From Scenedesmus sp. PABB004 (lineage: Eukaryota): a DNA stretch of 64,000 nucleotides. The stretch is from NCBI GenBank assembly GCA_014905635.1, contig CM026547.1, forward strand, positions 372,001 to 436,000, given 5' to 3'. Below are positions 1 through 64,000 of this stretch, piece after piece; within the stretch, counting starts at the first letter, position 1; the number at the start of each line of letters is the position of its first letter. Made by a program: the position numbers and the translations under genes. The notes beneath the pieces are model-generated. The model ran no database searches and had not been told where the DNA came from. It saw nothing but the letters and a program-made list of their open reading frames with translations.

Positions 1-37
<37 letters not shown>
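1..37. repeat. (AG)18 microsatellite in an SMC4 intron, cut by the window edge
   Basis: Directly visible AG dinucleotide run. Confidence 0.95.
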
Positions 38-41
<4 letters not shown>

Positions 42-111
42 GGCAGCGCAGCGCAGCGCATGCGCATGCGCGCTTTTGCGCGGCCACAGCGCTGTGCCGC
101 GGGCGGCGCAC

Positions 112-3100
112 CTCGCTGAAGGGGTCCAGCGTGTCCACCAGCTCCAGCTCCGCGTCGCCGCCGAGCGTGATCATCTGCGCCGCGCGACGCGCAGCGGGGC
201 GGCGGTCAGCCCGCGCGCTGTGCCTGCGCTGCGTGCGCGCGCGAGCGACGCGCCCCGCGCTGGCGGCGGCGGCGGCGCGCGGGCGGCCGCCGGGCGCCCC
301 GCCGCGCGCGCCGCGCCGCCGTGCTCAGCCGTGCGCGCGCCTGGTACATCTCCTTGAGCTTGAGGCTGATGGCGTTGAACCCCGCCATGAAGCCGTCCAG
401 CCGCGCCTTGCGCAGCGCGTCGTACCGCGACCGCACCTGGCCGCGGCGGGCCGCGGGCGAGGCGGGCGTTAGGTGTTAAAGTGCGAGGCGGGCGTGAGGT
501 GGAGGCGGCGGCGGCGCAATGCGTGCACGCGGGCGGGCGGGCGGCCGCACCTCGTCGCGCTCCTTGGTCGCCGCCGCGTACTCCGCCTGGCGCGCGGCAA
601 AGTCGGCCTCCTTCTCCCTGCGGCGGGCGGGCGGGCGGCGCGCGCGCGCGCGCGGCGGCGCGCGGCGGGGCCGCTTGCTCCCTCGCGACCGCGCGCGCGC
701 GCGCCCCGGCGCCGCCGCCGCCGCGCGGCCGCGGCCGCGTGGCTCTCCCTTGCGCGCTCGCGCCGGCGCACCGGTACGCAGCGATGGCGGAGAGGTCTGG
801 CGCCATGACGCGCAGCTCCTCCTCCAGCACCGTGACGCGGAAGAACGCCTCGGCCGAGTCCCCGGTCAGCGCCTCGGCCGGCACGGCGTACTCCTCGCCT
901 GCGCCCGGGCGCAGCGCGGGCGGGGGGCGAGCGCGAGGGCTGAGCTGCGTCGAGCCCCCGGCCGCGCCCGCCAGCGCCGCCGCCACCCACAGCGCCGCAG
1001 CGCCGCCGCCGCCCCCAGCGCCGCAGCGCCGCAGCGCCGCCGCGCCGGCGCGCACCCGGGATGTACTTTTGCAGCTCGGCCGCGTCGGCGGCGAGCGCGC
1101 GCGCGAGGTCGCGCGCGCTCTTGGCGAGGTCCTTGTTGGCCGCCTTGACCTTGTCCAGCGCGGCCTCCAGCTCCACCTCCACGCCGCGCACGATCGACAC
1201 CTGCGCGCGCGGTGCGGCGCGGCGCGGCGCGGACGCGAGTGTGTGGGCGGGCAGGCGGCGGCGCGCGTGGAGGGCCGGCGGCGGCGCGCGTGGACGGCCG
1301 GCGGCGGCGCGGCGCTGCGTGGCCGCACCTCCTTCTGCTTGGTGTCGCGCTTCGCCGCCGCCTCGGCGAGCACCGCGGCCTGCGCCGCCTGCGCGCCCGC
1401 GAGCTCCTCCTGGCGCGCCACGACGCCGCCCGCCTCGGCGGTGAGCGCGTCGAGCGCCTCCATGGCGGCGCTGATGTCGCGGCCCAGCTTCTCGACCTCG
1501 CCCGCTGCGTACACGGGCGCAATGCGCGGGGCGAGGCGGCGCGCGTCAGGCCCGCGTGTTTCTGGCCCGTGTGTTTCAGCCGCCGCGGGCAGAAACGAGC
1601 CCGCGGGGCCAACACGCTCGCGGCGCGCGCGCCGCACCCGACTTGGCGATGTCCTTGCGCAGCTTGTCCAGCTGCTTGCTCGCCGCCTTGAGCTGCACGG
1701 CCTTCTTGGTCGCGCCCGCGGCCGCCTCAGCCCGCTTGGCCTGCAGCGACGCGACCTTCTCGCGCAGCCGCCGCAGCGGCTCGCCGCCGGCGTTGTCAAT
1801 CTTGTCCTGCGGCGGCGCGGCGCGGCGCGTGGGCGCGGCGCGGCGGCACGGCGTGGTGAGCCGCATTCGCGAGGGCCCGCGCAGTGTCGCTGCGCACCGC
1901 GTGCCCCTGCGCCATCCACGCGCGCGCGCGCGCGCGCGCGCGCGCGCACGTGCGCACGCGGGCCAGCCCCCGGCGCACCTGCAGCGCTGCCACCTTCTTC
2001 TGAAGGCCCGCGCAGCTCGCGCGCAGCTTGGCCAGCTGCGCCGCCTCGGCGCTGAGCGAGGCGCTGAGCTCCGACAGCCGCGCCGCGTCGTCCTTGCGCA
2101 CCTCGGTGCCGGCCTGCGAGCGCAGCAGGCGCGGCCGCGGCACTGGGCAGGCGCCGCCGGGCGCGTGCCGCCGCTGCCGCGCCTGTGCAGCGGCCGCCCC
2201 CGCGCCGCCAGCGCCTGCGCCGCGCGGTGGCCGCGCACCTTGAGCTCCGCGAGGCGCGCCTGCAGGTCGGCGGCCTCCTCCTTCTTGGCCGCAGCCACCT
2301 GGGCCGCCTTTGGCGCGGCGACCTCGAGCCGCGCGAGCTCGCGCTCCGCGGCGGCGAGCTCCCGCTCCGCGGCGTCCCTGCGGCGCGGCGCGGTGTTGTC
2401 GGCGGGTCGCCTGGGTCGGCGCCGGCGGCCGACCATTGCGCGCGCAGGGGAGGGGAGCCCCCGCCCGGCCCTCCGCTCGCACCTGTCGGCGCGTGCCTGG
2501 CGCAGCTGCGCCTCGGCCGCCGCGAGCTGGCCCTCCGCGTCCGCGAGCTCCTTGGCCGCCGCCTTGGCGTCCACCGCCGGCCGCGGCGCCGCGCTGCCCA
2601 GCCGCATCAGCCCGCCGCGCGGCTTGCCGCCGCCGCCAGACATGGTGCCGCTCTCTGCGCGCGCGCGGCGGCGGCGGTGGCGGCGGCAGCGCGCTCAGCC
2701 CTCGTGCGCCCCAGCCCTCCCACGCAGGCCCGGCGCAGCCTTCCCCGCCAGCGCCTGGCCCCGCCCCGCCACGCACCGGCGATGAGCTGGCCCTGCAGCG
2801 TCACCACGCGCGCGAAGCGCCGGTCGCGGCTGCCGTACGCGATGCGGCTGGCCTGCTCCAGGCTGTCCGCCACGAGCGTGTTGCGCAGCGCATACCAAAA
2901 CGCGAGGCGCAGCTTCGGGTCGGACGGCCGCACGAGGTCAAACAGCCGCGGCACGCCTGCGCGGCGCCGGCGGCGGCGGCGGCTGAGCAGCGCAGCCGGC
3001 GCCGCGAGGGCGGCGGCGGCGGCGTGCCGCGGGGGCGGCGGCGGCGGCGCGCCGTGGGGGCGGCGGCAGCGGCGCCGCGCACCCTCGGGCGTGGCCACGC

Positions 3101-6100
3101 GCTCGGCCATCTGGCCGGCGAGGCCGCGCTGCTTGTCAAGTATGAGGAACGTCGCGACGCCGAGCCCGCGGCGGCGCAGCAGCTCGACCGCGCGCTGCGC
3201 GTCGCTCGTCGACTCGACGACAATGTAGTTGAGCGCGGGGCAGGCGGTCGAGACGGCGGTGTCGTACTTGGCGTCGATGGCCCCGAGGTCGCCGAGGCGG
3301 CCGTAGATGCCGGGGATGGCGCCGCTGCGCTGCGCCTCGAGCAGCGCCGCGACGACCGCGCCCTGGCTCGCCGCGCTGCTGCTGTCGGCCTTGAGCGACG
3401 CGCACGTCGTGCGCAGGCGGCGCAGCGAGCCCTCGAGCTCCTTCTCGGCGCCCGCCGCCGACTCGAGCCGGCGCCGCGCCGCGTCGGCGACGCGCCTGCG
3501 AGACCGCGCGCGCGGCCGCGCGGCGGGGCGTCGGCGCGCGGCGGGGCGCAGCACGGCGGCGAGCGCCTGCGCCGCAGCCTCCCCGCCCGCGCCCCCAGGG
3601 TGCGCACCGCTGCTGCTGCACGTCCTCCTGGATCTGCTGAATCTCCTCCTCCTTCTCCCCAGCGACCTGGCGGCGCGCGGCGAGGCCGGGCGGGCGGGCA
3701 GCTCGGCGCCGGCGCGGCCGCCGCGCGCCGCCGCCCGCGCGCCATCGCCCGCGCGGCGGCGCCCCGCGGCGCGCGCCTGCTTGGCCGCCGCGAGCGCCTC
3801 CTGCGCGGCCGCGAGCCGGCCCTTGGCGTCCTGCTGCTGGCGCAGCAGCAGGTCTCGCTCGCTCGTCGCGACGTCGATGCGGCTCTGCACCTCGGCCATC
3901 TGCGACTCCCACGGCGCCAGCTCCGCGCGCACCTGCGGCGCCGCGGCGGGCGCCGCTCGGCCCACCCGCCGCGCCCGCCAGGCGCTGCTGCGTCGCCTGC
4001 CTCGCCGCCGCGCGCGCCGGCCCGCGCGTCTGGGGGGCGCGCACCTTGGTGAGCTGCTGGTGGTAGCCCTCCACCTCGCCCTTGATTCCCTCAAGCGCCT
4101 CCTCCAGCGCCGCCTCGGCGCCCTCGAGCTGCGCGCCGAGCGCCTCGGCGGCCGCCGAGTCGGCCGGGATCTCCTGCTGCCAGCGCGACACGTCGCCCTC
4201 GAGCGCCTGCAGCGGCGGCGGCAGCGAGCGCGGCGCGAGGGCTCGGCGCGCGCCGCCCGCCACCCGCCGCCCGCCAGCCCGCGCCGGCGCGCCGCCCCCC
4301 CCCCCCCCCGGGGCCCACCCACCTCGAGCTGCTCGCCCTCAGCCTTGTGCTTCGTCTGCGCCTTGGCGCGCTTGGCCTTGAGGTGCTTCAGGTCCATGCG
4401 GATCTGGACCGGCACACCGGCGCGGCGGGCGCGGGCGGCTCAGCGCGGCGCGGGTCGGCGCGCGCTCGCGGCTGCGCGTGTGCGCCCCAGCCGCAGCCCG
4501 CGCAGCGCCGCGCCGGCCCGCCCGCCGCCGCGCGGCGCGTGCGCCCGCCCCGCCCCGCTCGCACCTTGGTGTCCCTGTGCTCCAGCTCCTTCATCGCCGC
4601 CGCCGCGGCCTCGGCCTCCTTGAGCGTCGCGCTCAGCGCGCCGTCCGCGGCCGCCCAGTCGGCCTCGAGCGCCGCGAGCGCGCCGTCAAAGCCCGCCAGC
4701 TTGGTGCGCTCGTGCGCGAGGCGCTCGCCAAAGGCCACCGCCTTCTCCTCGTTCTCTGCCAGCTGGGCCTGCGGCGGCGGCACGCGCGCGCGCCGGGCGG
4801 CAGGCGGCGTGGGCTGGGCGCGCTCCGGCGGCCAAAACCGCCCCGGCGGCGGCGCGCCGCGGCCGCCCCGGCGCCCCCGCCCGCGCCCGCGCCGCGCCTC
4901 CGCGTTGTGCTTGAGTATGGCGTTGCCGGTCATGTTGGCGCGCAGCCGCTCCGCCTGCTTGTCGATGTACGCCTCCGCCTCGACCTTGCGCCCCTCCAGG
5001 CCCCCGAGCTCCTTCTCCACGCCCTTGAGCTTGGCCACCATGCCGCCGCGCCGCTCGTTCATCTCCTCCAGCCTGCCCCGCCGCGGCGGCGGCGGCGTGC
5101 GCGCGCGCGCGCGCGCGGGCTCGGCAGCGGCGCGCGCGCCACGGGCGCCACGGGCGCCAGCAGCGCGGCCCCGCGCCCGCGCCCCCGCCCCGCGCGCGCG
5201 CGCCGAGGCCCTGCGGGGGCGGGGGGGGGGGGCGCTCGCACCGCTTGGCCTCCTCCTCGATCTGCGGGATGAGGCCGTCGGTGCCGATGATGTCCTCCAG
5301 GTACTCCAGCAGCCCCGTCTCGCCCTTCTCCTCCGCCTTGGGCTTCATCAGGCTGATCTGCTCCACCTCGCCCTGCGGGCGCGGCGGCGCCGGCGCGGCG
5401 CCACGGCGCGGCGCAGCGTCACGGCCCCCGCCGGGCGCGGCTCGGGCTGCGGCGGCCGGCGGCCGCGGCGGGCGCGCTGTGCTGCGCGCTGTGTGATGTG
5501 CTGTGTGCTGTGCTGTGCGCTGCGTGCTGTGCTGCGCTGTGCTGTGCTGGCGCGCGCCTGGAGGATGAGGAAGCGGTTGTTGTCGAGGTCGATGCCCTTG
5601 GCCTTGAGCAGGCCGGTGACCTCCTTGACGCCCAGGCGCTTGCCATTGACGTAGTAGTCGCTCGTGTTGTTCCTGCGGGCCGCAGGCGGCGCGCGGCGCG
5701 CGCGGGGCGCGTGGGCGCACAGGGGGCGCGGTGCGGCGCGCGCGGGGCGCGGCGGCGGCGGCCGGCGGCGGCGGCGGCGGGCGCTGCGCGGCGCGCGCCT
5801 GTTGGCGGTGCGCGCCACAGTGAACTCGGAGCCAGGCACGACCTCAAAGTCGTCGCCCTCCTGCGCGGGGCGGCGCGGCGCGGCGTGCGGGCTCAGCCGA
5901 GCCGGCGGGCTCTGCGAGCGCTGACACGGCGAGGCTGGAGTCGCGCCCGCTGCTGGCGGCGGCAGCAGCGGCTGCGGCAGCGGCTGCGGCAGCGGCAGCG
6001 GCGGCAGTGGCAGCGGCAGCGGCAGCAGCGGCTGCGGCGGCAGCAGCGGCGGCGCGCCTTGTCTATGATCTCCTGGAAGTGCACCGTCACGCACGCGCGC

Positions 6101-6587
6101 TCGAGGTTGCGGTGGTGCGTCGAGTTGTGGATGAGCTCGGCGACCTTGTTGAAGCGCAGCTGCGGCGGCGCGGCGCGGCGCGGCGGGGCGGCGCGGCGCG
6201 GCGGGGCGGCGGGCGGCGGCATCAGCGGCGCCGCGCCGCGCGACGCACGGGCGGCGCGCGACGCACGGGCGGCGCCGCCGCGCGGGCGCTGCGCAGCGCG
6301 CGCACCTGCTTTGCGCGGCGGCCAAAGACGAAGAGCATCGCGTCGATGACGTTGGACTTGCCGCTGCCGTTGGGGCCCACCACCGAGGAGAAGCACTGCG
6401 CGCGGGCGCGTGCGCGGCGGCGCTCGGCGGCCGCCGCGGGGGCGTGGCGCCGCCCGGCGGGCGGTTGGCAGCGGCGCGCGCGCACCTTGTGGAACGGCCC
6501 GACGTGCTGCGCGCCTGCATAGGACTTGAAGTTCTCCAGCACCATCTCCCGAATCATCAGCCGCTTTCGGGGCGCCTCCGGCTCCAT
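112..6587 (-). CDS. SMC4: Condensin subunit SMC4, about 23 introns; C-terminal head continues off the left edge
   Basis: N-terminus MEPEAPRKRLMIREMVLENFKSYAG..GPFHK, P-loop VGPNGSGKSNVIDAMLFVFG, GIDLDNNRFLILQ|GEVEQI, hinge GIYGRLGDLGAIDAKYDTAVSTAC and VTLQGQLI, C-terminal LKEMYQ|MITLGGDAELELVDTLDPFSE. Confidence 0.96.
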
Positions 6588-7126
6588 GGCTGCGCCGCAC
6601 GCTCGCGCAACGCGCGGTCGCCGCTGCAGATGCTGCTCGCCGGGCTGCAGCTAGTCCATGGGCGGGTCGCGCGTGCGCGGCGGTCCCGAAGCGTCCGGGG
6701 CCGAGTGGGGCGGGCGCGAGGGGCCCCGGGGCGGGGCCACGGGCGCGGAGCAGGGCAGGCCGGGCAGGGCAGGCTGGGCGCCCAGCGGCGAGCGCGTGGC
6801 TGCGCGGTCGGGCGACAGGCGATGATGCCGAGGTCCCGGGCGTGCGCGGGCGGCGCGCGCCGGGCTGAAGGCGCGCGGCTGCAGGCTTGTTACTTATTTT
6901 GAGCGGCTCGCGCCGCCGGAGACCTGTGCGGTGCCGCAACGGTGCCGCGGGCGACCGCCCCAGCTGCAGCAGATCACGCAGGACTCCTCAGCGTGGCAGC
7001 GATGATCGCCGCCACTGCTGCCGTCGCTGCCGCCGCTGCCGCCGCCCGCGCGTGAGCGGTTGCGACGACAACTGTCTCAGCCGATCCCGGCACGGTGGCG
7101 TCTGTGACACCAGCAGCCTGCCACCT

Positions 7127-8019
7127 GCTGCCGCGCGCACGCCGAGCAGCCGGCGCGCCCCTCCCAGCCGGCGGCCAGCCCGCCGCCGAGCTCGCCGCGC
7201 GCCGGCGGCCGAGCGCGCCCAACGCCGCCGGCGCAGCTGCCGGCGGCACCGCAGCCGCCGGCGGGGGCGTCCTGGGCGGCGCGCGCCGCCGCGCCGTCTG
7301 GATCGGCGCCGCAGCCGCACGCGGCGGGCCCGCAGGGCGCCGAGCTGGCGCTCCCGCGCGGCGCCATCACGACCGAAACGGTCAGCCCTATGGCCAGGAT
7401 GCGCGCGAGGCGCGCCCCCGAGCGCATCGTGCGGCGCGCGCGCTGCCTCACGCGCGCATCGCGCGCCGCCGGGCGCGCAGAGAGTGTGAGCGCGCTGCTG
7501 CCGCGGGGCTGGGGCGGGCGCGTTCCGACGCGGGCGGGGCGTGCTCGCGCTGGCGGAGCACAGGGATGTGCGGACGCGAGATCAGGGAGCGTGACGGGCG
7601 CGCCGCCAAGCTCCAGGCGGCCGGCCAACTTCAGGGGTGACTTGGTGGCGGCACCCGCGAGCGCGGGCGCTGCGACGGCGCGCCGCCCGCCGCAGCTGCC
7701 GGCGGCACGCGCGCGGAGCACGGCGCCACGTTACACACACTCCGCTAGCTAGCCGCCGGCGGCCGCGCTGAGCGCCGCCGCGCCCGAGCGACCGCCGCCC
7801 TCGACGGCGCGGCGCATGCGGTCGGTCGCGCAGACCAGCTCGTGCGTGATCGTGGGGTCATACATGCTGTGCCCCGCGCCCGGGACGAGGCGCAGCTCCA
7901 TCTCGGGCCACGCCCGCCCGAGCTCGACCGCCGTCGTCGGCGGGCACACGAGGTCGGCGACGCCCTGCACGGCGATGCAGGGCAGGTGGCGCAGCCGGCT
8001 CACGTGCTCCAGCAGCGGC
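7127..8019 (-). repeat. Left arm of an 893-bp inverted duplication (copy of 11836..12728); carries a 3' fragment of the proline iminopeptidase gene
   Basis: Reverse complement of 11836..12728 with no indels (paired positions sum to 19855). Six mismatches seen, at 7157, 7160, 7299, 7528, 7579 and 7656. Confidence 0.95.
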
Positions 8020-8290
8020 ACGTGCGGTCGGTCGCAGCACGTCGGACCACCGCGCGCCGCGGTCCAGGGCTTGTGGGCGGCCGGCACGCGGCGCGGCTTT
8101 GGCTGTGCATCGTGGGCCTGCTGCGGGCCAGTTGCTCCCTTCTCTTGCAGCAGCTCGCCTGTCTGCTCTGCGCCGAGCCACCCCGCTCGCACCCGGCCGC
8201 CGCTGCCGCTGCCCGCTCCGCGCCCACGGCAGCACCTGGCGCGCGCCTCGCGTGCTGAAGTAGCCCACCAAAGCCCGCGCCCAGCGCGCC

Positions 8291-9417
8291 ATGCAGCTTT
8301 GGCGGCAGCGCGCCGGCGCAGCGGCTATGGCGCGCCAGCAGCAGCGGCCGCCCGCGGCAGCGCTGCCCGTGCCGCCCTGCGCCCGCCCGGCGCGTCAGAC
8401 GCAGCGTCGTGGGCTCCACCTGCAGTCGCGGTCGGTGTGGGACGACTCGCTCACGCTGGCCGACCTGCGGAGCCAGCTCGACGCCGCCGTCTCGAGCGAA
8501 GACTACGCGCTGGCCGCGAAGATCCGCGACACGCTGCAGTGCGTCGCCGGTGCAGCGTGGTCCAGGCGTCCCGGCGCGCCCGGGCGCGCGGCGCGCCGCG
8601 GCGCGCCGGGCGCGAGCGCGCGCGCCGCCGCCGCCGCCGCTGCTGGCGCGCAGGCAGCGCCAGACGGACGCCCGGCTGGCGATAGAGGACGCCAACCAGC
8701 GCTTCTACACGGCCTTCGCCTCCGGCAGCATGAAGGCGTGCGGGGGGCGCCGGTCGGGCACGTTGGGGGCGCGGCCGAGCGCCCCGCGCGCGCGCGACGC
8801 CGCCGTCCCGCCTGCCGCGCGGCGCAGGAGATGCAGACGGTGTGGGGCAGCGGCGAGCACGTGCAGTGCATCCACCCGGGCGCGGCGTGCATCGCCGGCC
8901 GTGACCTGGTGCGTGCGCGCCGCCGGCAGCCGGGCCGGCGGCGCGCGGCCCGGCCCTTGGCCCGACTCGCCCGCCCCGGCCCCACCGCTCGCGCGCCCCC
9001 GCCGCCCCACGCGCCCACGCGCCGCGCCCACGCCCCCGCCGCGCTCGCGCCCACGCCGCCGCGCCGCCGGCACGGGGGGCAGGTGATGGAGAGCTGGGAC
9101 GCGATCCTGCGGGGCGTGCGGCCGGGCGCGTTCAAGATCGACCTCGAAGACGTCCGAGTCTTTGCGCTGTCTGAGACCCAGGGCCTCGTCACGTGCGTGG
9201 AGGTCATGGACGCCGACGACACCAGCGGCCGGTGCGGCGGCCACGCGGCGGCGGCGCGGCGGCCGGCGGCGCGGCGCGGCGCGGCGAGGCCCCCGCCCGC
9301 ATCCGCTCGCCCGCGCGCACTCGCAGGACGATCGCGACCAACCTGTACGAGCTGCAGGACGGCAAGTGGATGATGACGCTGCACCACGGGAGCCCGCTGA
9401 TGATGCGGCGGCGCTGA
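8291..9417 (+). CDS. UVR-domain + SnoaL/NTF2-like protein, probably plastid-targeted (5 exons)
   Basis: UVR motif LRSQLDAAVSSEDYALAAKIRDTLQ; SnoaL_3-type ANQRFYTAF..MQTVW..VQCIHPG..GRDLVMESWDAIL..IATNLYELQDGKWMMTLHHGS. Confidence 0.85.
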
Positions 9418-9640
9418 GCGGCGAGTGCCTCGCACTCGCGAGCGGTTTCCGCCGCTGGAACGGGGGTCGCGTTTCTGCGGCGGCGCGCGCCGCCGCCCGG
9501 CAATTTCTCGCCGCCCGCTTCACCCGCGCGACAGGGCACTCCCTCCTCCCCACCCAAAGGGCCGTTGAGTTTGGGGCACCGCGCGGCGGCCGTCGCCGGC
9601 CACGCAGCAGCAGCATGGCCGCCTTGAGCTCCTGAGCGCG

Positions 9641-12106
9641 ATGCAGCTCGCGCGGAGCACGCTGAGCGGGGGCCGATCGGCTCCTGCCCCTCCGTGCGGC
9701 GCCTGCGGAAGTACAACGCGCGCGCTGCGGCAAGGGGGGCCGTCCGCGGGATGCCGGCCGTGCAGCGGGGCCGCCCGGACGGCAACGTGCTGCTGGAACG
9801 CGCGACCAGGTGCGCCCGGACATGACACGCAGGCCCCAGCCCCGCCGCCGGCCGGCGCGCCCCCTCCTGGCCCCGGCGGGCGCCGGCGGCTGCTGCCCCT
9901 GCTCAGCGGCCGCGCGGGCGCCGGCGGCCGCTGCTGAGCCGCCGCCGCGCCCCCCCCCACCCCACCCCGCAGGCGCTGTGCCCGCGGCTTTCCGGCAGCG
10001 CAGTGCTCGGGTCCGTGCCGCAGCGGGCGCCGCAGGGGAGCAGCCGCCGCCGCCGCTGCGCGGGCTCTACCCGCCGTCGGCGCCGCACGCGAGCGGGCAC
10101 CTGCGCGTGTCGGAGCTGCACTCAGTCTACTACGAGGTCCACGGCAACCCGCGCGGCACGCCCGCGATCGTGGTGCACGGCGGGCCGGGCGCCGGCTGCT
10201 TCGCCAACCACGCGCGCTTCTTTGACCCGGACGCTTACCGCATCATACTGCTGGACCAGCGCGGCTGCGGGCGCTCCACGCCGGCCGCCGCGCTCGCCGG
10301 CAACACCACGAGCGAGCTCGTGGCCGACCTGGAGGCGCTGCGCCGCCACCTCGGCGTGCGCCGCTGGCTGCTCTTTGGCGGGTCGTGGGGCGTCGCGCTC
10401 AGCCTCGCGTACGCCCAGGTGCCGCTGCGGCAGCGCCCCGCCTGCTGCCGGCTGCCGCCGCGAGTCCTCTGCCGGCACACCTTCCCCCGCGCCTGCCCCG
10501 GCGCCGCAGGCGCACCCGGGCGTGGTGCTGGGCCTCGTCCTGCGCGGCGTGTGCCTCATGCGGCCGCAGGAGATTGCCTGGATGTACGGCGGCGGCGCGG
10601 CGGCGCTGCGCCCGCTCGCGTGGGCGGCCTTCACGGCCGGCCTGCCGCCCCGCGAGGCGGCCAACCCGCTTCTCGCACACTACAGTCGCCTGCTGAGCGC
10701 CGACGCGGCGACGCGCCAGGCGGCGGTGAGCGCGCGCGAGACGCGGGCGGGCGGCTCGGCGCGCGCTGCGCGTGCGTGCGGCGGCACGTGTGTGCGTGCG
10801 GCTGCGTGTGTGCGCGGGAAGAGGCCGGTGAGGATTACACACAATTAGACAAGCATATATCCAAGGTCACACGGTGACGAGACTCGGACGCTGAGGCCTC
10901 CCCGCGCGCTGCTGCTGCTGTCGCCGCGTGTGTCGTGTGTTGTCGTGCGTGGCTGCTGTCGTGTGTCGCGCCCGCCCCGGCCTGGCGCTGATGATCCCCT
11001 TTCATGCATAGTTCATCTGAACAACCGCTGAAGATAAACTTACCATCACGTCTTTCGCTCCTAGCTGAGCCTGCCGGCGGGCAGCGTCGACGCGTGCTGT
11101 CTCTGTGTGTGTCGCGCCGCCCCTCGCTGACGCGCCGGCGCTCACGCCCGCGCTGGCGCCGCCGCCCTGCGCCCCCGCCCGCCCCTTGCAGACGAAGGCT
11201 TGGATGACCTATGAGTATTCGGTCGGCTTCACCAGCAGCCAGCAGCAGCTGATGGTGTGGGACGGCGAGGCGTGGGGCGCGGAGCCCGCCCCCGGCGCGC
11301 CTGCCGCTGGTCAGCAGGCGCCGCAGCCGGCGGTCGAGGAGGAGCTGCGGCGGCACCCGCCGCCGGCGCTGCCGCCGCCGCCCAAGCCGCTCACGCCCGC
11401 CGCTGCGGCGGCAGCCGCGGCCGCGGCGGCGGGCGACCTGCCGCCGCTGCCGCGCGGGGCGTGCGTGCCGGCAGAGGTGCTCGCGGGCGGCGGGAGCAGC
11501 GGGGGCAGCAGCAGCAGCAGCGGCGGCGGCGGGGCAAGCACTGTACTCTCACACAATTGTACACCAGCGACGGCGGCGGCCGGCGCGGGCCCCTCTGGCC
11601 CCGCCGGCGCGGCTGGCAGCAGCGGCTGCGGCGGGCACGGCGCCGATGACGGCGGCAGCGCTGATGGGCGGCCCGCGTGGGTCTGGGGCCTGCCGGCGCA
11701 GGGCGCCAACCTGGGCGACCCTGAGGTGGCAGCGCTCGTGTGGGCGGGGCTCGCCTATGGCGGCCATGACGGCGGCGCTGCGCAAGCGCTGCTGGAGGCC
11801 CACTTCAGCGTCCATGGTGGCTTCCTGCTCGAGGCGCCGCTGCTGGAGCACGTGAGCCGGCTGCGCCACCTGCCCTGCATCGCCGTGCAGGGCGTCGCCG
11901 ACCTCGTGTGCCCGCCGACGACGGCGGTCGAGCTCGGGCGGGCGTGGCCCGAGATGGAGCTGCGCCTCGTCCCGGGCGCGGGGCACAGCATGTATGACCC
12001 CACGATCACGCACGAGCTGGTCTGCGCGACCGACCGCATGCGCCGCGCCGTCGAGGGCGGCGGTCGCTCGGGCGCGGCGGCGCTCAGCGCGGCCGCCGGC
12101 GGCTAG
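9641..12106 (+). CDS. PIP: Proline iminopeptidase (peptidase S33, alpha/beta hydrolase) with transit peptide
   Basis: GNPRG..VVHGGPG, LLDQRGCGRS, nucleophile FGGSWG, acid QGVADLVCP, His in GAGHS. Start 9641 inferred from an in-phase intron 9810..9972. Confidence 0.92.
10821..10900 (+). ncRNA. Intronic box C/D snoRNA, U27/snR74-like (18S rRNA Am27/28 guide)
   Basis: 6-bp terminal stem GAGGCC/GGCCTC; C box GTGAGGA 10828; guide AGACAAGCATAT 10847..10858 complementary to conserved 18S AUAUGCUUGUCU; degenerate D' CCAA; C' GTGACGA; D box CTGA 10891. Confidence 0.85.
10984..11072 (+). ncRNA. Intronic box C/D snoRNA, U80/snR60/Z15 family (dual guide for 25S rRNA, yeast Am817 and Gm908 equivalents)
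   Basis: C box TGATGA 10989; guide GCATAGTTCA (antisense to 25S UGAACUAUGC) before D' CTGA 11017; C' TGAAGA 11029; guide GTCTTTCGCTCCTA 11050..11063 (antisense to 25S UAGGGGCGAAAGAC) before D box CTGA 11065. Confidence 0.93.
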
Positions 12107-12728
12107 CTAGCGGAGTGTGTGTAACGTGGCGCCGTGCTCCGCGCGCGTGCCGCCGGCAGCTGCGGCGGGCGGCGCGCCGTCGCAGCGCCCGCGCTCGCTG
12201 GTGCCGCCACCAAGTCACCCCTGAAGTTGGCCGGCCGCCTGGAGCTTGGCGGCGCGCCCGTCACGCTCCCTGATCGCGCGTCCGCACATCCCTGTGCTCC
12301 GCCAGCGCGAGCACGCCCCGCCCGCGCCGGAACGCGCCCGCCCCAGCCCCGCGGCAGCAGCGCGCTCACACTCTCTGCGCGCCCGGCGGCGCGCGATGCG
12401 CGCGTGAGGCAGCGCGCGCGCCGCACGATGCGCTCGGGGGCGCGCCTCGCGCGCATCCTGGCCATAGGGCTGACCGTTTCGGTCGTGATGGCGCCGCGCG
12501 GGAGCGCCAGCTCGGCGCCCTGCGGGCCCGCCGCGTGCGGCTGCGGCGCCGATCCGGACGGCGCGGCGGCGCGCGCCGCCCAGGACGCCCCCGCCGGCGG
12601 CTGCGGTGCCGCCGGCAGCTGCGCCGGCGGCGTTGGGCGCGCTCGGCCGCCGGCGCGCGGCGAGCTCGGCGGCGGGCTGGCCGCCGGCTGGGAGTGGAGC
12701 GCCGGCTGCTCGGCGTGCGCGCGGCAGC
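11836..12728 (+). repeat. Right (source) arm of the 893-bp inverted duplication
   Basis: Spans the end of the last PIP exon, its poly(A) signal and the start of the next ORF; see left arm. Confidence 0.95.
12120..12124 (+). terminator. TGTAA polyadenylation signal of PIP (mirrored as TTACA at 7731..7735)
   Basis: Chlorophyte-type UGUAA just after the PIP stop codon. Confidence 0.65.
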
Positions 12729-14365
12729 TGGACGCAGCCCCCGACGCCACACCGGGCGAGCACGCGCGCGCGGCCCGGGTCCTGGCCGGCCTCGCCGCCG
12801 CGCTCGCCATCGTCGCGCAGCCGATCGCCGCCGTCCGCAGCTCGGCACGGCGGCCGGCTGGCCGCCGCGTGCGGCGTGCGCCCGGCACCTGGGCCGCCAG
12901 CCCCGCCGTGCTGCGGAATGCGGCGCTGGGCCTGGCCGCGGCGGCGGCCGGGCTGGCGTGGCCGCGATGGGACTGGCTTGCCGTCCTGCTAGCCATCACC
13001 GTGCAGTCGCTGGGCGTGCGCCTGAGGCCCTGGGCCGCCGCCGCCGCGCGCGCGGCCTGCGCCGCGGGCCGCGCCGCCGCGGCGGCGACCGGCGCCGCCG
13101 CACGGCTGGTGCGGAGGCGGGCCGCGCCGCTGGCGCGAGCTGTGTCGGGCGGCGAGGAGGCAGACGAGGGCGAGCCGCAGCTTGAGGCAGCAACAGCGGC
13201 GGTGGTGGGGGTGCCGGCGCAGACCAGCTTAGCTGGACGGCGCAAGCAGACCAAGGGCCGGCTTCGCCGCCGGGCCCCTGCCGGCCCGGGGACCCCCGTG
13301 GCGAGCTGCGACGAGCTGCCAGCGCCGCCGGCCGCCCGGCCGCCGCTGCCGGCGAGGCAGACGGAGCCGACGCCGAAAGCTGAGCCACTGCTGCCGGCGA
13401 GGCTGGAGACGCCGGAGCCGGCGCCGAAAGCTGAGCCACTGCTGCCGGCGAGGCTGGAGACGCCGGAGCCGGCGCCGGCCGCGGTGCGCGACGCACGGCG
13501 GCGAGGCGGCTGCCGCGACCAGGGCAGCCCGCCCTGCGCGGCCAAAATCAAGCAGCCTGGCAGCGGCGGTGGGCCAGTCTGTGCACGGGGCGCGCAGCTG
13601 GCGGCTGCGGTCGCAGCGCCCACCACGCCGACGGCGCCGGGCCGCAGCGAGCGCGCGCGGGCTGCCACGCCGAACGGGGGCGCACGGAGCTCCGGCGGCA
13701 CTGGGGACTCTCCCAACGCCAGGGGCGGCGGCATGGCCTGCAGCTCCGCGCCGCCAGTCAACGACACGGCGCCACCCATGCCCACGACGCCCAGCGTGCG
13801 GCCGAGGAACCCGTTTGCCGCGCGCGGCGAGGCGCCGCACGCTGTGGCGCGCGCGCTGGCCGGCCCGCCGCCCGGGTACGTCGCGGCCGCTGCAGCGGTG
13901 GCGGCGGCCTGCGGCGCCGACCGCCCGGCGCACGGCCGCGACGGCGCTGCGGCGTGCCGGCCGCCGCCGGCAGCGCGGCAGGCGCGGCCGGAGCCGGGCG
14001 GCCCGGCAGGGCCGCAGCGCGCACGGGAGTGCGTGAGCGCCGAGCCGTGGCTCGCGGGCGAGCCGGACGACGCAGGGCCGGGCGCGCGCGTGTTTCGACT
14101 CTTCAGCGAGAGCGCGCCGCCGCTCCAGGCGGCGCTGGCGGCGGCGGCCGCGGCCGCGGCGGCGGGCCTCGGGCGGCAGCCCGGCTGCGCCGGGCCCGTG
14201 GCGGGGCCGCACCACCTGCCTCTGCAGTGGGCGCGCGCCGTGCAGGCGCAGGTCGCGTGTTGCGCGGCCGCCGCGCCGCCGCCGCCGGCCGCGCTCTGCG
14301 GCTGGGGGTCGGCCGACGCGGCGGCCCTCTCGCTGCTGCTGCCGAGCGACCTGCTTGCCGACTGA
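12428..14365 (+). CDS. Hypothetical intronless protein with hydrophobic segments and a Pro/Ala-rich tail
   Basis: Long open frame from ATG 12428, hydrophobic stretches (VLAGLAAALAIVAQPIAAV; WPRWDWLAVLLAITVQSLG) and an in-frame 17-aa repeat. No family recognised. Confidence 0.5.
   Translation: MRSGARLARILAIGLTVSVVMAPRGSASSAPCGPAACGCGADPDGAAARAAQDAPAGGCGAAGSCAGGVGRARPPARGELGGGLAAGWEWSAGCSACARQLDAAPDATPGEHARAARVLAGLAAALAIVAQPIAAVRSSARRPAGRRVRRAPGTWAASPAVLRNAALGLAAAAAGLAWPRWDWLAVLLAITVQSLGVRLRPWAAAAARAACAAGRAAAAATGAAARLVRRRAAPLARAVSGGEEADEGEPQLEAATAAVVGVPAQTSLAGRRKQTKGRLRRRAPAGPGTPVASCDELPAPPAARPPLPARQTEPTPKAEPLLPARLETPEPAPKAEPLLPARLETPEPAPAAVRDARRRGGCRDQGSPPCAAKIKQPGSGGGPVCARGAQLAAAVAAPTTPTAPGRSERARAATPNGGARSSGGTGDSPNARGGGMACSSAPPVNDTAPPMPTTPSVRPRNPFAARGEAPHAVARALAGPPPGYVAAAAAVAAACGADRPAHGRDGAAACRPPPAARQARPEPGGPAGPQRARECVSAEPWLAGEPDDAGPGARVFRLFSESAPPLQAALAAAAAAAAAGLGRQPGCAGPVAGPHHLPLQWARAVQAQVACCAAAAPPPPAALCGWGSADAAALSLLLPSDLLAD
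13345..13476 (+). repeat. 51-bp in-frame tandem repeat (KAEPLLPARLETPEPAP), about 2.5 copies
   Basis: TGAGCCACT recurs at 13381 and 13432; a shorter degenerate unit precedes it. Confidence 0.9.
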
Positions 14366-15241
14366 CCGAGAGATGCTTGCTTGCGACTCTAGCAGATGCG
14401 CCGCGATGAGCGCGGCCTAAACCCTGTACATCACCTGCACAGTGCCGATGCGTGTGCATGGTTCAGCAGGGGGGTTGGGCATCACGGCCAGGGCGAGTCT
14501 TGAGAGTCACGGCGAGCTCGTCCTGACTCTGTCAGTGATCAGTGATCAGCGGCTGGCGTGCGCGTGCGACACTGGCTGCAAACTGCACTGCGCTGCTGCT
14601 GCTGCAAGTGTTGATTTGTGGGGGGCACGGGGGCATGTCGTGATCATGATGACGCAGATGTTTACTCGTTTGCGGGCAAAGGGCCGACAAAAGTGAGGGC
14701 AGCAATACCGCCAAGGCGCGCGCGCGAGAACGAAACGCGGCGGCCGCTGCGTGCAGGCGGCCCGCTCACCGCATAACGCGCCGCCGTTCCTGGGCCCGCC
14801 GCCCCCGCGCACGCGCCGGCGCCAGTTATCAGCTCGCCGTCGCCGCCGCCGCCGCTGCACGCTCGACGGAGGCGCGCGCGGCGCACACGCGCAGCGGCGA
14901 CGGCGCGGGAGCATGGGCAGTGCGGCCAGCCCGCCCGGGCCTAACTCTCTGGCAGTCCTGCGAGCCGCCCGCTCCCCTCCCTCTCCCCCCGCGGCACGCG
15001 GTTGCCAGGCCCGCCGCGCGAGGGCGGTCTGACATACAGGCAGTGGACCTCATGCGCCGGCCCCTCAGCGCGGCGGCCCCCGGCGGCCGCGCGCGCGCAC
15101 GCGTCACGCGTCACGCGATGCCCCACCCCCAGGTTGCGGTCCGGTCGAGTGGACAGTCGGGCCAGGCGCCGCACGGCAGTGTGGCGGGCGCGCGCCGAGC
15201 AGGTGCTGCTGCTCCTGCAGCGCGCGTCCCTGCTCGGCGCG

Positions 15242-15277
<36 letters not shown>
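15242..15277. repeat. (TGC)12 microsatellite
   Basis: Directly visible. Confidence 0.9.
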
Positions 15278-15278
<1 letters not shown>

Positions 15279-15490
15279 GCCACCGCGGCAGCGCGCGCGC
15301 CGCCTCCCGGCGGCGCCGGCGCCGCCGCCGCCACGGCAGCCCTGCGAGCAAGGTGCTGGGCCGGAAGGGGGGCCGCGTCGCGCGGCGGCTGGCCTCGCGC
15401 GCCGCCGGCCCGCCGGCCGGCCTCGCGCGCCGCCGCACGTGTGCTGCGGCCGGCGCCGGGCGCGGCCCCAATCGCTGCCGCGCCGCGGCT

Positions 15491-16681
15491 TCAGCGGCGC
15501 CTGGTTGCGCGGCCGGCGCGGCGGGGCGCGGCGTCGCTGCTGCTCGCGCTGCCGCTGCCGCCGCCGTCGTCGCCGGCGTTGCTGCTGCCGCCGCTGCTGC
15601 TGCTGCTGCCGCTGCTGCCGGCGCCGCTGCGCACGTCCGCGACCGCCGCCAGCGCGCTCGTGCCACCGCGCCTGCGGGGCGGCGGGAGGGCGAGAGCCGC
15701 GGGCGCGCGCGGGGCGGCGGCGGGTGAGCGCGGGTGGCGGCGAGGCCGCCGCCACGCGGCGCTGCGCCGGGCGGCGCTGCGCCGGCCGCGGGCGCGGGCG
15801 GCCCCGATACCCCCTGCCGCGGCGTCGCGCGCGCGGCCCCGCGCCAGCGCCGCCGGCGCGCGGCCGCTTACAGGTGGCGCGCGCGCCGTGGCGCCGCGCC
15901 GCCCGCTCACAGGTGCTTGCCGTACTTGCCGCCGCCGTTGGCGTTGCGCGGCGCGCGCAGCACCTTGACCACGAGCTGCAGCGTCCAGTGGTAGTTCAGG
16001 CCCGTGAGGAAGGCCTGGCACACGGGCGTGACCAGGATCCAGTTCCAGGGGCTGCGCGCGCGCGCGCGCGTGGGCGTGTCGGCGCGCCGCGTAGCCCGCC
16101 TGCCTGCCCCGCCGCCGCGTAGCCCGCCTGCCTGCCCCGCCGCCGCGCCGCCGCCGCCGCGCCGCCGCGGCGCCGCGGCGCCGCGGTGTCGCGCCGTCGC
16201 CGTGACGCGCGCACCTGCCGCACGCGGCCGTCTCTGCGGCCCACTCCTTATAGAAGGCCCATATGAGGTAGGGGTAGAACACGTTGCGCAGCAGCACCCA
16301 CGACGCGTAAAACGCGGCCTCGAGCGCGCGCCCGCCGAGCGTGCGGCGCGCGATGAGGAGCCAGGTGTTGATCTCCACGAGCATGCAGTACGACATGCAC
16401 CACTCGTAGCGGGGGTAGTGGTAGGGGATGAGCATGTAGAGCGCGGTGCAGATGTGGTGGCTCAGGATGACGACCGGGCTCTTCACGCTCTGCGGGTACA
16501 CGCCGACAAAGATGGTGTCCAGCAGGAAGTAGACCATGGCCGAGGTGAAGAAGAGCTGGAAACCCGCGCCCGTCGCGAGGTAGGTGAGGTTCTGCGCGTT
16601 GAGCACCGCGATGACGACGAGGTTGAACCAGTCGTGCAGCAGCACCGGGTCCCACGACCGCGGGACCACGAGCTTGAACAT
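15491..16681 (-). CDS. TLC (TRAM/LAG1/CLN8)-domain membrane protein; short isoform ends at 15907, spliced isoform at 15491
   Basis: Multi-TM sequence with YFLLDT, ILSHHICT, MLVEINTWLLIARR, WVLLRNVFYP and GLNYHWT motifs typical of TLC domains. Confidence 0.85.
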   Translation of the reverse strand: MFKLVVPRSWDPVLLHDWFNLVVIAVLNAQNLTYLATGAGFQLFFTSAMVYFLLDTIFVGVYPQSVKSPVVILSHHICTALYMLIPYHYPRYEWCMSYCMLVEINTWLLIARRTLGGRALEAAFYASWVLLRNVFYPYLIWAFYKEWAAETAACGRCARHGDGATPRRRGAAAARRRRRGGGAGRRATRRRGRQAGYAARRHAHARARAQPLELDPGHARVPGLPHGPELPLDAAARGQGAARAAQRQRRRQVRQAPVSGRRGATARAPPVSGRAPAALARGRARDAAAGGIGAARARGRRSAARRSAAWRRPRRHPRSPAAAPRAPAALALPPPRRRGGTSALAAVADVRSGAGSSGSSSSSGGSSNAGDDGGGSGSASSSDAAPRRAGRATRRR

Positions 16682-17381
16682 CGCGCCGGCGCGCCCTGGC
16701 GGCGGCGCACGGCAGGGCGGCGGCGCCGGGGGGAGGTGGTGCGGCGGCGGCGGCGAGCGCAGCGGCGAGCGCGGCGGCGCGCGGCGGGCGGGCGGGCGGC
16801 GGTTGGTGAGGCGCACAGCAGCGCCGCGCGGCGCGCCCCGCCGTGCACGCCCGTGGCTCGCCGCGGCTGCCCGGGCGCTGCGGGTGTGCCCGGCCGCCGC
16901 CCCGGCCCGGCAACGGCCCTCGGCATCGAGCCGAATATATGCAGCCCCGCGCGCATGCGCCGGCCCCGCGCCGCCTGGAACGGCGTCGCCCGGCGGCCGG
17001 CGCCCCGCCGCGCGGGCGATGCGTGCGGGCGCATAATCACCTGCGCCGTCGGCGCCCCGGGGCGGCTGCGCGTGCGCTGCAGGGCTGGCGCGCGGGCGTG
17101 CGCGGGCTGGGCGCGCGCGGGCGGGCGCGGGCGCCTCCGCGCGGCGCGGTGGCGGCGGCGATCGGCTCGTGTGAGCGCCTCGGCGGCGCGGGGCGGGCTG
17201 GGGGCGCGGTCCACACTTGCCAGGGCGCGGGCAGGCGAGCGGGCGCCGCTGTGCCCTGCGCTGGGGGTCGCCAGCTGCGGTCACGCTGCCCGTCGTCGCC
17301 ACACCGCGCCTCTCCCGCATCCACGTCGCCCGCGTCGCCCTGCAGCCCCCGCCCCACCGGCCGACCGCAAAGCTCGCCAGG

Positions 17382-18823
<1,442 letters not shown>

Positions 18824-18923
18824 TAGGTCGGCAGTCGCGGGCCGCCGGCCGCGCGGCAGCGTTTTGTGCAGCGCGTGAGCGCCCGCGAGCGCGCGGGCGC
18901 GCGGGCCGCGGGCCGCGGGCCGG

Positions 18924-18928
18924 TGTAA
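18924..18928 (+). terminator. TGTAA poly(A) signal of NAC-alpha
   Basis: UGUAA about 260 nt after the stop codon. Confidence 0.6.
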
Positions 18929-19007
18929 CGCGGTTGCCGACCCCCTGCCGGAGCTCCGCCCCGCCTAACCCCGCCAGCATCCCCCCCCCTCGCGGCCGCG
19001 CCGCCGA

Positions 19008-21558
19008 TCAGCAGCCCGTGGTGAGCAGCCCGCCGTTGCTGTCCTGCGAGTCGCTGTCGCCGTCGCTGTCGTCCGCGAGGGCGCTAAAAAGCATACCCAT
19101 GGCCGAGCCCGAGCGCGCCTGCGGCGGCTGCTGGCGCTTCTGCGCCGTCGCTGGCGGCGGCTGCGGCGCCGACACTGGCTGAGCGCCGGGGCCGAGGACC
19201 TCGGGCGCCGGGGGGCAGCTCGCCGCGGGCGCGGGAGCCGCCGCTGCAGGCGCGGCCACGGCTGCAGGCGGCGCGGGCTCAGCCGCCAGCGGCGCCGGGG
19301 GCGGGATCGGCACCGGCGGGCGCGCCGCGCCACGCCCGAATGGGCCCGCCGCCGTCGCGGGGTGCGCCTCCTGGACGCTGCCGGCCGCCGGCGCGCGCGC
19401 CACCTGGTGCTGCTGCAGCGGCGGCGCCTGGAAGGCTGCCGCCGCGTGGCTGGCGGGCACGAAGCGCGCGGGCACGGGCGCGCGCTGCTGCTGCGCGCCG
19501 CCCGCGGGCTGAGGCTGGTGCGCGGCGGCGCCGCCCCTGGTTTGGGCGGCGAAGAGCCCCGACGGCGCCGCGGCCTGGTGCCGGTCCTGCTGGCGCGGCA
19601 TGCCCAGCGCGGCCACGGCCGGCACGGCCGCACCTGTGGGGTGGGCGACGTGCAGGCGGTGGTCGGCAGCCTGGCGGCGGCCCTGGGCGCGTGCGGGGGC
19701 AGCCGCCGCCGCGGCGCCCGCCCCGCCTCACCTGGGTGGCCGGCGGCGTGCGACGGGCGTGGCAGGTGCTGCGGCGGCTGGCCGCGGTGCTGCGGGCCGC
19801 CGCAGCGCTGGTGCGCGGCGGGTGGGGGTGCGCCATGCTGCAGCTGCCGGCCGCCCTGCTGCCAGGGCGGCAGCGCCTGGTGCTGCTTGCCGCCCTGCGC
19901 TGCCAAGCCGCCGCCGCTGTCTGGGTGCGACCGCTTGGAGCCCGCCGCGAGCACTGCAGGCTCAGGCGGCTGCGCCCACGTCGGCGCAGCGGCCGCAACG
20001 GCGGCGGCAGCCTCCTGCGCCGCCGCGCTCGCCGCCGCCTCGGCGCCGGCGACCGCGCGGCGTGCGCCCGCGCGCAGCGCCGCGCGCGCACGCGCCAGCG
20101 CCACCACCGCCACCACCGCGGCGTTGCGCTCCTGCGAGCCCGCCGCCGCGGCCGCCTGCGCTGCTATGAGGCGTGCGCCGAGCTCGCCTGCCTGCGCCGT
20201 CGCCGCCGCGCGCTGCTCCGCCGCCGCAGCCTCCGCTGCCTCGGCGGCGGCCTCACTGCGCGCCAGCTGCTCGCGCAGGGCTGCCTCCGCGGCGCTGCGC
20301 TCCTCGCGGCAGACAGCGAGCTCGCGCGCCGCCTCGGCCAGCCGCGCCTCCAGCGCAGCCTGCGTCGCCTCGCCGGCCGCCCGACCGGCCTGCAGCTGCT
20401 CCAGCTCGGCCGCCGCCGCCTGCAGCGCCGCGACCTTGAGCTCCAGCTGCTCCGCCAGCCGCTCGCCGACCTGCGCGTGCGGCGGGCGGCACGGGCCGCG
20501 GCTGGCGGCGCGCGTCCCGGCAGCCCGCCAGCTTCCTCGCGCCCCGGCGGCCCCTGCCCTGCCACGCGCCGCTGGCCGTGGCAGCACCCGCCGCCCACCG
20601 TCGTGACCTCCAGCACGCGGCGCTCGTGCGCCCGCAGCCCCGCCTCCTGCGCCTGCAGCCGGCCGCCGAGCTTGGCCGCGCTCTGTGCGAGCCCGCGCAG
20701 CTCCGCCTCCAGCGCGTCGCCAAGGCCCGTCGTCGCTGCGAGCCGGCGCGACAGGGCCGCCGCCTCGCCGGACTTGGCGGCGAGCGCCGACTGCAGCTGC
20801 GCCACCTGCGGGCGGGCGGGGGGAGGGGCGCGCGTGGCGGGGGCCAGCAGTGCCGGCGCAAGCAAACCGCGGCTGCCGCGCCGCGGCTTCCCCACCCCCC
20901 ACTGACCGCGGACCGAGCGCGCGCCAGCCCGAGGGGGCCCACCCACCTGTGCGCGCAGGGCCGCGCCGCCGCGCTCGCGGCTCGCCAGCAGCGCGGCCAC
21001 CTCGCCACGCGCCGACTCCACCTGCGCCCGCGCCTCGTCGCGCGCTGCGGCCACCTCGCAGAGCTGCGGCCGCAGCCGCCGCGGCGGCCGAGCGGGGCGG
21101 CGGCGTCCAGCACACGCTGCGGGCCGGCTGCACCGCTGCCAACTCAAACGGCGGGCACGCAGCGCACGGGCGCGCTGCGCGCGGCAGCACCGCGCCGCTG
21201 CGCCGCACCTGGCCCTTCGCGCCCTGCAGCTCGTCCGACAGCGCCGCCAGCGCCGCGCGGTGCGCCTGCTTGGCGCCGCTCAGCTCGTCGCCGGCGGCGG
21301 CGCAGGCCTGCGCGGGCGGGCGGGGCGCGGGCGTGGGCGGGCGTCCGGCCGCCGTCGCCGGCGCGAGCCGCGCGCCGTGCGCTGCGCCGCCGGCCCCGCC
21401 TGCTCTGCAGCGGCCAGCTTGGCCTCCAGCGCGCGCTTGTCGGCCGCCAGGCCCGCGTTCTGCTGCGTCGCCTCGTCGAGCGCGGCACGCAGCCGCGCCG
21501 CCTCCACCGCCGCGAGCGGCGCGACGGCGGGCTCCTGCCCGCCATCCTCGGCCGACAT
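19008..21558 (-). CDS. Hypothetical multi-exon coiled-coil protein with Gln/Pro/Ala-rich C-terminus
   Basis: Heptad-rich exons (LRAALDEATQQNAGLAADKRALEAKL; VGERLAEQLELKVAALQ) with plausible splice sites; no family recognised. Confidence 0.55.
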
Positions 21559-21756
21559 GGCGCCGTGGGGCGCGACAGTGCAGGCGCGGGCGCCTCCAGA
21601 GCCAGCGGCGGCCGCCGCGCTAGGCTGCGCGCGCCGGCGCACGCGCGCGCTCGAACTGCTGCGGCCTACTGCGGCCGCGGAGGCTGCCTGGCGCGTCCGG
21701 GCGAGCGAGCGAGCCGTGCGGCGACGGACCGGCGGCGGCGGGGGGCGCGCCAAGTT

Positions 21757-21761
21757 TTACA
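21757..21761 (-). terminator. TGTAA poly(A) signal of COX15
   Basis: TTACA on the + strand about 40 nt past the COX15 stop. Confidence 0.6.
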
Positions 21762-21799
21762 AGCGCCTGCGCGGCGCCCACAAAACCGCTGCGGTGCCG

Positions 21800-24072
21800 T
21801 CACTTCATCTGCGTGACCGCCGCAGCGACGCCGGCGGTCGCGACGACCGCGAGCGGCGGCGCGAGCCGGCTGACCGCCAGCCCGACCGCGCCGGGCGCGG
21901 CGGGGCGCAGCGCGTGCGCGAGGCAGAGCACGGCGGTGAACACGGTCAGCGCGCCCGCCTGGTGCGCGGCGCCGAGCGACACCGGGACGTACGTGAGCAG
22001 CGTGGTGATGCCCAGCGTGACCTGTGTGGGGGAGGAGGGCGGCAGCGGGGGCGGGCGTCACACAGCGCGCCGGCGAGGGCTGGGCGCGCGCTGCGCGCTC
22101 GCGCTCGCAGGACGGGCGCCGCGCGCGCACCTGCGCCGCCGTGAGCGCGGCGACCGCGTGCAGCGCGGCGCGCGCGGGCGGCGGCAGCGAGAGCCGCCGC
22201 GCGCCCGCCCACACGCCCGCGACGCCCGCGAGCGTCGAGAGCGCGAGCGCGCGGTGGTGCAGCTGCACCGCGGCGGTGTTTTCAAACGCGTTGCGCAGCC
22301 CCGAAAGGGCCCAGTACTCCTCGGGGATGAGCCGGCCGCCCATGAGCGGGAACGTGTTGTACGCGCGGCCGGCGTCGAGGCCCGCCACAAACGCGCCGCT
22401 GACCGCCGTCACGCCGACGAGCGCCGCGAGCGGCAGCACGCGGCGGCGCAGCGCCGCGCCGCCGGCCGCCTGCGCGCGCGCCGCCGCCGCGAGGGCGGTG
22501 TTGGCCGCGCCCGCCGCGGTGCGCGAGAGCGACGCGAGCAGCGGCTCCGGGCGCGCGAGGTCGAGCGTCGTCCACACGAGCGTGGCAAAGATGCCAAACG
22601 CGGACGTGAGGTGCGCGGCGAGGCGGTACGGGCTCACGCGCGGCACCGCGTGGCCCTCCGGCTCCTGCGGCGACGCGGCGCGTGGCCGGCGCGGTGAGCG
22701 CGGCGGGTCACCCACGGGCCCCGCCCCGCGCGGCGGCGGGTGCGGGCGCGCGTGCGCCGCGCGCGCCCCCGCGCGCGCCCCCGCGCGCGCGTCGCACCTC
22801 GAGGCCGCTGCGCACCATCCACCAGCCCACGAGGCCCTGCGCGCCGCCCATCGCGAAGCACAGCCCCAGGCGCCGCCCGAGCGGGGCGTTGATGAAGCCG
22901 CGCGCCGCAAAGTACGTCGCCGGCACCGCAAACGCGACGCCGAGCACCCTGCGGCGCGGGGGCACACGCCGGCGGCGCCGCGCGCTCGCGCACCCGTGCC
23001 GCCGCGCCCGCGCCGCTGCGCCCGCGCCGCCGCGCCCCCGCCAGGCCCCGCACGCCGCCGCTCCCTCCCCTCCGCGCCTGCCGCGCCGCCGCCGCCGCCT
23101 GCGCGCACCTGCCCCACATGCGGTGCGCCCACTCCATGAAGTAAATGAACTTGAACTCCTCAACGCCCATGTGGCTGTGCGCCAGGCGGAACTCGGGGCT
23201 GGACCGGTAGCGCGCAAACTCGGCCTCCCACTCGGCGTCGGTCAGCGGCGGCCGCTCGCCTGACGCCGGCGCGGCGGCGCGGCGGGCGGCGCGGTCGGCG
23301 CGGTCGGCGCGGTCAGAGGTCGGCGCCGCGGGTGGCGCGCGCCTAGAAACCACCAGCGCGTGCGGCGCCGCACCGGTGAAGTGCCAGTCGGTCATGGACA
23401 GGCCCGAGCGCGTGAGCCGCGTGACGCCACCGAGGACGACCATGCTGAAGACCCAGGCGCTGCAGCCGCCCAGCCACCACACCAGCTGCCGCCGCGCCGA
23501 CGCGGGCAGGCCCGCCGACAGCGCGAGGCTGGGGCTGAGCGCCGCCTGCGGGGCGCCGCGGGGGCGAGGCGCGGTCTGCCGTGCGCTGGTGCGCAGCCGG
23601 CGCGCGCGCGGCCGCGGCCCCGCAGGCACGGCCGTGGGCTGTGTGCCTGCGCGGGCGCCGCGCGCTCGCACCTGGCCCGCCGCCGCGCCCGCCTTGGCCG
23701 CCGCCACGCCCGCCGCGCCCGCGTCGGCGGCGGCGGTGGACAACAGCCGCCGCGCGGCGAGGCCGTGCCACGCCGCCGCCGCGTGCGGCCGCGCCGCGCC
23801 GGACGAGAGCTGCTGCGCCGCCGCGCGCCGCGCTGCGCCCTGCCACTGCTGCGGCGGCGGCCGACGGATCGGGGGAGCGGCGTGAGCGGCGGCGGCGGCG
23901 GCGGCGCGGGCCCCGCGCAGCCGCGGCGCGCGGCGGCGTCGCGGCCTCTCACCGCTGCGGCGCCGCTGCTGCCCTGCCACAGGTGCGCGCCGTCGCGTGC
24001 CGCGCCCTGGCACGCTGCCAGGCCGCTGCGCAGGCCGGCCAGCAGCCGGTGCGCCGCCTGGCGCTGCGCCAT
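21800..24072 (-). CDS. COX15: Heme A synthase (cytochrome c oxidase assembly protein)
   Basis: MVVLGGVTRLTRSGLSMTDW, EEFKFIYFMEWAHRMWGR, QGLVGWWMVRSGL, RVSPYRLAAHL, GAFVAGLDAGRAYNTFPLMG, VQLHHR, AAHQAGAL; Arg-rich presequence. Confidence 0.96.
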
Positions 24073-25010
24073 GGGGCCAGCCAGGCCCGCGGCGCCGGGG
24101 ATGCTGCGGGGGTGAGCCTGCTGCTCCGCGTGTTGCGGCGCAGGGCCGCGCAGATCGGTCGTGGGCGTGGATCGTGGGCCTATGGATCGACAGCATGCGG
24201 CGTGGGCGCGCCTGGGCGTCGGTGCGAGGGCGCAGGCCGGGAGTCGGGGCGGGCAGTGCACGTAGCCGTTCGCCTCCCGCGCTGATCAGCGGGCCCGCGC
24301 GGCGGCACGGGGGCGTCGGGCATCCCGCGCGTCAGCTGCCCGGATCGCGCCTCGCCGTGCGGCGAGCCGGCGGCAGCGCCGCGCGCCGCGCCCGTGCTGA
24401 CCGGGGCCGCGGCTGCTGCCGGCGGCGGAGCTTACGGCTGCCCACAGCCCCTCCCCCGAGCTCAGCCGCCCCAAAGACTCAACCTCATACAGCCGGATAG
24501 TCAGAGCAGGCTGGCCGGCCCCGCGGCCTCGGCCAGCTCCCCTGACACCGCCCCGTGACGCTCTCGCCCTCACATGAAGATGGGCGCCTGCCGCCTAGCC
24601 CTGGGCAGGCGCTGCCGCCGCCGCCGCGCGAGAGCGCCGCACGGCCGAGGGCCGTCGCGCGCGCTGGCCGGCTCCGGGCGGGGCGCTGGGCGCGTGCGCA
24701 CGGCTGCCGGCGGCGGCGGCCCAGCCGCCACGCAGCCGTTTGAGCTGCATCCCACCAGCACCCCACACCACACCCACACGCCGCCGAGCCGCGGCCGCCG
24801 TCGCTCAACCCCAACGAGCGGGGCGCAGCGCGCGCCGCCGCGGCGCGCCCGCTCGCCCGCCGCCGCTGCCTGCACACAGTCGGCAGCTTCGCACGCCCCC
24901 CACGCCCACACCCCCCGAGCCACGCACGCAGGCGCCTCGCGCCCCCTCGCGCCCACAGCCCGCTCCCTCCCGCAGCCCGAGCGCGCCCGCGCAGCCTCCC
25001 GCGCAGCGCC

Positions 25011-27207
25011 ATGGCGGCCCGGCTGGGCGGCGCGACCGGCGCCCCCGCCGGCGCCCGCAGCAGGTGCGCGCGCGGGGCCCGCGTTTGATGTGATCGGCTG
25101 CTGCTGCTCCCGCCCGCCGCCCGCCCACGGCACCATTCGGCGCGCAGGTCCGTGGTGGTGCAGGCCTCCGCGTCGCCGGGCGCCTACGTCGGCATCAAGT
25201 CGGCAGGCGCGGCGCGGCGGGCGCGCGCGGCGGCCGGCGGCGGCAGCAGCGGCCGGCGGCGGCGGCAGCGGCCGGCGCGCCGCGCCGACACGGCGCCCGC
25301 CGCGCCGTCCTTCTCCTTACGCCCGCAGGCCAGCTGCAGCAGCTGTCGCGGCAGCAGCGACCAGAGGGCTTTTGGGCGGCGGCGAGCAGGCAGATCAACG
25401 TCCGCGGGTGCGGCGCCGGCGCTCGCCGCCGCCGCCGCGCGCCCCGGCCCGCCGCGCGCCCCGGCCCGCCGTGCAGCGCCGCGCCCGCCGTGCACTCGCC
25501 CTCCCCGCCTCACCCCACTCCCCCGCCCCCCACGCGCCCGCGCGGCGCCGCAGCAAGCGCAGCGGCGCGCCGCGGCGGCGCGTCGCGACGATGATGCCGG
25601 TCAGCACGCCCAAGGTGCTCGTGCGGCCGCAGGGGCAGCGGCAGTACGAGTGGGTCGACCTCTGGGAGTCATACGTGAGCCCGCTGACGCCGCGCCACTG
25701 CGCCGCCGCCGCGCTGCGCGGCCGCCGCTCCCGCCCCTCTCCCCACTCGCACCGCCCCCGACCCCACTCCCACACACCCACACGCACACCGCCCTCTCCA
25801 CTCAATCAACCAACCGCACCAAACCACGCCCGCCCGCCCGTCGCGCATACACAGACGATGAACAAGGTCGTGTTCATCCGCGAGGCGGTGAGCGAGGACG
25901 TGGCCAACAACATGATCGCCCTCACGCTCTACCTCGACTCCCTCGACAAGAAGCGCATCTACTACTGGCTCAACTGCCCCGGCGGCGACGTGAGCCACCC
26001 GCGCCGCCGCCGCACGCCGCGCCGCGCCACGCCGCGCCGCGCCACGCCGCACGCCGCGCCTGAGCGCCTGAGCGTCTGAGCGCCCGAGCGCGGCGCGGCG
26101 GGGGCCCGTGCGCCGCGCACGCGCGCGGCGCGCCGTCGCTGCATGGCGCCGCCCTCATCTCACGCGCCGCCGCCCCGCGCTCCCGCCGCTCGCCCCGCGC
26201 TCCCGCCGCACCTCCTCCGCCCCGCTCCCCCGCCTCCCCGCAGGTCACGCCGACGCTGGCGCTGTACGACACGATGCAGTACGTGCGCTCCCCGACCGCG
26301 ACGGTCGCGTATGGCATGTGCCTCGGCATGGGCGGCTTCCTGCTCACCGCGGGCGGCGAGAAGGCGCGCGCCGCCGCCGCCGCCGCGCCGTGCATTGCCG
26401 CGCCCCGCCGCCGCCGCCTGCTCTCCGCCCTCTCTCTCTCTCCACCCTCTCCCCACCCTCTCTCTCTCTCCAGCATCTTCCTCTCCCGTAATGATCCCAC
26501 CCACCCATCACCCACCCACGCACACCCACACCACACCCACACCCACAAAACCGCAGGGCTACCGCTACAGCATGCCGCACTCCATCCTCATGATGCACCA
26601 CCCGAGCGGCGCGTCGCGCGGGCAGGCGAGCGAGATGCACATCGAGGCGCGCGAGCTCGTGCGCGTGCGCGACTACCTCTCACTCATCGTCAGCGACGCG
26701 ACGGGCCAGCCCTACGACCGGGTGCGGCGCGGCACGCAGCTGCGCCGCGCCGCGCCGCGCGCCCTCGCCAGCTCGCCCCGACCCTCCTCCTCGCCCTCCT
26801 CCTCCTCCTCCTCCTCCTCCTCCTCCTCCTCCTCCTCCTCCTCCTCCTCCTCCTCCGCCACGCCCGCTCACACGCGCGCGCCCGCATGCGCGCCCCGCGC
26901 CCGCTGCCCAGATCATCCGCGAGCTCTCGCGCAACAAGTGGCTCGACCCCAAGGAGGCCGTCGCGTACGGCATGATCGACAAGATCCTCACCACGCCCAT
27001 GCCCAAGCCGCCCGCGATCGGGCCCAAGGCGAGTGCCTTGCCGCGCACGCTGCGCACGCTGCGCCGCCCGCCACGCGCCGCGCCGAGCGCCGCGGCGAGC
27101 GGCGAGCGCCGAGTGCCGAGCGCTGAGGCCCGCGCGCGCCGCGCGCTGCGCAGATCAACTTCTCGCGCGAGGCGGGCAGCGCGATGTCCAGCCAGGACGT
27201 CATCTGA
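25011..27207 (+). CDS. CLPR2: Plastid Clp protease non-catalytic subunit, ClpR2-like
   Basis: MMPVSTPKV..WVDLW, LYLDSLDKKRIYYWLNCPGGD|VTPTLALYDTM, GASRGQASE, RVRDYL, EAVAYGMIDKI. The catalytic Ser position reads CLGMGG, as expected for an inactive ClpR. Confidence 0.9.
26795..26856. repeat. (CCT)~20 microsatellite in a ClpR2 intron
   Basis: Directly visible. Confidence 0.9.
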
Positions 27208-27344
27208 GCCGCCCCGCCCCGGCGAGGCGGGCGGCGGCGCCGGCTGGGGAGGCCCCACAGAGGCAGCGGCCGGCGCGGCTGCGGCGGGCTGCTGCGGGCG
27301 GCAGCAGCTGCTGCAGCTGCAGCGGCGGGTCGCTGGCGGTCGGG

Positions 27345-27349
27345 TGTAA
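27345..27349 (+). terminator. TGTAA poly(A) signal of ClpR2
   Basis: UGUAA about 140 nt after the stop codon. Confidence 0.6.
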
Positions 27350-27604
27350 CATACTCATGGGACGCACGATCATCATGCGGTCCGTGTCACACTCGTTCGA
27401 ATCCCGCGCCCGCCCCAACCCCGCGCACGCGCGCGCTCCCTCAGGCTGCAAGTGCTCCAGTCAAATGAATGCGTGTGCGGGGTCGTCATCAAAACTGCCG
27501 CTGGGGGGCGGCGCGCACCGCCGTCAACATCTCAACGCCCGCCCCTCCCTCCCCCCGCCCTGCGCACCCTCGGGGTCAGGGGTCAGCCCTCGCACAGCAC
27601 GACG

Positions 27605-30600
27605 TCATCCACCGACGCGTCGACGTGCCCCCCGCCGCCCGGTGCAACATCGCCGGCAGCTGCGCACCCGCCGCCGCCGCCGCCGGCGCCGGGGGTCGAG
27701 CAGCGCGGCGCGCAGGAAGGACAGCAGTGCGGCGTACGCCTCGTCGTCGCGAGTGCGCGGCTTGCAGACGTCGATGTGGTCCGCGCGCGGCAGCAGCCGC
27801 ACGTCGCCAAACCCGGGGTCGGCGCTCTCCGCGGGCACGACCTGGAGCTTCGGGATGAACCCCAGGCCCGCCAGGCTGGTGGGGAGGCCCTCGGTGAAGC
27901 TCAGCACCGCGACGCGCCCCGAGGCGTGCAGGGACGCGAGGCGCGCGTTGAGCGCGGACAGGTGCGGCCCCGGGCTGAGGTGGTGCACCGCCGGCGCGGG
28001 CGACGCGCCGGGCAGGTGGCGCAGCTTCCACCCCAGCGCGGCGATCGAGGAGCCAAAGTGGGGCGTCGAGTAGAACGCGGCCGCGCGCGTCGCGCCCGCC
28101 AGCCGGCCGCGGCGGCTCGCGGGCGGCTCGTCGAGCGACTGCGAGAGCATCTCCTGCGCGCGGCGCCGCGGGGACGCGCGTGCGGCGGCGCGCGGCGGGC
28201 GCGGGCGCGCGCGTCGGGGCCGGCCGGCGGCGCGCGCGCGCCGTGGGCGCTGTGCGCCGCGCGCGGTGCTGGCAGACCGGCGGCCGCGTGGCCGGCCGCG
28301 TGAGTGCCGCCGCCGCCGCCGCGCGGCCGCCGCACCTTGACGAGCAGGCCGCCCATGCTGTGCGCGACAAAGACCACGGGGCGCTGCCCCACGCCCGCGG
28401 CGACGAGCTTGTCAAGCAGCAAGCGCCCGCAGTCGGGCAGGCTCAGGCTCTCGCCCTCCCACCCCGTCATCGGCGCCTGGGGCAGGCGGCGGCGGCGGCG
28501 GCGACGTGAGCGCGCGCGTGAGCGAGGCGCGGTGGCAGCGCGGCGGCAGCGCGTGGCGCCGTGGAGTGTGCAGAGGCGCGAGCGCCGCGCGGGGCGGCCT
28601 GCAAGGGGCGAGGGCGCGGGCGCCGCTCACCCGGTACTCCACGCTCAGCAGCCGCGCGCCCGGCAGGTCGGCGGCGAGCCACGCGGCCGCCAGCAGTCGG
28701 CCTGGGTCATGTGCTTGCGGTGCACCGCCGCCGCGGCGCCGGCGACAGCGGCACGCGGCCACGCGGCTTGCCGCCGCCGCCGCGGCGCCGCCGGCGGCGT
28801 CCGCGTGGCCGGCCGTGGGGCCCATCGTGGCGTAGGCGCCGCCGCGGCGCCACGTGACAAACGGCCCGCCGCGAATGCCGTGGATAAACACGACGTCAAA
28901 CTCCGGCGGCGCGGCGGCCTGCTGCGCTGCCTGCTGCGCCGCCTGCTGCGCCGCCTGCGCCCCTGGCTGCTGCGCCCCCGACGGCGGGGCCTCGCGCCCC
29001 GGCGCGGCGCGCAGGAGGCGCAGCGCGTCGAGCGTGCCCAGCGGCGCGGCGGGGTCGCCGCCGCCGCCGCCGCGCGCGCCTGCTCCGCAGCCTGCTCCTC
29101 CTTGATCGCCGCAAACTGCACCAGCTTCTGCGCCAGCCATGCCACCGCCGGCTGCCAGAACCCCAGGTCGGCCGCGTCGCCGCCGCCGTCGCCGCCGTCG
29201 CCGCCGCTCGCGCCGCGGCCGCGCTGCAGCGCGCTCGTGTCGGCGCCGAGCGCGCTCGCGGCGGCGGCGGCGGCCGCCGCGGCTGCTGCGGCCGCCGCCG
29301 CCGCGGCGCCCTCCGGCGCCGCGCTGTCGCCGAGGTCGATGTCAGACTGGGAGAGGTCGGACGCCGCGGCGGCGGCCGCCGCCGTTGCCGCCGCGCCGAG
29401 GCTCTCCAGCAGCGACGCCGGCGGCGGCGCCAGCAGCCCCCAGAGCTGCTCGCTCGTGGGGTTGAGCAGATGGATGCCGTCCGAGTAGTAAACCGCCGGC
29501 CGCCACGCGCCGTCGCCGGGCGCGCCGCTGCCGCTGAAGGGCCACAGCTCCTCCAGGAACCCGGCGAGGTCCTCGGCCGAGTGCAGCTCCGCCGCGATGC
29601 GCCGCCAGCCCGCGGCGCTGCCGGCGCCGCCGCCCGGGGCGTCCGCGTCGCCCGGGGCCGGCGCGCGCGGCGCGGGGCCGGCGCCGCCGCGCGGCGGCTG
29701 GCGCTGCTGGGTGCGCGGCCGCGGCCTCGAGGTGCAGCAGCGCGGCCGTGGCGTACGAGGAGAGGAGGCAGTCGTCGCTCGCCGCCGCGACGAGCAGCCA
29801 CTGCAGCCACGCGCCGCTGCTGGCGCCGCCGCCGCCCGCGGCCAGGCCGCGCAGCAGCGCGGCGGCGGCGGCGCCGCTGCCGTGCTCGGCGCCGTCGCCA
29901 GCGGCGCCCAGCAGCGGCGCGAGCACCGCGGCCGCGCCGCCGGGCTGCCGCGCCGCCGCGTCGCCGACCTGGCGCGCCGCGTCGGCGTGCGTGACCAGCA
30001 GGCTCAGCAGCCGCGCGACCTGGCGCTGGAGGCAGAGGAAGGTCTGCCCCTCGCCGTCCGTCCAGCTGGGCACCTCCTCTGCCGCGGCCGTGATCGCGGT
30101 CGCTGCGTCGGCCGCGGCTGCGCGGCCGGCGCCGCCGTCGCCCGCGTCGGACAGGTCCCAGCCCGCCGCGCCCTGGGCAAACTCCATGAGCAGCGCGGGC
30201 GGGATGTACGCCGGCGGCGCGCGCGCGGCGGCGGGCGCCGGCGCCGGCGCCGGCGCCGGCGCCGCCGGAGTCGGCAGGCTGCTGCTGCTCTGGCGCCTCG
30301 CGCCCTGCTGGCACCTCGGGCCCCGCCGGCGGCGCCGCCGCCGCCGTCGCTGCGGCGCCGCCGCCGCCGCGCGCGCTCAGCGCCGAGGCCTTGAACTTGG
30401 ACGCAACCGCGCCCGCCACCCACGCGCCGGCGGAGGCCGCCGCGGCCGCGGCGGTATCGCTGGCGGCCAGCGCGCCGCCCGGGCTGCGGGCGCCGGCGGG
30501 GCCCCGCCAAAGGTCATCGTCGTCCAGCTCGTGGCCGAAGGCGCACTCGAGCTGCCGGGCGCCGCCGCCCGCCGGCGCGCGCCGGCCTGGTCGCGCCCGC

Positions 30601-33543
30601 GCGCCCGCGTCGCCGCCGGCGTCGCACGCCCGCGCCGGGCCCGCGCCGTGCGCCTCCGCCGCGAGCGCCGCGCCCGCGCCGGCGGGCCGCCCCTGCAGCG
30701 CGCCCGGCGCGGACGCCGGCGCGGGCGCCCCCGCGCCGCCGCCGCCGCCGTCCGTCACGGCGGCGGCGCCGCTGCCGCCCCAGGCCCAGCTCCAGAAGCC
30801 GCGCCGGGCGCCGGCGCCCGCGGCGCCGCCGTCGTCGCCGCCGCCGCCGCCGCGCTCGCTGCCGGGCGCGCTGTAGCGCTCGACGAACGCTGCGGGCTCC
30901 AGCCCCGCGTCGGCGTGCAGCACCAGGCGCTGCATGAGCGGCAGAATGCCTGCCGCCAGCAGCCAGGCTTGCTTGGCCGGGTCCTCGGCCACGACAGAGG
31001 CGAGCAGCTGCGCGCGCGGCGGGCGCGGGGCACGGGCGCACAGGTGCAGGCGGCGGCGTGAGCGGGCGGCGCGCGCTGCGACAGGTGGCGACGGTGGCGG
31101 GTGACCGGGCGCGCGCGCATGGCGGCGGGGCAGCGCAGCGCGGCGCACCTCCATGACGTGGTTTGTGCGCTGCTGCGCGACGGCGTAGTCGAGCGCGCGC
31201 GCGGCGGCGGGGTACGCCTCGACCACGGCCGGCGCAAACATGCCCGGCACGAGGTCACTCGGCAGGGCGAGCGTCTGTGACGCCGCCTGCCACGCGCCGA
31301 GCATCGCGGCCGCCGCGGCGCGCAGGTCCTCGGCCGCCGCGCGCGCGTCGCCGGGCGTGACGGGCGCGGCGTCGCGCCACGCGGCCTCGCGCGCCGCCTC
31401 GAGCTGCCGCCACATCTCCTCGACCTGCACGCTGCCCGCGGCGTCGGCAGGCGCGGCGGCCTTGGGCCCGCCCCACCACCACCACCGGCCCCACCAGCTG
31501 CCCCCGGCGGCGGCGTCCGCGGCGTCCGACGGCTGCGCCGGGCCGCCGGGGCCCGCCGGGCCGGCGCCGCCGGGCGAGGCCTCGGGCCCTGCCGCTGCGG
31601 CGGCGCCGCCCAACGCCGGCGGCGTGAGCGACGTGATGCTCGTGTAGGCTGCCACGCGGCCCGACAGCTGCAACAGCAGCCGCGACAGCCAGAGCTGCGC
31701 GACCGACAGGCCCGTGGGCCCGGGCTGCTGCGACAGCGCTGCGCCGCGGTCGCGCGCGCGCGCGCGCGGCGCGGCGGCAGCGTCAGCTTCCGCGCGCAGC
31801 GAGGGCGTCGACCCGCGCCGCGACCGCAGGCCAGCGAGCGGTCGCAGCCCCGCGCACCCCCGCACCTCGCAGCGCGGCCACGCACGAGCGCGCCAGCGCG
31901 GCGTCGGCGGGGTCGAGCTGGCCGCTGCCGCCCGCGTCCGCCTCGCCGCCGCCGGCGCCGCCCCACCAGCCGCCCAGGAGCCAGCCGGCCGTGCCGCCGC
32001 GGCGGCGTCGCCGCCCTTCTTCAGGGCGCCGGCGGTGCTGGCAATGAGCCAGCCAAGCAGCAGGTCCCGCCAGCGCGCGCGCGCCTCCTCCGACTCGACC
32101 TGCCCCGCCGCCACAAACGCCGCGAGCGCCGCCGCCGCGCGGGCCTTGATCGCGGGGTCGGGCGACAGCGCCAGGCAGTCCAGCGTCGGCAGCAGGTGCA
32201 GGCCACGAAGGGCGGCCTGCGCGCGGCACGGCGGTCGGCGGTCGGCGCGGGCGTGGCTGCGGCGGCTGCGGCGGGCGCGGTCCGCGTGGGGCGGGGTGGG
32301 CCCGCGCGCGCACGCGCGCGCACGCACCCGAGCCTGCGGCCCGCCGGCGGCCACCGCCGCCGCAAGCGTCGTCATCGCCACGTCGGCGACCGCCAGGTCG
32401 GCGGCGCCCGCGGCGAGGCCGAGCACGCCGCCGCCGCCGGCGTGCTCGCCGGTCGCGCTGCCCACGCCCGCCGCGTCGGCGGCGGTGGTGTAGGGGCTCG
32501 GCCCCGCGCCGCTCGCCGCCGCGGCCGCGGCCGCCGCCGCGCCGTCGGCCGCCATGAAGAGCAGCGGCTGCATCCACGCGGCGAGCTCCGCGTCGGGCGT
32601 GTGCGGCACGAGCAGGCGCTGCAGGCGGCACACCGCGGCCTGGAGCTCCCGCCCCGCCTCGCCCTGCGCGACGGCGTCCATTGCGAGGCGCGCCAGCGCG
32701 GGCGCGAGCCCGAGGCCCGCCAGGCGCGCGGCCTGCGCCGGCCCCGCCGCCGCCCAGGCGGACAGGAACTGCAGGGCCAGGCCCTGCACCTGCGGCCCCT
32801 GCCGCCCGCCGAGCATGGCCACGAGCGCGCGCGCGTCGCCGTCCTGCGCGGGCCCCGCCGACAGGTCGGCGCCGCCGTGCGCCGCCGCGGCCGCGAGCGC
32901 GCCGCCGAGCGCGTCGGACGCCTTGCCACTGCCCGCGTGCGCGAGCAGGCGCGGCACCGCGCCGGGGCGCGCGAGCAGGCGCGTCGCGGTGTGGTGGCCG
33001 CCCAGGAAGTTGACGAGCGCCTGCTCGGCGTGCGCCTGCTCGGGGCAGGGGTCCTGCGTGGCCGAGCTGAGCAGGAAGTCGAGCAGGCGGTCGCTCCCCA
33101 GCGCGACGAGCGCCTCGCGCGCCTCCGGGTCCTCCGCCCACTGCGCGAGCCAGCGCGCCGACGCCGCGCGCGCGCGCGACAGCGCCGCCGCGCCGAGCGG
33201 CGCGCCGTCGGCGGCCGCCGGCCACGCGCGCGCCAGCAGCGCGCCCAGCTCCGACGCCTGCGCGGGGCGGGGGGCGCGGCGGCGCGGCGGGCGTCGGCGC
33301 TTGGGTGGTGGTGGCCACCCCGGCGCCAGGGGCGGCGAGGCACGCGGGGCCACGCCGCGCGCATGTGCACGCCGCGCGCCGCGCCTGCTGCTCGTCGCCC
33401 GCCGGCGCGCTCACGGCCACCGCCGCCGTGGTTGCCGCCACGCCAGCGACGCCCGCCACGCCCCAGAGCCACCGGCGCTGCTGCCGGGGCGCGGCGGTGC
33501 GCAGCGCGCTGCTGGTCGCGAAACGCCAACCCCAACCCAGCAT
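27605..33543 (-). CDS. SERAC1-like protein: N-terminal targeting/TM segment, ARM-like helical region and C-terminal alpha/beta-hydrolase; apparent frameshift near 28690
   Basis: DVVFIHGIRGGPFVTWR, WLAADLPGARLLSVEY, GVGQRPVVFVAHSMGGLLVK, FYSTPHFGS, VVPAESADPGFGD, DHIDVCKP. Confidence 0.85.
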
Positions 33544-33887
33544 CTCTCCTCGCCGCTCGCACAGCCGCGCTGGCGCCGGCCGGCCGGCCGGTCAGAGCCC
33601 CGCGGGTTGCGGTGCTCTCGACTGAGCCCGCCCCATCGCCGTCTCTCGACGACGCGCTGCGCGTCCGCGCTGGCACCTGGTGCGTGGGTCTGCGCGCGCA
33701 CGGATTCCTCGCGATGTCAGGCGCGCTGTGCGCCCAAGTTCGCGCTGCCTGAGCACAGGAGGGCCGGCGCGGCTTTCGGCGCTGCGCAGCAAAACGACGA
33801 CGCCCCGCGCGGCAACCGCCGCTGCGCCGCCGCCGCCGGCACCTCCAGCTCCCAGCTGCAGATTCGGCGGCAGATTCGCCAGCCGCC

Positions 33888-35380
33888 ATGGAGCCGCCGG
33901 ACCGGCCGCGGCAGGTGCTGCTGGTCAAGCGCCGCGCCCTCGTCGGCGGCGACGCGTGCTTCGCGGGCGGCGTGCACCTCTGGGCCTGCCTGGCGTCCAC
34001 CCTGGCGGCGCGCGGCGGCGGCGCCGTCACGGCGCTCTCGGCGGCGCCACGCGCGCTGCTCCTGGCGCACGCCGCTGCCGGTCTGGCGCCGCTGCACGCC
34101 CTGCGCCCCGTGCCAGGCCCGCCGGAGCGCGTGGCGTGGCGCGACGGCGACGGCGTGCGGCACTGCGTCGTGCTGGAGCCGGAGCCCGGCGCCGAAGGCG
34201 ACGCCGGCGGCGACGCGGAGGCGGCACTGCTGGCGGCCGCGGCGGCAGAGGCGGCGGCGGCGTGCGCCGCGGGGCCCTGCACTGTGCTGCTGGACGCCGA
34301 TGCGCTGCAGCACGAGGTCGTGGACGGCGAGCCGTTCCTGGCGGCACTGGCGCAGCGCCTGGAGTCCCTGGCGGCGACGCAAGAGCAGGCGCAGCAGGCG
34401 CAGCAGGAGCGGCAGGGCGGCGCGGCGCTCGTGGTGGTCGTGCAGAACGTGCACCACCTGCCGTTTGGGCCGTGCGGCACGGCGCCGCGCTGCCCGCGCG
34501 TGCTGGACGCCTGGCGGCGTGTAGCGGGCGTCCTGTGCGTGAGCCGCTTCGTCGCGGGCTACGTCGCCGCGCACGCGCTGCCGCTGCTGCCCGGCCTCCG
34601 GGACCCCGGCCGCGTGCTCGTCGTCCACCCCGCGGCGCTCGGCGCCCTCGGGCGGGGGCCGTTCGCCGACCTCGGCGCGGCGGCGGCAGCGCGGCTGTGG
34701 GGCGGGGCGGGCGCGCGCACGCGGTGCCGCCCGGTCGTCGGCGCGCTCAAGCTGACGCGCGAGAAGGGCGCGGAGCTGTTCGTCGCCCTCGCGCGGCGCC
34801 TCCCCGAGTGCGACTTCCTCGCGGTCACCGCCGACGCGGCGCTCGCGGCGGCGCTGCGCGACCGGGGCCGCCCAACCTCGCGTTCGCGGCGCCCGCGGCG
34901 GACGTGGGCGACGCGGCGGCGCGCATGGACCTGGTCCTCGTCCCGAGCGTGCTGCGCGAGGCGTTTGGGCTCGTCGCCGCCGACGCGGCGCTGCGGGGGC
35001 TGCCCGTGCTCGTAGCCGACGCCGGCGCGCTGCCCGAGGCGGCCGCCGGCGGCGCGGCGGTGCTGCCGGTCGGCCTCGTGACATTCCCGCCGTCGGCGGC
35101 TGGCGCCCAGGCGGGGGCGGAGGAGGCGGCGGCGGCGACGGCCGACCACGCCGCCTGGGCGGCGGGCCGGCGGCACTGGCGCGACCGCGCGTTTGCGCCC
35201 GTGCGCGAGCACGAGGTCGCCGCGTGGGCGGCCGCGGTCGAGCGCGTGCTGTCGAGCAGGGAGGCCTACGAGGCGGCCGCGCGCGAGGCGCGCGAGGCGG
35301 CGGCGGCCGCGATGGCACCGGGCGAGCGCGAGCGCGGCGTGCGCGAGCTCGCCGCGTGGCTGGGCGCCCTCGCGACGTGA
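33888..35380 (+). CDS. Intronless GT4-family (GT-B) glycosyltransferase, with a 1-nt frameshift at GGGG 34864..34867
   Basis: VQNVHHLPFGP, VLCVSRFVAGYV, EKGAELFVALARRLP; then in the shifted frame DLVLVPSVLREAFGLVAADAALRGLPVLVADAGALPEA (E-x7-D GT4 motif). Confidence 0.85.
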
Positions 35381-35548
35381 CGGCGGCGCCGCGCGGTTCA
35401 GGGCACACGCAGCGTCGGAGTCACCTGGAGCTGCGCCACCGCTGAGGCACTCCCTCAGGCACTCCCTCCTGCCTCCCCTCAGGCCGGCGGCCGCGCGCGC
35501 GGCCGGCCGGCCGGCAGCAGCGGCAGCTCGCGCCGCGGACGCCGCGCG

Positions 35549-36678
35549 ATGCCGCCCGCGGCGGCGCTGCTGGCGGGCCTGATGGCGCTCCAGGTCGTGG
35601 CGCTGGTGCTGCGGGCGGCGTACCTGCTGGCCCGCCCGCGCCCGCGGCCGCCCGGCTCGGCGCCGGTGAAGACGATGATTGTGCTGGGCTCCGGTGCGGC
35701 GCCGCCGGCCCCCCGCGGGCGCGCGTGCGCGGGCAGCGGGCCCTGATCGGCGTCGCTGCTCCCGTCGCGTTTGCAGGCGGGCACACCGCGGAGATGCTCA
35801 TGCTGGTGGAGGGGCTCGACAAGGCGTTTTACGCGCCGCGCGTCTACGTGGCGGCAGCGACGGACGCCATGAGCGCCAGCCGGGTGCTGTCCAGGGAGGC
35901 GGCCTGGGCGGGCACAGAGGTGCGGCGCCAGCACCGGCGGCGACGGCGGCACCGGCAGCGGCGCGCGGCGCGCGCGGCGAGCAGCGGCGGCAGCGCGCAA
36001 CCGCCAGCGCAACCGCCCGGAGGCCCGCCGCCCACTCGGCGCCGGTGCGCCGCGGGCGCAGGCGCCGCCAGCGTGCGTGTCCGTGGAGGTCATCCCGCGC
36101 AGCCGCGAGGTCGGGCAGTCGTACGTCACGTCCGTGGCGACCACGCTCCACTCGCTGCTCCGCGCCGCCGCGATGGTGCTGCGCCAGCGGCCGGGCCTGG
36201 TGCGCGCGCGCCGCCGCCGCCGCGGCAGCCGCCGCAGCAGCAGCAGCCGCCGCAGCAGCCGAGCGGGCGGGTGCCGCACGCGGCGGGCGTGGGCCGGCCT
36301 GCCTTCAGCGCGCTCACCGCCGCTGCGCCGGCGGCCGCCGCAGGTGCTGGTCAACGGCCCGGGCACGTGCATACCGGTGTGCGCCGCCGCGTTTGCCAAC
36401 CGGTGCGGCCGGCGCTGCCGGGGGGCGTGTGCACTGTCGCCCGCGTGCCGTGAAGGCGCCCGCACGCGCCCTCACGCGCCCGGCGCCCGCCGCGCCGCAG
36501 GCTGCTGGGCCTCGCCGACTGCCGCATCATTTACGTGGAGAGCATCGCGCGCGTGCGCAAGCTCTCGCTCTCGGGGCGCCTGCTGCACGGGAGCCGCCTC
36601 GCGGACGCGTTCTTCGTGCAGTGGCCCGAGCTGGCGGCGCGGCTGCGGCGCGCGCGCTACGCGGGCCGGCTCTACTGA
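35549..36678 (+). CDS. ALG14: UDP-GlcNAc transferase subunit ALG14 (5 exons)
   Basis: N-terminal TM, MIVLGSG|GHTAEM, IPRSREVGQSYVTSV, VLVNGPGTCIPVC, IIYVESIARVRKLSLSG, FFVQWPEL, YAGRL. Confidence 0.96.
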
Positions 36679-37093
36679 CGCCCGGCTGAGTCCACAGGGT
36701 TGGGGCGCTTGGGGGCGCTGTGACGCCGCACCTCGCGACGAGCCTTGACGCCCGCGCGGGCAGCCGAGCGGCCGGCGACGGTTGCGCCGCGGCGGCGCCG
36801 CCCGCAGCAGCTCGCGCAGCCCACCGCGAGCCTTCCCTCACACAGGCAACGCACGTCCAGCCAAGCCAGCGCTCAGCAGCACAGGCCTCGACCGACTGCT
36901 GCCAGGCTCGCCGGCCCTCCCTGTACGTCGAGCCGCTGGCTTGGCCGCGCCGCCCTCGCGTAGCCCGACGAGAGCGCCAGTGCGTGCGAAGCGCGGCAGA
37001 GCTTGGCGCAGCGTGGAGACGGAAAATTCGACGATTGTTGTGCTGCGGGCTATCTGGCCCCGGCAGCGAGATCTGTGCGCGCCAGGCCTCCCC

Positions 37094-38425
37094 ATGACGC
37101 CACAGGCTGAGCAAGAGCTGACGCCGAAGCCGCGCGGGCTGCGCGGCTTCGGCGCCGCGCGGCGGCGCCTCGCCCGCCTGGCCAGCGGCGCCGACGCGGC
37201 GTGCCTGCGCCTCGCCCGGGGCGTGCTGCCTCAGCAGCTCCTGGACGATGTTGCCAGCGAGCTCGCCGCCGGCACAGGGGAGGTGGGGGCGGTGCGCGCT
37301 GCGGCGGCGCGGCGGCGAGGCCAACGCCGCCTGGGCGACGCCGCGCGCGGAGCGGCGCTCGTCGCGGGCGCGCTGGCGGGCGGCTGCGGCGCGGTGGCCG
37401 GCGCCAAGCGCGCCGCGCTCGCCGCCGCGACGCCGCTGCGGCTGCGGCGGCCGCTCTCGTTCGTCGTCAATGGGCTGATGATGCCGACGGCCCTCTGCGG
37501 CCCGCTCCTGGCGGCGCGCGTGGCGACGGAGGTCGGCCGGCGCGCGCTGCGCCAACTCGCAGCCGAGACGGCGGCCGCGGCGGCGGCGAAGCAGGCGACG
37601 CACGGGCACAGCACGCCCGCCGCAGAGGCGCCCGAGCAGGCGGCGGAGCAGCAGGCGGCGGAGCAGGAGGGGCTGGAGCAGCAGGCGCCGCAGCCGCCCG
37701 CGGCAGAGCAGGCGGCGCCGCAGCAGCAGGCGGCGGAGCAGCCCGCGGCAGAGCAGGCGGCGGGGCCTCGCGCCCCGCCGACCGCGCTGCCGCTGCCAGT
37801 GGTGGCGCCATCGACGCCGCCGGCGCCGGAGGGCGTGCAGAGCCACGCGCTGCTGGAGGCCGCGGGCGGGCAGCTGGCGGTGCGCACGGGCCGCGGGGGC
37901 GCGCCGGCGCGCGCGCCCGGCGGCGCGCCGCAGCCCGGCGCGCTGCCCGGGGCGTGCCGCGACGGGCCCGCGAGTCCGCTCAGCCCGGAGCTGGAGAGCA
38001 GGATTTGCCGGCTCCAGCGCCGGTGGTCCAGCGACTCGCCCGACAACGAGGCGTTTGCCGAGGAGGCGGTGCGCGCCGCGGCGTTGCTGCGTCCGCAGCA
38101 GCCGCCCGTGTTCAGCTGCCTGCCCGGCGGCAAGGGCGGCTGCCGCATCACCGCCGCCGCGGCGGCGGCGCGGGTCAAGGCCGGCGGCGCGGCCGGCGCG
38201 CCGCCGCCGCTCATCCACGCGCACAGCGGCGGCTGCGCGAGCAGCGACGGCTCGAGCGCGGGCAGCCCCATGGCCGCCGTCGCCGCGCGGCGAGCCACCG
38301 ACGGCTGCGGGCGGCAGGCGGGCGCGCCGCGCGTGACCGCGAGCCTCGACTTTGGTGCGGAACGGCGCGCGCTGCAGCAGCGCGCCTCGGCGCTGCTGCG
38401 GCAGCCGCGCGAGGGCGCGCCGTAG
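37094..38425 (+). CDS. Hypothetical intronless protein with hydrophobic N-terminal region and AAEQ-rich repeats
   Basis: Open frame from ATG 37094 with coding-like composition; no family recognised. Confidence 0.5.
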   Translation: MTPQAEQELTPKPRGLRGFGAARRRLARLASGADAACLRLARGVLPQQLLDDVASELAAGTGEVGAVRAAAARRRGQRRLGDAARGAALVAGALAGGCGAVAGAKRAALAAATPLRLRRPLSFVVNGLMMPTALCGPLLAARVATEVGRRALRQLAAETAAAAAAKQATHGHSTPAAEAPEQAAEQQAAEQEGLEQQAPQPPAAEQAAPQQQAAEQPAAEQAAGPRAPPTALPLPVVAPSTPPAPEGVQSHALLEAAGGQLAVRTGRGGAPARAPGGAPQPGALPGACRDGPASPLSPELESRICRLQRRWSSDSPDNEAFAEEAVRAAALLRPQQPPVFSCLPGGKGGCRITAAAAAARVKAGGAAGAPPPLIHAHSGGCASSDGSSAGSPMAAVAARRATDGCGRQAGAPRVTASLDFGAERRALQQRASALLRQPREGAP

Positions 38426-39080
38426 CTGGGCTGTGTGCATCGCTGACGACGACGGCGATGACGACGGCACCCGCCCAGGGCTGGGCGGCGGCCCGGGAGG
38501 AGGCCACACGCACTGCACCACCACCACACGCCGCCGCGCATTGCAGCACCACACGCCACCACACGCTCCCAGTGCCACGCTTGCTTGACTGATGCGCCGC
38601 GCCCGACTGATGCATTGTGCGACCACCAGACTCGCGGCACGAGTTGACGGGGACGAGTTGACGAGCAAAAGGGGCGCTGACAAGCTGCCGCGGCGACGCT
38701 GATCGGTTGTTGGACTGCTGGGTTGGACTGGCGGCCCTGAGAGAGCGAGAGGCGCAGCAGAGCCGGCCGAGCCGCCGACGCGCGGCAGGCGAAGAGCCGG
38801 CGGCGGCGACGGGCAGGCTGGGCCGAGTGCCCGCGCGTACGTGCTCCCTGAAACTGTGTGACGCTCCCCGTGGCATCGACGGACAGAGGCGCGCGCGCCT
38901 GGCGCTGGCCCAGTCGCGCCCGCATGCGCGCGCGCGGGCCCCGAGCGTCGCTCGCTCGCAGAGGCGTGGCGGAGCCCACGCAGCTCACCTTTCAGCCACC
39001 CGTGTTTTCCAGACCTCCTGGGGCCACAGCTGAGCAGTGATCGCGGCCCGCAGTGCGGTGCCAGCCCGACGTCTGCTGCG

Positions 39081-41000
39081 ATGGCGGAGGCCGCCCTGCC
39101 GCTGGATGTGCTGCCCCAGCTGCTGTCCTACGTGCCCCAGGCGCAGCGCCTGGGGTCCTGCGCGCTGGTGAGCAGCTCCTGGCGCGCAGCGGCGGTGGCC
39201 GCCAGCACGTCGGTGGCGCTCGCCATCGCCGGCGATGGCGAAGCGCGCGAGCTGCTCGCCTGGCTGCGCTCGCACGGCCGCGGCGTGGCGGCGCTGGACC
39301 TGGCGCCGCGCGGCGGCGACAAGTGGGCCGGGCGCCTCCCCGCGGCGGCCCTGCTCGCCCTGCTCGCCGCGGCGCCGTCGCTCGCAGCGCTGCGCGTGGA
39401 GGGGCTGGAGTTCACGACGCAGCTCCTGGCGCAAGCGCCGTCCGGCGCCGGCGCCGGCGGCGCAGAGGCCGCCGGCTGCGAGCTGCCGGCGGGCGCGCTG
39501 GCGGCGTTGACCAGCCTCGTGCTCGCCGAGGTGGGCTGCTCCTTCGTGCACCACCTGCCGCGGCTCGGGTGCCTGACGGCGCTGCGGCGCCTCCACCTCT
39601 CCGAGCTGCGCGAGTGCGCCACGCCCTCGGCGGCGAGCAGCGGCGCGCGGCAGCTCTTTGCGCACCGCTTTGGCGCGGCCGCGGCGGCGCTGGGCTGCGT
39701 GACGTCGCTCGTCCTCACCGGCGGCATGGTCACCGACGACGCCGCGGCGCACCTGAGTGCCATGCCGCAGCTGCGCTCGCTGACGCTTGGCGGGCCGCAC
39801 ATCGGCGCGGCGGCGCTCGCGTGCCTGCCGCCGCGGCTCGCGGCGCTGCAGCTGGAGCTGCAGCACTGGCGCCCCGCGCTTCACCCCGACGAGGCCGGCG
39901 TGTTTTTCATCGAGCTCGCGCTCGTCCTCAGCCCCGCGACCACGCCGCGCCTGGCGGCGCTGAGCGGGCTGACGTCGTTCGCGGTCTCCGCGACGCGCGG
40001 CGTCGCGCTCGCGCCGGAGCTGCTCCGCGGCCTGCGCGGCCTGCGCGCGCTCGCGCTGCGGCACTGCGAGCTGCTGCCGGCGGGCGCGCGCGGCAGCGAC
40101 GCGCTGCTGGCGGCGGTCGGTGGGCTGCGCCGCCTCGAGGCGCTGGAGCTGGCGGGCACGCTCGCGCTGCCGGCGAGCGAGCTCGGCACGTACGCCGCCC
40201 TCGCGGCGGCGCGCGAGGCGCTCTCGTCGCTCGACCTGCGCGACTGCCAGGTGCCGCGTGGGTGTCTGCGCGTGCTCCTCGCCGCGCGCCTGGACAGCCT
40301 GGCCGTGCTCAAGCTCGGCAGCTCGTGCGCTGGCGGCCCCGGCTGGGTGTCGCCGGCCGACATGGCGCTCCTGCCGCGGCACTGCCCCGCGCTGCGCCAG
40401 CTCTGGCTCGCGCACGACAGCGGCAGCGTCATGGCCCCCGCGGCGCCTGCCGGCGCGGGCTGGGCGGCGGGGCTGGCCGCGCTGGGCGCGCTGACGCGCC
40501 TCACGCTGCTCGCGCTCGGCGGCGCGGCGCTGACCGACGCCGCCGTCGGCGAGCCGCTCGCCGCGCTGCCGCCGCTGCGCGAGCTGCGGCTCCTGCGCGC
40601 GGAGCGGCTCACCGACGCCGGCCTCGTCGCGCTCGCGGCGGCGGCGCCCGTCCTGGCGCGCAGCCTGACGCGCCTGGTCGTGCGCGGGTGCGGCCTCGGC
40701 GGCGACGTGCGCGGCGGCTGGCTGCGCAAGCTCGAGGGCTGGAGCTACCCGCACCTCCACCTTCACGTGGACCTCGATATCTCGCTTGAAATGCCTGCTG
40801 ACGCCGCGCCGGGTGCCGACGTCTGGTCGGCGCTGCTGGCGCTGTGCGAGACGGACGGCGTGTGCCCGGGGTTTGCGCTCGCGCGCGCGCGCGCCGAGCG
40901 TGACGCGGCGCGCGCGCAGGCCGCCGCGTGGCGGGCGCGCGCGGCGCGCGCCGGCGCGCGGGCCGGCGGGGACGGCGGCGGCGCCGGCGAAGGCGGGTGA
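39081..41000 (+). CDS. Intronless F-box-like + RNI-type LRR protein
   Basis: F-box-like LPLDVLPQLLSYVPQAQRLGSCALVSSSWRAAA, then repeated LxxLxL units (LTALRRLHL, MPQLRSLTL, CPALRQLWL, LTDAGLVAL). Confidence 0.8.
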   Translation: MAEAALPLDVLPQLLSYVPQAQRLGSCALVSSSWRAAAVAASTSVALAIAGDGEARELLAWLRSHGRGVAALDLAPRGGDKWAGRLPAAALLALLAAAPSLAALRVEGLEFTTQLLAQAPSGAGAGGAEAAGCELPAGALAALTSLVLAEVGCSFVHHLPRLGCLTALRRLHLSELRECATPSAASSGARQLFAHRFGAAAAALGCVTSLVLTGGMVTDDAAAHLSAMPQLRSLTLGGPHIGAAALACLPPRLAALQLELQHWRPALHPDEAGVFFIELALVLSPATTPRLAALSGLTSFAVSATRGVALAPELLRGLRGLRALALRHCELLPAGARGSDALLAAVGGLRRLEALELAGTLALPASELGTYAALAAAREALSSLDLRDCQVPRGCLRVLLAARLDSLAVLKLGSSCAGGPGWVSPADMALLPRHCPALRQLWLAHDSGSVMAPAAPAGAGWAAGLAALGALTRLTLLALGGAALTDAAVGEPLAALPPLRELRLLRAERLTDAGLVALAAAAPVLARSLTRLVVRGCGLGGDVRGGWLRKLEGWSYPHLHLHVDLDISLEMPADAAPGADVWSALLALCETDGVCPGFALARARAERDAARAQAAAWRARAARAGARAGGDGGGAGEGG

Positions 41001-41445
41001 GTGGACGCGACCCGCACGACCAGCCGGCAAAGGTCAAATCGAGAAGGCGGAGGTGTTGGGCCCGCGCGTGAACCGCGCTCGCCGCCCGCCGCCGCAAGAC
41101 CCGCCGCACGCTCAGCTCTCACCGCTGTCACCCACGCGGTGTACGAACTCGCGCCACCACTCGCGCCCGGTCGTTCGCGCGCTCGCCGAGCACACGAGCA
41201 CGCGCGTGCGTCGCGGCCACACGCGCCGCTGCTCCGCCGCCGGGGCGCCAACGCCGAATCAGGTGCGCGGTAGTGCCAGCGTCGCGTGAAGTACGCGCGA
41301 TGCGCCGGCGCGCGTGATGATGCGGCGCCTGGCGGCGCTCCCGCGGTCACGCGCTGCTCACGAGCAGCGTGTGCGCCGCCGCGCCCGGCCGCGCCCGCAG
41401 CCCGCGCCGGCCCAGCAGGAGCCGCAGCAGCAGTCAGCGGCAGCC

Positions 41446-41447
<2 letters not shown>

Positions 41448-41492
<45 letters not shown>
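41448..41492. repeat. (AGC)15 microsatellite just upstream of the glycosylase ATG
   Basis: Directly visible. Confidence 0.9.
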
Positions 41493-41493
<1 letters not shown>

Positions 41494-41518
41494 AGAGCCA
41501 GCGGGGCCGCCCACAACC

Positions 41519-43876
41519 ATGGTTGAGGGGCACCAGTGCCACCGCGTCGCGGCGGCCCACCGCCGGCTGCTCGTCGGCAAAGCATTCACCGCTACCAGCC
41601 CTAACGGGCGTTTCGCGAGCGGGGCGGCGGCGATCAGCAACAAGGTCCTGCGCCGCATAGAGGTGCACGGCAAGAACCTGATGTGCGCTGCGCTGCGCGC
41701 GGGCCGGGGCGGCAGCGCGGCCCTGGGTCACTCCCCGCCGCCCGGACGAGGGCGACTTCCTCGGCCGCCGCCCGCCGCGCAGGTACTTCTTCGGCGGCGC
41801 GCCCGCCGCCGCCGGCGCAGCGGGCCCAGCGCGCAGCGGCGGCGCGGTCGTCGCGCTGCGGCCGGAGGAGGAGGACCCGCTCGCGGAGCCGGCAGAGGAG
41901 GAGCCCGAGCGCGCCGGCGGTGGTGGCCTGCTCGGCGCGCTCGGCGCGGCCGCTGCGGCCGACGCGGCAGCGGCGGCGGCCGCCGCGCTGCTGCGCTCGC
42001 CGGCGGCGCCCGCGACGCCCGCGGGGGGCGCGCGCCGGCAGCGCCGGCGCCGGCGGCAGCGACAGCGAGGGCGAGGGCGCTGGCGAGGGCCTGGAGGGCG
42101 CGGGACATGACGGCGACGTCGTAGTGCACATCCACTTTGGCATGTGCGCGCGGCGCGCGGCGCATGCATGGGAGCATGTGGCGTGTGCGCGCTGAGCCGC
42201 GCGCGCCCGCACGCGCGGCGCGCAGGTCGGGCGCGTTCCGCACCGCGCTGCTGCCCGGGCCGGCGCCGACGCCGACGACGCGGCTGCGCCTCGAGCACGC
42301 CGGCAGCGGCGTCGTCGCGCACCTGAGCGCCATGACGGTCGCGCACGGCGGCCCGGAGCTCTACCGCGACAAGGCGCGGCGCACAGCGCATGCGCACGCA
42401 CGCGCGCGCGCGCGTGCGCGCCCACGGGCGTCGCAGGGCGCCCCGCGCCGAGCGCGCCGCGGGCTGCGCGTGCGGCGCCGCCGGTCGCCGGCTGCCCCTC
42501 ATGCGCGGCCGCGCCGCGCAGGTCGCCAAGCTCGGCCCCGACCCGCTGCGGTCGGACGCCGACCCGGAGCACTTCTACGCGCGGCTGAGGGCCACCAAGA
42601 AGCCGATCGGCCTGATGCTCATGGACCAGTCGGCGATCGCGGGCGCGCCGCGGCGCCCGGCGCGCCCTGCTCGCTGCCGCCGCAGCGCGCCCGCGCGCGC
42701 GCCACGGCACCGCCGCCACGCGCCCGCGCGCTGCACCGCGCAGCGCGCCGAGGCGCGAGGGGCGGCCCCCGACGCTGCCGCCGCCCCGCCCCCCTTGCCG
42801 CCAGGCGTTGGCAACATCTATCGCGCTGAGATTCTGTTTAAGGCGCGGCTGCACCCCGAGCAGCCCGCGAGCAGCCTCGGCGCCGCCGCGGCGGCCGAGG
42901 TGTGGCGCCACGCGTCCGAGCTGCTCGCGCGCGGCTTTGCGACGGGCTCCATACTCACGGTCGACCCCGAGGACGCTCGGGCGCTTGGGGCGCCCTGGAC
43001 GAGGCGGTACATTTATAACCAGAGCCGCTGCGGCTTCTGCAAGGGCCCGGTCAAGTCGTGGGACATGGCCGGCCGCACGGTGCGGGCGGCGCCGCGGCGT
43101 GGCTGCGCGCGCGGGCCCGCGCGCGGGGCGGGGAGCCTGGCGCGGGGAGCGCGACCGCCGCCTCGCCCCCCGTGCGCGCCGCGCAGGTGTACTGCTGCGA
43201 GACGTGCCAGCCGCTGCAGCTGGGCACCGCCGCCGCCGCCGGCGCGGGCGGCGGCGCGGCCGCCGCGGCGCTGCTCAGCCCCGCGCGGCGCAAGTCCATG
43301 GCGGCCGCCAAGCAGGCCAAGACCTTCGTGTCGCACTGCGCGCCGGACGACCCCGCCGAGCGCGTGCCGGCCAAGCTCACCGTCCCGCAGCTGCGCGACG
43401 CGCTGGGCGCGCTCGGCCTGGACGCGCGCGGCGCCAAGCCGGCGCTCGTCGCGCGCCTCGAGGCCGCGCAGGCCCCGGGCGGCGCGGCGCAGGCGGGCGG
43501 CGCGGCGCAGGCCCCGGGCGGCGCGGCGCAGGCGGGCGGCGCGGCCAAGAAGCGCCGCCCGGCGCGGCCGGCCGCCGCTGACGACGACGGCAGCGAGGAG
43601 TCTGAGGACGCGCTGGATCACGCGGAGGCGCGCCTGGCGGCCAACCTCTCGGTGCCCGCGCCCAAGCGCCGCCGCGCCGGCGCCGCGGCGGCGGGGCCGG
43701 CCACGCCCGCGCCGCAGGCGGGCCGCGCGCGCCGCGGCGCGGCCGCGGCGGCGCCGCCGCGCGGCGTCGCGAGCGCGGCCGCGGCCGCGGCGGAGAAGGC
43801 GGCCGCCGGCGAGAGCCGCGCGGTGGAGCACGTCGCGCTCGTGGCGGACGCCGCGACGGACGTGCTGGGGCGCTAG
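41519..43876 (+). CDS. Fpg/Nei-family DNA glycosylase/AP lyase (H2TH + C4 zinc finger) with C-terminal SAP domain (6 exons)
   Basis: MVEGH, SPNGRF, HGKNL, VHIHFGM, LGPDPL, LMDQSAIA|GVGNIYRAEILF, CGFC..YCCETCQ; SAP-like KLTVPQLRDALGALGLDARGAKPALVARLEAA. Confidence 0.9.
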
Positions 43877-44816
43877 GGCCCCAGGCCCACCAGGCGAGTG
43901 GCGACCGGCAGTTGAGCGGGGGCGCGAGGGTTGCCCGAGGTCAAGCCGCGAGGTCAGGGCGCCGCCAGCGCGCGCGCCCAGCAGCGGTTGCCCTCGCCGG
44001 ACGGGCTGTGCGCGACGAGGCCCATGTCTGCCAGGGCCGCCGCGCCGCGGTCCCCGGCGGCCGGCAGGGTGGCGTACCAGGCCAGCCCAGCGGCCTGGGC
44101 GTCGCGGTGGTGGGCCGGCCCGGTGGTGATGCGCAGCGCGCCGCCCCGCGACTGATCAGATTCATGAATCAAGCTCGCCGGCTCGAGGCGCACCCGCCGG
44201 GGCATCGAGCTGCGGGCAGGGCTGCAGGCGCGGCGTGAGACGCGCGCGTGCAACGGCCCGCCGCCGACCACTGCCGCGCACCTCTGCAGCAGCATCGTGC
44301 CCGCGCGGCGGCGTGCCGCGGGGGGCGCGCCGCTGGGTGCTGCTCGGTCCTGCGGGGCGCGCGGCGGGGCGCGCGGCGCGCGGCGTGGCGCGTGCGCGTG
44401 CGCGGGTGCACGGCGGCGCAGCGCCGCCGCCGCCGCGCCCCTTGCCCCAGCCGCACGGGGGCCCGCCGCACCAGTGCCTGATTACGTCTGACCCGCAGAC
44501 CAGGCCGCTCTGACGGGGCGTGTGGCGAGCGGGGCGCGCGGGGAAGGCCGGTCCACGCTCACCGCTGCTGTCGCTCCTGCGGGCGCCGGCGGGTGGCGGG
44601 CGGGCGTGATCATGGCGGTATGACACCGACCATGGCGGCACGGGGAATCTGGCAGCCGCTGGGCGCCCGGGCGGCCGCGGGGGGGAGGGCGCGCCGCGGT
44701 GGGGGCGGCGCTTTCCCGCCCTTCGCGAAGCACCATCGACCAGGGCGCCCGCCGCGCACCGCGCCGCCCGCCGGACTCACGCCCGCCATCCCGCACGTCC
44801 GTCGGCGCGCCCCGCA

Positions 44817-45452
44817 GGCCGCGCCAGAGCGACGCTTCGCGCCCCCCCCCCCCCCCCCCGGATCGGCCTGGCCGCCCGCCGGGGCTCTCATCATCCTCCG
44901 GGGATCTACGAGATGCTGGGCAGGCCTGGAGGTGCGCGCCGGACGCGGGCGGGCCCGCGCGCGGCCGGGGCGCGGGGGGGCGCATGCGCGGTGCGCCAGC
45001 GGCCACCCTCGCGCGCAGCGGCTGTCAGCGAGCCCGCGCGCCGCGTGGGCGGTCGCGGGCCTTCGGCCCGCCCCCGCTGAGCGACGCCCCCGCCCGCGCC
45101 CGCCGGCGGCCGCAGGGTTGACTGCAGGACTTGGCGCCACGCCCGCGCGGGGGCGGCCGGCAACGCGCCGCGCCGCAGCCGCGCCCGGGGCATGGTCGAG
45201 GCTCTCATCGCCCGACGGGGATCGACGAGAACATGTTGGGGCTGGAGGTGCGCGCCGGACGCGGGCCGCCCTGCAGCAGCGCCCGCACCGCGCTGTCCCT
45301 CACCACCCCGCACGCCTGTCCGCGCGCCCGCAGGCCCGCCCCGCCCAAACCTTGAACACACGGTGCCCCTGAGGGGAACCCACCGTTGGTGGCGCCCCTT
45401 GCTTGCAAGGGATCAGCGCTAGCGTTTGTCCGGTCGCTGACAGACCCTGTAA
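44817..45452 (+). pseudogene. Possible decayed gene fragment with two related exon-like units (weak ankyrin-like similarity)
   Basis: Diverged direct repeat at ~44881..44950 and ~45199..45270, each containing CTGGAG|GTGCGC; CCGCAG acceptors upstream; TGTAA at 45448; frames broken. Confidence 0.3.
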
Positions 45453-45578
45453 ATGCACCTCCCAGATCGGGCAGGCAGGGCGCTCTCCCCCCACACGTCC
45501 CGCGCCACGACCACAGCAGCGCCCCCACAGCCAAAGCAGGCAGGCGTCTGATCTTTGCGTGCGGGCGCGGAACCGGCC

Positions 45579-47594
45579 ATGGCAGCGCTGCAGACGCACC
45601 GGACCGCCATGCGCGCCGGCAGCGCGGCGCGCGGCGCGGGCGCGAGGCCATCGGCCCCGCGAGTTCGGTGAGCGCCGGTGCTCTGGGCGCGTCTGCAGCT
45701 CGCGGCCTCGCCCAGCGCCCGCGCACTCACGCTCCCGCGCGAATCACAGGGCCGCGCGCGGCGCGGGTCGCCGGAGCGGCCAGGCGGGCGCGCTGCAGCA
45801 GGTGCGTGGCCCGCGGCCGCGCCGCGCCACGCCGCCGCCGCCGCCGCCCACGCCGGTGTCCTCCGCCGCCGTGCCGCCGCAGGCGCCCGGTTGGGCGGGC
45901 CAGCAGCAGCAGCGGGGCGCGAGCCAGCTGTGCAGGGCGACGCTGGACGAGCCGGAGATTCAGGAGCTCGTGCGCGAGCTGCAGGAGATGGTGCGGCCCT
46001 GCGACGGCGCCTGATCCCGCAGCCCCGCCCGGCAGTGCACGCACGTGGGGTCGCCGCCGGGCGCGCCCGTGACCGCCGCGACCGCCGCCGGTCACGGCGC
46101 CGCCGCCGCGTGCGCACGCCGCAGACGCCAGAGCCGCCCGCGCAGCGGCCGCAGCTGGACAAGGCGCTCGCGCTCATCGACGCGGGCAACGCGGAGGACC
46201 CGACCAAGGTGCAGGTCGACGGCGAGTCGGTGCCCTACAGGTGAGGCGCGCGCCGCCGGCGGGGCGAGCCACGCGTCCCGCGCAGGCGCGCGCGCTGCGC
46301 GCCAACTCACCGCCGCGCCGCCGCACCTCTCTCTCTCTTCAGGCTGGCCTACTCGCGCTGGCTGAGCGAGTGGGTGCTGCGGCTCGACCCCAAGGCCTCG
46401 GACGAGCTGCTCATCCTCGCGCGCGGCAGGCGCGCCGCGCCCTGCGCGCTGCGCACCCTGCACTCCTCCCCCGCGACCGCGGCGCCTCAGCCCCGATCCC
46501 GCCGCCGCCGCCGCTGCCGCGTGGCCACGCGGGCGCGCAGGAGCATCCAGTCGTGGAAGCTCGCCGACATCAAGCGCGACGACTACGCGCCAAACACGCC
46601 GGGGCAGCGCCAGTGGGAGGTCGACCGCAAAAAGTGGCTCGCCAACCGCCTGCTGGAGGCGGTCAAGGTACGCCGCGACGCGCCGCAGCCGCCGCCGCGA
46701 CACGCCGCCGGGGCACGCCGCCGCGGCACGCCACCGCCGCCGCCGCTGCGCGCGCCCCGCGCGCCTTGGCCTCGAGCACGCCGCGCCCTGCGCCGCTCGC
46801 CGCCGCCGTCCCTCCCACCTCCCTGCCTCGGCGCCGGCCGGCCGCCACGGCAGGAGGCGGGGTACGGCGAGGAGACGTGCGGGCTGATCGAGGACGTGAT
46901 GCTCTCCCGGTCCCTGCCCGACCCGCGGGATATTCGAAAGTATGACCTCCTCGGCCCGCTCGGCATGGTCAACTTCAGGACGCTCCGGGTGCGCGGCGGG
47001 CTGCGGCGGCGGCGGCGGCGGCGGGGGCGACCGTGGAGCAGCGCGGCACGCCGACGTCGACGCCGCGCCGCGCCGCGCCGCGCCGCGCCGCGCCGCGCCG
47101 CGCCGCGCCGCGCGCGCTGCTGCTGTGGTGACGATGATGCCCCGCGCCGCAGGCGGTGGTCATGCTGCAGACGCTGGCCGACGCGGACGCGCTGCTCTTC
47201 CTGGACAAGAACTTTGCCGAGATGTTCAACCGCATGCCCGCCGACGAGGTCGCCGCGGTCTGCAAGCGCGAGCTCAGCCGGCTCTCGCAGGCGCGGCGCC
47301 GCCGCGCGCGGCGCGGCGCCGCGCTGCAACGCCGGCAACGCCGGCCGGCAGCGCACGCCGCGCGCACGCCCTTCCACCGCTAAACGCGTGCCGCCGCCCC
47401 GCCGCCGCCGCGCCGCGCAGAACGGCATCATCACCGTGCTGCGCCAGCGCTGGTCGCCGGTGCAGCAGCGCCTGCTGCAGCGCGCGCTGCCGGTGCCGTT
47501 CAAGTGGAGTGACATCATGATGGACGTCGAGGGCGTCGCCGCGGCGTCCACGCACCCGGGCGACTGGCGCTACGCCAACTTCGACTACGACTGA
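45579..47594 (+). CDS. DUF4202-family protein with probable plastid transit peptide
   Basis: ALALIDAGNAEDP, YSRWLSEWVLRLDPKASDELLILARG, EAGYGEE, QTLADADALLFLDKNF; TGTAA at 47803. Confidence 0.75.
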
Positions 47595-47858
47595 CGCGCG
47601 GCCGGCCGTCGCTGCTGCCGGCGCGCGGCTGTGCGGCGGCAGCGGCGCGCGGCGGCGCGCGGCGGCGCGCCCCGGACGGCGCTGCGCGCGGCGATCGTGT
47701 GCGCGCGTGGCGCGGTGAGGCTTCCGGAGCGGCGCTGAGCGGGCCGCCGCGCAGCGCGCGACTGTACACTACACCCGGCCTGCGGCACTGCGCGTGCCGC
47801 CCTGTAACCTGCCGGCGCTGGCGGTGGTGCGCGTGTGGTGGCGGCCGAGCGCCGCGCG

Positions 47859-49352
47859 TCACCAGTCGCCGCGCGGCCCCAGCAGGCCCCACACGCTGCC
47901 GGCGTCGCCGTCGGGCAGCGCGTCGCGCCAGCCGCCCGCCGCGCCGTCCTCCCCCTCCTCCTCCTCCTCCTCCTGGTCGTCCTCCTCCTCTGGGCTTGAG
48001 CTGCCGCCGCCGCGCTCGCCTTCGTCGTCGGGGCTGGGGTGGAGCACGCCCTCAGCGAAGCTCACTCGCTGCAGCGTGACGCGCGTGGGCTGCAGCGGCG
48101 CCGCCGGCACCGGCGCCTCCTCGGCCGAGTCGCCCGCGGGGGCTGGCGCGGGCGCTGGCGCGGCCGCCGCCGCCGCCAGCCGCGCCGCGGCCGCGCGCAG
48201 CGCCTCGCCGTGCGCGCAGTGGTCCCCGGCCTGGCGCCGCGCGCGCGGGTCGGCCTCGCGCTCCAGCAGCACCAGCTCGCCCAGCGCCGCGCCGCCGCCG
48301 CGCCGCGGCGCCACCAGCGCCTCGACGTGGGGCGCCATGCCGGGGCAGCAGCGCCCGCAGAGCAGCTTGGCAGGCAGCGCGAGCGCGGCGAGGCGCAGCC
48401 CGGCCAGCTCCGCCAGCAGCGCCGCGGCCGCCTTTTTGGCGGGCAGCTCGAACGACAGCCGCACGTGCGTCAGCTGCGTCAGCCGGCCGACGCCGCGCAG
48501 CTCGGCCGCCGGGCCGCAGCCGTGCACGCTGAGGCGGCGCAGCGCGCCCAGGCGCGCGAGCTGCCCCGGCAGCGCGCCGCACGCCGCCGTCGCGTCGCCG
48601 TACGCGCGCAGCGCCTCCAGCGCGGGGCAGCGCCGCAGCGCCGCGCCGAGCGGCACGCGCTCGAGGTGGCTGAACGTGGCGTAGCGCTCCAGCGCGGCAA
48701 ACTCTGGGGCCTCAAACACGCAGCGCAGCCCCGGGAAGGCAGCGCCCCACGCGTCGGCCGCCTCGCCCCCGTCGGCCGCCTCAACGTGCACCGCGCCCGC
48801 GCCGAGGTGGGTCAGCCCCGGCAGCGCCGCGTCGGGCGGCGCCGGCAGGTGCAGCGCGCCGGCCGCGAGGTGGCGCAGCCCCGGCGCGAGCGCGGCGACG
48901 TCGGCGAGGCCGCGCAGCGTGCCGCGCACGCGCAGCGCGCGCAGGCGCGGCAGCGCCGGCGGCGGGGCGGCGCCGCCGGTGGCCATGCGCGCCCACGTGC
49001 GCCGGCCGTCCAGCGCGAGCGTGGTCAGCGCCGGCAGCGCCGCCGCGGCCGTGGCCGCGAGGGCGCACCACTCGGCCGGCGTGCGCACCGTGGCGGCCAG
49101 CGCCGTCACGTGCGCCAGCCGCGCGGCCGCGCCCGCGGTCGGCGGCGCCGCCGGCGGCGCGCCGCGCAGCCGCAGCGCGGTGACGCGCTGCGCGCACGCC
49201 GCCGCCAGCGCGCGGCACGCCAGCCGCGCCGCCGGCACCGCCGCCGGCTCCAGGCGCGCCGCGATCGCGTCGAGCAGCGGCGCCGGCAGGGCGTGAAGCG
49301 ACCCCCTTTCCGCCGCCGGCGCCGGCGGGCTGGTCGGCGGGGAGGTGGCCAT
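47859..49352 (-). CDS. Intronless F-box-like/LRR protein with acidic C-terminal tail
   Basis: SLHALPAPLLDAIAARL..AARLACRALAAA, then LPALTTLAL, LPRLRALRV, CPALEALRA, LTQLTHVRL. Confidence 0.7.
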   Translation of the reverse strand: MATSPPTSPPAPAAERGSLHALPAPLLDAIAARLEPAAVPAARLACRALAAACAQRVTALRLRGAPPAAPPTAGAAARLAHVTALAATVRTPAEWCALAATAAAALPALTTLALDGRRTWARMATGGAAPPPALPRLRALRVRGTLRGLADVAALAPGLRHLAAGALHLPAPPDAALPGLTHLGAGAVHVEAADGGEAADAWGAAFPGLRCVFEAPEFAALERYATFSHLERVPLGAALRRCPALEALRAYGDATAACGALPGQLARLGALRRLSVHGCGPAAELRGVGRLTQLTHVRLSFELPAKKAAAALLAELAGLRLAALALPAKLLCGRCCPGMAPHVEALVAPRRGGGAALGELVLLEREADPRARRQAGDHCAHGEALRAAAARLAAAAAAPAPAPAPAGDSAEEAPVPAAPLQPTRVTLQRVSFAEGVLHPSPDDEGERGGGSSSPEEEDDQEEEEEEGEDGAAGGWRDALPDGDAGSVWGLLGPRGDW

Positions 49353-49849
49353 GGAGGAGCGCATGCTGTGGGGGCCCAGCTGCCACCGGCTGGCGCCGCC
49401 GGCGGCGGGCGCTGCAGGACGGCTGCCGCCGCTGCCGCCCGCCGTCACGGGGCGCGCGCGAGCGGCCGTGCGTGCAAGTCTCCGGGTGTCGGCGGCGACT
49501 GTGGGCGCGGCGGAGCGGGCGCGCGAGCTCAGAGAGCTGGACCGGGCCTGGAACCCCAGCGCGCCGCTCAAAAAACTGACAGCCGGCCGCGGCGGGCAGA
49601 CAGGGGCTCGCCGACGCGCCGGCAGCCCGCCCGTGCGTCCCCAGTCCGCCAACCACTCCCAGGCCTCGTGCAGCCGCCCGGGCCGCGCCCCCTGCGCCGT
49701 GCGCGCCGCCGCGCCTCGCCGCGGCTGCTGCGGCCGCCCCGCGGCGCTGTCTGCCCGGCCCCGGAGCTTTCCAAGCTTCGCCCTTGCGCTTGAGCAGCAG
49801 CGCCGGCCGCGGCGGGCCGCAGCGGCGAGGTGGCCGCACGACAGCGGCC

Positions 49850-51470
49850 ATGCCGCCGTCACGCGGCAAGCGCAAGGCCGCGGATGGCGTGGCCGCCCCC
49901 GCGGTCAGTGCCGCGGTGCTGCAGCTGGTGAACGAGCGGCTCAGCGCCATTGACGCCGCAGGTGGGCGCGGCCGGCGCCGGCGAGCGAGCGCGGCGGCGC
50001 GCAGTGGCGGTTGCGCACCCCCACCCCGCCGCGCCCGCGGCCGCGCAGTCGAGGAGCGCTGCGAGGCCATCTTGGCCGCGGCGGACGACGCGGTGGCGCA
50101 GCTCATGCAGGAGCTGCGCGTGCGCCTGGCGAGCATGCCCACCAAGGTGCGCCGCGCGCGCTGCGGCGCGGTGCTGCGTGGTGCGCCGCCGCCCGCGCAC
50201 GCACCTGCGCACAAGCCGCGCCGCCGCGCGGCGCAGGTGCGCAACATGCGGTACGCGGAGCACGCCGCCGCGGCCGCGCCGGCGCGCGGAGACGAGGACG
50301 CCGCGGCGGCGGCGGTCGACAGCAAGCTGGGCGCGCTGCAGGCCGCGAGCGAGGCCGCCGCGACGGCAGCGCCCACGACGCGCAGCCTGCGCAGCCGCGC
50401 GCGCGCCGCGACAGCTGCGGAGCCGCGCACCGTGCGCGCGACGCGCGCGCGCCAGCCGGTGCCCAAGTTTGCTGCGCCGCCGGCGGCCGGCGACGGCGAG
50501 GAGGAGGGCGGCGCCCCTGCGTCGCCGCCGGCGGCGCAGCGGCCGGCGGCGCCGGCCGGCGGCGACGCCACGCCCGGCGCGCCCGGCGCCGCCGCGGCCG
50601 CGGCGCCGGCGCAGGCGGCGGCCGAGCCGGGCGGCGGCGGCGACGACGCGGCGCACCTGCGCGCGCAGGCCAAGGTCGACGCGCGGCTGGCCGCCATCGG
50701 CCTCGCCGCGGGCGCCGCGACCGCGGCGCGCGGCGGGCGCACCGCGCTGCGCGCGCCGCAGCCGGGCGAGGCCTTCTTCTCTCAAAACGGTGCGTGTCGC
50801 GGCGCGCGCCCCTCCGCTGCCCCCACCTCCGCCTCCCCACCCCTCGCCTCCCCACCTCCCTGGGATGCGCCTACCCGGGTGACACGCGCCCCGGCTGAGC
50901 GGCGACGCCGCCCGCGCCCCCCACAGGGTCGCCGCTGTCGATGCACCCCAACGTCACGCGCGGGCGCCGCCGCGGCGCCGCCGCGGCCGCCGCCGGCGGC
51001 GCCGGCGGCGGCTGGCCGCTGATGACGCCCGCGGCCGGGCCGGCCGCGGCGCCGCCGGGCGCGACCACGCTCGGCTGCTTCACGCTCATTTCCAAGCAGG
51101 GCGGCCGCGCGCCCGGCGCGGCCGCGGCGACGGGGCGCGCGGGGCGCAGCCGCGCGGCGGCCGCGGGCGCCGGCGCGGCCGCCGCCGCCGGCGCCGCGCC
51201 GGCCGGCGCCGAGGGCGGCACCGCCATGGTCATCATGACCGACGGTGCGGCGTGGAGAGCCGGGGGGCCGCGCGCTGCGCTGGGCCGACCCCGCTCTTTT
51301 CCAGCGCGGCGCGGGCAGTCGCTGACCCAGCCGCCGGGCGCGCACCCGCAGACGGCGCGTCGTGGACCGTCGACGGCGGCCTGGACGGCGTGCCCGCCAG
51401 CCACCGCGCCGAGGTCGCGGGCAAGCTGCGGGCCATCCAGGCGCTCGCGGCGGCGGCGCTCGGCGGCTGA
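49850..51470 (+). CDS. Borealin-related protein (chromosomal passenger complex)
   Basis: N-terminal Nbl1/Borealin-like helix (IDAA|VEERCEAI..LRVRLASMPTK|VRNM) and the signature LRAPQPGEAFFSQNG|SPL. Confidence 0.75.
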
Positions 51471-51746
51471 GACGCAAGGGCTCTGCGCAAGCCCTTGCGG
51501 CCGCCGACCCGAGGGGCGGCGAGCGCCACGCACGGGAAACGGCCTCTGCACCGCGCCCCACGCCTCCCCCGGCCCGCCCAGCCGCCAGCGGCGCCGCCAG
51601 GCAGCAGCGCGGGCAGCAGCGCGCATCGCGCCTTGGCACGGCCCCGCGCCCGCCACAGCGCACCCGCCCGCGCGGCGTGCGGTCCAGCGACGCGTTGTGC
51701 TGCTGCAACGCGTTCTTTGGCCCGCCAGCCGCCCGCGTGCAGCGCA

Positions 51747-54242
51747 ATGCGATCGCTGTTGCCGCCGCTGCCGTCGGTGCACGCGGGCGCCTACCCGCCG
51801 GGCGCGACGCTCAACGGCGGGCGCTACGTGATCGAAAGAAAGCTCAACAAGTGAACGCGCCTGCGGGGGCGCCTGGCGGCTGCTCGCTGCGCCGCCGGCG
51901 GCCGACCGCGCCCGCGCCCGCCGCCCGCCGCCCACGCTCGTCCGCAGGGGGGCGACGGCCGTGGTCTACGCCGCGCTGGACAAGCACACGGGACTCAAGG
52001 TGGCGCTCAAGGTGCGGCCGCGCCGCCCCGCGCGCTCTGCTCGGCCGCGCGGCGAGGTCCGCGCGCCCACCGCCCCGCGCGCCCGCCGCCCCGCGTGCCC
52101 GCCGCCCCGCGCGCGTGCGGCGCCGCAGGTGGTGCAGTGCGACACCAACAAGGTGCCCGTCAGCGTCGTGCGGCGCGAGGTCACGCTGTCGAGCAGCGTC
52201 GCGCACGAGAACATGGTCACGCTGCTCGACGTCTTCGCGGAGGGCATGGCGCTCATCATCGTGGTGCGGCCGCGCGCCGAGCTGAGCTGAGCCGCCGTGC
52301 GTGGCGCGCCGAGCTGAGCCGAGCCCTCCGCCGTGCGCGGCGCGCGCCCGAACAAAATGTCGACCCCCGCCGACCGCCGCCGCGGCGCGCCGCAGTGGGA
52401 GCTCATCAGCGGCCCGGACCTGCTCGAGCTGCTCAACGAGGCCGGCGGCCGCCTCGGCGAGGCCGCGGCGGCCTTCTACTTCGTGCAGGTCCGCTTGCAA
52501 CGCAGGGGGCTGGGCGGTTGCACCTGCCGGTTGCAGCACCCAGCGGCTGCGGGGCTGCTCGCATCCGCGCGCGCGCGCCACGCCGCCGCGCGCGCCGCCG
52601 CCGCCGCAGCTGCTGCGCGGCGTGCTGCACATCCACGCGACGGGCTTCTGCCACCGAGACATCAAGCCCGAGGTGAGCGTGCGCACTCCCCGAGGCCGCC
52701 AGCGCGTGGCCGCACAGCGCGCGAGCCGCACAGTGGCTCGCGCCGCCGCCGACCAGCAGCCGCGCCCGGCCTCGCGCGCACCGCAGAACTGCATGGTCAC
52801 GCGAGACACGAAGGTGTTAAAGGTACCAGCCGCGCGCGCCCCCACGCGCGGCGCCCGCCCCCACGCGCAGCGCCCGCCCGCCGGCGGCGGTCTCTCACGG
52901 CGCCCGCGCGCCCTGCCCACCTGCCCGGCGCGCAACGACCAGCTCATCGACTTTGGGCTGAGCAAGCACGTCGACAGCGTGGCGACGCTCGGCATCGGGA
53001 CCGTGGACTACATGGCGCCGGAGCTCGTGGGCACGCAGGTCAAGCAGCACCACGGCGGCGGCGCCCGGGCGCCGCGCGGCCCCGCGCCGCTGCCGCACGA
53101 GGCGCCGCCGCCGGCGCTCGCGGGCCGCGCCGCCGACCTCGCGGGCCTGGACGGCGTGCCGGGCCGCCTGCCGCCGCAGCCGCTCGCGCCCGGCGGCGGC
53201 CGCGGCGGCGGCGCCGTCGGGCGGGCAGCGTACGGCGGCGAGCAGGTGGGGCCGGCGCGCTGCGGCGCCGCCGGGCGGCGCGCACGCCGCCAGCCGGCTC
53301 ACGCCCGCTCGCCTTCCAGGTGGACGCGTGGGCCATGGGCGTGCTGCTCTTCCTGCTCGTCAGCGGCACCTACCCGTTTGAGGTGCGCCGCATGCTGAGC
53401 GCCGCACGCTGCGCGCCGTCCTGCAAGCCGCGAGCTGCGCGCCGTCCTGCAAGCCGCGCGTGCGCCGGTCTGGCGCACCGGCGCCGCGTGCCACACGCGG
53501 CGCTGCGCCCGCCGCCACGCGTGCAGGACCCCGCGCAGCCCAACAGCCTGGCCGCGACCATCCAAAACGTGCTCGCGGGTCGCCGCCGCGCGCTGCCGCC
53601 GCACATCGGCGCCGGCTGCCGCGCCGTGATCGCCGGCCTGCTGCACCCCGACCCCGCCGAGCGCACGTGCCTGCAGGCGCGCGCAAGGGCGGGGCGCCTC
53701 CCGCGCGCTGCAGCCTGCCGGCCAGGCGCGCGCACAAGGCCCGGCCCGCGAGCCGCACACGCGCGGCCGCCGCCGCCGCCGCGGCGCAGGACCTCGCGCA
53801 CGACTCCTGGCTGCGCGGCGCGGCTTCGTCGTACGCGGCGCAGCTTGGCCCCATTGGCGAGTGCTTCGACCCTGCCAACCCAGCCTGGATCCTGCCCCAC
53901 TTGCACGCTGCGGCCGCGGCGGAGCCGCCCGCGCCGCCCGTGGCGCCGCCGGTGGCGGCGCACGCGGGCGCGGCGCCAGCCGGCGACGGCGGCGGCGGCG
54001 GCGGCGGCGCGGGGCAGGGCGCCCCGCCGGCGCCCGCCGGGCGGGCGCAGCCGGCGGCGTGCTCGCCGGACGGCAGCAGCGACGCCACGGAGTTCATGGA
54101 CACGTTTGACGAGCAGCAGCAGCCGCCTGCGGCGCCGCGGCCGGAGCTCGAGCTTGCGCGGCCCCGGGGCGGTGCGGCGCTGCCCGCCGGCAGGCGTGGC
54201 GGCCTGTCCAGGCTCGCCGACCTCGTGCGGCGCTGCATCTAG
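51747..54242 (+). CDS. Ser/Thr protein kinase (CAMK/SnRK-like), about 10 exons
   Basis: GATAVVY, VALK, HRDIKPE|N, LIDFGLSK, GTVDYMAPE, VDAWAMGV, GTYPFE|DP, HPDPAER. Confidence 0.92.
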
Positions 54243-54751
54243 CGCGCGCGTGCTGCTGCCGCCACCCGCGCGCACGGCTGCGAGTTGAGGTTGCTGGCAG
54301 CGGGAGCGCCGGCCGCGGCGGTGGCTGTTGGCTGGGCGCCGCGCGGCGAGTGAACAGCACGGCGGGAGGTTGCCGCACACGCCCCCACCCCGGTTGGTCG
54401 CTCTGCACAAGTGCTGCGCTCGCGCGCATGCTGCGCTCGCGCGCAGCGCGCATGCGCCTGCGCGCGCACACACATCGATGCGCCGGGCGGGCCACTCGGC
54501 GGCCCTGCACCCGTGCAGCCGACCGCCACGGCCCCCGAGGCTGCGTCGGAGCGTGGCGGGTCTCACGCGCCAGCACGGGCCTCACACAAGATGCAGTGCT
54601 TGTGGTGCGCCGGGGCGTGCCGCGGCTCGCACCAAGGTTCGCATGCAGCAACAAAAGCGTCCACTGATCGAAGGGGATGCTCGAATGGGTGCCAGCCGAT
54701 ATAACACAATCAAATGGCCCCGCATGCGCGGCGGCGTTCGCGCAGCAGCGA

Positions 54752-57700
54752 TCACGCGGCGCACGCGGCGGCCTCCGCGGCGCTCGTCCCGACGACCACG
54801 TGCGGCGCCCTGCCGCCAGGCCAGGCCTCCATCGCCGCCTTGGCCTCGGCCAGGCCGGTGAGGCCGGGGTTGCCGTACACTTGCAGGCACCGCAGCTTGA
54901 ACGCGGGCCCCGCCATGAGCCGCCAGACGTCGGGCAAGGCGCCGGTGAACGCGTTTGCGCTCACGTCGAGCGTCACCAGCTCGCGCAGGCTCGCGAGCGC
55001 CGAGGGCAGCGAGCCGTCCAGGCGGTTGTCGGCCACGTCCAGCGCGGTCAGCGCCGTCAGGCGCGCGAGCGCCTCGGGCAGCGGCCCGGCGAGCGCGTTG
55101 CCGCGCAGGCGCAGCTCGCGCAGCTCCTCCAGGCCCGCCCACGCGAGGGGGAGGCCGCCCTCGAGCGCGCCGTTGGCGGTGAGATCCAGCACGCGGAGCT
55201 TCGCAAACGCCGCAAACGCGGGCGGCAGCGCGCCGGACAGGTTGAGGCGCGACAGCACGAGCACCTCCAGCCGCGCCATGCCCAGCAGGGCCGGGGCCGC
55301 CGCGGCCGGGCCCGCTGACGCGGCGCCGGCGGCGCCGCCGCCGGCGAACGCGCCGCCCAGGGCCGCCTCAACCGCCGCGAGCGCGCGCCGCGCCGCCGCG
55401 GCGGCGCCGGGGGCGCGCCCCGCGCTGCCGCCGCCGCCCGCGCGCGCGCCGGACGTCGCCGCCGCGAGCGCGGCGCGCCCCTGCGCGAGCGCGTCGGCGG
55501 CGGCGCGCCGCGCCGCCGCGGCGCCCGCCCACGCGGCGGGCAGGCCCCCGCTGATGGGCGCGCCGCTGACGACCAGCTCGGTCAGGCTCTTGAGCAGGCC
55601 CAGGCTCGGCGGCAGCTCGCCGGACAGCCCGGCGCAGCCCGCCGCGCGCAGCACGCGGAGCTGCTGCAGCGACGCCCAGCCGGGCAGGCCGCCGGTGAGG
55701 CCAGTGCACTGCGACACGTCCAGCAGCTGGAGGCCGGTGAGGCCGGCCCAGAGGCTCGGGAAGGGTCCGGTCAGCCCCGGGTTGGAGCTGAGGTCTAGCG
55801 ACTCCAGCATCCCAAAGCCCACCGCCAGCGCCTCGGGCAGCGGCCCCGACACGCCGACGTCGCTGACGTTGAGCGCGCGCAGGTGCGGGAGGCCCGCGAT
55901 CGCCGCCACCAGGTCGCCCAGCGCGAGGCCGCCGGACCCGCCGGCCAGCCGCACGCCCGCGCCGGCGAGGTCGAGGCCAGTCACGTGGTACGCCGCGTTG
56001 CACGACACGCCCTGCCACTCACGGCAGAAGCGCGGCGGCGTCTGGACGCCTGCGGCAAGTGGGCGGGCGGGCGGGCGAGTCAGTGGGCGTCGGCGGCGCG
56101 CGGGCGGCGCAGCGGCGGTTTCTGGCCCGCGGGGCGCGCGCGCGCGCCCCGCGCGCTCGCACCCGCGCCGCCGGGGTCGCCGCGCCAGGTCGCGACGCCG
56201 CCGAGCTTTGCGCCCGCGCCGCGCAGCGCCGCCGCGAGGCCGCGCAGCGCGGCGACCTCGGCGCTGCCGGCGACGCAGTCGGGCAGCGGCGGGTCGCGGA
56301 CGATGAGCACGCCGGGCGGGTTGCACCCGCTGATGCGCGTCCCTGTGAGTTCAATGTACGCGGCGCTGAAGTGGGACCACGAGGACGGCACCGTCCCGCT
56401 CACGTTGGTGCCGGTGAGCCAGAGCTCCATGTTGGCCGGCAGCGCCGCCGCGGCGCCCCACTCGGGCGGCAGCTGGCCCCCAAAGGGCTTGTTGTCGAGA
56501 AGATAGATGGAGGTGAGGTGCCGCAGGCCCGCAAAGCTCGCCGGGAGGCCGCCGGTCAGGTTGTTGGCTGGCGCGCGGTGGCGGGCGGGCGGGCGGGTGG
56601 GGTGGGCGGGGGCGGTGAGCGCGCCGCGGGCAGGCGGCGGCGGCGGCGCGGCAGCGCGGCTGCACGCGCGGCCAGGGCTCGCGCTCACTGCGCAGGTCGA
56701 GCTGCTCCAGCGCCGCCAGCTGGCCGTACTCGGGCGGGATGCTCCCCACCAGGCCGCACGCCGGCAGCGCCAGCAGGCGCAGGCGGGGCGCGGCGGCCGC
56801 GAGCTCGCGCGGCAGCGCGAGGTCGGCGCGCGCCGCCGCGGTGTCTGGCGAGTTGAGCTCGCACTGGTAGCACTGAAACTCCTGCAGCCGCGGCAGCGCC
56901 GCCGCGAGCGCGGGCAGGCCGCGCAGGGCGAGGCCCGCGTACGAGCCGTGCACGCCGGTCACAAACACGCCGTCGTCGACGAGCGAGAGCTTGATGACCA
57001 GGTTGACGTACGACGTCTCCCGGTACGTGACGACCGCCGACGTCTGGCCCGCGGGCACGAGCCGCCGCAGCGGCGCAAGGCCGCCGAGCCAGTCGGCGAG
57101 GCCGTCCCGGAACGCGGCGACCTCGCCCGCGTACGACGCGTCGGCCGGGAGCGGGCCCGCGGTCAGCAGCGGCGCGAGGCCGCGCAGCGCGGCGGCCTGC
57201 CGCGCCTCCACGTCCGCGCCGTCGCTCGCGCAGAGGCCGCGCATGGCCGTGCCGCTGAACGTCAGCATCGTGAAGGGGACAGCGGGGCACAGCCCGAGAG
57301 CGCCGCGTTGCCGTCGACGCGCAGCGTGGCGGCCCGGTCCCGCTGGCACCGCCAGCTCGGCGTGAAGTCCTCGCCCTGCATGGCGGCCGCGAGGAGGGGG
57401 GGGGGCGTGGGCACGGGCCGGAGGCGCAGCACGGGCAGGTCGCGCGCACACGGCAGCGCGGCGGTGCGACGGCGGGGGCGGCGCGGCGGCGGGGGCGCAC
57501 CAGCAGGTTGTTTCGGAGGTCGAGCTCATACGGCGGGTTGCAGGGGCCGGGCAGCTCGGGTAGCGCGCCCGACAGGCGGTTGTTGGCGAGGTTGAGCAGC
57601 GCGGGGCTCTCCGCGGTGTTCGTCCAGTTGGCGGCAAAGACGGCGGCCGGCAGCGAGCCCGCGATCCTGCGGCGCGGCGCGGCGCGGCGCGAGCGTGGGC

Positions 57701-60700
57701 GGGCGCGGGCGGGCGCCGCGGTGCCGCCGCCGCGCCGCCGGCGCGCGCGCGAGCGGGTTGCAGCCGGGCGCGGGGCGCGGGGCGCGCGCCTGTTGTTGTT
57801 GAGCTTGAGTGTGTTGATTGAGATGCCAGCAAACCACTCCGGCGGCAGCGGCCCGGCGATGCCGCAGGCCGCGTCGGCCACGACCTCGTCGCGGCCGGAG
57901 ACGTCCACGCGCGACAGCATGTGGCCGCCGCCGCCGGCGCTCCAGCCGCGCAGCAGGTTGCGCGGCAGGCTGCCCGTGAGGCAGTAGTGGCTGATCGTCA
58001 CGTCCTCCAGCGCGCCCAGCGCGCCGAGCTGGGGCGGCAGCGCGCCGTCGCGCACGACGAGGCGCAGCTCGCGCAGCGCAGGCAGCTGCTGCAGCGCCGC
58101 CGCGAGCGCGGGGCCGAGGCTCGGCGCCGCGGCGCGGCCGTCGGCGCGGCCGCGCACGCCGCCGCGGACGTCGACGTGCAGCTTTGCCACGTCGCCGGCC
58201 TCGTTGGGCTCGATCAGCAGCTCGCCGACCCACGGCGCCTCCCAGGCGGTGCCGCCGCGGCGGCGGACCACCACGCTCTCCAGCACCGCCATGTAGCCGT
58301 ACTGTATCGGCCAGTCGAGCGTGAGCGCGGTGATGGACGGGTCGACGGCGGCGAAGAGCGCCGCGACAGCGCGCGCCTGCGCGGCCTTGGGGTCGCGCAG
58401 GTACGCGACGCGGTCAAACTCGCCCGGCTGCGGTGGTCGGTGGCGCGGGTGGTGGGTGGAGGGGGCGGCAGCGTCAGCCCGGCCACGCCGGGGGCGGCTC
58501 GCCGCGGGCGGCGCAGGCGGGTGGGCGGCGCGCCGCGCCGCGGCCGCGCGCCTGGTCGGCCTTGGAGATGTTGCACACGCGCAGCGTCGTGCCGCGCGGC
58601 AGCGTGGCCGGGAGGTCAACATCAAAGTAGTGCAGCGTGCACCCCACGGTGCCCGGGCCGACGCAGCGCGCGCCCCCGCCGCCGCCGCGCAGCTGCTCGG
58701 ACAGCGCGGCCGCGCTGCAGTTGGTCGCGCTGGCGCGGCCCGCCGCGTCGTACGCGAGGCACTCGAAGAAGGGCCACGCCGCCGCGTCGGCGCCGCGCGG
58801 CGGCGCCACGTCGCGCGTCGCGGCCTTGACGACGGTCAGCACGTCGAGCAGGTCCGCCGCGCTCTGCGGCTTGGGCAGCTTGTACGTGATGGCGCGCGTC
58901 GCGCTCCCGCCGCGCGCGCGCCCGGCGGCGCGGCCGAGCGCGTCCTGGTTGCGCAGCACAAAGGACCGCAGGTTGAGGCCAAGGGCGTCCGAGATGGAGG
59001 CGATGTGCTCGCGCCGCGCCGCGATGCGGTAGCGGTAGCAGTCGGGGGACAGGTTGAACAGGTCGGCCTTCGGCCGCTCCAGCTCGAGCGGCAGCCGCGG
59101 CCGCCACGGCGCGGTCTCGTGCGGGTCGAGCTCGCCGCCGGGCGCGGGCACGCACGAGACGCCAAACGTCTGGTCGGGCACGCCCACGCCGGCAACGCCC
59201 ATCTTGATCTGGCGCGCGGGCGGGCGCGCCGGGCGGCGGCGTGAGTGCTGCCGCGGCGGCGACCGCTCGCACACCCACACACGCACCTTGAACAGCCCAT
59301 CCGCGGTCACGCCGCGGTCGCTGTTCTTGGTGGTGTCGCTGTCGCCCCAGCTGTTGAGAATGGTCCAGGTGAAGTCCGCGTTGTCATAGCCCACGATCGT
59401 CACCGCGTGGCCAAAGAGCGGCGCGGCGGTGCGGTTATATTGATAAGGCGGCAGGTCCACGCCGCGCCGGGTCCGGGCCGAGGCGTTGAACTGCACCGGG
59501 AAGTCGTCGTTGATGCTGCGGGGGGCGCCGGCGACGGAGCGGACGGAGCGGCGCACGCCCGCGGCGCGCGTGAGCACCGACCGCGCCGCGCGCGGCCGCG
59601 GCCGCGGCCAGGGGCGGCCACCAGCCCCGCCGGGCGGGCGCGCGCGGGCGCTCACGTGATGCGGCTGATGACGGCGCCGTGCATGCGGATGTGCTGCTGG
59701 ATCTGCCAGAAGGTGCTCAACGAGCGATAGGAGCACTTGAGCCAGGGCTGCGCGTCGGTGAACGCGCTGCACTGCCCGCCCGCGGCCTGCCGGCAGCTCG
59801 GCTCCCACTGCGTGACGTCGGGCTCCTTGGCCACGTCGTTCAGCAGGCCCGCCGCGTCGGCGCACTCGGCCGGGCGGATGAGCTGCGGCGCCTCGTCAAC
59901 AATAAAGTTCAGCGCCTCCTGGATCGTCCACCCCGTCTTGCAGGTGCGGCCGCCTGCGGCGGGCGCGGGCCGCGGGCGCGGGCGCGTCGCGGCGCGTCGA
60001 TTTGGCGGCGCGCTGCGCGCTGCGCGGCACGCTGCGCGGCCCCTCCAGCCACCACGCCGCGTGCGTGGCCGCACCCTTGGAGCAGTAGTAGAGCGACTGC
60101 GCGCTCACGTCCCAGCGCTGCACGCTGCGCAGCGCGGCGGGGGCCCGCGCCGCGGCCTGCGCGGCCGAGATCTGCATCGCCGCCGCGATCGCCTGCGCGA
60201 CGCAGCTGTTGCAGTCGCCCTGGTCGCGCGCCTTGGGCAGCGGGGAGGTGAGGAAGGTCTTGGGCGAGCCGGCGATGTAGTACATCTGCGGGCGCGGCGG
60301 CGCCAATGCGGCGGCGGCGGGGCACGAGCGGGGTGGGCGGCGGCCGGGCGCGCGCCGGAGCACACGAGCCGCCGCGGCGCGTGCGCCGCCGCCGCACGCA
60401 CCGACATCTGCAGCTGCTTCATCTCGTCGGCGCTGGAGAAGCCGCTGCCGGAGCCGCCCTTGCCGAACGATCCGCGCCCGGTGGACGTTGACGAGAGGCC
60501 GACCTGGCTCTCAAACGCGCCGAACGCGCCCGCCGCGCCGGCCTCGCCGATCGCAAGCTGCTCAAAGCTGATCTCCAGGCCCTGGCCGGCTGCTGGCTGG
60601 AGGAGCGCCGCCGCCGCGAGCGCCAGCACGAGCAGCAGCGGCGCCGCCGGGCGGCAGGCGGTGCCGCCAAGCGGCGCCGCTCGCCGTCCAGCGAGGACCA

Positions 60701-60701
60701 T
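54752..60701 (-). CDS. Large secreted multidomain protein: signal peptide, papain-like C1 cysteine peptidase, LysM-like segment and several extracellular-type LRR blocks
   Basis: Signal LLLVLALAAAALLQPAAG; RDQGDCNSC (60202..60222), GHAVTIVGYD (~59410), ILNSWG (59344..59355); plant-type LRRs (LDLSSNPGLTGPFP, LRGNALAGPLP, VADNRLDGSLP); LRR cap FCREWQGVSC. Confidence 0.85.
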
Positions 60702-61141
60702 GCGGGCAAGCCTGGGCGTCCGTCGCGCCCCGCGGCGTCGGCTGCGCCGCCCCAGGGAGGCCGTGGCAGCGACGCGACTGCTACCCGGGTCAGGGCCTCC
60801 CGCCTCGCGGTGGCTGCAGCCCGCGAGCCAACGCCGCAGCTCGGGCACTGATCGGTGCCGCTCTAGGACCTTGTTGAGCGGTCGCGGCGGCTCCGCGCCT
60901 GCTGCGGCACGAGTGCACGCCCCCCGCCCCGGCGCGCGGCCCTTCAGCGCTGAGAGGCCGGGGGAGGCCAGTTCGACCGCGTTGGCCGGGCGGCGGAGCG
61001 GCGGCGGCCCACTTGCTGCGCGCGGCGTCACCAGGGGCCGGCGGCGCGACGCGCGACGCTTTCTCCGCTCCTTCCGCCCGCGGCGTGCGGGCCGCAGGCC
61101 TGCGGCGGGCGCCGCCTGCGGCACGCTCCGCCGCCCCGGCC

Positions 61142-64000
61142 TCACGCGTCGCAGAGGTTGAGCGCGTCGAGCACGTCCTCCATCGTGGCGGAGTAGTCGC
61201 CGTGGCCGTTCACCAGGCGGCTGAGGTTAACGTTCTCCACGCCCGGCACGTCGACCTGCCAGATGCCTGCGGCCTGCGTCCAGATGCTGCTGGAGGAGTG
61301 CACGCGGTACCTGCGGCGCACAGGCGGTCGGGCGCGTGGCGCGTGTGACGTGGCCGCGCCGCGCGGCCCGGCGCGCGCTGCGCTGCGCGGCGCGGCAGCC
61401 CCGCAGCTCACAGCAGGCCCAGCGTCCAGTCGTTCACCGAGTAGCCATTTATGAGCCGCCCCGCGACCACGGCGCGCGCGGCGCACCAGCGGTCGGGCCT
61501 GGCGGCGCCGCCCACGGGCGGCAGCACGGGCCGTGAGCGCGGGGCGAGCCGCGGGGGCGCGCGGCGAGCCGCCGGGGCGCGGCGCGGCGCGGCGGTGCGG
61601 CGCGCGCCTGCAGCTGAGCGGCGCGCCCAGCAGGACCGCGTTCTCGACCACGCCGCGCGCGCCGAGGCGGTGCAGCTCAAGCAGGCAGTGGAAGACCAGG
61701 CGGGCGCCCATGCTGCAGCCGACGAGCGTCACGGGCCGCCCGCCGTGGCAGCCCTGCGCGAGCTGCATGGCCAGCATCTTGCCCGCCGCCTGCGCGCGGC
61801 GCAGCGCGACGAGCCACTTGCTCCCAAAAGCGACCTTCAAGGCTGTCGTCACCGTCATGGGTATTGCGAGCGCGCCGACCAGGCCTGCGCGGCGCGCGGG
61901 CGGGGCCGTGGGCGGGTGGGGAGGGCGGCCCCGCGGCGCCCGCGCCCGCGGCAGCGGCGGTCCCGCCACCCGGCCGCGCGCTGTGCGCGCTGTGGACCAC
62001 CGCGGCGCCCGCACCGGTGTAGAGGAAGGTCTGGATCGTGCGCGTGGTCACCTGGGTGAGCGCCTGCTGCGCGAGGAACGTGCCGAGCGCGCCGCCCAGC
62101 TCCTGCGCGCCGGCGGCGGCGCCGCGGCGGCGGCGGCGGCGGCGCGGTCGGCGGCGCTGCCGCGCGGCGCTCGCGCGCGGGCGCGCACTGCGCCGCGCAG
62201 GCTCTGTGCAGGCTCCTGACCTTGAGGCACTCGAGCTCCCAGACGAGCGCGAAGCGGTCGCAGTCGCGGCTCGGCAGAGTCGCCCAGGGCGCCACAAAGT
62301 CCTCCACGGCGGCGATGCAGCAGCCGTTGGCCGCGATCGTCAGCGCGAGCCGCGTCTCGCCGTCGGCCGCGTGCTGCGGGTTGACCGGGGTCGGCAGGAG
62401 CGGCACGAAGACCGGCTTGGGCGGCGGCTTGCGCGAGAACAGGCCGCCCAGGCCACGAGGCGCGGGCGCCGCCGCCGCGGCGGGCTGCTGCTGCTGCTGC
62501 TGCTCCGGCGGCTGCTCCGGCGGCTGCTCCGGCTGCTGCTGCGCCGGCGGCGGCGACGACGCCTGCTGCAGCGGCCGCTCCTGCTGCTCCTGCTGCTCCG
62601 GCGCGGCAGCCGCCCCGGGCGTGCCGCCGCCGCCGGCGGCCGTGGGCGTCGCGGGCGTGCTGCTGGGGCTGCTGACGTACTCGCAGCGAAACTGCTCCGC
62701 GTCCTCGTCGCTGTCTGCGTTGAACGCGTCGGCGTTCAGCTCGAGCGTCTTGGAGCGCACACGCGCCGGGCGCGCGTCCTCAGCGTCCTCAGCGTCCTCG
62801 GCGTCCTCGGCTGCCGCCGGCGAGGCCTGCAGCACGGCCGCGCCGCCGCCGCCGCCGCCGGCCGCGGCGGCGGGGCTGGGCCCGAACAGCCGCTGCAGCA
62901 GGCCCTGCTGGGCCGGCTGCGGCTCTCCCTGCACGCCGCCCTGCGCCGGCGCGCCCGCGCCGCCGGCCGGCGCCGGCTGCTGCCGCTGCGCCTGCGCCTG
63001 CGCCTCCTCCTCGAGCGCGGCGGGGCCCTTGCCGTCGACGTAGATGCTCTGCCCGAGGTCATAGAACCCAAACTGAGTGATCTCGCCCCACAGCCGCCCG
63101 GCGGAGCCGCCGCCCACGGACGCGCCCCACGCGCCAAACAGCCCCGTCACGGCCGCGGTGCCCGCGGTCGACCCCGCCGCGCCCGCCACGGCCGCGGCGG
63201 CCGCCGCGCCGCCGTGCACGAGCGAGACCGCCGCACCGAGGCCCGCCGCGATGGCTGGGGCCGCGAGACCGCCCGTTATTGCCAGCAGCGCACCGCCGCC
63301 CACGGCGGCGGCGCCGACCTTGAGGTACGCCAGCGAGCCGCTGCTGCCGTACCGCGGCTGATGGGTGGCCGGGTCGACGTTCAGCGCCTGGCTGGCCCAC
63401 ATCTGCTCAAAAGCGCGCACCTGCCCCCACGGCACGCGCAGCCAGTGCGCGACGCGCTTGACCGCCACGCGCGCGCGCGCGTCATACAGCTGCACGGCCG
63501 CAACTCCCTCGTCCCGCGCGCCCGGCGCGGCCGGCGCCTCCGGCCGCGCCTTGGCGGCGGTGCCGCCAGTGCCGCTGCCGCTGCCGCCGCCGCCGCCGCC
63601 GCCCGTGGCAGGGCCAGCCGCCGGCTCGTCCGCGGGAAACCAGGCCGCCGCCGGCCGCGGCGTGCTGCCGCTGCCGCTGCTGTCGGCGCGCGCCGCCGCC
63701 TCCGGCTGCTCGCCGCCGCCGCCGCCGCCCGCGCTCGCGCCGCTGCCGGCGCGCGCGAGGCGCCGCGCCGCGGCCGCCGCCGCGGCGGGCGCCGACGCGG
63801 GCTCGACCGCGGCCGCCGCAAGGAGCAGCGGCTCGAGCGCCGCGTCTGTGTTGGCGGCGATGCAGCCGCCGATGAGCTCGTACAACGCCAGCACCGCCTT
63901 GTGGCTGGTGCTGTGCGAGAAGTGCTCAGCCGGGGCAAAAGTGGCAGCGGGGACGATGCTGCCCTCGTCCGCCTCGCGCGGCAGCACGTCGACGGCCGCG
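61142..64000 (-). CDS. DUF726 / TMCO4-like alpha/beta-hydrolase-fold membrane protein; 5' end off-window
   Basis: YDARARV, VGGGALLAITGGLAAPAI, ALVWE, GRPVTLVGCSMGARLVFHCL, VENAVLLGAP, VAGRLINGYSVNDWTL, GVENVNLSRLVNGHGDY. Confidence 0.9.

What the first reader, a model, noticed from the sequence alone, without database searches (positions are those of the whole stretch)
54752..60701. Secreted papain-protease + LysM-like + multi-LRR protein: candidate algal extracellular sensor-effector
Seen: one spliced gene joins a signal peptide, a C1 cysteine peptidase with the oxyanion Gln and a complete Cys/His/Asn triad (QGDCNSC, GHAV, NSWG), a LysM-like segment and at least three plant-type LRR blocks with a CxxWxGVxC cap. 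No C-terminal TM or kinase is visible, and no obvious I29 propeptide. Known: in land plants, LysM (chitin/peptidoglycan binding), extracellular LRRs and papain-like proteases (Rcr3 acting with the LRR receptor Cf-2) are separate immune components. Inference: this alga fuses them into one cell-wall protein that may recognise and cut microbial or wall targets, or self-process. I know of no characterised protein with this architecture.
Basis: partly seen in the sequence, partly recalled or inferred. Interest (0 to 1): 0.8.

Follow-up and report, generated by a model that had tools for sequence, protein, structure and literature searches.

The report
Secreted algal papain-LysM-LRR fusion protease
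This is a real ten-exon gene for a secreted papain-type protease joined to an interrupted sugar-binding-type (LysM) module and three leucine-rich-repeat blocks; it belongs to an unstudied gene family of Scenedesmus-like green algae, and its function is still unknown.

Summary
On the minus strand, 60701..54752, ten exons give a 1629-aa protein. It has an N-terminal hydrophobic leader, a conserved ~60-aa segment, and a divergent C1A peptidase with Gln122/Cys128/His306/Asn324. A LysM-type module follows, then three plant-type LRR blocks. There is no TM segment, kinase or I29 propeptide. The LysM is split by a ~100-aa insertion. Exon 8 needs one extra base in a C-run (57274-57279) to stay in frame.

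The fusion is not a gene-model artefact. The spliced protein aligns end to end with Scenedesmus sp. PABB004 and Tetradesmus obliquus proteins. It also aligns with a 1619-aa protein that fills an intron-free 5271-nt contig. Peptidase_C1 matches 14 of 14 aligned relatives. A relative's model matches cathepsin B, cathepsin S and ficin folds.

The immune sensor-effector reading is untested. I favour an extracellular protease docked or steered by its LysM and LRR modules. Six literature searches found no account of this architecture; relatives sit in databases as hypothetical proteins. No RNA evidence was obtainable.

The parts
54752..60701 (-). Whole coding span, ATG 60701 to TGA 54754-54752: 10 exons, 1629 aa when read through one frameshift
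   Evidence: end-to-end alignment with relatives
60402..60701 (-). Exon 1 (aa 1-100). Leader peptide is aa 1-39 (60701-60585), with a conserved A-x-G/A|QG junction. Then a conserved ~60-aa Gly/Ser-rich N-terminal segment (60584-60402), possibly a short pro-region.
   Evidence: Only strongly hydrophobic stretch of the protein (KD 2.03, window of 19). The junction aligns in P0001, P0002, P0004, P0005 and P0086. No I29 hit at E<=1. No signal-peptide predictor was available.
60075..60285 (-). Exon 2: start of the C1 peptidase, with Gln122 (60222-60220) and catalytic Cys128 (60204-60202) in RDQGDCNSCV
   Evidence: Pfam Peptidase_C1 16.7 bits on this exon alone; motif conserved in relatives
59656..59953 (-). 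Exon 3: CxGG region plus a family-specific Cys-rich insertion in the L-domain (aa 171-269)
59287..59515 (-). Exon 4: His306 (59409-59407) in FGHAVTIVGYD; Asn324 (59355-59353) and Trp326 in LNSWG
   Evidence: Pfam Peptidase_C1 18.0 bits; alignment to a cathepsin L-like protein, 3qj3
58552..59208 (-). Exon 5: end of the peptidase (to about 59152) and the split LysM module (59040-58570). Strand 1 and two helices are aa 403-440. An inserted alpha/beta Cys-rich subdomain lies at about aa 446-546 (58911-58609). The last LysM strand is TLRVCN, aa 554-559.
   Evidence: AF2 model pLDDT 82.4. VIA-align top rows are LysM domains, aligned range 55..215 of the exon. Profile against PDB sequences gives only Ecp6 and MltD LysM. 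Pfam LysM in 1 of 18 and 3 of 14 relatives.
58428..58551 (-). Intron 5, GC-AG (CAG|GCGCGC...CAG)
   Evidence: Junction gives ISKADQ|PGEFDRVAY, collinear with P0086 ISSA--PGQFEKVAY
57790..58427 (-). Exon 6: divergent cap and first repeats of LRR block 1
57667..57789 (-). Intron 6, GC-AG (same donor CAG|GCGCGC)
   Evidence: Junction restores the LRR consensus LKLNNNRIAGSLP
57501..57666 (-). Exon 7: LRRs of block 1
   Evidence: Pfam LRR_1 E 0.019
56689..57375 (-). Exon 8: end of LRR block 1 (GCAPLS C-cap), then cap and first repeats of LRR block 2
57274..57279 (-). Frameshift site: the run TCCCCT lacks one base relative to the conserved reading frame
   Evidence: Frames change from 1 to 0 here. 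With one N added, the reading GCAPLS.FTMLTFSGTAMRGLC aligns without a gap to P0086 GCVPLGSFTRLSYSNTGITGLC.
56163..56567 (-). Exon 9: LRRs of block 2, its GCNPPG C-cap, and the first half of the LRRNT-like cap of block 3
   Evidence: Pfam LRR_1 E 0.0012
54752..56049 (-). Exon 10: CREWQGVSC cap (56026-56000) and LRR block 3 of about 12 repeats. An Ala/Gly-rich island lies at aa ~1369-1455 (55537-55259). The C-terminal tail has no TM segment.
   Evidence: Pfam LRR_1 2.5e-20 and LRR_8 1.8e-17. 72-nt DNA periodicity. The island is also present in P0086, P0002 and P0077. Hydropathy.

Best explanation
The locus is one nuclear gene of a very GC-rich (about 79%) green alga. It belongs to a lineage-specific, multi-copy family whose named members so far all come from Scenedesmaceae. 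It encodes a secreted, non-membrane protein of about 1630 aa with these parts in order: a leader peptide; a short conserved N-terminal segment, possibly a pro-region; a divergent but catalytically complete papain-family (C1A) peptidase; a LysM fold carrying an inserted Cys-rich subdomain; and three blocks of plant-type 24-residue LRRs.

Shown: the gene structure, the domain order, conservation of the catalytic residues, and conservation of the fusion in other algae.

Inferred: it acts outside the cell as a protease whose LysM-derived and LRR modules dock it on, or choose, its targets. These could be wall or matrix glycoproteins and glycans of the alga itself (remodelling, daughter-cell release) or foreign surfaces. 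This resembles how bacterial LysM modules target NlpC/P60 cysteine peptidases to the wall. The frameshift in exon 8 is most simply a homopolymer error of the assembly.
For: Gene model: ten exons with all junctions confirmed by gap-free alignment to four full-length relatives.

The spliced protein gives single BLASTP alignments: q38-1507 with P0001 (36.5% over 1548 columns) and q37-1578 with P0002 (35.1% over 1622 columns).

P0086 is 1619 aa with the same order of parts. Its Peptidase_C1 scores 52.5 bits at residues 128-324, and its LRRs run to residue 1503. It lies on a 5271-nt contig, so its 4.86-kb frame is uninterrupted, as expected of a transcript.

Fragments P0013, P0022 and P0030 each bridge a domain boundary.

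Peptidase_C1 matches 14 of 14 aligned relatives and LRR families match 9 of 14. Gln, Cys, His and Asn-Ser-Trp are invariant or nearly invariant in alignment A2.

The AF2 model of P0005 (46% identical to the window protein over q38-408) gives 196 PDB matches at E<=1e-3. All 50 listed rows are papain-family enzymes, with cathepsin B first.

LysM: the AF2 model of window exon 5 has pLDDT 82.4. In VIA-align, 7 of the 50 listed rows have LysM in the title, including T. thermophilus NlpC/P60 LysM (Z 5.1, rmsd 1.7 A over 48 residues) and Volvox chitinase LysM (Z 4.8, rmsd 2.1 A over 49 of 49). By my own knowledge, many other rows align through their LysM modules. The family profile hits only two PDB sequences at E<=10, and both are LysM proteins. 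P0090 has a short insertion and a Pfam LysM hit on profile positions 1-24.

Secretion and lack of an anchor: the only strongly hydrophobic stretch is N-terminal, and there are 33 Cys and 10 N-x-S/T sequons.

Family expansion: several paralogues occur in T. obliquus and in Scenedesmus sp. PABB004. Locus tags 005004, 005008 and 005009 lie on one contig.
Against: No expression evidence exists for this locus: no RNA run was listed.

The spliced window protein could not be given to Pfam or to the fold predictor. On the window itself, Peptidase_C1 is seen only as two sub-threshold exon hits (16.7 and 18.0 bits against a cut-off of 20.7), and LysM is not seen at all at E<=1.

The LysM structural matches have low Z (at most 5.4), below the level the tool calls safe, and Foldseek found nothing at E<=1e-3.

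In the window copy the usual G-D-T of the first LysM loop reads R-E-H, and the insertion sits in the loop that normally helps bind glycan. Glycan binding is therefore doubtful.

The P0005 model is only moderately confident (mean pLDDT 60; 70-88 in the core). Triad geometry could not be measured because no coordinates are returned.

Several database relatives are visibly over-extended gene models: PD40, PIG-U and GNAT parts are fused upstream. Predicted proteins alone are therefore weak witnesses of a fusion.

The frameshift could be real. Nothing tested speaks to the biological role.
Confidence: 0.6

Rival explanations
1. Extracellular immune sensor-effector. The LRR and LysM parts recognise microbial or grazer-derived ligands. 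The tethered protease then cuts the invader, a decoy or the protein itself to start a response. This would be a one-protein version of the plant Rcr3 / Cf-2 pairing.
For: The LRR blocks are closest in sequence to plant immune and developmental LRR ectodomains (GSO1, FLS2, PEPR1, PGIP). The family is expanded and partly tandem in Scenedesmaceae, as recognition families often are. LysM modules serve glycan perception in plants (CEBiP and LYR4 appear among the fold matches).
Against: There is no signalling part: no TM segment and no kinase. No data exist on induction or ligands. Plant-type LRRs are generic binding scaffolds that also occur in structural wall proteins (LRX and PGIP). Lineage-specific expansion equally fits wall or matrix proteins.
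Confidence: 0.15
2. The gene is a recent pseudogene, or encodes a truncated product. The frameshift at 57274-57279 would be real, so translation stops 4 codons later (TGA at about 57264). The product would be a ~870-aa protease-LysM-LRR block 1 protein, and the rest would be untranslated.
For: The assembled sequence needs one added base to keep the conserved frame. In 79% GC DNA long open frames arise by chance, so the open downstream frame alone proves little.
Against: It is the only defect in 4.9 kb of coding sequence. It lies in a C-run, a typical site of assembly error. The 763 downstream codons still show LRR consensus and about 37-41% identity to relatives, with no further breaks. Catalytic residues are intact.
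Confidence: 0.2
3. Gene-model artefact: the protease-LysM half and the LRR half are neighbouring, separately transcribed genes that only look joined.
For: The link between exons 5 and 6 depends on a non-canonical GC-AG intron. Without splicing there, the frame ends 25 codons later. Some relatives are short (P0004, P0005, P0089, P0090: 434-549 aa). Database models in this family contain obvious merges upstream.
Against: The exon 5/6 junction reproduces a conserved sequence found uninterrupted in P0086, P0022, P0030 and P0067. P0089 and P0090 run on into the cap of LRR block 1 before losing similarity, so they look truncated rather than naturally short. There is no start codon with a leader peptide for a second gene. 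The order is collinear in at least five full-length relatives.
Confidence: 0.05

Closest known systems
Uncharacterised Scenedesmaceae proteins: Tetradesmus obliquus OEZ86_005009, OEZ86_008070, OEZ85_007523 and others (UniRef name 'Peptidase C1A papain C-terminal domain-containing protein'); Scenedesmus sp. PABB004 proteins labelled 'MSL1', 'RCH2' or hypothetical
   Same: Same order of parts from the leader to the last LRR block. About 35-41% identity over about 1450-1600 aligned columns. Same catalytic motifs, same split LysM, and the same island in LRR block 3.
   Different: Low identity, so the window comes from another, much more GC-rich lineage. The T. obliquus members of 1174-1369 aa are shorter. 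Several deposited models carry foreign N-terminal parts. None has a tested function, and the names MSL1 and RCH2 are the submitter's labels.
Papain-family (MEROPS C1A) peptidases: cathepsin B, L and S, ficin, and plant PLCPs such as Rcr3 (the Rcr3 link is recalled, not tested)
   Same: Gln/Cys/His/Asn and the NSWG motif are in register. A relative's model matches C1A structures.
   Different: No I29 propeptide, only a ~60-aa conserved N-terminal segment. Val replaces Trp after the catalytic Cys. A ~50-aa Cys-rich insertion sits in the L-domain. Pfam scores are low (29-52 bits in relatives). About 1250 further residues of LysM and LRR follow the peptidase.
Bacterial LysM + NlpC/P60 cell-wall endopeptidases (e.g. 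Thermus thermophilus, PDB 4uz2 / 4xcm)
   Same: A papain-fold cysteine peptidase joined to LysM targeting modules. The LysM of 4uz2 is among the best structural matches (Z 5.1, rmsd 1.7 A over 48 residues).
   Different: A different peptidase family (C40, not C1). There the LysM is N-terminal, repeated and uninterrupted; here a single LysM follows the peptidase and carries a ~100-aa insertion. No LRRs. This is an analogy of working principle, not homology of the whole protein.
Plant extracellular LRR proteins: LRR-RLK and LRR-RLP ectodomains (FLS2, GSO1, PEPR1), PGIP, LRX
   Same: 24-residue plant-type repeats (LxxLxLxxNxLxGxLP), a CxxWxGVxC N-cap on block 3, and an island within a block. A profile of the whole family alignment matches these PDB ectodomains, E 4.7e-137 for GSO1 and 2e-31 for PGIP.
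   Different: No transmembrane segment or kinase. There are three separate blocks, and two have unusual long caps. Pfam LRRNT_2 is only E 0.15 in P0086. The LRRs are fused to an enzyme.

Membership tests
Peptidase C1 (papain family, Pfam PF00112) | Profile match above Pfam's gathering score (20.7 bits) | tested here: inconclusive
   For the window, only single exons could be scanned: 16.7 bits (exon 2) and 18.0 bits (exon 4), each below the cut-off. Relatives pass: P0005 46.3, P0086 52.5, P0002 36.3, P0004 30.0 and P0001 29.0 bits. 14 of 14 members of A2 match at E<=0.1. The window protein is 42-46% identical to P0004 and P0005 over about 390 residues.
Peptidase C1 (papain family) | Oxyanion Gln, catalytic Cys, His and Asn in the conserved motifs and order | tested here: met
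   Gln122, Cys128, His306 and Asn324 (plus Trp326) are present. They align with those of cathepsin L-like 3qj3 and of bacterial-type C1 proteins P0027 and P0073. They are invariant or nearly invariant in A2.
Peptidase C1 (papain family) | Two-lobed papain fold | tested here: met
   Tested on relative P0005, not on the window protein. Foldseek gave 196 PDB matches at E<=1e-3. All 50 listed rows are C1A enzymes (cathepsin B 2.6e-7, target-normalised TM 0.55). Model pLDDT is 60 overall and 70-88 in the core. Distances within the triad were not measurable.
Peptidase C1A zymogens | I29 (cathepsin propeptide inhibitor) prodomain | tested here: not met
   No I29 hit on exon 1 at E<=1, nor in 15 relatives at E<=0.01. 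A different conserved ~60-aa segment precedes the enzyme.
LysM (Pfam PF01476) | Profile match | tested here: not met
   Window exon 5 gives no family at E<=1. Among relatives: 1 of 18 members of A1 at 1.2e-4; 3 of 14 members of A2 at E<=0.1, best 0.015. All are below the gathering score where a score was shown (P0090 15.4 against 20.9). This bears on membership by sequence only.
LysM | beta-alpha-alpha-beta fold | tested here: met
   The AF2 model of window exon 5 (pLDDT 82.4) has strand 57-61, helices 69-76 and 80-94, and strand 208-212. VIA-align matches LysM domains over 48-49 residues at rmsd 1.7-2.1 A, with the aligned range running from about 55 to 215. Caveat: Z is 4.8-5.4, low in absolute terms, and the fold is interrupted by an insertion of about 100 residues.
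LysM | Glycan (GlcNAc) binding through the strand1-helix1 and helix2-strand2 loops | not testable with these tools
   The window has R-E-H where relatives have G-D-T. The insertion occupies the second loop.
Plant-type extracellular LRR | LRR profile matches and a 24-residue period | tested here: met
   On exon 10: LRR_1 2.5e-20, LRR_8 1.8e-17, LRR_4 4.5e-16. Direct DNA repeats are spaced 72, 72 nt. Eight regex matches to the plant consensus. The family profile matches plant LRR ectodomains.
Plant-type extracellular LRR | LRRNT_2 cap (PF08263) | tested here: inconclusive
   The CREWQGVSC motif is present, but the cap is split by intron 9 and could not be scanned whole. The relative P0086 scores only E 0.15, 12.8 bits against 20.7.
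LRR receptor kinase / receptor-like protein | Transmembrane segment after the LRRs (and a kinase for RLKs) | tested here: not met
   No hydrophobic stretch beyond the leader: the best other window scores 1.54 and lies in the Ala-rich island. No kinase family on any exon. The stop codon follows 29 residues after the last LRR-like segment, and the next gene is convergent.

The most novel reading that the evidence does not exclude
The family is a ligand-gated or ligand-guided extracellular protease. Binding of a foreign or self glycan or peptide by the modified LysM and the three LRR blocks would position, release or activate the tethered papain-like enzyme. Scenedesmus-type algae would then carry in one polypeptide the protease-plus-LRR logic that land plants split between Rcr3-type proteases and Cf-2-type receptors. 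It could be used for defence or for grazer- or pathogen-triggered wall remodelling and colony formation.
Probability: 0.12. Interest if true: 0.8.

Novelty: new variant of a known kind. Interest (0 to 1): 0.5.

Why it matters
Papain-like proteases, LysM modules and extracellular LRRs are central parts of land-plant surface immunity and wall biology, but there they work as separate proteins. Here a whole algal gene family has them covalently joined and conserved across genera, with the catalytic residues kept. That gives a tractable case for two questions: how such modules cooperate, and what extracellular proteolysis does in coccoid and coenobial green algae (wall turnover, autospore release, colony formation, defence), about which little is known. 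The interrupted LysM, whose inserted subdomain gave no clear structural match here, is also of interest for how glycan-binding folds are remodelled. Because relatives exist in Tetradesmus obliquus, a culturable alga, the ideas can be tested.

Tried and rejected
- **Whole genome:** none is held for this window, so paralogues and copy number in this organism could not be counted.
- **Cluster lookup:** Sources and names came instead from the search for homologous proteins.
- **Word-index search:** a search with exon 5 among longer proteins found nothing, although the exhaustive search did. That blank was a sensitivity limit.
- **RNA evidence:** no RNA holder was listed.
- **Sequencing run X1:** the one listed run is a freshwater metagenome with a 0.05 share of the sampled words. 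When laid, it gave a few short contigs (99-190 nt) with 1-4 other letters each, plus many spurious GC-rich partial matches and joints. None was informative at the frameshift site.
- **Foldseek on the exon 5 model:** no match at E<=1e-3. The top rows (Y-family polymerases, acetone carboxylase) had TM of about 0.2 and I discount them.
- **Inserted subdomain:** residues ~105-197 of exon 5 gave only Z 3.3-4.3 matches to unrelated alpha/beta proteins.
- **ESM Atlas:** best scores were 0.77 and 0.76, below the level that counts. One cluster had LysM on 12% of members. This is a lead only.
- **Stray Pfam hits** on single exons (Fer2_3, TilS, Peptidase_C39_2), all below cut-off, were dismissed.
- **Alternative intron:** a short intron to avoid the frameshift (donor after TGGCG, acceptor at TTCAG) was considered and rejected. 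It would delete residues that are conserved in relatives.
- **Ala/Gly-rich stretch:** I considered an extra intron in the stretch of exon 10 and rejected it, because relatives have an island there too.
- **Earlier findings of this scan:** nothing by place, words or sequence.
- **Literature:** six searches found no paper on a C1 + LysM + LRR protein. I saw search listings and the starts of abstracts only and opened no paper. Subscription journals are not covered.
- **Profile against PDB:** the whole-family profile was swamped by LRR matches and told nothing about the peptidase.
Full report
**Setting.** The window is uniformly very GC-rich: 0.75-0.83 in all 32 two-kb windows. Every frame is therefore open for long stretches. 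A stop-to-stop list for 54200-61200 gave 79 ORFs of at least 40 aa on both strands, so open frames alone mean nothing here. Pfam scans of other coding-looking segments found ordinary eukaryotic nuclear genes. These include SMC hinge and head, an alpha/beta hydrolase, NAC, two ClpP exons, a GT1 glycosyltransferase, Alg14, an F-box protein, a SAP-domain protein, a protein kinase and DUF726. None is functionally linked to the finding. The kinase gene ends at 54242 on the plus strand, convergent with our gene. The DUF726 gene ends at about 61142 on the minus strand, upstream of it.

**Gene model.** On the minus strand I joined the frame segments that look like protein, using splice signals and frame bookkeeping. 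The result is ten exons:

| Exon | Coordinates |
|---|---|
| 1 | 60701-60402 |
| 2 | 60285-60075 |
| 3 | 59953-59656 |
| 4 | 59515-59287 |
| 5 | 59208-58552 |
| 6 | 58427-57790 |
| 7 | 57666-57501 |
| 8 | 57375-56689 |
| 9 | 56567-56163 |
| 10 | 56049-54752 |

- The nine introns are 78-140 nt long. Seven are GT-AG.
- Introns 5 and 6 both begin CAG|GCGCGC, which is a GC donor.
- The ATG at 60701 is the first in its open frame, and the stop is TGA at 54754-54752.
- The product is 1629 aa.
- Exon 8 changes frame inside the run TCCCCT (57279-57274), so one base must be added to continue.

**Is the model right?** An exhaustive HMMER search with exon 4 through exon 5 used window:58552-59514:-. The 78-nt intron between these exons is in frame and free of stops. 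The search found 76 proteins at E<=1e-3, 30 at <=1e-10 and 3 at <=1e-30.

- The spliced protein, kept inside scripts, gives single BLASTP alignments with P0001 (q38-1507, 36.5% over 1548 columns) and P0002 (q37-1578, 35.1% over 1622). It gives long ones with P0003 (q147-1159), P0020 (q339-1198) and P0035 (q353-1159).
- In a MAFFT alignment with P0086, P0002, P0001 and P0077, identity is 542 of 1472, 594 of 1486, 591 of 1438 and 578 of 1423 aligned pairs.
- No exon junction coincides with a gap. The two GC-AG junctions reproduce conserved sequence: ISKADQ|PGEFDRVAY against ISSA--PGQFEKVAY, and the LRR consensus LKLNNNR|IAGSLP.
- At the frameshift the window reads GCAPLS.FTMLTFSGTAMRGLC against P0086 GCVPLGSFTRLSYSNTGITGLC, again without a gap. 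Both sides of the break are thus conserved coding sequence, and the assembled DNA lacks one base.
- I cannot tell an assembly error from a recent mutation. It is the only defect in 4.9 kb and sits in a homopolymer, so I put about three to one on an error.

**One gene or two?** Named relatives come from three organisms:

- *Scenedesmus* sp. PABB004: P0002, P0077, P0078, P0001, P0083.
- *Tetradesmus obliquus*: P0003, P0079-P0085, P0087, P0090, P0091.
- *Scenedesmus* sp. NREL 46B-D3: P0089.

Their precomputed Pfam lists combine PF00112 with LRR families. Predicted proteins can be wrong, and several of these clearly are at their N-termini: PD40, PIG-U and GNAT parts are fused upstream.

The better witness is P0086. 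It is 1619 aa with a leader, Peptidase_C1 at 128-324 (52.5 bits) and LRRs to residue 1503. It lies on a contig of only 5271 nt. Its 4.86-kb frame is therefore uninterrupted, which in an intron-rich lineage is what an assembled transcript looks like; that step is my inference. Short fragments also bridge the boundaries:

- P0013 spans peptidase to LysM.
- P0022 and P0030 span LysM to LRR block 1.

P0089 and P0090 (549 aa) run into the cap of LRR block 1 before losing similarity, so they look like truncated models rather than natural short forms.

**The peptidase.**

- Exon-wise Pfam scans of the window gave Peptidase_C1 at 16.7 bits (exon 2) and 18.0 bits (exon 4), each under the 20.7 cut-off. 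The joined protein could not be submitted.
- All 14 members of alignment A2 match Peptidase_C1 at E<=0.1 (best 9e-14).
- The window protein is 42-46% identical to P0004 and P0005 over about 390 residues.
- Gln122, Cys128, His306, Asn324 and Trp326 sit in RDQGDCNSCV, FGHAVTIVGYD and LNSWG. They align with the same residues of a cathepsin L-like protein and of ordinary C1 proteins P0027 and P0073. In A2 they are invariant or nearly so.
- An AlphaFold model of P0005 built on A2 has mean pLDDT 60 (70-88 in the core).
- Foldseek gave 196 PDB matches at E<=1e-3. All 50 listed rows are papain-family enzymes, headed by cathepsin B (2.6e-7, target-normalised TM 0.55).
- The family differs from textbook C1A in three ways. 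Val follows the catalytic Cys instead of Trp. A ~50-residue Cys-rich insertion lies in the L-domain. There is no I29 prodomain (no hit at E<=1 on exon 1).
- Instead, a ~60-residue segment (GQGL..S.EQLG.GEA....F..FE... GGRG.GGRG ... LQ) is conserved between the leader and the enzyme. That it acts as a short pro-region is my guess.

**The LysM-like segment.**

- Pfam sees nothing in window exon 5 at E<=1.
- Relatives read C-Y-x-Y-x-V-x-x-G-D-T-x-A-S-I-x-x-x-F-G-x-D-x-x-x-F-V.
- An 18-sequence alignment (A1) gave an AlphaFold model of the window exon with pLDDT 82.4.
- Foldseek found no PDB match at E<=1e-3.
- The exhaustive VIA-align search was dominated by LysM domains:

| PDB | Protein | Z | rmsd / aligned residues |
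|---|---|---|---|
| 4lzh | L,D-transpeptidase | 5.4 | 4.7 A / 59 |
| 4s3j | SleL | 5.1 | 3.1 A / 55 |
| 4uz2 | T. thermophilus NlpC/P60 LysM | 5.1 | 1.7 A / 48 |
| 5k2l | Volvox chitinase LysM | 4.8 | 2.1 A / 49 of 49 |

- Further rows were OsCEBiP, AtlA, intimin, Ecp6, MltD, Mg1LysM and LYR4. Seven of the 50 listed rows carry LysM in the title. By my own knowledge many others align through a LysM module.
- These Z values are low in absolute terms, and the tool warns that values under 8 can be chance. A 48-residue fold cannot score high, however, and the aligned range is telling. It runs from about residue 55 to 215 of the exon while covering only about 48 residues.
- Strand 1 and the two helices are residues 57-94, and the closing strand is 208-212 (TLRVCN, after LPRGT, like the L.xGQ.L.I end of LysM). 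Between them sits a ~100-residue alpha/beta, Cys-rich subdomain with no clear structural relative.
- Independent sequence evidence agrees. The A1 profile hits only two PDB sequences at E<=10, and both are LysM proteins aligned on the same stretch (Ecp6 0.068, MltD 0.2).
- Pfam LysM matches 1 of 18 members of A1 (1.2e-4) and 3 of 14 members of A2 (best 0.015).
- P0090 has a much shorter insertion and matches LysM profile positions 1-24 only.
Whether the module still binds glycan is open. The window copy has R-E-H for G-D-T, and the insertion fills a loop that normally contacts the ligand.

**The LRR part.**

- Exon 10 scores LRR_1 2.5e-20, LRR_8 1.8e-17 and LRR_4 4.5e-16.
- The DNA shows the 72-nt period of 24-residue repeats.
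- Eight sites fit the plant consensus L..L.L..N.L.G.LP.
- A profile of the whole family alignment matches plant LRR ectodomains: GSO1 4.7e-137, FLS2 1.1e-109, PGIP about 2e-31.
- There are three blocks:
  - Block 1 is aa ~566-866 and ends in GCAPLS.
  - Block 2 is aa ~867-1148 and ends in GCNPPG.
  - Block 3 runs from aa ~1166 to ~1594.
- I count about 7, 7 and 12 repeats by eye.
- Only block 3 starts with the CxxWxGVxC cap (CREWQGVSC, 56026-56000). Blocks 1 and 2 have longer caps that are poorly conserved in the window.
- Block 3 contains an ~85-residue Ala/Gly-rich island. Relatives have an island at the same place, so it is coding sequence and not an intron.
- Hydropathy shows one strongly hydrophobic stretch, at residues ~15-40 (2.03). 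The next best (1.54) is the Ala-rich island.
- There is no kinase and no membrane anchor. With 33 Cys and 10 N-glycosylation sequons, the protein looks secreted. No signal-peptide predictor was available.
- The leader's end, A-x-(G/A)|Q-G, is conserved in five relatives.

**What it does.**

- *Shown:* a conserved, multi-copy family of leader-bearing proteins in which a catalytically complete C1A peptidase is followed by a remodelled LysM and three LRR blocks.
- *Inferred:* an extracellular protease whose non-catalytic 1250 residues bind something and thereby place or steer the enzyme.

I favour targeting to the alga's own wall or matrix, or to particles that touch it. The nearest working analogue is the bacterial LysM-NlpC/P60 wall endopeptidase, which also heads the structural match list.

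There is no signalling part and no expression or induction data. Plant-type LRRs are generic binders found also in PGIP and LRX wall proteins. Lineage-specific expansion with tandem copies (T. obliquus locus tags 005004, 005008 and 005009 on one contig) fits either reading.

**Novelty.** Six full-text searches found no paper on this architecture. I saw search listings and the starts of abstracts only, and subscription journals are not covered. Relatives are public but unstudied; they carry names such as 'hypothetical protein', 'Peptidase C1A papain C-terminal domain-containing protein', 'MSL1' and 'RCH2'. I rate it a new variant of a known kind: a secreted papain-like protease with an unprecedented set of targeting modules. 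It is of moderate interest until a function is shown.

**Limits.**

- No genome is held for the window.
- No RNA run was listed.
- The one metagenome run (X1) gave only a few short near-identical contigs and nothing at the frameshift.
- The spliced window protein itself could not be scanned or folded. Window-level statements therefore rest on single exons and on relatives.

Noticed in passing
window 57274-57279 (minus strand, exon 8): The run TCCCCT lacks one base relative to the frame conserved in all full-length relatives. This is either an assembly homopolymer error or a recent frameshift.
   Followed up: partly
window 58428-58551 and 57667-57789: Two of the nine introns use the same non-canonical GC donor (CAG|GCGCGC). 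Both junctions are confirmed by homology. GC-AG introns may be common in this extremely GC-rich genome.
   Followed up: partly
window 7255-8019 and 11836-12600 (or beyond): Inverted repeat of at least 765 nt, 99% complementary, arms 3816 nt apart; its length was limited by the region I scanned. It duplicates, in opposite orientation, what looks like the last coding exon of the alpha/beta-hydrolase gene whose N-terminal exon lies at 10035-10505 (identical peptide LLEHVSRLRHLPCIAVQGVADLV... on both strands). Either a real local inversion-duplication or an assembly artefact.
   Followed up: partly
P0088 (Scenedesmus sp. NREL 46B-D3, 1456 aa): A distant relative of the peptidase part (E 8.4e-21). 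Its precomputed Pfam list combines Peptidase_C1 with PF07699 and a subtilase (PF00082), which is another unusual protease fusion in the same algal group.
   Followed up: no
P0001, P0077, P0080, P0083 (deposited gene models): Their N-terminal parts carry unrelated domains: PD40 repeats, PIG-U, GNAT acetyltransferase and PF03982. The family's leader peptide lies internally, so these look like upstream genes merged by gene prediction.
   Followed up: partly
Tetradesmus obliquus locus tags OEZ86_005004, 005008, 005009: Three family members lie on the same 5.1-Mb contig with near-consecutive tags, which suggests a tandem array.
   Followed up: no
window 30312-33293 (-), 47862-49412 (-), 37115-38422 (+), 33882-34871 (+): Long segments (330-994 codons) with strong coding-like codon-position bias but no Pfam family at E<=1e-3. 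They may be lineage-specific genes.
   Followed up: no
window 59152-59953 region of the peptidase (aa ~190-250): The family-specific Cys-rich insertion in the L-domain lies roughly where cathepsin B carries its occluding loop, and cathepsin B heads the fold matches. Whether it restricts the active-site cleft was not tested.
   Followed up: no
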